This document shows, in pieces, positions 1-60,000 of a stretch of 60,000 nucleotides of DNA; the first letter of the stretch is position 1; each line of letters opens with the position of its first letter. The position numbers were made by a program, and so were the translations under genes. Under the pieces are notes generated by a model that had not been told where the DNA came from, did no database searches, and saw nothing but the letters and a program-made list of their open reading frames with translations. This DNA is from Mobula hypostoma (Eukaryota), in assembly GCF_963921235.1 (NCBI RefSeq), contig NC_086097.1, positions 68,636,001 through 68,696,000 of the forward strand, in the 5' to 3' direction.

Positions 1-248
1 CTGGACTGAACTTTGAGTCATTTTGAAATTGGTCATTTACCCCTAGACAACGATAGAGCTTGATTGATGCTGTTATCTTAATTCTGTGCACATGTGTGGT
101 TATCATTGTTGAATTGTTGCATTTATTATCCTTTCGATTACTGTGTTGCTTGTTTCTTTAATAAAACTTTCTTAGTTCTAGTACTCCAGACTCCAACTGA
201 GTGATCCATTTCTGCTGGTTTGGCAACCCAGTTACGGGGTACGTAACA
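1..248 (+). mobile_element. 3' end of a probable LTR (Gypsy-like), truncated by the window start
   Basis: AATAAA near 159, then a terminus ...GGGGTACGTAACA ending in the canonical CA, followed by a switch to AT-rich unique DNA. Confidence 0.5.
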
Positions 249-1627
249 TTTTAAACAAAGGAGAACCCTTGGTAAGGAGAAGTTTCTCTTAACTCTTTTG
301 ACAAATAACTTTTCAGGATAAGAAATACTGTATAACCAGTACAGTTGTTAGATTATAAATTGTAATTCCCGTCTTTCTGTTCTTACTTAATCCTTCTCTA
401 AGAAGGTGTTAATCCCTAGATTTGCCAATTTCTTTTTTGAGTAGCTCACAGGATTTGATTCCTTGAATACATAAAATCAGTAAGAATTAAACACGTAGCT
501 TAAAAATACTGTATTCAAACTTGCCCCTCACATTTCTTTTTGCAGTTGTTTACTAGGTAAATTATGAGCAACACAACATTCTGATCTGGTAACCTATTAA
601 GAGATATTTTACAGTAAATATAATGTGCAATCTTTAAGGTATAGGTAATTGTGTTCCAAAATCTAAAAATCTTTATAAAAACATTCATCACTGCATTCAT
701 TGTATGCAATGAATATAGATAAATTATCAAAATTATTTCCATCATACGCATAAAATTAACTCATTAGATTTTTAAAAAGTAACATTTTATTTTTCTTTAG
801 CTTGTAATAAGATAATTAATTCCAACCTTTTTCATATTAGATTTATTTAGCTAACACTAAAAAATAACAAGTCTGAAGCAAAAAACATTTCATAATAAAA
901 AAGAACAGTGGTGATGAACTTTTTCATTTTTTGGAGTGAATGAGGCATGTGTTTGAACTAGAAATTTAGGCCAAGTAGTGCCATTTGTACTGATGTACTG
1001 TAACTCATTAGTTGGACACTTCTCTCTCAAACTGCCCTGCAGTGCTTAAAATAAGTTATGAATGCTGCACTGTTCATTTGTCGAAAGACTTGCCTAGAGG
1101 AAAGCTGCATGCATGGGCCTTTTCAATTGAGAACATGCCAGTCAAGAATGAAGACATCTTTTCATAAACCCTGCTTTACATTTGTTTTCCACTGGGCAGC
1201 ATATCAAACATTTTATTTTTGCATTTGATTTCTATGCAACACCATTCCATTGTACTTTAACAATTATATTCCTTTATAAGACATTTAAAAACAACTTTGT
1301 TTTAATGTGTTATTTTGTGAAATTATTATGGCACAATTTAAAAAAGGTACTGTATATTATGAAAATATATTTTGCATTCCATCAATTTTAAACAGTACCC
1401 CAAAATATTAGTGTAAAGCAAAACCAACACTTTCAAAAGATTGTATAATAAACCACAATTTGTCAAGTAACTTTTGTCCCACTTTATTTGGGAAAAAAAG
1501 ACATGGATTTGTTTTGTAGAACAAGAAAAGCCTAGCAAGTAATGTTCAACAAAGGATGGAGATCACCCAATGACATCACATATAAATTGTTGCCAGCTTT
1601 GCTATATTTAATTGTTGTGATAAATGG

Positions 1628-1939
1628 AAACATAGAAACATAGAAAACCTACAGCATAATACAGGCCCTTCAGCCCACAAAGTTGTGCTGAACATGTCCC
1701 TACCTTAGAAATTACTAGACTTCCCCATAGCCTTCTATTTTTCTAAGCTCCATGTACCTATCCAAAAGTCTCTTAAAAGACCCTATCATATCCGCCTCCA
1801 CCACCGTTGCCGGCAGCCAATTCCATGCACTCACTACTCAATGAGTAAAAAACTTACCCCTGACATCTTCTCTGTACCTACTCCCCGACACCTTAAACCT
1901 GTGTCCTCTTGTGGCAACCATTTCAGCCATGGGAAAAAG
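1628..1939 (-). mobile_element. CR1 LINE 3' end
   Basis: Starts with (AAACATAG)n, the reverse of the TATGTTTC tail; reverse-complement match to the CR1 3' end at ~11455-11763. Confidence 0.85.
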
Positions 1940-2006
1940 ATCACTGAATTATAGGAAAGATGTCAACAAAATAGAGAGAGTACAGAGAAGATATACTAGA
2001 ATGTTA

Positions 2007-2223
2007 ACAACAGGAATTCTGCAGATGCTGGAAATTCAAGCAACATACATCAAAGTTGCTGGTGAATGCAGCAGGTCAAGCAGCATCTGTAGGAAGAGGT
2101 GCAGTCGACGTTTCAGGCCGAGACCCTTCGTCAGTCCTGACGAAGGGTCTCGGCCTGAAACGTCAACTGCACCTCTTCCTGCAGATGCTGCTTGGCCTGC
2201 TGCGTTCACCAGCAACTTTGAGG
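2007..2223 (-). mobile_element. Penelope pseudo-LTR-derived fold-back mini-element
   Basis: 13-bp TSD TACTAGAATGTTA (1994-2006 / 2224-2236); ~85-bp inverted arms spanning 2050-2221; matches the 3' end of the Penelope element at 51690-51790. Confidence 0.9.
2132..2169 (+). ncRNA. Minimal type I hammerhead ribozyme motif (Penelope type)
   Basis: CAGTC-CTGACGA-A-GGGT(CTCG)GCCT-GAAA-C-GTC-AACTG: core boxes intact, stem II present, minimal stem III, stem I with one mismatch. Confidence 0.75.
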
Positions 2224-2689
2224 TACTAGAATGTTACCTGGGTTTCATCATCTAAGTTACAAAGAAAGGTTGAACAAGTTGGGTCTTTATTCTTTGGGAC
2301 GTAGAAGGTTGAGGAGGGACTTGATAGAGGTATTTAAAATTATGAGAGGGATTGATAGTTGATGTGGATAGACTTTTTCCATTGAGAGTGGAGGAGATTC
2401 AAACAAGAGGACATGAGTTGAGAGTTAAAGGGCAAAAGTTTAGGGGTAACATGAGGGGGAACAACTTTACTCAGAGAGTGGCAGCTGTGTGGAACGAGCT
2501 TCCAGCAGAAGTGGTTGAGGCAGGTTCGATGTTGTCATTTAAAGTTAAATTGGACAGCTATATGGACAGGAAAGGAATGGAGGGTTATAGGCTGAGTGCA
2601 GGTCAGTGGGACTAGGTGAGAGTAAGCGTTCGACATGGACTAGAAGGGCTGAGATGGCCTGTTTCCGTGCTGTAATTGTTATATGGTTT

Positions 2690-3415
2690 TATAGAAGAAT
2701 GAGGGGTGACCTCATAGAAACCTGTCGAGTGTCAAAGGGCCTCGATAGAGTGGATGTGGAGAGGATGTTTCCTGTGGTGGGGGGAGTCTAAGGCCGGAGG
2801 ATACAGCCTCATAGTAGAGGGACGTCCTTTTAGAATGGCGATGAGGAGGAATTTCTTTAGCCAGAGAGTGGTAAATCTGTGTGGGCACGTGGCCAAGTAG
2901 TTAAGGCATTGGACTAGCGACCTAAAGGTCGCGAGTTCGAGCCCCAGCCGAGGGAATGTGTTGTGTCCTTGAGCAAGGCACTTAATCACACATTGCTCTG
3001 CGATGACACTGGGGCCAAGCTGTATGGGTCCTAATGCCCTTCCCTTGGACAACATTAGTGTCGTGGAAAGGGGAGACTTGCAGCACGGGCAACTGCTGGT
3101 CTTCCATACAACCTTGCCCAGGCCTGCGCCCTGGAGAGTGAAGACTTTCCAGGCGCAGATCCATGGTCTCACAAGACTAACGGATGCCTTAAGGTAAATC
3201 TGTGGAGTGTGTTGCCAGAGGCGGCTGTGGAGGCCAAGTCACTGGGTATATTTAGGGCAGAGGTTGATAGCTTCTTGATCGGTCAGGGCATGAAGGGATA
3301 TGTGGGGAGAGGGGCAGGAGATTGGGGCTGAGAGGGAAAATGGATGAGCCAAGATGAAATGATGGCGTAGACTCGATGGGTCGAATGGCCTAATTCTGCT
3401 CCCTGTATCTCATGG
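2690..3415 (+). mobile_element. CR1 LINE 3' end interrupted by a SINE
   Basis: RRMRGDLIE motif; CR1 3' UTR ending ...AATGGCCTAATTCTGCTCC. Confidence 0.85.
2882..3192 (+). mobile_element. tRNA-derived CORE-type SINE, full length
   Basis: A box TGGCCAAGTAG, B box GAGTTCGAGCC, CORE-like GTGTCCTTGAGCAAGGCACTTAA; 12-bp TSD GGTAAATCTGTG (2870-2881 / 3193-3204). Confidence 0.85.
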
Positions 3416-3526
3416 AAGTGAAAAAAAAGTAAAAGGATGCTCGGCAGGTCAGGAAGCATCTGTGGAGCAAGAAACGGGTTTTATGGAGACTCTTGTTGTA
3501 GCATGTGTGTGATTATGCATAGTCTG

Positions 3527-4167
3527 TAGACATCCCACCCTGCAAAAACTCATTTTAGGGAGGTAGCACCCCTATCCCACGCAACCCCATATTCGCCCCC
3601 CCCCCCGACCCTGGTCGACCTCCAAGGGTGTATGCAATACTTTGTTTAGTGATTTTGTCTAATCTATAAAACAAAGTTGGGTATATGCAGAAAATGTCAC
3701 ATTCAAGTATGTATTTATATTATATTATCATTTTTATTCTATTACAACTTTAAGCAAGTCTACAGGGAGTTTGGCCTCATCAATAGAGTAGCTCCTTAGC
3801 AGCCAGCCAGCTAGTTTAAATATCATTAGCTACGCTAATGAGCGAATGACACCTGTTAAACTCACCTCAACATGTCTTTTACATTTTAACCCACTGTGAG
3901 CAATAGAAAAGTCACTGTTGCAAACAGTGCAGCGAGTAACACTGTCATTATTTTTGAGGTCAACTGTAAAGCCCGCCCACAGAGAAAACTGATAGGTCAT
4001 ACAACATGAAGAGAGACCAATCAGGATGCTTGCTCTCGCTCTTCCTCTTCCTCTCCCACTCTCAAAAAAATTGACTTCCGGGATATTGTGTATAATTTGC
4101 GAGCGTCAGAGAGCTGCTATCAATATGTGGGAGACTCCCGCAATTTCTGGGAGAGGTGGGATGTCTG
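3527..4167. mobile_element. Non-autonomous DNA transposon (MITE, possibly hAT-like)
   Basis: Terminal inverted repeats (T)AGACATCCCACC ... GGTGGGATGTCTG; no coding capacity; no clear TSD. Confidence 0.6.
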
Positions 4168-4238
4168 GATCTGGATGTGGTCTTTCCCAGTTGGGCATGA
4201 CTTCCACAGGATCGCTGTGATTTACAAAGGTTTACAAG

Positions 4239-4311
4239 CAGGGGTTCACAACCTGGAGTCCACTGACCCATTGCTTAATGGCATTGGTCAAAAAAAAAGT
4301 TTGAGAACCCT
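4239..4311 (+). mobile_element. Short hAT-Charlie-like MITE, decayed
   Basis: CAGGGGTTCACAACC ... GTTTGAGAACCCTT; same family as 33460-33539. Confidence 0.65.
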
Positions 4312-4384
4312 TTTGTTTACAAGGTTAAGCGCCAAATGCTGGCAGATGGGACATCTTGGTCTAAGATGTCTAAGGACATCTAAG

Positions 4385-4976
4385 GTCCTTCTGCAGTTGT
4401 ACAGGGCCCTGGTAAAACCACACCTGGAGTATTGTGTACAGTTTTGGTCTCCAAATTTGAGGAAGGACATTCTTGCTATGGAGGGAGTGCAGCATAGGTT
4501 TCCCGGGTTAATTCCAGGGAAGGCGGCACTGTCATATGTTGAAAGATTGGAGCGACTGGGCTTGTATACACTGAAATTTAGAAGGATGAGAGGGGATCTG
4601 ATTGAAACATATAAGATTATTAAGGGATTGGACACGCTAGAGGCAAGAAACATGTTCCCGATGTTGGGGAGTCCAGAACCAGAGACAACAGTTTAAGAAT
4701 ACGGGGTAGGCCATTTAGAATGGAGTTGAGGAAAAACTTTTTCACACAGAGGGTCGTGGATCTGTGGAATGCTCCGCCTCAGAAGGCAGTGGAGGCCAAG
4801 TCTCTGGATGCTTTCAAGAAAGAGTTAGATAGAGCTCTTAAAGATAGCAGAGTCAAGGGATATGGGGAGAAGGCAGGAAAAGGGTACTGATTGTGGATGA
4901 TCAGCCATGATCACAGAGAATGATGGTGCTGGCTCGAAGGGCTGATTGGCCTACTCCTGCACCTATTGTCTCTTGT
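4385..4976 (+). mobile_element. CR1 LINE 3' fragment
   Basis: LYRALVKPHLEYCVQFWSP motif; 3' UTR ending GGCCTACTCCTGCACCTATTGTCT. Confidence 0.9.
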
Positions 4977-5742
4977 CTATCCACATGATCAATGCCTCTC
5001 ATCATCTTATACTGTACACCTCTATCAGGTCACCTCTCATCCTCCGTCACTCCAAGGAGAAAAGACCGAGTTCACTCAACCTATCCTCATAAGGCATGCT
5101 CCCCAATCCAGGCAACATCCTTGTAAATCTCCTCTGCACCCTTTCTATGGCTTCTACATCCTTCCTGTAGTGAGGCGACCAGAACGGAGCACAGTACTCC
5201 AAGTGGGGTCTGCCCAGGGTCCTACATAGCTGCAACATTACCTCTTGGCTCCTAAATTCAATTCCACAATTGATGAAGGCCAATACACTGTATGCCTTCT
5301 TAACCACACAGTCAACCTGCGCAGCTGCTTTGAGTGTCCTAACGACTTAGAACCCAAGATCCCTCTAATTCTCCACACTGCAAAGAGTCTTACCATTAAT
5401 ACTGTATTCTGCCATCATATTTGACCTACTAAAATGAACCACTTCACACTTATCTGGGTTGAACTCCATCTGCCACTTCTCAGCCCAGTTTTGTATTCTA
5501 TCAATGTCCCGCTGTAACCTCTGACAATCCTCCACACTATCCACAACACCCCCAACCTTTGTGTCATCAGCAAACTTACTAACCCAACCCTCCACTTCCT
5601 CATCCAGGTCATTTATAAAAATCACTAAGAGTAAGGGTCCCAGAACAGATCCCTGAAGCACTCCACTGGTGACCGACCTCCATGCAGAATATGACCCGTC
5701 TACAACCACTCTTTGCCTTCTGTGGGCAAGCCAGTTCTGGAG
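4977..5742 (-). mobile_element. CR1 LINE RT fragment
   Basis: GVLQGSVLGPLLLVIFINDL and SKFADDTK RT motifs; frameshifted. Confidence 0.9.
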
Positions 5743-5805
5743 CATGAAAAAAAAACTGTAAACTTAAATAATGGCACATATTTGAATTGTTCATATTGCA
5801 GTTGT

Positions 5806-8070
5806 GTCAGACCTTAGTAAGATCACATCTGGAGTATGGTGCAGAAGGCTGCAAGATGTCCTGACTGATGAAATACAAGTATGAGGAACATAAACAGGGA
5901 AGAGAGTAGGAAACTTTGCCCCCATAATGTAGGTATCCAGGACTAGAGTGCAGGTTTAGCGCAAGGAGCAAAAGGCTTAGTGGGGATTTGAGAATGAACT
6001 TTTTCAATCCAGTTGGTGGATGGAATCTGGAATACCTGAAATACCAATGCATTGAAGTCCATGGTCTAAATGCGAATTAATGGAATTAGTAATAGACAGA
6101 TAATTGATTGCCAAAGACAATGTGGGTCAAAGGTCCTGCTTGTATGCTGTATGACTGACTGGTCATAGAGCAACAGTAGAAATAAATGTATCCTTCTCAG
6201 GTGGCAGATTCTGATAAGTGAAACACAGCAAGGGTCAAGATAGGGACCTTGTTTTCATAATCTACATCAACAGTGTGGCTCAGAGGACCAAATGTTACTT
6301 ACCCTTGTTTGTTACTCAGCTTTGTGACCAAGTTTGTGGACCATACCAAGATAGGTTTAGGGGCAGGTAATGTTAAGGAAGTAGGGAGTCGGCAGAAGGA
6401 CATAGACAGATAAGGAGAATGGGCAAAGAACTAGCAGTTGGAACATAATGTAGGGAAGTTTATGGTCATGCCCTTTGGTATAAGGAATAAAAGTGTGAAC
6501 TATTTTCTAAATGGGGAGAAAATTCAGCAATCAGAGGTGCAAAGTGACTTCGGAGTCCTCGTGCAGAATTCCCAAAGGGTTAACTTGCAGGTTGAATCAG
6601 TGGTAAGGAAGGGAAATGCATTGTTAACACTCATTTTGAGAGGACTAGAATATAAAAGCAAAGATGTAATGTTGAAGCTTTATAAGACATTGGTCAGTCT
6701 GCACTTGGGAGTATTGTGAGCAGTTTTCGGCTCCTTATATGCTGGCTTTGGAGTGAGTCAAGAGGAGGTTCATGAGAATGATTCCAGGAATGAAAGGGGT
6801 AACTATGAGGATCAATTAATGGCTCTGGACCTGTACTCAGTGGAGTTTAGAAGAATGAGGGAAGACCTCATTGAAATCTATTGAATATTGATAGAGTGGA
6901 TGTGGAAAAAGATGGTTTCTCTAGTGGGGGAGTCTAGGACTACAGGGTACAGCTCGGAACAAAGGACATCCCTTTAAAACAAAGCTGAGGAGGAATTTCT
7001 TTACAGGATGGTGAATCTGTGGAATTCACTGCTATAGGTGGCTGTGGAGGCCAAGTCTTAGAATATATTTGAAGAGGAAGTTTACAGATTCTTGATTAGT
7101 AAGAGTGTTAAAGGTTACGGGGAGAAGGCAAGAGAATGGGGTTGAGAAGGATAATAAATCAGTCATGATAGAATGCCTTGCAGACTTGATGGGCCAAATA
7201 ACTTAATTCTGCTCTTATGTCTCAAGGTCTTATATCAATATAAGCTGGGTGGGATTCAAGTAATGTTAGAGCATATAGAGGCATTAGACATAATAAGTGT
7301 GTGAGAACATGGCAGATGGAATATTATGTGGAATAATGTAACTCATCCACTTTGGTGCACAAAATAGAAAAGCAGAGTGGTTGTTAAATAATGGGAGGTT
7401 GGGTAGTATAGATATACAAAGGGGCCTTGTATGAAAATCACTGACTGAAGGCCAGATGTAGGTGCCTGAAGTAATTAAGAGTATAACTGGCAATTTGTTC
7501 TTTAATAATAGAGAATCTGAGTAGAGGAGAAAGGAAGTTTTATTACAATTGCATTGGGCCTTTGTCTTACCTGAAATGTTATTGCCACCGAATAATGTAG
7601 TTCCAGGGATGGCAGGTTTACAATACAGGACAAATTGAATAGGCCAGGACTGTATTGTCCTTATAAAACAGCAGTGTTTAGAAGAATGGGAGGTGATCTT
7701 ATCAAATCTAAAAATTCTTTAAGAGGCTGTTTCTAAAAGGAATGACAGACCCCTTGTAAGGTGGAGTTTTCCACGGAGTCCAGGACCAGGGGCTCAGTTC
7801 CAGAATGAGGGGAGTGTTGTTTAGAACTGGGATCAAAATAAATTTCTTTACGCAAATGTCTGTAAATGTCTTCTTTCCAGGAGGGTTCGACTATGAGTTT
7901 ATGCATAACAGGCACCAATTGATTTTTGGACATTAAAGCAATGAAGAAATATGACAATAGAGGTTAAAAAGGCACTGGGATCGAAAATAAGCCATATTTT
8001 AATGAATGACAAACCAAAGTCAAAGAACCAGATGGTTAAATTCCTAATCTAATTTTTATTATGTTCTTAT
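5806..8070 (+). mobile_element. Cluster of about three older, decayed CR1 fragments (~5806-6160, ~6170-7233, ~7240-8070)
   Basis: Degenerate RPHLEY and EYKSKDVMLKLYKTLV peptides and repeated CR1 3' UTR remnants. Confidence 0.75.
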
Positions 8071-8867
8071 AACTGAACTTCTTCTGCATTGTCCCAGTAA
8101 TATCTTATAATCCAAATGTCGAAGAGGCAACAACATTGAATCAGTGATATTTGCATTCATTTCTCATTCCCAAGAGACATTCAAGTATTGAATTAAGAAT
8201 ATTTTATAGTAACATTTATTTATTCCTTGGAAGTGTATGGATCAACATAGCTCATCTGCCATCAGCGTGACAGAAAGCTTTAAATCTGAGAATATAGCTA
8301 CTTTTAAGTGCCAATATCATGAAGAAAGAGTTGTACACTAAATTTGAGGACCATTTACATTTTGATTCTTCTGAAGCCATTACCATTAAATCAAAACTTT
8401 CACCTGCTGTTTTTTCTGCAAATTATACTAATACGAGAGAACTCTAAGATATTTAAACCTGTTTACTGATATACACACCCAAATATGAAGCAGTAAATGC
8501 TGTGAGAACATTGATAAGTATACTGATATTCTCAAAAATTAAAAAATTAAGTGCTCAGGAGGAGACCACTATAAAGTTATTTTCACATCATATCAAGTTC
8601 AGCATCCATCTAATTTGCTTTGGAATCCAATAGGGATCCACTCTATGAACTACCTTGTCAATGTTAAAAATGCTTTGAAGTAATAATATTTCTGTGTAAA
8701 TTTATAAATGACAGTACTATTGCTTCCATGATTTCCCATTATCTCCAGTTAATACTGTGCCCAATTAGTATAATATTATTTCATCATTTTATTGTTCTGA
8801 AAATATTTATTAGTTCAAAATGGTCAACAATATTGGTGTGAAAATTAAATTCCCAAATAAACTTCTA

Positions 8868-11026
8868 GATAAGAACATAAGAAATAGGAGCAGGAATTGG
8901 CCATCTGACCCATCAAACCTACTGGCCATTCAATAAAATCATGGCTGATCTGGCTATAGACTCATCTCCATCTACCTGCTTTTTCTCCATAACCCTTAAT
9001 TCCCTTACAATGCAAAAATATATCCAGCCTTGTCTTAAATATATTTACTGCGGTAGCCTCCACTGTTTCATTGGGCAGAGAACTCCACAGATTCACCACT
9101 CCCTCAGAAAAGCATTTCCTCCTCAACTCCATCCTAAATCTTGAGGTTATGTCCCCTAGTTCTAATCTCACCTACTAGTGGAAACAATTTGTCTGCATCA
9201 ATCTTATTTATCCCTTTCACAATTTTATGTGTTTCTCTAAGATCTCCTCTCATTCTTCTGAATTCCAGTGAGTATAGTCCCAGGTGACTCAATCTCTCCT
9301 CATAGCCTAACCCCCCTCATCTCTGGAATCAACCTGGTGAACCTCCTCTGCACCACTGCCTCCAAAGCCAGTACATCCTTCTTCAAGTAAGGAGACCAGA
9401 ACTGCATGCAGTACTCCAGGAGAGGCCTCACCAGTACTCTGTACTGTTGCAGCATAAGCTCCCTGCTCTTAAATTCAATCCGTCTAGCAATGAAGGCCAA
9501 CATTCCATTTGCTTTCTTGATAACCTGCTGCACCTGTAAACCAACCTTTTGTGATTCATGCACAAGCACTCTTAAGTCCTTCTGCATAGCAGCATGCTGC
9601 AATTTTTTACCCATTTAATTAATAATCTGCTTTCATTTTTCCTTCCAAAGTGGATCTCACATTTACCAACATTGTACTCCATCTACCAGATCCGTGCTCT
9701 CTCTGCAGACTCTCCACATCCTCGGCATAAATTGCTTTTCCACTCAATTTAATATCATCAGCAAACTTAGATACACTATAAACGGTCCCTTCTTCCAGAT
9801 CATTAATGTATATCGTGAACAGTTGCAGGCCCAGCACCAACCCTTGCGACACACCATTCACAACTGATTGCCAACCAGAGTAACACCCATGTATCCCAAC
9901 TTGCTGCTTTCTATTAGTTAGCCAATCCTCTATCCATGCTAATACATCACCCCCAACTCTATGCAACCTTATCTTATGGATGTCTTTTATGTGGCACCTT
10001 ATCAAACGCCTTCTGGAAATCAAAGTAAATAACATCAATCTGTTCCCCCCTATCCTCTGCGTTTGTTATATCCTCAAAGAATTCCAGTAAGTTTGTCAAA
10101 CAGGACCTGCCTTTGCTGAACCCATGCTGCGTCTACCTGACGGATCCATTTCTTTCCAGATGCCTCACTATTTCTTCTTTAATGATAGCTTCAAGCATTT
10201 TCCCAACTACAGATGTTAAACTAACTGGCCTATAGTTACCTACCTTTTGCCTACATCCTTTTTTGAACAGTGGTGTGGCATTTGCCATCTTCCAATCTGC
10301 CGGGATCTGTCCAGAGTCCAGTGAATTTTGGTAAATCATCACCAAAGCCTCTACTATAACTTCTGCCATTTCTTTTAGTACCCTGGGATGCATTTCCATC
10401 ATGACCAGGGGACTTATCTACCTTCAGGCCCACAAGTTTGTTCTGCTCTACCTCTTTAGTGATAGCTATTGTATCGAGGTCCTCACCTCCCATCGCATCC
10501 ATAACATTTCTCTTTGGCATGTTAGATATGTCCTCCACTGTGAAGACCAACACAAAATAGTCATTCAAAGCCTCAGCCATTTTCTCATTACCCAATATCA
10601 ATTCCCCCTTCTTGTCCTCCAAAGGACCTACATTCACTTTATCCACCCTCTTCCGCTTTATATAAATCATAAAACCTTTCACTACCCATTTTTATATTTT
10701 GTGCCAGTTTATTTTCATAATCTAGATTCCCTTTATTGCTCGCTTAGTGGTACTTCGTTGCTTTTTAAAGTTTTCCCAATCTTCCAGCTTCCCACTACTC
10801 TTGGCAACTTAGTTTGCACAAGCTTTTAGTTTGATGCCTTCTTTTATTTCCTTAGTTATCCAAGGCTAGCTCTCCCCACCCTTCCTGTCCTTGCTTTTAA
10901 CTGGAATATACTTTTGTTGAGCACCATGAAAATCTTCAACTGTTCCTCAACTGTTCCAACATATAGCCTGTGTTCCCAGTACACACTAGCCAATTCCTCC
11001 CTCATCCCATTGTAGTCTCCATTGTT
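8868..11026 (-). mobile_element. CR1 LINE, 5'-truncated ORF2 (RT) plus 3' UTR
   Basis: NYRPVSLTSVVGKMLE, SKFADDIK and LVRPLLEYCMQFWSP motifs across frameshifts; (AAGAACAT) tail at ~8870. Confidence 0.92.
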
Positions 11027-11190
11027 TCGGAGAGCTGTAATTTCTTTGGTGGGTTAAATTCAATACACAGGCAAGAACAATCGAACAGTAAGGTTTCTGC
11101 TGAAGTCTGCTTGAGGAATTTCTGCCATCAACATAACTAGATAATTTTAAAGGGGGGAAAAAGTTACTTGAGAAATTATAAACTAAACAT

Positions 11191-11763
11191 AGTTGCAGCT
11201 ATATAGGACCCTGGTCAGACCCCACTTGGAGTACTGTGCTCCGTTCTGGTCGCCTCACTACAGGAAGGATGTGGAAGCCATAGAAAGGGTGCAGAGGAGA
11301 TTTACAAGGATGTTGCCTGGATTGGGGAGCATGCCTTATGAGAACAGGCTAAGTGAACTCGGCCTTTTCTCCTTGGAGCGACGGAGGATGAGAGGTGACC
11401 TAATAGAGGTGTATAAGATGATGAGAGGCATTGATTGTGTGGACAGTCAGAGGCTTTTTCCCAGGGCTGTAATGGATGCCACAAGAGGACACAGGTTTAA
11501 GGGGCTGGGGAGTAGGTACAGAGGAGATATCAGGGGTAAGTTTTTTACTCAGAGAGTAGTGAGTGCATGGAAGGGGCTGCCGGCAATGGTGGTGGAGGCA
11601 GATCTGACAGGGTCTTTTAAGAGACTTTTGGATAGGTACATGGAGCTTAGAAAAATAGAGGGCTATGGGGAAGTCTATTAATTTCTAAGGTTGGGACACG
11701 TTCAGCACAACTTTGTGAGCCGAAGGGCCTGTATTGTGCTGTAGGTTTTCTATGTTTCTACGT
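11191..11763 (+). mobile_element. CR1 LINE 3' fragment, relatively young (uninterrupted 162-aa ORF2 C-terminus)
   Basis: ORF 11193-11681 LYRTLVRPHLEYCAPFWSPH...; TTTCTATGTTTCTA tail; possible 7-bp TSD TAAACAT. Confidence 0.92.
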
Positions 11764-11899
11764 TAAACATGTTTCCATTAATCACTTTCAAACTTATCAA
11801 AGATACAGTCAAATATGGTAACAAAATTGTTAAGTGTTTAACTTCTCAAACAAGTCCACTTGTCCAACACATCACTTTGCTCAATTACTGACGTTCTCT

Positions 11900-12096
11900 T
11901 TGTTCAACCCGCCCTCTGCTAGCTTCTCTTTTACTTAGATTAACTTGCTTTCTTTCTTTCTCAGTAGATTAAATGACTTTGACCAAAAGCAATATCTTCT
12001 TCTCTTTCCCCAAATACTGCTTGACCTGCTGAGGTTTTCCAGAATTTTCTGTTTTTATTTTAAATATCCAGCATCTGCAGTTTTATTTTTGATTTT
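11900..12096 (+). mobile_element. Decayed Penelope pseudo-LTR fragment
   Basis: ...CTGCTTGACCTGCTGAG...CCAGCATCTGCAG resembles the 3' ends at 35180-35260 and 47550-47620. Confidence 0.65.
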
Positions 12097-12969
12097 CATA
12101 TAACTGGATCAAAACTGCTTGAAAGCCAATGCAATACAGATTTCTTGAGAAAACATACCTTTATGTTTTCCCCAACCTGTAATGCTGATTTGCATCTTAT
12201 AAATTGCTTCATGTAATCTTCATTTTGTTACTGTACTTATTTGAAAGCTTAAGCAATTTTTAAACTTGTCATTTGAATTTTTATTAGATAAAGCACAATT
12301 TTAAAATATACCTAATCGTATACTAATGATACACTTCCATGATTATTTTGACAAAGTTCTTTTTGATCCTTGCTCTGATCAGCACATATATTCCATTGAA
12401 AATAGGAATAATACTTTAAAATATTTTCTTTACTGGAGAAAAACATTTTGGGAACAATTTAATTATTTATCCATTTCAAAGTTAAATTAATTCCAGATTT
12501 CCAAGACAGCATTTTTTTTATTAGCATCAATATTTCTACAACTGGTTATGTAGAATTATTTCTGAGATTCAGAAAGCAAGCACTAATGTAAGGTAGTATG
12601 CAATCCTTTCATTAACATTTTACCGAGCCCAACATAATGAGGTGGAAATTTCTCTATAATCTCTATTACTCAAAGCACCCAGACACAGGTGTAACAGCCA
12701 AATCAATATGTTTCTCCCTCCCTCTTTCAACGTTCCCTCCCTTGAGAGAAGATGGAATCCCATTTTTGTATGTTTGCCTTGTTCTCAATTCCTTTCATAG
12801 AGTTGGAACCATGCAGCACAGATGAAGCCCCTAAACTCAACTATTCCATGTTGACCATGGTACCCACCAATCTTATCCCAAATTCCTGTGTACAGCCCAT
12901 TTCCTTCCAAGCCACTCTTCCATATATCTATCAAAGTGCTTCTTAAAAGATATTATAGTACCTGTCTGG

Positions 12970-13468
12970 TAGGGAGGGGCTACTGCACAGGACCGAAAGA
13001 AGCTGCAGAAGGTTCCATCTTGGGCACTAGCCTACAAAGTACCCAGGAAGTCTTTAGGGAGCAGTGTATCAGAAAGGCAGCATCCATTATTAAGGACCTC
13101 CAGCACCCAGGACATGCCCTTTTCTCACTGTTAGCATTAGGTAGGAGATACAGAAGCCTGAAGGCACACTCTCAGCGATTCAGGAACAGCTTCTTCCCCT
13201 CTGCCATCCGATTCCTAAATGGACATTGAAGCTTTGGACACTACCTCTCTTTTTTTTTAATATACAGTAATTCTGTTTTTGCACGTTTTTTAAAAAACCT
13301 ATTCAATGTACGTAAGTGATTTACTTGTTTATTTATTATGTTTTATTTTATTTATTATTTTTTTTTTCTCTCTGCTAGATTATGATTTGCATTGAACTGC
13401 TGCTGCTAAGTTAACAAATTTCACGTCACATGCCGGTGATAATAAACCTGATGTTGATTCTGATTCTA
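12970..13468 (+). mobile_element. Rex1/Babar-like LINE 3' end
   Basis: HPGHALFSLL..GRRYRSLKAHSQRFRNSFFPSAIRFLN; AATAAA followed by a (GATTCT)n tail. Confidence 0.8.
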
Positions 13469-14360
13469 ATTATGTTGAAAATCCTAGCTAAATTATTCGA
13501 AAGGGTTATAAATTTGAATCATTTTTCTGCTTATACTTTTTTCCAAATCCAGTGCAAAAAGCAAACTAAACAGAAGTAAACAATACTCTTTATCTAGATT
13601 AGACAGTAAGAGGCTCACCATATGCCTAATGAAGGTGTTGCATTCCCCAAAGAAACAAAAGATTCCAACCATGTAAAATAAAATATATTTCACTTTTTTT
13701 TCCAACTTCCTTTATCCTTTTTCATTCTCTTAGTGTACAGATATAGTTTTACAACATTTTAGTCTATTAATTATCCACCCTTTCATTTTTGGAACTGATA
13801 ACCAAGCAGAGAAGGCATAAGAGTTCAGCCACTAATAACAAAAAATAAAAAGAGAAACCAATTCACCTAGCAGATTTCAAAACAATTTACAACAGCTATA
13901 TTTTCCGAGAGGATGTTCACTCTCAAATGCCTGGCCCGTATTTTTCCAAAAATACTCTCCTATGTGTCAGCGAGGTAATGGACATACAGTATATTTAAAT
14001 AATGTCTACCCAACAAAGCCTAAGTCTGTAATTTGGTTTGCTCTATGACTCTGTCAGATTCAATACTTTACCTGTGAACCTCCTAATTAATAAACACTAC
14101 TCGAACCAATAAACTGATGTGTGTGTTCTATTACATCTAACAATTCATTAGTTAACATCCTATTAATTTAAGTTCAAGTTCATGTTTAATTATCACTCAA
14201 CCACACATGAATACCCATGAATACAGCCAAACAAAAGAGCATTCCTCTGGGGCCAAGGTGCAAAATACAGTACCAACAGTCATATACAACACAGGGCACC
14301 TGTACCATATACAACATAGCAATATACACAGTCACACAAAAAGATATAACCCCAGTCCTT

Positions 14361-15962
14361 AAGTGGCATGCAAAAGTTTGGGCACCCCTGGTTAAAATTT
14401 CTGTTACTATAAATAGCTAAGCGAGTAAAAGATGAACTGATTTCCAAAAGGCATAAAGTTACAGACGACACCTTTCTTTAATATTTTAAGCAAGGTTATT
14501 TTTTATTTCCATCTTTTACAGTTTCAAAATAACAAAAAAGGAAAAGGGCCCGAAGCAAAAGTTTGGGCACCCTGCACGGTCAGTACTTAGTAACACACCC
14601 TTTGGCAAGTATCACAGCTTATAAATGCTTTCTGTAGCCAGCTAAGTGTCTTTCAATTCTTGTTTGGGGATTTTCGCCCATTCTTCTTTGCAAAAGGCTT
14701 TAAGTTCTGTGAGATTCTTGGGCTGCCTTGCGTGCACTGCTCTTTTGAGGTCTATCCACAGATTTTCGATGATGTTTAGGTTGGGGGACTGTGAGGGCCA
14801 TGGCTTGTGCCTCTTGAGGTAGTCCATTGTGGATTTTGAGGTGTGTTTAGGATCATTATCCTGTTGTAGAAGCCATCCTCTTTTCACCTTCAGCTTTTTT
14901 TTTACAGACGGTGTGATGTTTGCTTCCAGAATTTGCTGGTATTTAATTGAATTTATTCTTCCCTCTACCAGTGAAATGTTCCCCGTGCCACTGGCTGCAA
15001 CAGCATGATCAATCCACCCCCGTGTTTAACAGTTGGAGAGGTGATCTTTTCATGAAATTCTGCACCCTTTTTTCTCCAAACATACCTTTGCTCACTGCGG
15101 CCAAAAATTTCTATTTTAACTTCATCAGTCCACAGAACTTGTTTCCAAAAAGCATCAGGCTTGTTTAGATGTTCCTTTGCAAACTTCTGACGCTGAATTT
15201 TGTTGTGAGGACGCAGGAAAGGTTTTCTTCTGACGACTCTTCCATGAAGGTCATATTTGTGCAGGTGTCGCTGCACAGTAGAACAGTGCACCACCACTCC
15301 AGAGTCTGCTAAATCTTCCTGAAGGTCTTTTGCAGTCAAACAGGGGTTTCGATTTGCCTTTCTAGCAATCCTAAGAGCAGTTCTCTCGGAAAGTTTTCTT
15401 GGTCTTCCAGACCTCAACTTGACCCCCACCGTTCCTGTTAACTGCCATTTCTTAATTACATTACGAACTGAGGAAACGGCTACCTGAAAACACTTTGCTA
15501 TCTTCTTATAGCCGCCTTCTGCTTTGTGGGCATCATTTATTTTAACTTTCAGAATGCTAGGCAGCTGCTTAGAGGAGCCCATGGCTGCTGATTGTTGGGA
15601 CAAGGTTTGCGGAGTCAGGGTATTTATAAAGCTTTGAAATTTGCATCACCTAGCCTTTCCCAACGAGGACTGTGAACAAGCCATAGCCCTAACAAGCTAA
15701 TTAAGGTCTGAGACCTTGGTAAAAGTTATCTGAGAGCTCAAATCTCTTGGGGTGCCCAAACTTTTGCATGGTGCTCCTTTCCTTTTTGTCACTCTAAAAT
15801 TGTACAAAACAAAAATAATACACTAATCTTGCTTAAGATGTTGAAAAGAATGTTTCATCTTTAACTATACGACTTTTGGAGATCAGTTCATCTTCTACTC
15901 ACTTAACTATTCACAGTAACAGAAATTTTGACCAGTGGTGCCCAAACTTTTGCATGCCACTG
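14361..15962 (-). mobile_element. Tc1-family transposon, near full length, long IR/DR-type TIRs
   Basis: TIRs AGTGGCATGCAAAAGTTTGGGCACC at both ends; internal repeats of AAAAGTTTGGGCACCC (~14557, ~15750); TA flank at 15963. Confidence 0.95.
14600..15582 (-). pseudogene. Tc1 DD34E transposase, frameshifted
   Basis: [19 protein letters not shown] and WPSQSPNLNIIENLW motifs split over ORFs 14965-15603 and 14642-14887. Confidence 0.93.
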
Positions 15963-16974
15963 TATCCTGTAGATTGATGGAGTATGAATGTTGGCAAGCA
16001 CAAGCCCTCAACAGCAGACAAATGAACACACACGTACGTACAAGCCAGCTAGTCTTCCACCATATGAACACTGGAGGGCAGCACCAACTGGAGGGCAGCA
16101 CCAACAGGAGCGGCCTGCCCCCAAACTAGCACGGACGCCACACCACACTGCCTCTGGCATCTCCGCTCCTGGTGGCTGCAACAGGCAACACCGCAGCATG
16201 ATGCCAAGTCCACACCACAACCGTGGCCACACAGCTCCCCTGTAGTCGGTCTCGCCCATAATCCAGTGAACTGGACTTGCAATATTCTGCATTACCAATG
16301 TCCAACAGGTTTTGCGATCACAAGAAAAATGTCCAAGACAATCACTCGCTGTTAGACTGTACACAGCCTTCATGCACCAACTCTCATGCCTTTCTGTAGC
16401 AAGCAGCAACACAGTCCATACCAAAGCCAGCTCCTCTAGCATCTCCACTATGAGCAATTTGCTGATGGGTAGACCAACAGTACTTTAAGTTCTTAATGTC
16501 TAGCAGTATCTTGCGATTGTAAAGAAGATAAAAACACCTTTTGTTAGCCCCAAACAGGCAGCTGCATTTGAGCGTGCCGCCATCTTCACGGCTTTCAAAG
16601 ATAATGGAATATTAAAATCTAAAGAGAATGACTAACACGAAAAATACTATTTTCCTTACCAGTACAATACTTACTCATTTTGATTACACAACATCAGCTA
16701 TATTTTAAACTGCATTTTGCCATTAAGTCCATAATATGATCTGAATTTGTTTAATCATCTTTACATGTAAATAATCAGTCTTATGTGCATTTTAGCAATA
16801 TAGCTACACTCCAGAAATGAACCTATTTACAATTTACTTTCATCATTCATTTTCAAAAACATCTAATCCATGAATATAGCCTTTCTACAAGGCAATAAAA
16901 GATTACACACTGACTCTCTGGAGTTCAAGGTTTTCAAAGATAGTTGTGACAGACAGCTACAAACTCTTGATATT

Positions 16975-17036
16975 GGACAGATCAAGCTTGGCTGCATAGC
17001 TAGAAATCTCGCTATGCAGCCACGCTTCATCTATCC
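16975..17036. repeat. Isolated inverted repeat (26-bp arms, 10-nt loop)
   Basis: GGACAGATCAAGCTTGGCTGCATAGC / GCTATGCAGCCACGCTTCATCTATCC with 3 mismatches. Confidence 0.85.
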
Positions 17037-18737
17037 TAGGAAGTAATTTTTGTTGAACCTCCTAACCTCCAGATTACTTCAAGCAGCACCATCATACCTC
17101 TGCCGAATTTGTAAAATTTATTAAGTTGAATATCACTCTGATCTCATTCAGAATATTGGCTTATGTGATCAAGGGATGTGAGAATTGAACTGCACAGTTA
17201 AAATAAACATTTTCAACTTTTTTTTAAAAGTTGTCTATGTTTTGCTTTTCCTAGCAATTCATGTTTAAAATATTCATTTAATTTCAGAATGTTTATCTTA
17301 GGCCATCGAACTGTTTAAATGTAAACCTGTTAAAATAATTCAGTTGGAAAGTACTTAAATTTTGGTTATTCTTCAGTCTGGAAACAAATACTGTATGCAG
17401 CTGGACTTCGCTTAACCTCTTCACTGATGGCTAAATGAAAATTGGCATTGAGGATAAACTTTCTCAGTGCAGATATCTGTTCAATAAATATATATTCTGC
17501 AGGGATTTTTTTAAAGTAGTATTTCCATTTAATACCTAGTATTCTATTTCAATGCAATGGTAACAGTGAAACAAATTTACTCTTGTAGAAACGCTGTTAG
17601 ACGTAAAATGCTGACTATATTACAATGCCTTCAGCAGACATTTTAAAGATAGACTAACCTAATGAGTTTGGGCAAACTCTGGAACAGTTGTTAAAGTATC
17701 ATCATCCTTATTAATTTTCAAAACTACTGAGTGTGCCATGATAGCTGTCATAGACTTAAAACTATAATTATACCTTAGTATTTTGCAGATATTTATGCTT
17801 GGTTGCACCACGAACAAATTTAACATTCAATGCATACAAAAATTGAATAACAAGACTCTGCTGCTTTAAATAAAATGTACAATATCCTGTTGTGTTTTCT
17901 GTATTTTAATCGGATTTCTTTAGTTATAATTATTTGAATGTTTGTGTATTTTTCATATTATGATAATCATTCCATACTACTCCCAGTGCACTGTTTTGTA
18001 TGGTAATGCATTTGTGTAAGCAGGATCACAAAATAAATGACAACTCTTTAAAAAAAGCTATTAATAAATTTATACATACTTTCAGAAGATTTATTGGTTG
18101 TTGGAAATTCACAAAGGAATAATAAGTCAAAGAATGTTGCTGCATAAAAACAAATAAGATTAGTAATGAATATATGAGGTGCCTTTTTTACGGTCACTTA
18201 CTTTCACTTAAGGCAATGTAAACACTGAGTGTATACACTAAAGATTAAATTTCATCTACAAAATCTTTGCATTTGGCAAGCTAGCATGCATAAATGCACA
18301 GTAAGATAACTTTGTAATAACAAGAGACAAAATTAGAAATATTTGTTTTACTTTATAAAAAATGTCTGATGACAATATTGATGGGTACTTACTAAATTTC
18401 ATAATCTGTGTAGTTCATCCCACCCCCACCCAAATTCTCTGAAACTCCTCTGGAAATTACAGAAGCTGTGACTGTCTAGCTTGCAAACTTTCACTTACCA
18501 CTTTCCTGAACTAGCTACAAAGAAAACAATTGGAAGAGCAATCTTGGGCTAATTGGAACATAAAATGGCAGAGTAATATTGATAAGATAAATTTCAGTGA
18601 ATGAAATTCTGGCACGTGGTGTTCAACCCAAGTTAGCTGCAAGGTCAATAATTTTGGACCAAAAAAAAACATTACAATGTAATTTAAAAATTATGAATAG
18701 TTAAGGATAGAAAGACAGTATATTAAAGATAGAATTA

Positions 18738-20293
18738 CTGGTGTCCCCTGCTTTTTGAATATTCGCTTTACGAAACCTCACTGTTACGAAAGACGTACAT
18801 TAGATCCCTGTTTTCGCTTTCAGAAGGTGTTTTCACTGTTACAAAAAAAAATCAGCACGCGATAAAAGGCAGCGCGCGCCCCAAGCAACCACTCTCCCCC
18901 CCGGGATTCGGAACGGCATTCTCGCCGGCAATGCTTAAACACATGCCTGTGAGCATCCGATTGCAAGATGGGTTCTAAGGTATCGGAAAAGCCTAAAAGA
19001 GCTCAAAAGGGTGTTACACTGAGCGTAAAACTAGACATAATTAAGCGTTTCGATCGTGGTGAACGAAGCAAGATGAAGCGAGTTTGGCTTGTGGAAGCTG
19101 ACGAAGATGCTGTTGAAGAGGTTTTGGCATCCCATGACCAAGAACTGATAGAAGCGCTGATGCAATTGGAAGAAGAAAGGATAACAATCGAAACTGAATG
19201 CAGTAGCGAACTGAACGTGAAGCAACTGCGTGAGATTTTCGCTGCAATGATAAAGTACGACTTTAATTTTGAAAGGGTATGTCGGTTTAGGGGATATTTG
19301 CAAGATGGTTTGAGTCCTTACAGAGAACTGTATGATAGAAAAATGCGTGAGGCTCAGCAGTCAAGCAAGCCTTCCACATCAGCCACAGCAGACGACGAAC
19401 CTCGACCTTCGACATCGAGGCAGGTAGTCATAGGAGAAGATGAGCTGCCTGCTCTAATGGAAACAGATGACACCCCAGTGTCCCACCACCCCAACACCCA
19501 GGGTGCAGACAGATACCGATTCGCGGAGAATGCAGCGGTAGCCGGGAGACACACACATCTTTAAGAAAAAAATCGAAATAAACATGCTAATTAATTAGGT
19601 GCCGCCCGACACGTAATTGTCTGCCCAGATCAGAGACGACGCAATCGGAAATCGGCACTGATCTGGGCTGACAATTACATGTCGGGCGGCACCTAATTAA
19701 TTAGCATGTTTATTTCGGCTTTTTTCTTAAAGGTGTGCTGTGTGCCTCCCGGCTACCACTGCACCCCTGCATGCTTCGCAGCAATGTATCGGTCGGCAGC
19801 CTGGAAGGTGGGGGCCACTGCACCACCCCAACCTGCGACGACTCAGTCTAACACACCATCATCGGTGTGCTCGGTGCTGTCCCAATTCTGGTACATACAT
19901 TATTTCTACTTTATATAGGCTGTGTATTTTTACGTGTTATTTGGTATGATTTGGCAGCTTCGTAGCTTAATGGTTACTGGAGAGAGTGTTTTTGCCAACA
20001 GCGCTTGTGTGAGATTTTCGCTACGGAGAACAGTGCAGTAATGATTGTGGAAAAGTATTTCTACTTTATATAGGCTGTGTATTTATCATATCATTCCTGC
20101 TTTTACTATATGTTACTGTTATTTTAGGTTTTATGTGTTATTTGGCATGATTTGGTAGATTATTTTTGGGTCTGCGAACGCTCACAAATTTTTCCCATAT
20201 AAATAAATGGTAATTGCTTCTTCGCTTTATGACATTTCGGCTTACGAACCGTTTCATAGGAACGCTCTACCTTCGGATGGTGGGGGAAACCTG
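18738..20293 (+). mobile_element. Tigger/pogo-family internally deleted DNA transposon
   Basis: TA|CTGGTGTCCCC ... GGGGGAAACCTG|TA termini; ORF begins with the CENP-B/psq-like KGVTLSVKLDIIKRFDRGER. Confidence 0.85.
18968..19564 (+). CDS. 198-aa truncated Tigger transposase ORF (N-terminal HTH start fused to acidic C-terminus, no DDE core); expression unknown
   Basis: Open ATG-to-TAA ORF; psq-like N-terminus; Tigger-like C-terminal motifs (EEVLASHDQEL, LNVKQLRE, SPYRELY). Confidence 0.4.
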   Translation: MGSKVSEKPKRAQKGVTLSVKLDIIKRFDRGERSKMKRVWLVEADEDAVEEVLASHDQELIEALMQLEEERITIETECSSELNVKQLREIFAAMIKYDFNFERVCRFRGYLQDGLSPYRELYDRKMREAQQSSKPSTSATADDEPRPSTSRQVVIGEDELPALMETDDTPVSHHPNTQGADRYRFAENAAVAGRHTHL

Positions 20294-20295
20294 TA

Positions 20296-20608
20296 TTAAG
20301 GAGCTCCAGCACCCAGAGCATGCCCTTTTCTCACTGTTACCATCAGGTAGGAGGCTTTCCCTCTGCCATCCGATTCCTAAATGGACATTGAACCCATGAA
20401 CACTACTTCACTTTTTTAATATATATTACTTCTGTTTTTTGAATGATTTTAAAATCTATTCAATATACATATACTGTAATTGATTTTACTTATTTATTTA
20501 TTATTTTATTTATTTTTCTTCTTCTTCTATATTATGTATTGCATTGAACTGTTGCTGCTAAGTTAACAAATTTCACGACACATGCCGGTGATAATCAACC
20601 TGATTCTG
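20296..20608 (+). mobile_element. Rex1/Babar-like LINE 3' end
   Basis: Closely similar to 13090-13468 with an internal deletion; ends in CCTGATTCTG. Confidence 0.8.
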
Positions 20609-22245
20609 AAAAAACAATGGGCTGAAGAAATTTGAGGATATGACGATGAATCACAAAAAGGGAGACAACACCAAAAGTAATCACTGATAGCAATGGAATT
20701 TTAATTTTATTATCTAGCATGTAACAGCTCAACAATGCCCTTTTAAAACTACATATGGAGTTGCATGCAGTTATGAGTAATGCACCCAAGAAAGAATCGA
20801 TGAGTTTTGGACAAAGTGCAGCACAAATATCACAATGTCAAATTGCTCACTGTTTATTCTATAGGACAACAAACAGTTGTTTATTAAAGAAAACTGCGAA
20901 CTACAGAAGAAAAACATGAAAAAAAACTGTTGTAGAATTCTACCTCAGGAAAAATAAACTCCATGACAAAGGGAGGTCTAACTGCAAAAGGTACATTAGA
21001 AATACCTTTGTTGTTGCTGAAGATCATACTATTTCTCAATTCTTCCATTGTCTTCAACATAAACAATGGTTCTGTCCTTTATGGTGTCTTCCAAAGTGTC
21101 CACACATCAGACAGGTATTCTATTACACATACTGCATATCTGTCCAGTCTCATGAAGCAGTAACAATTAACCCAACCTTCACAGTGATTGATACAGACCT
21201 TGCTTTCAATTTGTTCCATTACACAGATCATGAAATTTAGAAAACACTCATTACTGACCTAGAGTTTTACAGAGAGGACTATATGCAGCAAAAATAATTA
21301 TTAAATAAATGAGAAAACTATATCAGCATGAAACAATCCTCAGAAGCCACAATGATATATGAATACATTTATTTTACAGCATATGATTAAAATGCAAGTA
21401 CTTCACTAAATTTCAAACAACAGTTTTCCTTCATGAGAAGTGAATGATTTTTTAAACCCAGACATCAAATAATCAATTTAGTAACATTGAAAAATATTTC
21501 AACACAACTGATAGAAAATCAATATACCTTATTTCTTTGCATAATTTAAGTGTGCGGTAAGGAGAGCTCACAATAGCGCTTTAAAAACTTAACTATATTA
21601 TTTAAAATAAGCATTTTGATCAAAATCAGTTTGCTGTTCATGATCAAGTATGGTTGACAGGGTGTGGGACTCTGAGCAGGAGCAAATCAGAGAATGGAGC
21701 AGTAGTCAGCAAGAGCAAGTTTATTAATCAAGATAGGAGCACAGTAATGGGGAGGAAAAGAATGCTCAGTTAAACTGCATTAATTTCAGTGCACAAGGCT
21801 TAACCGGTAAAGTGGACAAACTCAGAATATGGATTGGTCCTGGAGACTGGGATGAGAAAGCCACAATGGAATCATGGTTGAAGGGAGGGCAGGACAGGGT
21901 ACACAGTACTCCAGGATACAGATGCTACAGGCATTCAGAGGTACCGATAAGCAAGTTGGGGTGTTCCCTTTTTGACTCGGGAGCATTTAACAGCAGTGCT
22001 TAAGAGATTATATTCTTGGTGGAATGTCCAGGTAGGCCATATGGGTAGAACTTAGAAATTAGAAGGGCACGGTCACTCTAGTGGAGCTGTATTATTGACA
22101 CCAAAATAGACAGTGGGAACTTTAGGAGCTGATGAGTAGAAAACAGGGTTGTTTTAAAGGAGTTTTTAATTTCTCTGGTATTCATAGGCCATTCAGGAGT
22201 ATTAAGATCCTAGGCAGGGTGGAATTTGTAAAATAAATCTAGGAC

Positions 22246-23391
22246 ATTGAATCCTCAAAATCCTCATTTACAGACCCCAGCCAGTTCAAATTGGCAACAA
22301 CATCTCCTGCACGATCCCCTTCAGCAGAGATGCACGACAGTGCTGTGTGCTTAACCCCCTGCTCTACTCACTTTACACTTATGACTGTGTGGTTAAGCAC
22401 AGTTCAAAAGCCATACTTGAGCTTGCTAACAGCACTATTGTCATAGGCCAAATCAGCAAATTAGGGAGATTGAAAGGTACCATACTTTCAACCTGGCTGA
22501 ATGGTACCATAGCAACAACCTCTTACTCAATGTCAGCAAGATCGCAGAGCTGATTATTGGCTTCAGGAGGAGGAAACCAGAGGATTCTATCCAAGGATCA
22601 GAGGTGGAGAGGGTTAGCAACTTTAAATTCTTCAGTGTTATCATTTCAGAGGATCTGTCCTGGTCCCGGCACACAAGTGCAGTTACAAAAAAAGCACAGT
22701 AGCACCACTACTTCCTTAGGAGTTTGTAAAGATTCGGCATGACACCTAAAACTTTGACAAACTTCTATAGATGTGTGGTGGAGAGTATACTGACTAGCTG
22801 CATCACAGCCGGATATGGAAACACTAATGCTCTTGAATGGAAAATCCTACAAAAACAGGTGGATATGGCCCAGTCCATCGGGGGTAAAGTCCTCCCCACC
22901 ATTGAGCACATCCACACAAAGCATTGTCACAGGAAAGCAGCATCCATCATCAGGAATCCCTACTGCTCTGGCTATGCTATCTTCTCACTGTTGCCATCAG
23001 GAAAGTGGTACAGGAGCCTCAAGGCTCTCACCACCAAGTTCAGGAAGTTTTTACCCCTCAACCATCAGCTTCTTGAACCAAAGGGGATAACTTCACTCAC
23101 CCCATCATTGAAATGTTCCCACAACCTATGGACTCACTTTCAAGGACTCTTCATCTCATGTTCTTGATATGTATTGCTTATTTATTTATTTTTGTTATTA
23201 TTTCTTTCTCTTTGTATTTGCAGTTTGTTGACTTTTGCACACTGGCTGAATGACCAAGTTGGTGCAGTCTTTCATTGATTCTATTATGGTTATTATTTCA
23301 TTATAGATTTATTGAGTATGCCCGCAAGAAGATAAATCTTGGGGTTGTACATGATGACATGTACTTTGATAATAAATATACTTTGAACTTC
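22246..23391 (+). mobile_element. Rex1/Babar-like LINE (RT C-terminus plus 3' UTR)
   Basis: LNPLLYSLYTYDC, LTNFYRCVVESILT and FSLLPSGKWYRSL peptides; ...ACTTTGAACTT tail. Confidence 0.85.
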
Positions 23392-23847
23392 AAAAGTTTC
23401 CTGAGTCAATATATAACGGGTCCTGCTCAGTGCAATTCTGGCCTCCTCTTTGGCAATGAAGCAGGGCAATTATGTGAAATGGCAGTCTCTTTGGTTCTAG
23501 TCACCATAATTTTATTAGCTCTCAGATTGTGATGGAAAAGGATAGGCCAGATCCACAGGTTAGAGTCCTAAACTTCAGCAGGGATAACTTTGGGGGAATT
23601 AGGCAGGATCTAGCAGAGGTAGATTGGGTGAGCCTATTTGTGGAGAATGCAGCATATGGTAAGTGGAAGGCTTTTAAGAGAGTAAGGAGTGTCAGGAGTC
23701 AAGGGGCACCATATTCGTATTAGAGTGAAGATTAGACCTGGCAAGCTTAGTAAGGGATATTGAAGCTCTTGGTCAAGAAAAGGAAGGAAGCATATATTGG
23801 ATTTTGGAAATCAAGGATAAGTGATTCCCTTGATGACTATAAAAAGA

Positions 23848-24333
23848 GGTGTCAGGGAGGGGTAGCACCTGTGGTGGGGGAACATGTCGCGTCCTTTTCA
23901 GGGCGGTTAGTCCACCTTTGGTCCCCACCTGGCACTCAGCTCTCACCTGTGGCTCCTCGTAGCTGTTTGCATGCGACAGCGGCCACACCCCGGGCAATGG
24001 CTTCAACAAGCCGGCTAAACCAGGTGAGGGTAGCCGACGGATCTCGGACGAGACCAATGGAAGGTCCAACGGTCAAGAAGGTGGTCTCTGCAAGCGTCGT
24101 GGAACGTGTAGAGCAGGACAAGACACAGAAGACGTCCTGGTCATCCACTGCGCCTAGTCCCATCTCCAGCCATCTAGACTCTGTCTTGCCACTGGACCCA
24201 GATGGGAATTGGGAAGAGAGAGTGAGGCTGACGCTGCGCAAATCTCCCTCACTTAAATCCAAATCACGCGGTAGTCTCGACACCATCATTATGGTGTCGA
24301 GGTCCTCATCGACGTCAACGATGGACGAACAAC
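23848..24333 (+). mobile_element. Non-autonomous RTE-like retroelement (structured 5' end joined to a short 3' end)
   Basis: 9-bp TSD ATAAAAAGA (23839-23847 / 24334-24342); GC-rich; 3' end CATCGACGTCAACGATGGACGAACAAC resembles RTE termini, including the one at ~28730-28770. Confidence 0.7.
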
Positions 24334-25470
24334 ATAAAAAGATTAAAGTAAGCTTGAGAGCAAGAGCAGGGTGAGAGGGATCTGGCAAGTAAGGTTAAGG
24401 GAAATCCCAAGAGGTTCTATAGCTATACTAAGATTAAACGAGTGGCTAGGGAGCAACTAAGTCCCCATAGGGTTCAGCAGGGCTGCCTACGTCACAAGTT
24501 AAAGGAGATGGGTGGGGTTTTTATTGAATACTTCTTGGTGTTCACTGGAGCGTGGTTGTTCAAGACATAGGAGAACAAGTAGAGATGTTTTGCAGGACTT
24601 AAAGAATACCAGGAAAGAGGTATTTGTAAGCTTACAATGCATTGAGGTGGATACATCTCCAGGGTCAGCCAGAATGCATCCTCAAACTTTGTACGAGGCT
24701 AGAGGAGAAATTGCAGTTGCCCTTGCAGAGGTAGTTGCTTCATCATTAACATCTTAAGTTCATGAGATTGGAAGGTAGCTAATGTCAGTCTGTTACTTAA
24801 GAAGGGGAGCAAGTCCAGCCAGGGATCTAGAGGCCAAACAGTTTGACATCAGTGCAGGGAAGTTACTGGAGAGAAGTCTAAAGTAAAAGATCTACCAAAA
24901 GATGGATAGATAAAGTCTGATAAGGACAAATCAGCATCCCTTTATGCTTAGACAACTGTGTTTGATGAATCATTTGGAGTTTTTTTGAAAAGGTAACCAA
25001 AAAGGTAAATGAGAGTAGGACAACAGATGTTACCGCATATATGCTAATCTAAAAGGTTAGCTCTCATGGATTTTAAGGAGAGCCAGTTGGGGGATTCCAA
25101 ATTAGTTCAAAGATAGAAAACAGAGGGAGGTGGTTGAAGGCTTATGACTAGGGGTCAGTGTAGAAACACATATTATTCATTATTTATACAAGTGATTTGT
25201 ATAAATGCACAAGACTTGATTAATATGTTTGTGAATGACATCAAATTAGGAAGTGTTGTTGATAGTGAGAAAGGTTATCATAGTTTACAGGGGAATTTTG
25301 ATCAGTTTGGAAGTTGGCAGAGGAGCCAACCTATCATTTTATTACAGATTTATTGAATATGCAAACAAGAAAATGAATCTCAGGAATATATATGGTGACA
25401 AATATGTACTTTGATAATAAATTTACTTTGAACGTTGAATTTTGAGTGCAAATGGATTTCAACACACATA

Positions 25471-25719
25471 CACTGTGGCCACAATATTAGGTACACCTAC
25501 TCGTTAATGCAAATTTCTAATCAGCCAATCATGTGGCAGCAACTCAATGCAAGTGGACATTGTCAAGCAGCTTAGTTGTTCTTCAGAACAAATATAAGAA
25601 TGGGAAAAAAATGTGATCCAAGTGACTTTGACCATGGAATGATTGCTGGTGCCAGATAGGGTGGTTTGAGTATCTCAGAAACTGCAAATCTCCTGGGATT
25701 TTATGCACAACAGTCTCTA
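25471..25719 (+). mobile_element. Tc1-like 5' fragment
   Basis: TA|CACTGTGGCCACAATATTAGGTACACC terminus, then a decayed transposase start (MGKKCDPSDFDHGMIAGA). Confidence 0.7.
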
Positions 25720-26110
25720 CAGTAGGGTTTCTCAACCGGGGTTCTGCAACAGATCACAATTTTTAAAAATAAACATCGTTTTTTGAACTTTGCGCAACAT
25801 GCATTGCTAGCACTAGCACTGGTGGGCAGTGACTGAGCAGCCCCGTTAGCTATCTCATTTGAGGTCTCTCAGCCCAGTATGGCAGTGCGCAGTAGGGTCG
25901 TGCTAGTAGCTTACCTTTAGAAAAATTAACTTCCATTTTCGCTTAAGCCCATTATTTACCAGAAATTTATTATGTTTGCCTTACGAGTTTTTAAAATTTA
26001 TGAAAGGGAAAGAAAGATTAAATTCAAGAGAAGTAAGCTAAGCTTAACAATGTTTTATTCAAGAAAGAGTGGCTAAAAATTTATTCTCTACTCAAAAAAG
26101 TAAAGGAAAG
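25720..26110 (+). mobile_element. hAT-like transposon end fragment
   Basis: Starts CAGTAGGGTTTCTCAACCGGGGTTC, similar to hAT/Charlie termini. Confidence 0.45.
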
Positions 26111-26119
26111 GCACATCAC

Positions 26120-26230
26120 ATCTGGAGTTTCTCCGGTTAGCAGACGATTTGCCTCCACGCCTCTCTGACGTAGTGGGGAACCACACATGAGGCAAATTAC
26201 AGCAGTGGTTTGCCATTGCCTTCTGCTGGT
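26120..26230 (-). mobile_element. RTE/BovB-like 3' tail fragment
   Basis: Minus strand reads GGCAATGGCAAACCACTGCTGTA, resembling RTE-class tails. Confidence 0.45.
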
Positions 26231-28938
26231 GAGTGTGCAATCAAGGTGTTTCTATTGATTGTAGGAAAAATATACCTGTATCTGCAAGGTCCAACTGCTA
26301 GTAAATTATATCCTGACAAAAACAACACCATGAAGACAAAAGAATATTCCAAGCAACTCCATGAAAAGGTTATTGAAAAGCACAAGTCAGGAAATGGATA
26401 TAATTTCAAGTCACAGAATATCCCTTGGAGTACAGTTAAGTCAATCATGAAGAAATGGAAAGAATATGACACAGCTGTAATCTGTCAAGAGCAGACTGTC
26501 CTCAAAAACTGAGCGACCATGCAAGAAGGGGACTAGTAAGGGAGGCCACCAAGAGACCTAGGACAATTCTGGAGGAGTTACAAGCTTCAGTGGATGAGAT
26601 GGGAGAGACTGCACATACAACAAATGTTGCCCAGGTGCTTCACCAATTGCAGCTTTATTGTAGTGACAAAGAGAAAGCCACTGTTGAAAAAAATTCATAT
26701 GAAATCTCGGCTAGAGTTTGCCAGAAGGCATGTAGGAGACTCTGAAGTCAATGGAAGGTGGTTCTATGGCCTGATGAAACCAAAATTGAGCATTTTGGCC
26801 ATCAGACTAAACATTATGTTTGGCATCAGTCAAACACCACACATCATCAAAAACACCATCCCTACCATGAAGCATGGTGGTGGCTGTATCATGCTGTGGG
26901 AATGCTTCACTGCAGCAGGTCCCAAAAGGCTGATGAAGGTAGAGGGCAAAATGAATGCAGCCAAATACAGTGAAATCCCACAGAACAATCTGAGGCAGTC
27001 TGCAAGAAAACTGCAACTTGGGAGAAGATTTGCTTTCCAGCAAGACAATGACCCCAAGCATAAAGCCAAGGCTACACAGGAATGGCTTAAAACAACAAAG
27101 TTAATGTCCTGGAGTGACCAAGTCATGAGTCCAAACCTCAATCCAATTGAGAATTTGTGGCTGGACTTAAAGGGCTGTTCACTCATGATCGCCTTGCAAT
27201 TTGACAGAGCTTGAGCAGTTTTGTAAGGAAGAATGGGAATAAAAATGCCATGTCCAGATGTGCAAAGCTACTAGAGATCTAACCACACAGGCTCAAGGCT
27301 GTAATTGCTGTCAAGGGTGCATCTATTAACTATTGACTTGAAGGATGGAAATACTTATGCAATCAATTTATTTTGTGTTTTATGTTTGTAATAATTGTAA
27401 TATGTTTGTAATCTCCAAAGCATTCGACACTATGCAAGGAGAGCTCTTATGGGATGTCCTCCTTAGATTTGGCTGTCCCAATAAATTTGTTAACATCCTC
27501 CACCAGTTCCACGATGGGATGACCGCTCGGGTGACCACAGGAGGACAAGAGTCCAAGCCCTTCCTTGTATGCACAGGGGTGAGGCAGGGGTGTGTACTAG
27601 CACCAGTGCTCTTTAACATCTTCCTCTTGTGTGTTACCAAGCTTCTCCACAATGAGATTGAAGACAGCAGCGATGTGGCAGTGAACGTCAGATTAGATGG
27701 CGACCTCTTTGATATCAGGAGGCTCCACACAACTACCAAACTCCGTAGAGAGTGGGTCCTGGAGCTGCAGTATGTAGACGACTGTGCTCTTGTGGCCCAT
27801 ACTGCGGAGGATGTTCAGACTGTCCTTGCTGTGGCAGTGAGAGCATACAGCAGGATGGGGATGACTGTCAATACCACCAAGACAGAAGTGGTTTGCCAAT
27901 GGAGTACCAGTGTCCCACCCACTCTACCTGCCTTCACTGTTGGTGATGAAAAGCTGTCAGTAGTGCCATCTTTCAAATATCTGGGGAGCACTCTCTCTGA
28001 AGATAGCGGCATTGACAACAACATCCAGAGCCACATTAAACAGGCATCAGCTGCCTTTGGGAGACTTTGGCATCGAGTCTTTCAGAACAGGAGCCTTTGT
28101 CCCTCCACAAAGGTCGCCGTATACCAAGCGGTCTGTGTCACCACCCCTTTACAGCTGTGAAGCTTGGGTAACTTACAGCTGTCACATCAAGTCCTTGGAG
28201 TACTTCCACATATGCTGCCTCCAGCGCATCCTGGGAATTACCTGGCGTGAGCGGGTGCCTCACACTGAAGTACTTGTAAAGACCAACTGCAGAAGAATTG
28301 AGGCCATGATCACCCAACATCATCTGCAGCGGCTGGGGCACGTGATAAGAATGCCCCCATGTTGGCTACCCGGCAGAGTGTTATACGGCCAGCTACATCA
28401 TGGTCGACACTCAGCTGGAGGGCCGAAGAAGCACTATAAGGATCAGATGAAGAATGCTTTCAGGAAGTGCAAGATCAGACCCCAGGACCTGGAGGAAGTT
28501 GCTGCTGACCATACCACTTGGCGACAGCTGTGTAGGGACGGGGTTCGTATTCTGGAGATGGAAGGAACAACCAGAAGACAGCAGAAGAGAGCCAGGAGAA
28601 ATGCAGCCTTGGTTGCCACCATTACCATTACCACCACCACTACTACATATATATGTCCCACCTGCAATAGAGCTTGTGGGTCCAGGATAGGACTGTATAG
28701 TCAAAGATCTCACCGTTAAAGGAGTGGACGTCATCATTGGATTTTCATGGACAATCGAAGAGAGAAGAGAGAAAATTTAGATTACTTTGGAGAGATCTAT
28801 TTTCACTTTGACACAGAAGAGCTTTTATCCTGTTGATCAGTGTCAAAAAAAGCCAAATTAAATCCACTGTGATTCGATGTTGTAAAACAATAAAACATGA
28901 AAACTTCTAAAGGGGATGAATACTATTTATAGACACTG
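26231..28938 (+). mobile_element. Tc1-family transposon (decayed transposase ~26330-27335); right TIR split by an RTE insertion
   Basis: [32 protein letters not shown] and [11 protein letters not shown] motifs; TIR resumes at ~28776 and ends ...TATAGACACTG. Confidence 0.9.
27410..28772 (+). mobile_element. RTE-clade LINE, 5'-truncated (RT plus C-terminal zinc finger)
   Basis: KAFDT, GVRQGCVLAPVLFNIF, LQYVDD, FKYLGS, LGHVIRM and CPTCNRACGSRIGL motifs; (GAAGAGA)n tail; one frameshift near 28150. Confidence 0.92.
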
Positions 28939-29384
28939 CATACTATGAATGATACTGGGGAGTATAATGGAGCAGAATGACCAAGGAGTGCAAGTTCATA
29001 GGTCATTGAAAGTGGCTTCACATATAGACAGGGTATTCAGAATAGCATTTCACATATTGGCCTTCAGTCAGGGCATTAAATACAAGTGTTGGGGTATTAT
29101 CTGTAGCTGTATAAATTGATGGTGAAGCCAAAGTTGGATTAGTGTGTATAGTTCTGGTCATAAGAAAGATGTGGTTAAACTGGAAGAGTGAAGAGAAGAT
29201 TTATAATGATGCTGCCACGACTAGTGAACTTTTTCCCCAGGTTAAGGGAGTCCAAATCTATGGGACAGAGGTTTAGGATGACAAGGAAAAGATACAAAAG
29301 GCACTTATGTGTAAACTTTTACCACACAGACAGCGGTGAATATACAGAATGAACTGCCAGAGGAAGTGTTTGAGGCAGGAATCA

Positions 29385-29648
29385 TTTATTTTATTTTTTA
29401 TTTGGAGATTCAGCATGGTAATAGACCCTTCCAGCCCAATGTGCTCACGATGCCCAATTACACTTATATAACCATTTAACCTACTAACCCATACACCACC
29501 ATCTTTGGAATGTAGGAAACCACAGTATTCTGATGAAACCCACGCAATCAGGAGAACATACAAACTCCTTATAGACAGCAGCAGGAATTGAACACAAGTT
29601 TCTGGCGTTGCAAGCATTATGTTAACCGCTACGTAACTGTGCCACCCC
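29385..29648 (-). mobile_element. tRNA-derived SINE with a CR1-like tail (HE1/V-SINE-like)
   Basis: Minus strand: GGGTGGCACAGTTACGTAGCGGTTA...GTTCAATTCCTGCTGCTGTCTATAAGGAGTTTGTATGTTCTCC; AAATAAAAAATAAA tail. Confidence 0.75.
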
Positions 29649-30529
29649 TTAGAGAAGAAGCACTTAGATAGGTATATGGAGGGATAGGACTCGAGGGAAA
29701 TGGTTTGAATGCAGGAAATTAGGAGCTGGACAGGCACCATGGGCTGTCTTAAGGGCCTGTATCTGTGCTGTATTTCTCTGTGATTCTAAGGAAACAACTG
29801 ACGTAACAAAATGAAGCATCGCACTTTAAAAGATATCTATAGTAACACCCAATTAATGTGACATGTCCGGGTCTTTGGCAGTGCCAATCTGGTATACTTT
29901 CCAGGCTACTTGATATTATCTGAAATTCACTTTCAATTCATATTTACATTGTACCAGAAATAACTTTCCAGAGTGCCCAATGAGTTGCAAGGAAACATGG
30001 AAAACAGGGCCTCTGCAAGTTTAAAGAGAATACAAGAAATGTGGTCCTGGTAAGCTTAAAGAATGTTGAGGAAATATGGGGAAATAGGGCCCGAGTAACT
30101 TTAAAGGGAGAGCTGGAAACACCGAGCTTGATGTCAAACTACTGGAATTCCAAAGAAATGGACAGCAGGTCATCATAATTTTGTTGTTCTGCTATTTGAT
30201 CATAAAATGCTGCAATTTCATATGTTTGTAGGCAAATGTAAATATGCAACCCAATAATAAAAATACAGCCAAGAAATTACTTGGAAAATATTCACTGTGT
30301 GGTACAACCCAATATCATACTCAATAATAATATGGTTAGAACAATAAACCAACATTAGTTTGTTGTAAATCCACAATCCTAAATACATGAGAAAAACTTG
30401 AGTAAAACAAGAAAACCATGCACATGCCTTTGATGCTCTGAGCAAGATCTTCCAAATTGTAGAAAACTTTACTGCTTTGGTCAGATAATTATTAAAACAC
30501 ATCACCATTTGATTTTTAATTTATTCAGA

Positions 30530-31560
30530 AGATTTGGTTCCACTAGCATGACCAATCAATATTGCTTATGCTTAACTATTTGGGAGCTGACAATCAGATG
30601 CAATATTTAAAATTCATTTTTCAAGATGCAGGCATTGCTGGGATTATTGCTTATCCTTAAATGCCCTTCAGAATGCGATGTTGAACCACTTTCTTGAACT
30701 ACTGTAATCCTGCTGGTGAACCTAAATACACAGTGCTGGAGTTACAAGATTTAGGTCCAGGAAAGGTGAATGGTACATATTTTCCAGTCAGAATGGAGTG
30801 ATTTGAAAAAGAACCTGGAGGTAATGGAGTTTTCATCAGATATCAGCTTTGATATGATGTTGAGCTTCTTGAGTGTTGGTACAGCTGACTCTTCTGGGGA
30901 AGTGGAGAGAATCAAGCTTGGAACTTGTGCCTTGTAGCTATCAAGAGATATCAGGATGTGTGTATATTATTCTCTCCAGGATGCTCAGTCTCTAACGTCC
31001 TCTTGTACCCATTGTATGAATATGAATAGTCCAGGGTTCTTTCTTGGCGATAGTGGCCCCTAAAATGTTGATGATATGGGAGTCAGCAATGGTCATATTA
31101 TTAAATGGATTAGAAGTTAAACTCATTTTAGAGATGGCCATTGGCAGGCACATTTGTAGTGTAAATATTACTTGTCAATTATTTTGAATTCTGTCTAGCT
31201 TTGCAGATGCAAACAGAATTGAACATTGCACAAACGTCACCAAACTTTTTAACTAAAGGTCATTATGAAGCAATAAAAGATGGTTGGGCCTACGACATGA
31301 ACCTGAGTACTGCTAAAGCAATATCCTAATGCAAGGATGATTGACATCTAATAGCACAAACACATTACCTTTTGGGACAGGACTCCGACTATTTAAGTGC
31401 TTTCTCCTTGATACCAGGTTGATGACACTTCCTTGATGCTATTTGGTCAAATGTCATCTTGATGTCATGGGCAGTTATTGTCAGCTATATCTGGAATTCA
31501 GCTCTATGGTCTGCATTTGAATGAGATTGAGACAAATATGAAAATGGACATTGGTGAAAA
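30530..31560 (-). mobile_element. Highly decayed ancient LINE 3' portion (L2/CR1 clade)
   Basis: GGCATTGCTGG..TTATTGCTTATCCTTAAATGCCCTT and decayed RT-like segments; recognised by resemblance only. Confidence 0.4.
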
Positions 31561-33409
31561 GTTTATTTGTAAGTAACATAAGAAAACACTAATCCAGATT
31601 AACGTGAAGTATTATTGGAAAGGGAATGAGCCAAGATATGGGTTAACAGACAGAGGGAACAATTAAGCTTGGGGCAGTGGGGAATAAGTCCAATCAAATA
31701 AACTTGATCTGTCAAACATTCTATGGCCTAGGAGATGTCTTCATCAAGGCAAGTGTTTTCAGTATTTCATCATACTCATGGGGTAACTCTGAGATGACAG
31801 CAGGATGAAGAATCTCAATAGAATGTTTAGTCAGTCTGCCTTATAGCCACAATATTTAAACATTATACTAGTCAGCTATTTCTTGCTATCATATAGTGAT
31901 TCAATTGGCTAAATTCTAGCAACAGTAGAGGTGATATCTCCAATGGCAGCTATGATGGATCAATCATTTTTTTTTAACCTCTAACAGATGCTAAATGCAG
32001 AGATTTCACCTTGGCCTTTTTACTCAGATTTTGGGTTCCACTATAATTAAGAACGGAGCTTTTTCTCCTTTTTAGTTACTTTATTGTACCCTACTATTCA
32101 AAACTTTGAAGAATTAGAAATGCCTCACTTTGAACATTCTAGGAATTTAGGTGACCTGAAATAGTATAATAAGAAAAATTGACTATCTGCTCCATACATT
32201 CAGAAATCCCAATTATTCAGCATCTGGTTCATCAAATGATGAATCTTGCATTCCCTCTTATCTCACTGAGTGCCCCAGTTGCCATACTCCCTCTCAACTC
32301 ACCAACATCCTCATTCTCATTTTACCTTTTAACTCACCTGGGCACTAGTTCCCATACTACTTTTAAACTTAACAGGTTCAATGGAAAATTTATTACAATA
32401 TTTTTAAAAGGTGAATTAAAGTGTTTGATGTATTAAGAGATAATACCATTCATGAGTCCATAAATTTTGTAGTCCAGCACCACTAATGTCTGGAGCATGC
32501 CAGATTTTCAGAACCTCATTGTAAATGACACCACACCTATTATTCAAGTACAATAAGGGCATGCTCCTCTTTAAGTAACACTCCACCTACTCAGTAGTAA
32601 AATGAATTCAGGGCCCTTGTCCCTATTAATAAAACTGTTCTACACAGAATAAAGACCATGTAGGGTTAGCACTCACAAAAAAAGAATGTGGCCAGCAAGG
32701 CCATTAAAATAAAACAATAGCTGTATTCTCAAGAATATCTGAAATGGAGCCAGGAAATCTTGAAATGTTTGCAACATTGAAGGGGACCTTCTTTATCAAA
32801 TCTTTGCTCCACAAAAGAGATTTCTTTTGCCCCTGCATCAACTTTAAATGTATGGTTCTCAGCTTGCAAAGAATATAGTTCCATCTTAGCTTATTGCTGG
32901 TTTCTGAAGGATTAGCGTTGTTTATGGAAACTACTTGTCAAAATGGTGTTCACAACATGACAGGGCTCACTCACCTCAGCACTGACCCACAAGTTCAATT
33001 ATTTTTACTTTTATTTATTCAAAAGAGTTACATGCAGATTTTAAATCAAACAGTTCTTCAAAAAAAAGTGCTTTATCCATTTTGCACTACCATATAGTAA
33101 TCTTCACTCTTAATGACAAGTATTTTTGGAAAGGCATTTAACTTCTGATTTGTTCACAAAGCAAATAATGATCCATATGATTCAGAAGCTCAATGACATC
33201 AGAAACTGGACTGTTGATTTTATTTGAACTTCTATTGGTATCATTGGTTATGGTTGGTTTATGAGCATCTGTATTTGAATGTGTAGTTACCAAAACTTGT
33301 ACAATAGAGACATCCAGCTCATACATTTCAAGTCTGCCCATGATTTGCTGCTCAATTCCAGGGGATTCTTTCCTACCAAATGTCAATTATAACTAAATAT
33401 CAGAAATCA

Positions 33410-33960
33410 CACATGACTCCAGAAGTTGTGGCTTCAAAACTGAAAGTCATGATCTAGATCAGGGGTTCCCAACCTGGGGTTAACAGATTGCTGAGTTAGT
33501 GGTAGGGGTCCATGGCATAAAAAAGGTTGGGAACCCCTGATTTAGATTCACACTTCATTCCTGTTGAGGAAATATTTCGTCATCAAAGATATAATCTCTA
33601 AAGTACTAACACCATAGATGAGATATTAAACCCAAGGCATTTTCAGATTCAAATAAACAGGTCATGGACTGGAAGCATTAATTTGGCCTCTCTTGCCACA
33701 AGCAAGGCCTGACTTACTGAATCTTCCCCAGCATTTTATGTTTTTATTTCAGATCAACAAAATCTATGTTTTATTTTTTACTTTCCATTTATAATTTACT
33801 ACATGAAAAATCAAGTGACACTATTTGAAGATCAGCTGAGGACTTTTTAGACTGACATATTCCCCTCTACCAATTTTCATATAATGTTTGTGAGGCTGTA
33901 TGTCATCTTTCCTACAAAACAGTTTAAAAGTGCATGTCAGAATTTCCTATAAACAAGAAA
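33410..33960 (+). mobile_element. Decayed Deu-domain SINE (SacSINE1/AmnSINE1-like) carrying two insertions
   Basis: AGATGAGATATTAAACCCAAGG and GACACTATTTGAAGA resemble Deu-domain motifs; interrupted by the MITE at 33460-33539 and a pLTR fragment at ~33660-33790. Confidence 0.4.
33460..33539. mobile_element. 80-bp hAT-Charlie-like MITE
   Basis: Perfect 15-bp TIRs CAGGGGTTCCCAACC / GGTTGGGAACCCCTG; 8-bp TSD ATCTAGAT / ATTTAGAT, fitting the NTCTAGAN target. Confidence 0.9.
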
Positions 33961-35052
33961 AGTCTAAATGTAAGCAATTTCTTTCTTACATTACTCTAGC
34001 TCCTCAATTTTTTTAAAATTTCATAAAATTGCTTGAAATGTCTTCATCTTTATATTAAAGGACTTATCACTTTATTCTTCCATGTATATTTCCGCAAAGA
34101 TTGAAGCATTCTAAACCTCTGACAAAATTGAACTGCAACACATGCCATGTTTATAGCACAAGGTGCAGATGAAGCAAAGTTTCACCTTGCAACAAAATAT
34201 TTTAATTCAGTGAGTTGGAGGAGCATTCTTCTTTCAGCAGCACGGACTAGAATATCAGTACATAAATATTATTTATACAGCTATATTATTTTTCATAACC
34301 TGCTGCAAACTGAGCTGCTGGAATAGTATTTTTAACTTTTTAAACTGTTAAGGCATTGGTTCCAACCTGCCTGTAAACTGTAAGCCTCAATGAATATCTT
34401 GCCTCAACATACTGACTTCAGGCTCTATGGTGGTAGGAGAAAGAATGAAAAACTCAAGGAGGAATATTAAAGACAGCAACACCATAAATTTTACCCTTGT
34501 AGAACCTTGTACCTTGTATCATTTTGGAACTAGAACAAACAGGGTATATGATAACTTGTTCCACCTTTCAATAATATTGTGGCCATTCCCTGCTCAATCA
34601 TCTTGTAATTCCCTTCAAACTCAGCTTTTAATACCCTTGAAAACGAAGCATCCATAGCCTTTCAAGGTAGAGAATTTGAAAAGATTTACAAACATTTCCG
34701 AGAAAATTTCTCCTCATCTGTCCAAAACAGTTTAGCCCTTATTCTGGGATAATCCTACATATCAGAATGAATTTCAAGTCGATAGCAAGCTAGAATGACG
34801 GTGTTAGGATTTTGGTGATTCCAATACCATATGGAAACTGCACAAATACAGCATGTTTATCAGTAGCTTTTTAAGAAAGCCTATATTAGTCCCAGATTTC
34901 CTCACCACTTATGCTGAGCATGACAACAACCCATGAGACAATTTCTACTCCAGATTCCAGATATCTCTGCAAATGGAATAAATGTTCAAAGTTGCACATA
35001 ATTAATAGACATAAAAGTACGTACGCTCAAAAACTACATCTTATTTTAATAA

Positions 35053-35269
35053 CAACACACATAAAAGTTGCTGGTGAACGCAGCAGGCCAGGCAGCATCT
35101 CCAGGAAGAGGTGCAGTCGACGTTTCAGGCCGAGATCCTTCGTCAGGAAGGGTCTCGGCCTGAAACGTCGACTGCACCTCTTCCTAGAGATGCTGCCTGG
35201 CCCGCTGCGTTCACCAGCAACTTTTATGTGTGTTGCTTGAATTTCCAGCATCTGCAGAATTCCTGTTGT
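35053..35269 (+). mobile_element. Penelope pseudo-LTR-derived fold-back mini-element
   Basis: 14-bp TSD TCTTATTTTAATAA (35039-35052 / 35270-35283); ~89-bp inverted arms spanning 35053-35235; close match to 2007-2223. Confidence 0.92.
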
Positions 35270-36162
35270 TCTTATTTTAATAAAGTTTCCTCCGATGTAT
35301 TGCCAGAGTCGGTAAAGTTCACAATGTGGTACTATTCCCTACTAACAGGATAAAGAAACCAACACATGAAACAAGGTGCTAGCTGGAGGTAGCCCATCTG
35401 GTTAACTGCTTCAACTTTATGTCAAGTTCTTGTATTAACCAACCCACTCACTCCAATTCTCAAACTACTCCAGTGCATTAAGAAAATAATTACCTTAAAA
35501 GGATTTTTTTCTTTACAGAAACTTACTTTATTCTTATTTGCATATAAACCTAAGTTGCACATCAATGCATCCCTTTAATGCCCTTTTTCACACTGGTGTG
35601 ACCAATCACCAGTGACACTCACCTTCATCATTACATAATATCATGCCTTTCTCTTAAATTCCCCCTCAATAAATACTCATATGATTACCCTCATTAAGGT
35701 GTTGCTCGTTCCTAACTTGCAGGAAAAGAGAACAAAAACAAGGGAGATTCAGAAAGCTAGAAGTGGCCCATCAGTCATCCTGGAATCAAACCTGTAGATG
35801 ATCCTAACGCCATCATGCTAGCTGACGGAATTAAGTACACCCATCCACTTGACTAATATTGACTTAATGACAGTAGCTTATGATGTGACAAGTAAAATTT
35901 GAGAGAGAAGAGTTTGGCACTTTGCATACATCCGCATGTACCTGAACATTCTCCTGTACTTGCTTCTCCTGTTTGGTCACATAAAACAATCAACTTTGGA
36001 AAGACAGTATGAATGCAGCTGAAAGCTTATTCTGCTGAATCAATGAGCTCCACCCATCCATAAATCTATTATTTCATTGGTCATTGTGATTATGTCAGCA
36101 GTGAATAAAAGGTCAAATGTAAAACAAAAACTTACCCTGATACTTCTAATTTGGCCAAAATA

Positions 36163-36478
36163 TACAAAAGCCTAAAAACATGTACCACCATAGTCCAAGA
36201 CAGCTTCTATCCTGCTGTTAAAAGGCTACTGAGTGGTGCCCTAGTACAAGACGGACTCTTGACCTCACAATTTACCTCCTTATGGCCAAGCAGTTTGTTG
36301 CCTGTTTGCACTGCACCTTCTCTGTAACTGCAAAAGTTTTATCCTGCATTCTCAGATTGTTCTCCCTTTACTACCTTAATGCACTGTTGTAATGAAATTA
36401 TCTGTATGGATAGCAATACAAGATGAAGTTTTTCACTGTACCTCAGTACATGTGACAATAAGAAACCAGATTACCAAC
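36163..36478 (+). mobile_element. Rex1/Babar-like LINE 3' end
   Basis: Reverse-complement relative of 42000-42360; ends CATGTGACAATAAGAAACC. Confidence 0.7.
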
Positions 36479-37357
36479 TTACTATCAAAAAACCCTACCG
36501 AAGAATGGGAAGAACTCCTTATAAAGGTACCAAGCTGAAGATACATTATAGAACATTTCAATATTATTGACCAGTTCAGATGTAAGTGAGACAGTTTTCA
36601 AATGGTCATTCATTTGTCACAGCAAGAGCAGGAGAAAGAAAAGGAGACAGCAACAACGAACCTGAATCAGAGGCAGAGGGATATGGAAGCTATGACCAGT
36701 TGGATATGGATACCAGCCATCCATTAACAGGATACTTCATAGGAAGCAGAAAAGAATGTTGGCCACACTAGCAAGTCCCTGACAGGCAAACCATACTGTG
36801 GACACTTTTAAGATTGAAGATATGTGAATCAAACATGAGTGATGTCACGAACCATTACTAATGTCTTTGCATACAGGCTCAACTTATGGGCATCCTGCAC
36901 ATATGAATGATCTCCCACAGATATTAGTTAATTCAAGCAAGAACTAATCTTCATAAAAATTGTTTTACGTAACCTTCCTTCCATAATTAGACACCATTGT
37001 CTCTTCCGCCACACTGCCTGTGCCACCAGATGAGGCTACTGAAATTTGCTTTGAAAATTGTCATGACAATCAAACTTGTGTAACAATAATATAGCATCCT
37101 CTGATACTTCAAGGCCAGCACCTGACACTATGAGCCTCTAAAAACATAAAATTTTAACACAGAAGAAACATCACTGTATTGATAATCCTTTGAATCATCA
37201 TGGCCTTAAGGGCTGCTGTTTAATCTCTTCTGTGAAGCTGCAGATCTTTGAGCAATAGATAGTTTATTTTCTTGCTGTGGTGATCTTTCTCCTGTCATTA
37301 TTTATTTTTTTCCTCATTGGAAATCCAAAGCAAAAGCATCACCAAGGATGAAGTGAA

Positions 37358-37802
37358 GGGCAGAACAGTAGCATATCAGTAGCGTAATGTTATTACAGAG
37401 CCAGCAGCCCAGGTTTAGTTCTGCCACTGTCGATAAGGAGTTTGTACATTCTACCCATGATAGCCAGGTGGCTACACATCCAGGTAATGGAAGTCATCCA
37501 AAAAACAAAGGATAGATCAATATGGAAAACTATGGTCACCAAAGTCCGTATCGGATATGGTACCTAGACAGACAGACAGACCCATGATTGCATGGGTTTC
37601 CTCTGGTATCATTCTATATCCCAAAGACATATGTGGAGGGCATGCTACGGTGGTGCCAGAAGCATGGTGACACTTGGAGGATGTCCCCAGCACATTCTCA
37701 GACTGTGTTAGTTGTTGATGCAAACGTCGCGTTTCACTGTATGTTTTGATGTTTTGTTATACATGTAACAATAAAGCCAATCTTTAAAGGTCTTTAATCT
37801 TT
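37358..37802 (+). mobile_element. tRNA-derived SINE, decayed and interrupted
   Basis: Head GGGCAGAACAGTAGC...TAAGGAGTTTGTACATTCT similar to 29385-29648; ends AATAAAGCCAATCTTT. Confidence 0.6.
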
Positions 37803-38006
37803 AACAGATCAGAGTTCTAAAGTAGAGCTGTGGCATACATATATTTTAAACTGTCAATGCCATCACAAACATTTTTAAAATACTTCAAAAAAAACAGTTA
37901 TGAGCTTTCACTATTGGGATCCATCACTGACTTATCCTTAGTCCCCTCAATTCCCACTATATTATTTCCTTGATTTCACTGACAAGTTCCAATATGTTTG
38001 ACAAAA

Positions 38007-39293
38007 AACATGGTCATGTTTGACAAATCTTATTGAATTTTTTGATGAGGTTACTAAGAAAGTTGACGAGGGTAGAACGGTGGATGTTGTCTATATGGAC
38101 TTCAGTAAGGCCTCAGTAAAACTTCAACAAGGTTCCACATGGAAGGTTAGTTAGGAAGGTTAATCATTAGGCATTAATATGGAAGTAGTAAAATGCATTC
38201 AGCAGTGGCTAGATGGGAGATGCCAGAGAGTAGTGGTGGATAACTGTGTGTCAGGTTGGAGGACGGTGTGTAGTGGTGCGCCTCAAGGATCTGTAATGGG
38301 TCCAATGTTGTTTGTAATACACATTAATGATCTGGATGATGGGGTGGTAAATTGGATTAGTAAGTATGCAGATGATACTAAGATAGGTGGTGTTGTGTGG
38401 ATGATGAGGTAGGTTTTCAAAACTTGCAGAGAGGTTTAGGACAGTTGGAAGAGTGGGCTGAAAGATGGCAGATGGAGTTTAATGCGAAAAATGTGAGGTG
38501 TTACATTTTGGTAGAACTAATCAAAATAGGACATACATGGTAAATAGTAGGGCATTAAAGAATGCTTTAGAACAGAGGGATCTAGGAATAATGGTGCATA
38601 GTTCCCTGAAGATGGAATCTCATGTGGATAGGGTGGTGAAGAAAGCTTTTGGTTTGCTGGCCTTTATTAATCACAGCATTGAGTATAGGAGTTGAGATGT
38701 AATGTTGAATTTGTATAAGGCATTGGTAAGGCCAGATCTGGAGTCTTGTGTACAGTTCTGGTCACCGAATTATAAGAAAGATGTCAATAAAATTGAGAGA
38801 GTACAGAGGAGGTTTACTAAAATATTGCCTGGGTTTCATCTCCTGAGTTACAGAGAAAGGTTGAACAAGTTAGGTCTTTATTCTTTGGAGCATAGAAGGT
38901 TGAGGGGGGACTTGATAGAGGTGTTTAAAATTATGAGGGGGATTGATAGAGTTGACGCGGTTAGACTTTTTCCATTGAGAGTGGGGAAGATTCAAACAAG
39001 AGGACATGGGTTGAGAATTAGAGGACAAAAGTTTAGGGGTAACATGAGGGGGATCTTCTTTACTCAGAGAGTGGTAGCTGTGTGGAATGAGCTTCCAGCA
39101 GAAGTTGTTGAGGCAGGTTCGATATTGTCGTTTAAAGTTAAATTGGATAGATATATGGACAGGAAAGGAATGGAGGGTTATGGGCTGAGTGCAGGTCGGT
39201 GGGACTAGGATAGGGTAAGAGTTTGGCACGGACTAGAAGGGCCGAGATGGCCTGTTTCTGTGCTGTAATTGTTATATGTTTATATGGTTATAT
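38007..39293 (+). mobile_element. CR1 LINE RT and 3' end
   Basis: GAPQGSVMGPMLF, SKYADDTK and LVRPDLESCVQFWSP motifs; (TTATATG)n tail. Confidence 0.93.
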
Positions 39294-40799
39294 GCCCGAG
39301 AAACTTGTGGACCTATTGTTAATTTGTAGAAGTTTTTGTGATATAATTCTGATTAAGCTACAAACAACTCCTTCTGAGAAAGATGACATTTGAACCAAAC
39401 AAATTGGTGGTAAAAGCGAGAACTAATGCACTACAATTTTTCTAGATTTAAATCTCCTCCCTCCTACAATTATGTACTACTACGTAATGAGCTTTCCCAC
39501 AAATAGCTTTGATCATCCAAACTGCATCATATTAAGTTACGTATCATGCAACAGTATTTTAGTTAAACAATCCAACAAAATAGGGTAATCAAACAAGGTG
39601 GAAAGCGAACAATGAAGTACCCATTGTATCCAGATAAGGAAGACTGGGAATCAAGCAAGGACGACAATAGTCCCAAAGAGATTCAAGATGCAACATATTC
39701 AACCTACGTCACTGCTGGAAATGCTCTGCCTGCATTCCAAATGTTAACATTACAACCATGTAATGGCAATCTGATGAAACTGAAGATCGGAGAAGAGAAA
39801 GAAGGAGAGGAGGATATCACTGTCAGAGGGTAAAGGGATTAAGTATCATGGTTAGAATATCAAACCATGTCCTGAGTACAGGAAATAAAAAGGAAATGTT
39901 ATCTAATAATATTAAACCCATCTAGTGAAAGCAGGTAACTTTTGCTCCTACTTATCTTTTCAATTGTGTTGTGGAATGCAGGAAATAAAATCAGAAACTG
40001 CTGGAAGCAAGACAGGCAGAAGCTGCAGAAGGAGAAACAAATGATGATGAACTTAGAGCATGGAACTATGTTGTGGCCATTACAAAGACTTGGTTTAGAT
40101 AGGGACCTGAATGGATACTTGATATTCTAGGGTTTTGATGTTTTAGAAAAGATAGAGGGGGTGTGGGAATTGCATTATTGTTCAAGGACAATACCAGAGC
40201 TGCACTCAAAAGGGACATAATGGAGGGCTTATCCACTGAATTCATGTGAGTATAACTCAAAAATAATAAAATAAAAAAGGTGCAGGAGGGTTTCTTAAAA
40301 CAGTATACAGATGAACAGTTCCAGGTTCTGTATGGCCCAGCGAAAGGAAGGGCCATACAGAACCCAGAACTGAGAAATGAGCTTGGCCAGGTAACTGACC
40401 ATTCAGTAGAAGATGATTTAGGAAACAATGGTCACAACTACTTAAGTTTTTAAACAGCTGTAAATAACATGGACTTTGCAGGAAGGTATATTAAATTGGG
40501 GCATGGTAAATTATGAAATTATAAAGGAGCAAGAGAGAGTTAATTGTAATCAACTGTTCTAGGCAAGTCCACTGCTGACATGTGGAGGGTAGAAGAAAAA
40601 ATGAAGACAGTAAGGTGAGACCCTTGTATTATGAGAGAGATGGTGAATTTAGTCAAAAAGAAAAAGCATAAGTAAGTTTAGGAAGCCAAAATCAACTGAG
40701 CTCTGGAGGATTATAAAGTAGTCAAAAAAGAACTCAAGAAGGGAAATGGGGAAATTAGTAGAGGACATGAAAAGTCATTGGCAAGTAAGATTAAAGGTC

Positions 40800-41510
40800 C
40801 TATCTCACTCCTGCATACCTTTTCATCACTAACTGAGATTCTGTCTCAGTTGTGTCATCAGTGAATGAGCTATACCTAGCCAAGCGGACATCCTTGAGGT
40901 ACACCTGTATTGATTGTCAGTAAGGATATGTTATTTTTGATTTGCACTGACTGCTGTCTCCCACTGAGCTATTATCAATAAACAGCAGTCTGACACAAAT
41001 AATTGCTGTTGTACAGGTGGTCCCAAGGCCAAGTGAGATTGCATCTACTGTAGAATTGTTGTGACATTAGACAAATTACAGGGTCTAGATCCTTGCTCAG
41101 GCAGGTTAATTCTAGCCATGACAACCTCTCAAAGGACTTCATCACAGCAGATGTGACTGCTACTAGGCGATAGTCCTTGAAGCAGCTCACCTTGCTCTTC
41201 TTGGGCACTGGTACGATTGATGCCCTTCGAAGCATGGGGGAACCTCCAACTGCAGCAGCCAGTTGGCTGGCACATATTTTCAGTACCCTATTACATAAGC
41301 CATTGGGGCCTGATGCCTAGTAAGAGTTCACCCTCTTGAAAGATGTTCTGGACATTGCCCTCTGAAACAGATATCACAGGGTCACCAGATGCTGCAGGGT
41401 TTTGCAAGGTATAGTTCCATTCTCCATTTCAAAGCATACATAAAAAGCCTTCAGTTCATCGGGGAGTGATGAAGTTAGGTTTCAGCTTGTAGAAAATAAT
41501 GGCCTGTAAA
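40800..41510 (-). mobile_element. Rex1/Babar-like RT fragment
   Basis: IVPVPKKSKVSCFKDYRLVAVTSAVMKSFERL. Confidence 0.8.
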
Positions 41511-42004
41511 CTCTCAGGTGAGGACTGATGAGTAGGTAATATTGTTCTGTTGTTCAGAAAAGGAATTTAGGATAACCCACAAGCCTAAAATCAGTAGTAT
41601 GGAAGCTGCTGGAGAAGATTCTTGGGAATATGAGCAGTTGGAAAACCATGGCCTAATTGGGGACAGTCAACATGATGTTGTACAAGACAGGTCATGGCTT
41701 AGTAACCTGATTGTTCTCAGCAGGTGAAAACATGACTGATGAAGTAAAAGGTGTGAATGTTGTCTACATATAGTTTTTTATACAGTATGTGACAAGTCCC
41801 CTAATGATAGGCTCATCCAAATGATTAAGGTGCATAGGATCTGTAGTGACTTGACCATTTGGATTCAGAATTGGCTTGCCCACAGAAGACAGTGGTCAAT
41901 GGGATTATTCTGGCTGAAGGTCCATAATTAGCGTGTTTCACTTGGATCACTGCTGCTTGTGAAAACATGGATGAAGTTCAGTAAGTTTGCAGACAATAAA
42001 TTGT

Positions 42005-42375
42005 TAAATTGGTTTATTATTGTCACATGTACCAAGGTACACTGAAACTTGTCTTGCATACCATTCATACTGATCAATTCATTACAACAGGGCACTGAGG
42101 CATTACAAGATAAAACAATAACAGAATGCAGAATAAAGTGTTGAAACTACAGAAAAAGTGCAGTGCAAGTAGACAATATGACACAAAATCATAATGAGGT
42201 ATATTATAATGTCAAGAGACTCTCTTACCAAACTACGAAACCATTTGATAGTCTTATAACAGTGGAATAGAAGCTGTCCTTGAGTTTGGTGATACATGCT
42301 TTCAGGCTTCTGAATCTTCTGCCCAAGGGGAGGAAGAAAAAGAGAGAATGTCTGAGGTGGTGGGGTCTTTGACTA
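42005..42375 (-). mobile_element. Rex1/Babar-like LINE 3' end
   Basis: LPLGRRFRSLKACITKLKDSFY; minus-strand GTGACAATAATAAACC. Confidence 0.8.
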
Positions 42376-44510
42376 CAATACAAATACTGGTGGTGTTGTG
42401 GACAGTGTAGAACATTGCCAAAGGACACAGCAGAAAATAGATCAGTTATAGATATGGGTGGAGAAACTGCAGATGGAGTTTAATCCAGCCAAGTGTGAGG
42501 TTTTGCATTTTGGGAAATCAAATGCAAAGGGGAAGTACACATTTAACGGCAGGTTCCATAACAGTGTTGATGCACAGAGAGGTCTTACGGCCCAAGTCCA
42601 TAGCTCCTGAAAATGGCTGCATAGGATGATTGGATGATAAAGCCAGTATGTGTCATGTTTCGATTTGTTGAGGTACCAAATTCAGGAGTCAAGAAGCTAT
42701 GTTTTAACTTTATAAAACTACAGTTAGGCCACATAGAGTACTACATTTATTTCCAGTTGCTCCAATGTAAGTAGGACATGGAGGTTTTGGAGAGGGGAAG
42801 AGGAAAACCAGGATGCCTAGATTAGAGAACAGGTCATACAAGGAGATTATGGACAAACTTGGGTTGTTTTTTCTGGAGTGGCAGAGGCTGATGGGAGACC
42901 TAATAGAGCTTTATAAGGTTATGAAAGGCACAGAGAGGGTAAATAGTCAGTATATTTATCCCAGGATCAAAATATCTAATACAGGAGGGAGAGAGGGTGA
43001 AATGAGATGTGCAGAGCAAGTTTTTCTTGTTATGCAGAGACTGGTAGGTGCTTGAAATGTGCTGCAAGGAGTGGGAGTGGATGTGAAGATGTTTAAAGGC
43101 TCTCAAAACAGACACACGAACATGTAGAGAATGGAGAAATATACATGTTTTGTAGGCAGAACGTTGTGGGCCGAAGCCATGATCTTCTGCTATACAGTTC
43201 TATGTTCTAAACTAAGTTAACTATTTCAGGTTGAAGATCCGTCAGTAGACTGGGAAGGTGAAAAAGCAAGTTTAAGTGATAGAAATTGTGGGGAGCAGCT
43301 CATAAGGATAAAGGGAACAGCTTGATTGGTGAAGCCGGAGTTTCCCAGATGATCCAACTGTTTATGGAAATATCTAGTTAATGAATTAATGATAATGCTT
43401 GAGAAAGCGTGTCATAGTCTCAAAATAAAAACAACCATCAAATAGAAGAATGGAGAATGTGTTCAGTTTATACAGACTTCTAGAAGTGACTGCACATAGG
43501 GGTGGTTAATGGTTGATGAAGTTCTCCAAGAATATACAAAGAGATTGCTAATGATCAATCAAGGAAGGAGTGGCTCCCCAAAAATGACTGATTGAAGTTA
43601 GCTCGCTTTACTAAAACCCACAAACTAAGAGACCTAATAAAGTGAAAGCAATAAAATAGTGACCTTTCAGGTAAAAAGCACACAAAGTTATCTCCAGTGG
43701 AATCTAAGGCCTCAGTAGGAGACAGAAGATCATTACTGTACTATGTTGTAAGAACTAAGTAAATTCCCAGTTTAAAATAGGGAAATACTTAACTGTTGAA
43801 GCCTCCTCCTCACTTCCTCAGGAAATCTTCCCTCCACAAGCTTCAGGCTTTTAGTTTCCTAATCCACAATCCCAACATCCACCACTCCTCCCCCAAAGAT
43901 CTATTGTCATACACAAGTACGGTTTCAACTGGCTCCTGCCCACTCTATTTCTTCCTACCTTGACTTCCCCCTTGCTTCCATCATCCTGTTCCTTCCCACT
44001 TATATCTGTGACACCTTTGAAACAGCCTGTGCCTTTGACAGTTTCTGGTTACCTGCTCCCAACTAGATTATGGATGTATAACCCTTCTATGCCTTCATCC
44101 CACCAGGACTGGCTGAAAGCCTTCTGGTTCTTTCTTGAAAAGAGGCCCAAAATGTCTCCCTCCACCAATACACTAATTTACTTAATTTGAACTCTTTCTC
44201 AGAATGAAGAACTTTTCCTTCATCGCAAGTAACTCACTCCAAATCAAGTGTGGAACTATAGGAACTCAGAAGGACTCAAGCTATACCCATCTTTTGTGGG
44301 ATATGTGGAACTTCCCTTATTTCTGTTCCAGTCGGGATCCATCATCTTTTTCAGTATATTGACAACTATTTCCTGCATTCATACAGAACCTGAAAATATC
44401 ATTACTTTTGATGCCAATTTCCACCTTGCTTTCACTCAGTCCATCCACATGTTTTTCCCTTTCTGATTTCTTTGTTTCCAACTTGGAAGACAGGTTAGCA
44501 ACCAACATCA

Positions 44511-45396
44511 AAAGTGAGGGATTGATTCTGGAACCCCTCGCGGATACCAAAAAACGCGGATACTCAAGTCCCTCATCCAACCTGTCTCAATGAGGTGGAC
44601 CTTAGGACCCAGCTGAACCCCGGACCTTATTTAACCTGTCTCAGTGCGGTGGACATTAGGACCCGGCGGTGGAGCTCTGAATCCTCAGTGTTTCAGTTCA
44701 CGAAAATAATCACAATCACAATTGAAAATGAAGTGGAAATAATAAAGCAATCGGAAAGAGGTGAAACACCACCGGTCATTGGAAAAGCGTTAGGCTACAG
44801 TTGGTCAACGATCAGAACAATTTTAAAGGATAAAGTGAGAAAGGCCCTGCCCCGATAAAAGCTACAATTGTTACTAAGCAACGCAGTGGTTTAATTATTG
44901 GGTTTTGGGGTTTTGTGTTTTTAATCCTGCACATCAACCCGGCACGGAGGGAGAGCGCACTTGGGAGCGATCTGTCACTAGATCAAACTCGGCGCTGAAA
45001 CATACGTTTCTTAAGTGTTTTATATGCATAGAAAGGTAGAATGTATACTATATACTAAGACAAATGTTTGACTAACTGACGCTAAATAATACTGGATGTA
45101 CCTGTTCCGATTTACTTAGGAAGAGAACTTCCAGTTTTTTTTCGATCCTGATCCACGATAACCTACGCACATCCTCCCATATACTTTATATCATCTCTAG
45201 ATTACTTATAATACCTAATACAATGCAAATGCTATGTAAATAGTTGTTATACTGCATTGTTTAGGGAATAATGACAAGAAAAAAAAAGTCTGTACATGCC
45301 CGAACAACAAGTGCTGGAAGAGCACTTCCGGGTTTTCTCAATTTGTGGTTGGTTGAATTTGCGCATGTGGAACTCGTGGATAAGGAGGGCCCACTG
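44511..45396 (+). mobile_element. Tigger-derived (MER2-like) non-autonomous transposon
   Basis: 3' terminus GGATAAGGAGGGCCCACTG|TA; psq-HTH remnant ITIENEVEIIKQSERGE...STIRTILKDK; 5' TIR appears lost. Confidence 0.8.
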
Positions 45397-45469
45397 TACT
45401 TCCTACCCTCCTGTTCCCTGTATTCCTCCACTCCATTCTCCCAGTTCCTTGTCTTCACTGTATTTCATA

Positions 45470-45805
45470 TTTTCTTACAAGAAGCAATTCAGCCCACTGA
45501 GGCTATACTAATGCCCAAAGCATTCCCATTGTTATCATTTTCTCACCTATTGCTCTGTAACCTGTTCTCTTTCACATGCCCACCAACTCTCCCAAGACTC
45601 TCATCACCCCGCTACACTAGGGTCAACTGACAGAAAACCAAGTCCCTACCAACAAGAATATGGACTATGAGAGTAAACAATAGGATCTGGTGGAAACTGA
45701 ATTAACTAGAGTGAGAAGTGCAGCCTCCACACAGACAGCATCCAGGTCAGGTTTGAACCTGGGAAAGAGCAGCAGTATTAACTGCTGTTCCAGTGTGCCA
45801 ACCCA
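45470..45805 (-). mobile_element. Decayed tRNA SINE (HE1-like)
   Basis: Minus-strand head GGCACACTGGAACAGCAGTTAATACTGCTGC...GGTTCAAACCTGACC. Confidence 0.55.
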
Positions 45806-47039
45806 TTCTACTGATGAGACTTTCTGCACAAATGACTCTTACAACAGAGATATATTGCAAGTTCCATAACTGTGACTTCCCCTCTTGCATTGTTAGCAAA
45901 GCTCTCAACCACTTTTCATCTGTTTCCCAGACCTCTGCTCTCAGACAGAACAAGTATAGGATTCCCCTGATCCTGATCTTCCATCTTCTGTCACCCATAT
46001 GCAATAGATCATTTTCCTTCTTCTTCAATGAGAATCCATCTCTTAAGCATATTTTCACCTTGTCTCCCTCTTCAGCATTTCAAGGGGACCTTTGCCTTTA
46101 CAACTACCTGGTATGCTCCTTGACCCCCATCACCCTTTAATTTCTCATGACACTTCCTCATGCAACCAAAGGAGATGCAACAGCTGCTGTTATTCAATCA
46201 ATTTTTTGCTCATAATTTATTTTTAATGAGTGATTACAAAATTATTAAACAATGAATATCTATGAAATCTTTAAATCAAAGACAACATTTAGAGGTACAT
46301 TTAGTATCATTTTAGTACATCAACTTCAAACCCAACTGGATAAATGATTTCCTTCCCTTCTTTTCTCTTAAATGTCTTTTACTTCTTTCTTTTTAAAAGT
46401 TTATCATTTGACATCAGTTTTTGACTCCTGAATCTGTACAGCTCAGTTCTAAATAAACTCACTTGGAGATTTTCAATCAAAATGTATCAATAGATTAATA
46501 TCTGAATATAGCCTCACAGTAAAGAATGAAGAGATTCTGTTCATTTTAACAGACCAGCTAAGATTGAGGACTCACCACTTAAGTCAAATCACAAGCATAA
46601 TCCACATTATATATTAGACCATCAGTAAAACAAGGATAATCACTCTATAACCCTTCAAATCATAAATATGTAATACAAGTATCATATGCAGTACAAATCC
46701 AATGCATATTTAAAAGTGTAAAGTACAGACATTCATTTGCTGAGGAAGAAAATAACTAAAATTATCAAAACCCTTGAAATAAAATCATAAATGTTGAAGC
46801 AAGCACACCTTTAGTCTAGATGGATTCAGTACATCTATGACATCTTTCCATGCACACAAACAGTATTAATAATAAAGTCCATTACATCCATTACACAGTA
46901 CTTACAGATGGTAACAGTACTTACCATCTGTGTTTATTACAGTTGTAAAATAATCAGATCAACTATATAATGTCTGAACTAGGTTCACAATAATATACTA
47001 TTATCACAATGAGATGCAAGCTTTGTAATTTGTAACTAA

Positions 47040-48006
47040 TGCAAAACCAAAGAACTGATTATTGACATTATCATATCAGAAGATCTGTCCTGGGATCAGC
47101 ATGTAAGTGCCCTCACAAAGGCACAACAGAGCCTCAATTTTCTTAGAAGTTTGCACAGATTTAGCAGGTCATCTAAAACATCTATAGATGCACAAGCTTC
47201 AAAAGAGGAGTGTACTCTGATTGGTTTCATCACAGCCTGGTAGGAATCACCAATGCCCAAGAACGGAAAAGCATACAAAAACTGCTGGATCACAGGCATC
47301 CATCACAGCTCTCCACACTACTGAGCATATCTACAAAGAGCGCTGCCACAAGAAAGCAGCATCCATTATCGAGGGCTCCACCATCCAGGCAATGCTCTCT
47401 TTGCTCTGCTGCCATCAGGAAGGAGTTGCAGGAACCTGAGGATCCACACCAACACACACAAAATACTGGAGGAACTCAGCAGGCCAGGCAGCATCAATAG
47501 AAAAAAAAAGTACTGTTGGCATTTTAAATGTCAACTGTACTTTTTTCCACAGATGCTGCCTGGCCTGCTGAGTTCCTCCAGCATTTTGTGTGTGTTGCTC
47601 GGATTTCCAGCACCTGCAGATTTTCTTTTGTTTGTGATCAGGATCCACATCACCGGGTTCGAACAGTTATTACCCTTCAACCAGGCTCCTGAACCAGCAT
47701 GGATACCTTCACTCACCTCAACTCCAAACTGATTTCACAACCTATGGACTAACTTTCAAGGACTCTGCAATTATATGTTCTCTGTATTATTTATTTACTT
47801 ATTTCTTTATTTATTGTTATTTTTAATTTGTACAGTTTGGCTTCTTCTGCATATTGACTGTCAGTCCTTGCGTGTCGTTTTACATTGATTCTATTGTATT
47901 GTATTTCTGTTTTACTGTAAATGACTGCAAAAAAATGAATTTCAAGGTAGTATATGGTAACATACGTCTACTTCGCTAATACATTTACCTTGAATGTTGA
48001 ACTTTA
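47040..48006 (+). mobile_element. Rex1/Babar-like LINE 3' portion, interrupted by a fold-back mini-element
   Basis: EHIYKERCHKKAASII; 3' UTR similar to 23040-23391. Confidence 0.8.
47449..47639 (+). mobile_element. Penelope pseudo-LTR-derived fold-back mini-element (older subfamily)
   Basis: 10-bp TSD AGGATCCACA (47439-47448 / 47640-47649); inverted arms from CAACACACACAAAAT... to ...ATTTTGTGTGTGTTG. Confidence 0.88.
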
Positions 48007-48699
48007 AACTAACTTGGTCTCCCATTAACTGCCAATTCTAAGACATACTTGAAACATTTGGAAAATATACTTCTATGCAGAGTTCAGTTTAAACCATACA
48101 AATAATTTTTGCAATTTTTCTCTTTTTTTTTCCATTTCTATTTACAAACTGCAGATCAGTACTGCTTAAATTATTGTTCAGTGAACTTATTAATGCTAGT
48201 GTCCAAATGATGTTTGTCAATGGCAATACATTTAAATTAACTGAGACATTATAAGAGCACTGTTTTATTTTTCTTTTGGTTCAAATAAACTTTCTAATAG
48301 CTAAAACATAAATATTTTGTTATTCTCTGATGGATTTTTTTTCAATTGATCCGATTGTTTCATTATCTATGAACTTTCTGAAGAATTACTCAGTTTCATT
48401 CGAATGTCAAAGACTTTATTCACAGAAGCTTGTCTTCTGAGCTAATTTCTTCAATTACAAGAAGCAAATGATTTTTGAATTCTACAGTGTCTTTCATAGC
48501 ATTGAAAGCGCTTTGCGCAATGAAATAGCTTTTTATGTAGACATGATTAATGATATCTTTGAGAAGAATTAGAACTTTGCTCTAATGATGCAAAGATTTT
48601 CATTCTGTGTTTGGTGCCACTTCCCTGTTTACAATGGTGCTACAGCTGGACCAGACAACAACCGTCAAAGGATTGCGCTGAGATATACAGAAAGGTAAA

Positions 48700-49010
48700 G
48701 CTAACCTCACAGTCATAAGTATAAAGTGAGTTGAACAGGGCACTAAGCACATGGCCTTGTGGTGCATCTGTGATAATGGTGATTGTGGAGAGGTTGTTGT
48801 TCATCCAAAATGACTGGGGTCTACAAGTGAAGAAATTGAGGATCCAGTTGCACAAGGAGTTATCGAGGCCTAGATCTTACAGCTTATTTATTAGCTTTGA
48901 GAGGATGATAGTGTCAAATGCTGAGACAGAGTCAATGAAGAACATTTTCATGTATGCACCTTCACTGTCCAGATGCTCCAGGCAGAGTGAAGAGCCAATG
49001 AAATAGAATC
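48700..49010 (-). mobile_element. Rex1/Babar-like RT fragment
   Basis: [33 protein letters not shown]. Confidence 0.75.
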
Positions 49011-49254
49011 TCATCCTTTTTTTTGCCATTTAGGAAGATAGGTAATCTAAACTAAAGAGGGTAGAGTAAACTACCAACAAATATGCTTGTTCAGGGCAAT
49101 AAGCAATGTGCTTGTGAGGGTCCTACTGAGAAGGTGCCCAGATAAGCAAAAAGAATCTATCAGGAGAGCCACTGTGGATTCAGATTCAGATGCTTCAAAA
49201 ATGCTGCAAACAACTTTTTACTGTGAGACAGTGGCTGATCTATGAAAAAAAACA

Positions 49255-49640
49255 ACTAATAAGAAACAGGAACAAGAGTAGACCATTTGACCCATTCTGC
49301 CTGCTCTGTCATCCAAAAAGATCATGGCTGATGTTCTGTCTTCACCTTCTTTTATCTCCCTTATTTGCTTACTTAACATAAATCTTGTTTTAAATTCAAA
49401 CAAACACTTCCAAGCTTTTCATGCTAGAGAATTCAAATGATTCACCACGTTCTGAATGAAGAAATTTCACCTAGTCTCAGTTCTAAATGAATTATTGCTC
49501 ATTTTAAATTGCGATGCCCAGTTCTAAACTCCACAGCTCAAGCAAACATCCTCTGTATCTACCATGTTAAGCCCTGAAAGAATTTTGTATTTTCATTGAA
49601 GTCATTTTTCTTTTATTAAACTCCAGAAAATAGAGGTCCA
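49255..49640 (-). mobile_element. Decayed CR1 3' end
   Basis: Resembles 8870-9290 (AAGAAACAGGAACAAGAGTAGACCATT...). Confidence 0.65.
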
Positions 49641-50357
49641 TCCAATAATTATGTGCAATAATATGATTAAAATTAAAGGTATCTATAGGATCCTATTGGA
49701 AATTGATTGTCCTCCAACTCAAGATTCTCTCCCTAATTCAGAAATCCCATTAAGGCAAACATTAACGATGAAAATGAAATATAATTTAAATTCAACTTTG
49801 ATAATGATGAAAAGCAAGACTGGATCCTAATGCTTATCAGCTCTGGCATCTTCTCTATTCTTCTCAAGATTGATTAATACAATCATCAATCTGGCATTTT
49901 ATTTGAAAGAAGGATAATTGTAAAAGACAGGTCACACAACTCACTATTCATAATCTCTCTTTGCACGTGATGCTATATTTGTCTCCAACGTGCCAGATGA
50001 ATCAGCAATCACGGCGAACAAGTTCTCCAATGCATGCATCAAGATTACCATGGCAATGAAAAGAAAATAGTTGCCTCACAGGGTATATCCAAAGTCCACA
50101 TCAATAATAAACTCTGGACAATATGAATCACCTCTCCTATTCATCTATCCGGCTTGAAACATAATAACCTTTTTATTCTAACTACGAAGGCGAAGAACTC
50201 CAAGCAGGATCAACTTCAACCTTCACTGTCTCAGAATAATCCTTGGTTCAGTTGCAACCAATGATTCACTAACACTGAAATATTAGAGACAAACAGCTTT
50301 CAGTCTATGAAGAATTTTCTGGATGCTTACAGGGTTCAATGTCTGGGATAAGCCTTT

Positions 50358-51789
50358 GCGCGTTGAAATCATTAACTTTGCCTCCAACTTTCACCCTGCC
50401 CTCAAATTTACCTGGTCCATTTCCGACACCTCCCTCCCCTTTTTTGATCTTTCTGTCTCTATCTCTGGAGACAGCTTATCTACTGCTGTCTACTATAAGC
50501 CTATGGACGAACTCTCACAGCTACCTGGACTATTCCTCTTCCCACCCTGTCTCTTGCAAAAATGCCATCCCCTTCTCACAATTCCTCTGTCTCTGCCACA
50601 TCTGCTCTCAGGATGAGGCCTTTCATTCGAGGACGAGGGAGATGTCTTCCTTTTTTAAAGAAAGGGGCTTCCCTTCCTCCACCATCAACTCTGCTCTCAA
50701 ACGCATCTCTCCCATTTCACGCACATCACCCCATCCTCCCGCCACCCCACTAGGGATAGGGTCCCCCTTGTCCTCACCTACCACCCCACCAGCCTCCAGG
50801 TCCAACATATAATTCTCTGTAACTTACGCCACCTCCAACAGGATCCCACCAATAAGCACATCTTTCCCTCCCCCACTTTCTGCTTTCTGTAGGGAACGCT
50901 CCCTACATGACTCCCTTGTCCATTTGTCCCCATCCCTTCCCACCGATCTCCCTCCCGGCACTTATCCTTGTAAGCGGAACAAGTGCTATACATGCCCTTA
51001 CAACTTCCTCCCGCACCATCATTCAGGGCCCCAGACAGTCCTTCCAGGTGAGGCAACACTTCACCTGTGAGTTGGCTGGTGTGATATACTGCGTCCAGTG
51101 CTCCCGGTGCGGCCTTCTATATATTGGCAAGACCCGACACAGGCTGGGAGACCGTTTTGCTGAACATCTACGCTCTGTCCGCCAGAGAAAGCAGGATCTC
51201 CCAGTGGGCACACATTTTAATTCCATGTCCCATTCCCATTCTGATATGTCTATCCATGGCCTCCTCCACTGTCAAGATGAAGCCACACTCAGGTTAGAGG
51301 AACACCACCTTATATTCCATCTGGGTAGCCTCCAACCTGATGGCATGAACATTGACTTCTCTAACTTCCGTTAATGCCCCTCCTCCCCTTCTTACCCCAT
51401 CCCTTATTTATTTATTTATTTAATACCCCCCCCCCCCCGCCTTTCCTCTCTCTCTGTCCCTCTCACAATAACTCCCTGCCTTCTCTCCATCTTCCTCTGG
51501 TGCTCCCGTCCCCCTTTCTTTCTCCCTATGCCTCCCGTCCCATGATCCTCTCCCTTCTTCAGACTTGTATCCCTTTTGCCAATCTACTTTCCATCTCTTA
51601 GCTTTATCCCTCCCCCTCCTGTCTTCTCCTATCATTTCGGATCTCCCCCACCCCCTCCCACTTTCAAATCTCTTACTATCTCTTCTTTCAGTTAGTCCTG
51701 ACGAAGGGTCTCGGCCCAAAACGTCGACTGTGCTTCTTCCTATGGATGCTGTCTGGCCTGCTGCGTTCCACCAGCATTTTGTGTGTGTT
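50358..51789 (+). mobile_element. Penelope-like element, 5'-truncated (RT thumb, GIY-YIG endonuclease, pseudo-LTR)
   Basis: FHPALKFT, YLDYSSSHP and GVIYCVQCSRCGLLYIGKTRHRLGDRFAEH...GMN; pyrimidine-rich 3' UTR; possible TSD GCCTTT. Confidence 0.93.
51693..51730 (+). ncRNA. Minimal hammerhead motif with a core mutation (GAAA to AAAA)
   Basis: TAGTC-CTGACGA-A-GGGT(CTCG)GCCC-AAAA-C-GTC-GACTG. Confidence 0.65.
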
Positions 51790-52549
51790 GCCTTTCCATA
51801 AACTGTTAATCAATGCTCTGTAACCAATTATAATGCGGGTAGATCAAAACAACACAAATCAAGCAAGGTCTCAACTGTTTTTACATTCCCTTTGACAACA
51901 GGGAGAACCCTGCCCATAACTACCCACTGAAAAGCTGAATCCAGATTAGTGCACTCTTTGAAGAGTATGTACTGGAGGCCTGGACTGAAGACTACAAGCA
52001 AGCCAACCAGTATATTTGAATCTTCATCAAGCAGGTGAACCCATCAGAAGGCTTCACATTTATATATTAGCCTCTATGACTTAAACACCATTGACTAACT
52101 AACTCTATAACGTTATCTTCTATTGTTAAGACGCCAAACACCCTTTCACTCCAAAAATGTACAGAACAAAACATAAAATTTCAGGCAAAGTAATTTGAGT
52201 TACTGTTGACATAATGAGTTCATATTCAGTTTCACATTCATTGATTTATTACACACACATTGACACATGCACTGAAATTCATGTCTGTGTTAACAACCAA
52301 CAAAACATAAGGATGTACTCGTGACACCACACATTCCAGCACCAACACAGAATACCTATATTGTTCTGCAGAGCACAAGCCAAGAACAGCAACAAAACAA
52401 CTAGAGCAAAACAAGTCGTTTTCTTTTCACCCACCCACTCACACAGACAAACAGGCCTCCTACCCCAGGACAGTCTGCCTCTGGGTCTTCAGTCTCCTGC
52501 AGGCTCTCAGACATCGGACCACCAACTTCCTTAGTGGACTTGTAGGCAT

Positions 52550-54782
52550 CTTTATTAATGCAAGGAGTATCATGAACAAAACAGATGAGCTTAGAGTGTG
52601 GATCAGTACTTGGAGCTATGATGTTGTGGCCATTATAGAGACTTGGATGGCTCAGGAGCAGGAATGGATATTTAGACTGCCAGGCTTTAGACGTTTCAGA
52701 AAGGACAGCAAGGGAGGCAAAAGACATGGGGGCAAGGCAATGACGATCAGAGATAGTGTCAGAGCTGCAGCAAAGGAGGACATCATGGAGGGATTGTCTA
52801 TTGAGTCTCTGGGTGGAAGTTAGAAGCATAATGAGGTCATTAACTCTACGGGGTATTTTTTTATAGACCACCCAATAGTAATAGGGACATCGAGCAGCAG
52901 ATAGGAAGACAGATACCGGAATGGTGCAAAAATAATAGGGTTTGTCGTGATGGGAGATTTTAATTTCCCCAGTACTGATTGGCATCTCCCTACAGCAAGA
53001 GTTTACATGGCGTGGAGTTTGTTAGGTGTGCTCAGGAAGGTTTCCTGACACAAAATGTAGATAAGCCTACAAGAGGAGAGACTGTACTTGATCTTGTATT
53101 GGGAAATGAACCTGGTCAGGTGTCAGGTCTCAGTGGGACAGCATTTTGAAGATACTGATCACAATTCTATCTCCACAGAATAGGAACAGACAAGTTAGGA
53201 AAGCGTTTAATTGGAGTAAGGGGAAATATGAAGCTATCAGGCAGGAACTTAGAAGCATAACTTGGGAACAGATGTTCTCATGGAAATGTATGGCAGAAAT
53301 GTGGCAAATGTCCAGGGGATATTTGCGTGGCATTCTGCATAAATACGTTCCAATGAGATAGGGAAAGGATGGTAAGGTACAGGAACCATGGTGTACAAAG
53401 GCTGTTGAAAAGCTAGTCAAGAGAAAAGAAAAGCTTACGAAAGGTTCAATAAACTAGGTAATGACAGAGATCTAGAAAATTATAAGGTGAGCAGGAAGGA
53501 ATACAAGAATAAAATTAGGAGAGCCAGAAGGGGCGTTGGCAAGCAGGATTAAGGAAAACCCCAAGGCATTCTACAAGTATGTGAAGAGCAAGAGGATAAG
53601 ACATGAAAGAATAGGACCAATCAAGTGTGACAGTGGAAAAGTATATATGGAATCGGAGGGGGTAGCGGGGGTACTTAATGAACACTTTGCTTCAGTATTC
53701 ACTACGGAAAAGAACCTTGGCAATTGTGAATTGGCTCACCCACAGAAGGCAAAGGGTGGTTGTAGACGGGTCATATTCTGCATGGAGTCGGTGACCAGTG
53801 GTGTGCCTCAGGGATCTGCTCTGGGACCCCTGCTCTGTGATTTTTATAAATGACCTGGATGAGGAAGTGGAGGGATGGGTTAGTAAATTTGCTGATGACA
53901 CAAAGGTTGGGGGTGTTGTGGATAGTGTAGAGAACTGTCAGAGGATACAGCGGGTCACTGATAGGATACAAAACTGGGGTGAGAAGTGGCAGATGAAGTT
54001 CAACCCAGGTAAGTGTGAGATGGCTCATTTTGATAGGTCAAATATGATGGCAGAATATAGTATTAATGGTAAGACTCTTGGCAGAGTAGAGGATCAGAGG
54101 GATCTTGGGGCCTGAGTCCATAAGACACTCAAAGCTGCTGCACAGGTTGACTGTGTAGTTAAGCAGGCATACGGTATATTGGCCTTCATCAACCATGGGA
54201 TTGAGTTCAAGAGCCAAGAGGTACTGTTACAGCTATATAGGACCCTGATCAGACCCCATTTGGAGTACTGTGCTCAGTTCTGGTCATCTTACTACAGGAA
54301 AGATATGGAAACTATAGAAAGGGTGTAGAGGAGATTTACAAGGATGTTGCCTGGATTGGGGACTATGCCTTATGAGAATAGGTTGAGTGAACTTGGCCAC
54401 CTGGCCTTTTCTCCTTGGAGCAACAGAGGATGAGAGATAACCTGATAGAGGTGTATAAGATGATGAAAGGCATTGACCGTGTGGACAGTCAGAGGCTTTT
54501 TCCCAGGGCTGAAATGGCTATAACGAGAGGGTAGTTTTAAGGTGCTTGGAAGTAGGTACAGAGGAGATGTCAGGGGTAAGTGTTCTTACTCAGAGAGTGG
54601 TGAGTGCGTGGAATGGGCTGCCGGCGACAGTGGTGAAGGCCGACACAATAGGGTCTTTTAAGAGACTCTTGGCTAGGTACACGGGGCTTAGAAAAATAGA
54701 GGGCTATGGGTAACCCGAGGTAATTTCTAAAATAAGTACATGTTCAGTACAGCATTGTGGGCCAAAGGGCCTGTACTGTGCT
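52550..54782 (+). mobile_element. CR1 ORF2 from endonuclease to 3' tail, with an internal deletion near 53725
   Basis: YDVVAIIETW, KENPKAFYKYVKSKR and SKFADDTK motifs; jumps from the linker directly to the region upstream of GVPQG; TTTCTATGTTTCT tail. Confidence 0.92.
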
Positions 54783-55559
54783 GCAGGTTTTCTATGTTTC
54801 TGTGCATCAGACCCCTAACTTTCGAACATGCCAACCCTGGGGTACAACCATCAAACCTCAACTTCTGGACGCACCAATTTCAGTCTTTGACCTTTGGGCT
54901 TCGATCTTCTGTATAAACCCCAGGAATCAACAATCATCGAACCCCAAACTCCAAAGTCAAAATTTGGATTTGCATGGAGCTCCAACCCTGAGACTCACCA
55001 ATCTGGGGATTCACTAGCCCTCGTGCTTCCTGCCTGCAACGACCTCCAATCCCATGACCCACCGACTTGAGGGAACTCACCAACCTGGTAGTTCACCAGC
55101 TCTTGTTCGTGGAGCCCACTGACTTTGGTCAATGACCAAGGAGATCTTTGGTCTTTGTCCATAGCACCTGCTAACTCGACATTCGTCTCTATGGGAATCA
55201 CTGACCTTCGACCTCGAAACATTCCAACCTGGACTCCAACCACTGGCTCCTGCCCCTGATTCTTTATTTACTGCCTTTGACCTCGAACTCCCATGTTGCC
55301 ACCAAAACCATCCCTATGAACCTAAAAAACAACCAAGTCTGAGCCACAACCTTCACATTCTATTATCATTCTATTATTAGTTACAAAGATGTTTTCACTG
55401 CACAAAGCTCTTGCTTCTACAGCAATGTAAAAGTACTTCTCTGGATTGCATGTTAATAAGTTATTCATAACACACAAAAGGGCACCAGTCTTCTTCAAAG
55501 AGGTAAACTTATCGCTTGACTGTTAATATGGAGACATCACAGCAGCTGCAAATTACATC

Positions 55560-56926
55560 CAGGTAGGTTCTAGCTGCACTGGTAAAGTTTCCTACACTCA
55601 AGCTAAACAGAAAACTTCAACATTTTGCAGTCAATTTCTCAACTTCAGATGGTCTTCAGACTCTTCTCTTCCCTTTCTAGTCTCAATCTCCATCTCAGGC
55701 CTCCCACATCTGTCTTGATTATGCTTCCTCCATAGCTACCTCTTGTCGGGACCTCTTTCCATTTTCTCACTTCTTCTGTCACATATAGTCCAACAATAAG
55801 ACATCCTGCACAGGTGCTCAAAAATATCTTCCTTCTTCCTTAACTGTGGTTCCACCTCTACCATATTAGACAAATCTCCTGATCACATCTCATCTATTTC
55901 CTGAACCTACAATTTCAACACTTCTCCTCCAGGACAGAGCAAGAATGAAGGTCTCTCGTCTCTACATCTGCAGCCTCAACATTCAATGGATCAGCCTTTT
56001 CAACTTATTTCTGCTCCAAGATTCCACCTTCAGTCACATCTTCCCCTCCTCTTCCCTTTTCATATTTTTAAGGGATTGCTCCCTTCATGATTCCTGGTTC
56101 ATTCTTCCATTCACCTACTACTGTCATATGACACTTTGCCATGCAATTATATGAAGTGCAATACCCATTTTTTCACTTCTTCTCTTTCCACCATTCAGAG
56201 ATCCAAAAGGTCTGTCTAGCTAAGGTAGCGATTCACTTGCACATCTTGCAATCTAGTGTACTGGATTCATTGTTCACAATGAGGCCTCCTCTACACAGAA
56301 GAAAATAAATGCAGGTTGGGTGATAACTTTGCAAAGCACCTGTGATCAGTTCACAGGAATGCCATGAGCTCTCGGTTGTCTGTCACGCTAATTCCCAATC
56401 CCACCCGCATTTCAACCTTTTTCTCTGTGGCTTTCTGTAGTAGTACAATGAAATTTAATTATGCTTGAAGAGCATTACCTCATCTTTTGTTTGAGCCCAC
56501 TGCAGGCCACAAGACTGCATCAAATTCTTCAAACTTAGATAACTTTCTTTTGCTTTTGTATCATGACTAGCATTTTTTCTTTATATAGTCTGGCCTGAAG
56601 GCTGCACAAATGAAAGAAAAAGAGAAAACAGACTCCACAACATTAGCAACACATTTGCTCAGGTCAATGTCCCTTAACAACCAATTATTTTACTCTATTA
56701 GACAAATGCCTTTTTTATCCCATTACACTCTACTAACTTTTCTGCTCCCTAAACTAACTTGTTTCTTTCATTCTCGGATCTGATCACAGGTGCTTTGCAA
56801 AGTTATCACCCAACCTGCATTTGTTTTGGTCCTTGACCAAAATCAATAACATTTTTCTTTCCACAGATGCTGTCTGTCCTGCTTATTTTTTCCCAACATT
56901 TTCTGTTTTTATTTCAGATTTCCAGA
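55560..56926 (+). mobile_element. Old decayed Penelope-like element (GIY-YIG region plus pseudo-LTR)
   Basis: Collinear with 50360-51790 (e.g. TTCACTTGCACATCTTGCAATCTAGTGTACTGG...GGCCTCCTCTACAC); ends CCACAGATGCTG...AGATTTCCAG. Confidence 0.7.
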
Positions 56927-57294
56927 TAAACTATGGATGTTGGAATCACAAGAAACCATAGCTGCTGGAACCTGGAGCAAAAAAAAATGCAAAAGCAATG
57001 CCCAATGTTTCAGGACAAGATGATTCTGCATGTTTCCAATTTCCCTTTGCAATTCCTTACATCTCAACAAACTACTGTGTCCTTTATTTTAGAAGCATCT
57101 ACAAAATCAATTAAGTTAAACTGTTTCTTCATTCACCAATTAGAAAGTGTTAAACAAGGTACTAGAAAATTCCTGAAGTATTATTTTCCCTAATATCTCC
57201 CAACTCCCAATTAATAGCTTTGTGTGTGAAAAATCATATTTCATGAATCTTTTAGGAATTTTGAAGAAATAACTAAATTTTAAATAAAATAAAC

Positions 57295-57562
57295 AAAAAT
57301 GAAATTAAATAGAGATACAGTGCAGAATAGGCCAATCTGGCCCTTTGAGCTGTGCTGCCCAACAACCCCCGATTTAACTCTAACTTAATCACAGGACAAT
57401 TAACAATGACCAATCAATCTACCAAGTAGAATGTCTTTGGACTGTAGGAGGAAACTGGAGCACCTGGAGAAAACCCACGCATTCCATGTCCTTATAGATG
57501 ACGTCGGAATTGAACTCCAAAATCCGACACCACAAGCACTAATAGTGCCACACTACCGTGTC
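57295..57562 (-). mobile_element. tRNA SINE with a CR1-like tail (HE1-like)
   Basis: Minus strand: GACACGGTAGTGTGG...GGAGTTCAATTCCGACGTC...GTGGGTTTTCTCCAGGTGCTCCAGTTTCCTCC. Confidence 0.75.
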
Positions 57563-57809
57563 ACCTAGTTGTTAACCTATCAACTTTTGACCAAACTTTG
57601 GCATTGCTGTTGATGTGCATTAAGGCAGTAAGTCAGCAATCCACTAAATTAACTAAGTGAATAGAAACTTGGCCAATATTGTGCACTGAACAGAAGAGAA
57701 TTGGCATCATTGTCAAGCTGCAGCATAGCTAAACTTGCTTGTCTGTTCAGTACTTGCTAGACCTGACCATCACTACTGCATGAATAGCTCATGGTACTTG
57801 ACCCTGCTT

Positions 57810-60000
57810 AGTGATCACTTCTTACCTCAAGTTGCAGGAGGCAGTTAGTTGGGTGACTGTCAAGAGAAGGAATGGGAGGGAGAATAGGCAGTTAGCGCAG
57901 AGCATCCCTGTGGCCATTCCCCTCAATAATAAGTATACCGTTTTGGATACTGTTGTGGGAGATGACCTCCCAGGGGAATGCCACAGAGATCAGGTTACTG
58001 GCACTGAGCATGGGTCTGTGTTGCAGAAGGGAAAGGGGGGGGAAAGAGAAGAGTGGTATCAGAAGTCAGAGGAATAGACTAGAGATTCTGTGGACATGAA
58101 CGGGACACCCAGATGGTACATTGCCAGGGTCAGGGACATCGCGGATCACGTCCATAGCATTTTGGAGTGGGTGGGAGAGCAGCCAGACGTCTTGGTACAT
58201 ACTGGTACCAGTGACATAGGATGGAAAAGCAAAGAGGTCTTGAATCATTGAGATCTCTTCTGGGGGAGGTATGGCCTGGACAAAAGGGACGGGTTACACC
58301 TGAACCCAAAAGGGACCAACATTCTCGCGAGCAGGTTTGTTAGAGCTGTTGGGGAGGGTTTAAACTAATTTGGCAGGAGGAGGGGAACCAGAGTGAAGGG
58401 ACTCAGGATAGGACAGATGGTAAAAAAGCAAAGACAGCGTGCACTCAGACTGTCAAGAAGCGCAGGCAGATAATAGGATAAAATTGCAGCCAGCAGGGTG
58501 AGTATCAGTGCATTAGGGATGCAGAATCAAAAAGGGTCACAACTACAGTATTCAAAGTATTATATCTCAATGCACGGAGTATAAGAGATAAGGTGGATGA
58601 TCTTGTTGCACTTGATTGTTGGGTATGATGTTATGGCCATCACCGGATCATAGCTGAAGGATGGTTGTAGTTGGGAGCCGAATATCCAAGGTTACACATT
58701 GTATCGGAGGGATAGGGAAGCAGGCAGAGGGGGTGGCGTGGTTCTGATGGTAAATAATGGCATCAAATCATTAGAAAGATTTGACATAGGATCGGAAGAT
58801 GTTGAATTCTTGTCGGTTGATTTAAGAAACTGCAAGGGTAAAAGGACCCTGATGGCAGTTATATACAAGCAATACTACATCTGTGGCTGACAAGGTAGGT
58901 AAAAGCAAAAGAGAAGGCATATATCAAAGCAAAAATTAGCAGGAAGATAGAGGATTGGGAAGTTTTTAAAAACCTACAGAAAGCAACTATAAGAATCATT
59001 AGGAGGGAAGAGATGAAATATGAAAGCAAAATAGCAAACAATATCAAGGTGGACAAAAAAAGCTTTTTCAAGTATATAAGAAATAAAAAAGAGATGAGAG
59101 TATAGATACAGGACTGCTAGAAAATGAGACCGGAGAAATAATAACAGGCGGCGAGGAGATGGTAGATGAACTAAATGAGTATTTTGCGTCAGTCTTCATT
59201 GTGGAAGACACTAGCAGTGTGCCAGGTGTTGAAGGGTGTGAGGGAAGAGAAGTGAGTGCAGTTAATATTACAAGTGAGAAAGTGCTCAAAAAGCTGAAAG
59301 ACCAAAAGGTACATAAATCAGCAGATGAACTGCACCACAGGGTTCTGAAAAAGGTAGCAGCAGAGATTGTGAAAGCATTAGTAATGATCTTTCAAGAATC
59401 ATTTGACTCTGGCATGGTTCCGGAGGACCGGAAAATTGCAAATGTCACTCCACTCTTTAAGAAGGGAGTCAGCAAAAAGGAAATTATAGACCAGTTCGCT
59501 TGATCTCAGTGGTTGCGAAGATATTGGTGTCAATTGTTAAGGGTGAGGTTATGGTGTACTTGGTGACACAGGACAAGATAGGACAAAGTTAGCATGGTTT
59601 CCTTAAGGGAAAATCTTGCCTGATGAACCTGTTGGAATTCGTTGAGGAGATTACAAGTAAAATAGATAAAGGGGATGCAGTGGGTGTTGTATATTTGGAT
59701 TTGCAGAAGGCTTTTGACAAGGTGCCACACATGAGGCTGCTTACCAAGTTAAGAGCCTACAGCATTACAAGAAAGTTACTAGCATGGTTAGAGCATTGGT
59801 TGATCAGTAGGAGGCAGCAGGTAGGAATAAAAGGATCCCTTTTTGGTTGGCTTCCAGTGACTAGTGGTGTTCTGCAAGGGTCGGTGTTGGGACCACTTCT
59901 TTTTATGCTGTAGATGATGGACTAGATGGCTTTGTTGCCAAGTTTGCAGATGATACAAAGATTGCTAGAGTGGCAGGTAGTGTTGAGGAAACAGAAAGGC
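57810..60000 (+). mobile_element. CR1 LINE with ORF1 (SGNH-esterase-like) remnant and ORF2 (EN, RT), internally deleted, running off the window
   Basis: VAIPLNNKY, PDVLVHTGTSDI and DGLHLN-like ORF1 motifs; YLNARSIRDK EN start; VYLDLQKAFDKVPH and GVLQGSVLGPLLF; deletion near 58865-58890. Confidence 0.88.

Follow-up and report, generated by a model that had tools for sequence, protein, structure and literature searches.

Two-armed Penelope-like hairpin insertions with junctions inside the hammerhead motif in Mobula hypostoma

Results

Hairpin insertions in the window

The window is a stretch of 60,000 nucleotides from Mobula hypostoma (RefSeq assembly GCF_963921235.1, contig NC_086097.1, positions 68,636,001 to 68,696,000 of the forward strand), and positions are counted from its first letter. 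It contains three hairpin insertions, E1 (2007-2223), E2 (35053-35269) and E3 (47449-47639). E1 is flanked by a 13-bp TSD (TACTAGAATGTTA) at 1994-2006 (+), with an exact repeat at 2224-2236 (+). The TSD of E2 is 14 bp long (TCTTATTTTAATAA; 35039-35052 and 35270-35283, both +) and that of E3 is 10 bp long (AGGATCCACA; 47439-47448 and 47640-47649, both +). The two copies are identical in each case. The probability of a random match of this kind within 2 nt of both ends is approximately 6e-7 for E1, 2e-7 for E2 and 4e-5 for E3. The coordinates, arms and exact repeats all confirm the sequence-only reading of this DNA, in which the three elements were described as separate insertions with TSDs of 13, 14 and 10 bp. 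As in other inverted-pLTR units, the TSD is variable in length and lies around the whole unit.

The repeat that was hit by E1 has an unbroken paralogue at 38762-38891. E3 sits in an older repeat, for which looser empty paralogues are present at 22948, 20294 and 13088.

The parent-type Penelope copy

A 5'-truncated, parent-type Penelope copy, here called P51, is located at 50362-51791 (+) and is recognized by blastx matches to ray proteins and by a Pfam GIY-YIG match. It contains the end of the RT region, the GIY-YIG endonuclease and the 3' UTR/pLTR. P51 has no inverted arm, no tail and no clear TSD. The arms of E1-E3 match its 3' end with 82-88% identity (blastn), which agrees with the earlier assignment of the hairpins to a Penelope pLTR terminus.

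The blastx match covers what follows the RT core, up to and including the endonuclease. P51 breaks off after the RT core, and this core is present in the close homologues P0001, P0003 and P0012. Of the 12 longer protein matches, 10 have E values of 1e-23 or lower, and the best are 68-88% identical and come from rays. The open stretch that encodes the GIY-YIG domain, with its stop, is located at 50991-51374 (+). The C-terminal endonuclease matches PF01541 with an E value of 9.2e-5 and a score of 23.1 bits against a Pfam cutoff of 22.6. Pairs of cysteines can be seen upstream of the GIY-YIG motif; RT phylogeny and the presence or absence of a Cys-rich linker ahead of the endonuclease separate the Penelope/Poseidon clade from the Neptune clade. 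Two upstream pieces of P51 match 0 Pfam families.

The coding region is followed by a 316-nt 3' UTR tract (51374-51689, +) that is 82% pyrimidine and contains few inverted microhomologies. Downstream of this tract, inspection and folding identify a minimal type I hammerhead motif of 36 nt (51694-51729, +). Its stem I is formed by AGTC (51694-97) and GACT (51726-29), CTGACGA begins at 51698, and these parts are joined by stem II, (G)AAA and the palindromic ACGT. The predicted cut falls between 51725 and 51726. The position G12 is A in P51, while G is the majority letter at 51718 in all four sequencing runs described below. The anatomy of this segment upholds the earlier claim that the pLTR carries a hammerhead motif. 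Rfam returned no hammerhead family among 16 matches with E values of 5 or lower.

Two AG dinucleotides lie at the 5' edge of the motif. The first (51690-51691, +) is a candidate 3' splice acceptor, with 89% C/T in the preceding 19 nt. The second (51694-51695) is directly at stem I of the hammerhead. One reading frame is open from 51690-51695 through the end of the pLTR and, in the tailed arm of E2, through the tail as well. This is as expected if the end of the pLTR encodes the start of an ORF. The open frame has no match among the 12 homologues, all of which are partial proteins. In Drosophila virilis, the end of an intron is placed at the 5' end of helix I (passage in PMC4209133), and this intron is also described in a passage of PMC2377424.

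Arms and junctions

In all three elements, a 5'-truncated copy is paired head-to-head with an inverted copy, and a 34-nt tail is present on only one of the two arms. Complementarity between arms is 93-97%. The fold of E1 has a z score of -22.5, and 0 of 200 shuffles fold equally well. In a two-armed transcript, prediction places the hammerhead within the long duplex, where it would be buried.

In E1, the tailed arm (2007-2134, -) is 128 nt long and begins at the C of CTGACGA. Its tail (2007-2040, -) has 0 differences in 34 positions from the tail of E2. The tail-less arm (2135-2223, +) begins at the TC of stem I, and this TC (2135-2136) is the spacer at the centre of the hairpin. The AG at 2133-2134 is a microhomology common to both arms, if the upstream sequence was the same as in the 51.7-kb copy. 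The tail-less arm stops 7-9 nt before the usual tail-less end, inside a predicted terminal stem-loop.

In E2, the tail-less arm (35053-35148, -) extends up to the TC that precedes CTGACGA, and the tailed arm (35147-35269, +; 123 nt, with the tail at 35236-35269) begins at the GA within CTGACGA. The GA at 35147-35148 is common to both arms, and the centre is a 5-nt loop (35142-35146). The 2-bp stem at this centre has a predicted energy of +1.3 kcal/mol on its own, so a snap-back stem of this length would not be stable without protein.

E3 belongs to a different subfamily than E1 and E2. Its tail-less arm (47450-47524, -) begins at the AAA of GAAA, and a single base (47525) separates it from the tailed arm (47526-47639, +). 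The tailed arm is 114 nt long and contains the tail at 47598-47631 plus 8 more nt.

When the arms are mapped on P51, the tail-less and tailed arms begin at 51696 and 51698 in E1, at 51696 and 51703 in E2, and both at 51719 in E3. All three centres therefore fall inside the hammerhead motif, as was originally proposed. The centre of E3, which had been placed near 47525, is inside the motif; it does not lie at the cut but at the AAA of GAAA, 7 nt upstream. The tail-less and tailed arms reach 30 and 28 nt upstream of the predicted cut in E1, 30 and 23 nt in E2, and 7 nt in E3. In E1 and E2, the tail-less arm goes further 5' than the tailed arm, and the central bases belong to the tail-less arm. 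The arms are nearly symmetric, with offsets of 2-4 nt in E1, 7 nt in E2 and 0 nt in E3. The tail-less ends of E2 and E3 coincide with the end of the non-inverted P51 (51790-51791).

These limits contradict two ideas about how the hairpins arose. The first is that ribozyme cleavage sets the point of fold-back. In all three elements the arms keep 7-30 nt from upstream of the cut site. The RNA template was therefore uncut there, and cleavage was not the cause. The second is that a single cDNA simply folded back on itself. In E1 and E2, neither arm contains the other and neither can have been the template of the other, which excludes the fold-back of one cDNA and calls for two initiations. E3, with both arms starting at 51719, cannot on its own distinguish fold-back from two initiations.

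Relationships among the insertions

E1 and E2 differ from each other at 5-7 of 80 positions and form one subfamily. E3 differs from them at 16-21 of 63 positions. Within elements, the two arms differ at 4 of 80 positions in E1 and at 3 of 80 in E2, which is below the number of differences across elements. Three sites separate both arms of E1 from both arms of E2. At one site, both tail-less arms have G and both tailed arms have A, an arrangement with a rough chance of 0.04. This arm-specific site is more easily explained by a common two-armed ancestor, or by two templates, than by one template.

The sequence-only reading suggested that each hairpin formed de novo at insertion. The three element-specific sites, the divergence between arms and the differing junctions and outer ends weakly support this suggestion, and the one arm-specific site conflicts with it. 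On these sequence comparisons, a separate origin for each insertion is favoured over a master MITE but is not proven.

Sequencing-run contigs and pattern searches

Logan contigs from 4 of 23 listed runs (X1, X5, X9 and X15) were aligned to 50920-51819. Between 101,356 and 164,789 contigs per run match this 900-nt segment, which points to a very large family. Summed contig depth does not give copy number and is weak evidence. The depth of bin 51670-99 is 0.95-1.19 times that of bin 51700-29 in all four runs, and there is thus no cliff at the 5' edge of the motif. Bin 51640-69 has only 0.46-0.64 of the depth of the motif bin. Loose ends at 51791 are frequent in every run (995, 819, 1314 and 883 contigs). 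No strand change was found among the 15 joints listed, out of a set with at least 1500 more.

Pattern scans for further copies found nothing in viral contigs (0 matches) or in metagenome contigs (0 matches). With a looser pattern, 16 loci came up, all of which match little beyond the pattern itself and are thus chance matches.

Other repeats in the window

Decayed pLTR ends and ORF fragments of older Penelope subfamilies are present at 11971-12091 (+), 33660-33759 (+), 3422-3494 (-), 39983-40043 (-) and 44101-46202 (+). No inverted pLTR arm was found near the first four of these. The copy at 12 kb keeps its tail, and its upstream part runs into a pyrimidine tract.

In an older Penelope copy at 55554-56925 (+), the hammerhead is broken between CTGAT and GGTC by a 51-nt inverted insert (56777-56827). 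The insert corresponds to the inverted endonuclease region of the same element (56302-56352), approximately 475 nt upstream, with CTGAT as a microhomology. It differs from its source at only 2 of 51 positions in a heavily decayed element, which suggests that DNA repair added it later, as a templated insertion. It represents a change of strand within the motif for which no RNA is required.

A further hairpin at 19554-19737 has 86-nt arms that are 92% complementary and extends to about 19531-19763. It has no pLTR or Penelope similarity and is possibly a non-autonomous DNA transposon. A pair of 118-nt inverted repeats (14362-14479 and 15844-15961), 1.36 kb apart and 86% complementary, is by its size presumably a candidate decayed DNA transposon. 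Inverted repeat pieces approximately 5.5-6 kb apart (36151-36245 with 42232-42326, and 36431-36493 with 41985-42047) occur in the region 35984-36500 and 41985-42326. Small local palindromes are found at 40316-40372 and 33452-33547.

The hairpins also match miRNA families in Rfam, in all cases below the gathering scores, and these matches reflect nothing but the long duplex. The match of E3 (47454-47593) to MIR8670, for example, scores 87 bits against a gathering score of 150 and is through the long duplex only. Such hairpins could pass for, or supply, small-RNA precursors.

Discussion

Comparison with known elements

The layout of inverted arm, tail and TSD is already published, and E1-E3 are the smallest form of this known Penelope pattern. 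In Adineta vaga, the element Pen2a_Av has an inverted pLTR beside a direct one, a 31-bp tail at one end and a TSD of 9-10 bp (PMC3846280). The same source (Arkhipova et al. 2013) describes palindromes at the inverted junction and reads them as a sign of self-priming. The inverted terminal repeats treated by Schostak et al. 2008 vary in size between copies (PMC2377424). E1-E3 resemble Pen2a_Av and the scheme of Craig et al. 2021 (PMC8557442) in three respects: the inverted 5'-truncated copy is head-to-head, a tail of 30-40 bp is present at one end only, and a TSD (9-10 bp there) surrounds the whole unit. In these accounts, too, there are palindromes or overlaps at the junction that are read as self-priming. 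Unlike Pen2a_Av, E1-E3 have neither an ORF nor a second direct pLTR and consist only of two arms of 75-128 nt. The passages on Pen2a_Av and on the Craig scheme do not map junctions against the hammerhead. A literature search by titles and the starts of abstracts, with subscription papers mostly outside its range, found no mapping of Penelope inversion junctions against the hammerhead.

The closest functional comparison is PAc, the Poseidon element of Anolis carolinensis, as described in passages of Frangieh et al. 2024 (PMC11167929). In vitro, both target strands are cut and extended. RT starts at two sites with the tail between them, and the protein is predicted to be a dimer. Ribozyme mutants left insertion in vitro unchanged, and cleavage is dispensable in that assay. 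E1-E3 share with PAc AT-rich targets, a hammerhead upstream of the starts and independence from cleavage, and they would also share two RT starts that are a tail apart and the cutting and extension of both target strands. They differ in that the joining of two cDNAs into an inverted unit, which is proposed here, does not appear in those passages of PMC11167929.

The motif of P51 fits the minimal type I hammerhead architecture of Cervera and de la Pena 2014 (PMC4209133, in the part that sets out this architecture). Like known minimal hammerheads, it has CUGANGA, a single unpaired nucleotide preceding helix II, GAAA, a minimal helix III that is palindromic and a helix I of 4-5 bp. A G.U pair occupies 10.1-11.1 in the hammerheads of E1 and E2. 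A whole stem I is possible only in the tail-less arm of E1, which carries a CpG change there. Schistosoma has dual hammerhead motifs 100-700 bp apart on opposite strands, whereas the opposed copies in E1-E3 abut and the junction cuts into them.

Two other classes were considered and rejected. Non-LTR retrozymes, as outlined by Li, Clavereau and Pollet 2026 (bioRxiv 10.64898/2026.07.22.740005), are likewise non-coding and pLTR-related and carry a type I hammerhead. They consist of units repeated directly in tandem, with two or more complete motifs, and E1-E3 are single inverted pairs with truncated or mutated motifs. A MITE is not supported by the asymmetric ends, with a tail on one side, by TSDs of 10-14 bp or by junctions that differ in all three elements.

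A model for the two-armed insertions

E1-E3 are best interpreted as dead, extremely 5'-truncated, two-armed insertions of GIY-YIG Penelope-like elements from at least two subfamilies, each the product of one event in which hammerhead catalysis was not involved. The probability of this reading as a whole is estimated at roughly 0.7. The TSDs, the head-to-head arms, the tail on one arm and the arm limits upstream of the ribozyme cut are all directly observed.

According to this model, the endonuclease would nick both target strands 10-14 nt apart. One nick would prime reverse transcription at the end of the tail, and the other would prime at an internal site approximately 34 nt further in (41-43 nt in E1). 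This two-primer step is modelled on in vitro work in another species. Both cDNAs would be copied from RNA that is uncut at the hammerhead, with no part played by its catalysis, and would halt after roughly 75-130 nt. The 3' ends of the cDNAs may then be joined by 2-nt inverted microhomologies, AG/CT in E1 and GA/TC in E2, where the AG/CT join presumes upstream sequence as in the 51.7-kb copy. In E3, the join would be near-blunt or untemplated (for example, with untemplated A additions), and the one-base centre fits such a join. As an alternative final step, the tail-less cDNA may snap back and anneal to the tailed cDNA, which would give an indistinguishable product. Two cDNAs that stopped independently would not be expected to give arms so nearly symmetric; either a snap-back or a shared stop would account for the near-symmetry.

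The model would also place the centres in the hammerhead, mainly because the motif is 95-130 nt from the end of the tail, which is a typical length for a truncated Penelope insertion. The tailed arms of E1, E2 and E3 are 128, 123 and 114 nt long. The median length of de novo Chlamys insertions in Chlamydomonas is given as 128 bp (PMC9977147), and the Chlamys clade is described as mostly without canonical hammerheads (PMC8557442). In the same source, Naiad elements, which also have no canonical hammerheads, show an inverted 5'-truncated copy plus tail. A second reason would be that the motif is the final segment with many short inverted repeats ahead of the 316-nt pyrimidine tract. Inverted microhomologies of at least 2 nt occur at 20 of 36 positions in the motif, at 59 of 316 in the pyrimidine tract and at 395 of 1024 in the ORF.

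Clustering of junctions in the motif

The chance that all three centres fall within the 36-nt motif is 0.11 if centres are uniform over 51690-51765 and 0.0008 if they are uniform over the whole 3' UTR. Exponential length priors with means of 60-200 nt give 0.003-0.015, or 0.007-0.033 when weighted by microhomology, and longer means give lower values. All of these values are for n = 3 and make no correction for the fact that short hairpins were picked after the fact and that two of them come from one subfamily. Three cases do not suffice to show guidance of the turning points by the ribozyme, and insertion length and microhomology density are confounders. Plausible null models still leave a residual p of about 0.01, which stands against the model above.

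A non-catalytic hot spot would explain this residual. The folded and possibly protein-bound hammerhead, or a splice-acceptor-like 5' edge, would stop the RT or mark the end of the RNA, and junctions would gather at two places, stem I and the 3' edge of stem II. All three centres do lie in the motif, with a chance of approximately 0.002-0.03 under short-length priors, and the tail-less arms of E1 and E2 begin at the same base (the equivalent of 51696), directly after AG. E3 stops just 3' of stem II, where the RT would first meet the stem. The intron end at the 5' end of helix I in D. virilis (passage in PMC4209133) is consistent with such an edge, and 593 contigs of run X1 have loose ends before 51694. 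These loose ends, however, are listed for only one of the four runs, and their consensus is pyrimidine-rich (agreement 0.39), which fits diverged upstream tracts of sister subfamilies. In the contigs, depth does not fall off abruptly at the motif, and no site is reported at which molecules start or stop in large numbers. The polymerase also ran through the whole motif in E1 and E2, and the same layout occurs in clades that are described as without canonical hammerheads (PMC8557442). With only three elements, chosen post hoc and two of them from one subfamily, a hot spot of this general kind has a small but real chance of being correct. Its specific form, in which junctions truly concentrate at the hammerhead's 5' edge, beside a splice-acceptor-like AG, and the uncleaved fold or the adjoining intron boundary sets where the two cDNAs stop and are joined, has a similarly small chance.

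Other origins of the hairpins

E1 and E2 could instead have been copied from a single two-armed master (a hairpin of MITE-like or non-autonomous type), with deletion at the centre and gene conversion between arms at a later stage. Their identical tails, the arm-specific site common to both elements and the centre of E2, which equals that of E1 minus 7 nt between two GA words, are what a master would leave. The three sites that sort the arms by element are not, and neither are tail-less outer ends that are 7-9 nt apart or TSDs that differ in length (13, 14 and 10 bp). E3, moreover, has another centre and belongs to another subfamily (16-21 of 63 differences), and no strand change is among the 15 contig joints listed out of a set with at least 1500 more. 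A master origin is accordingly rated as quite improbable.

The hairpins may also have formed after insertion, by DNA repair or by template switching during replication on a plain truncated copy. The 51-nt inverted templated insertion in the hammerhead of the older copy (56777-56827 from 56302-56352), which is seemingly younger than its host element, is a precedent for such an event. A post-insertion origin is nevertheless very improbable, since each outer end directly abuts a TSD, E2 and E3 have tail-less arms whose ends coincide with that of the non-inverted P51, and in E1 and E2 the tail-less arm includes bases that are absent from the other arm.

Hardly credible is an origin in which hammerhead self-cleavage creates an RNA 5' end where the cDNA runs off and folds back: the centres are near the motif, but none of the three is at the cut, the arms retain 7-30 nt that self-cleavage would have removed from the RNA, uncut RNA is the dominant substrate in Anolis with no RNA-seq reads starting or stopping at the cut (passages in PMC11167929), and minimal hammerheads are described as inactive in vitro as monomers (PMC4209133).

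Implications

The insertions bear on two questions: what the hammerhead does in Penelope elements, and how the inverted ends of these elements arise. The minimal units described here show that the ribozyme site in the template had not been cut and, for two of the three, that neither arm can be a copy of the other. Both observations agree with the two-site, two-strand initiation seen in vitro. If junctions do form a true hot spot at the hammerhead, the hundreds of thousands of copies in the ray would be a first in vivo readout of the role of the Penelope hammerhead region in integration, and they would provide direct genomic proof of two-primer insertion.
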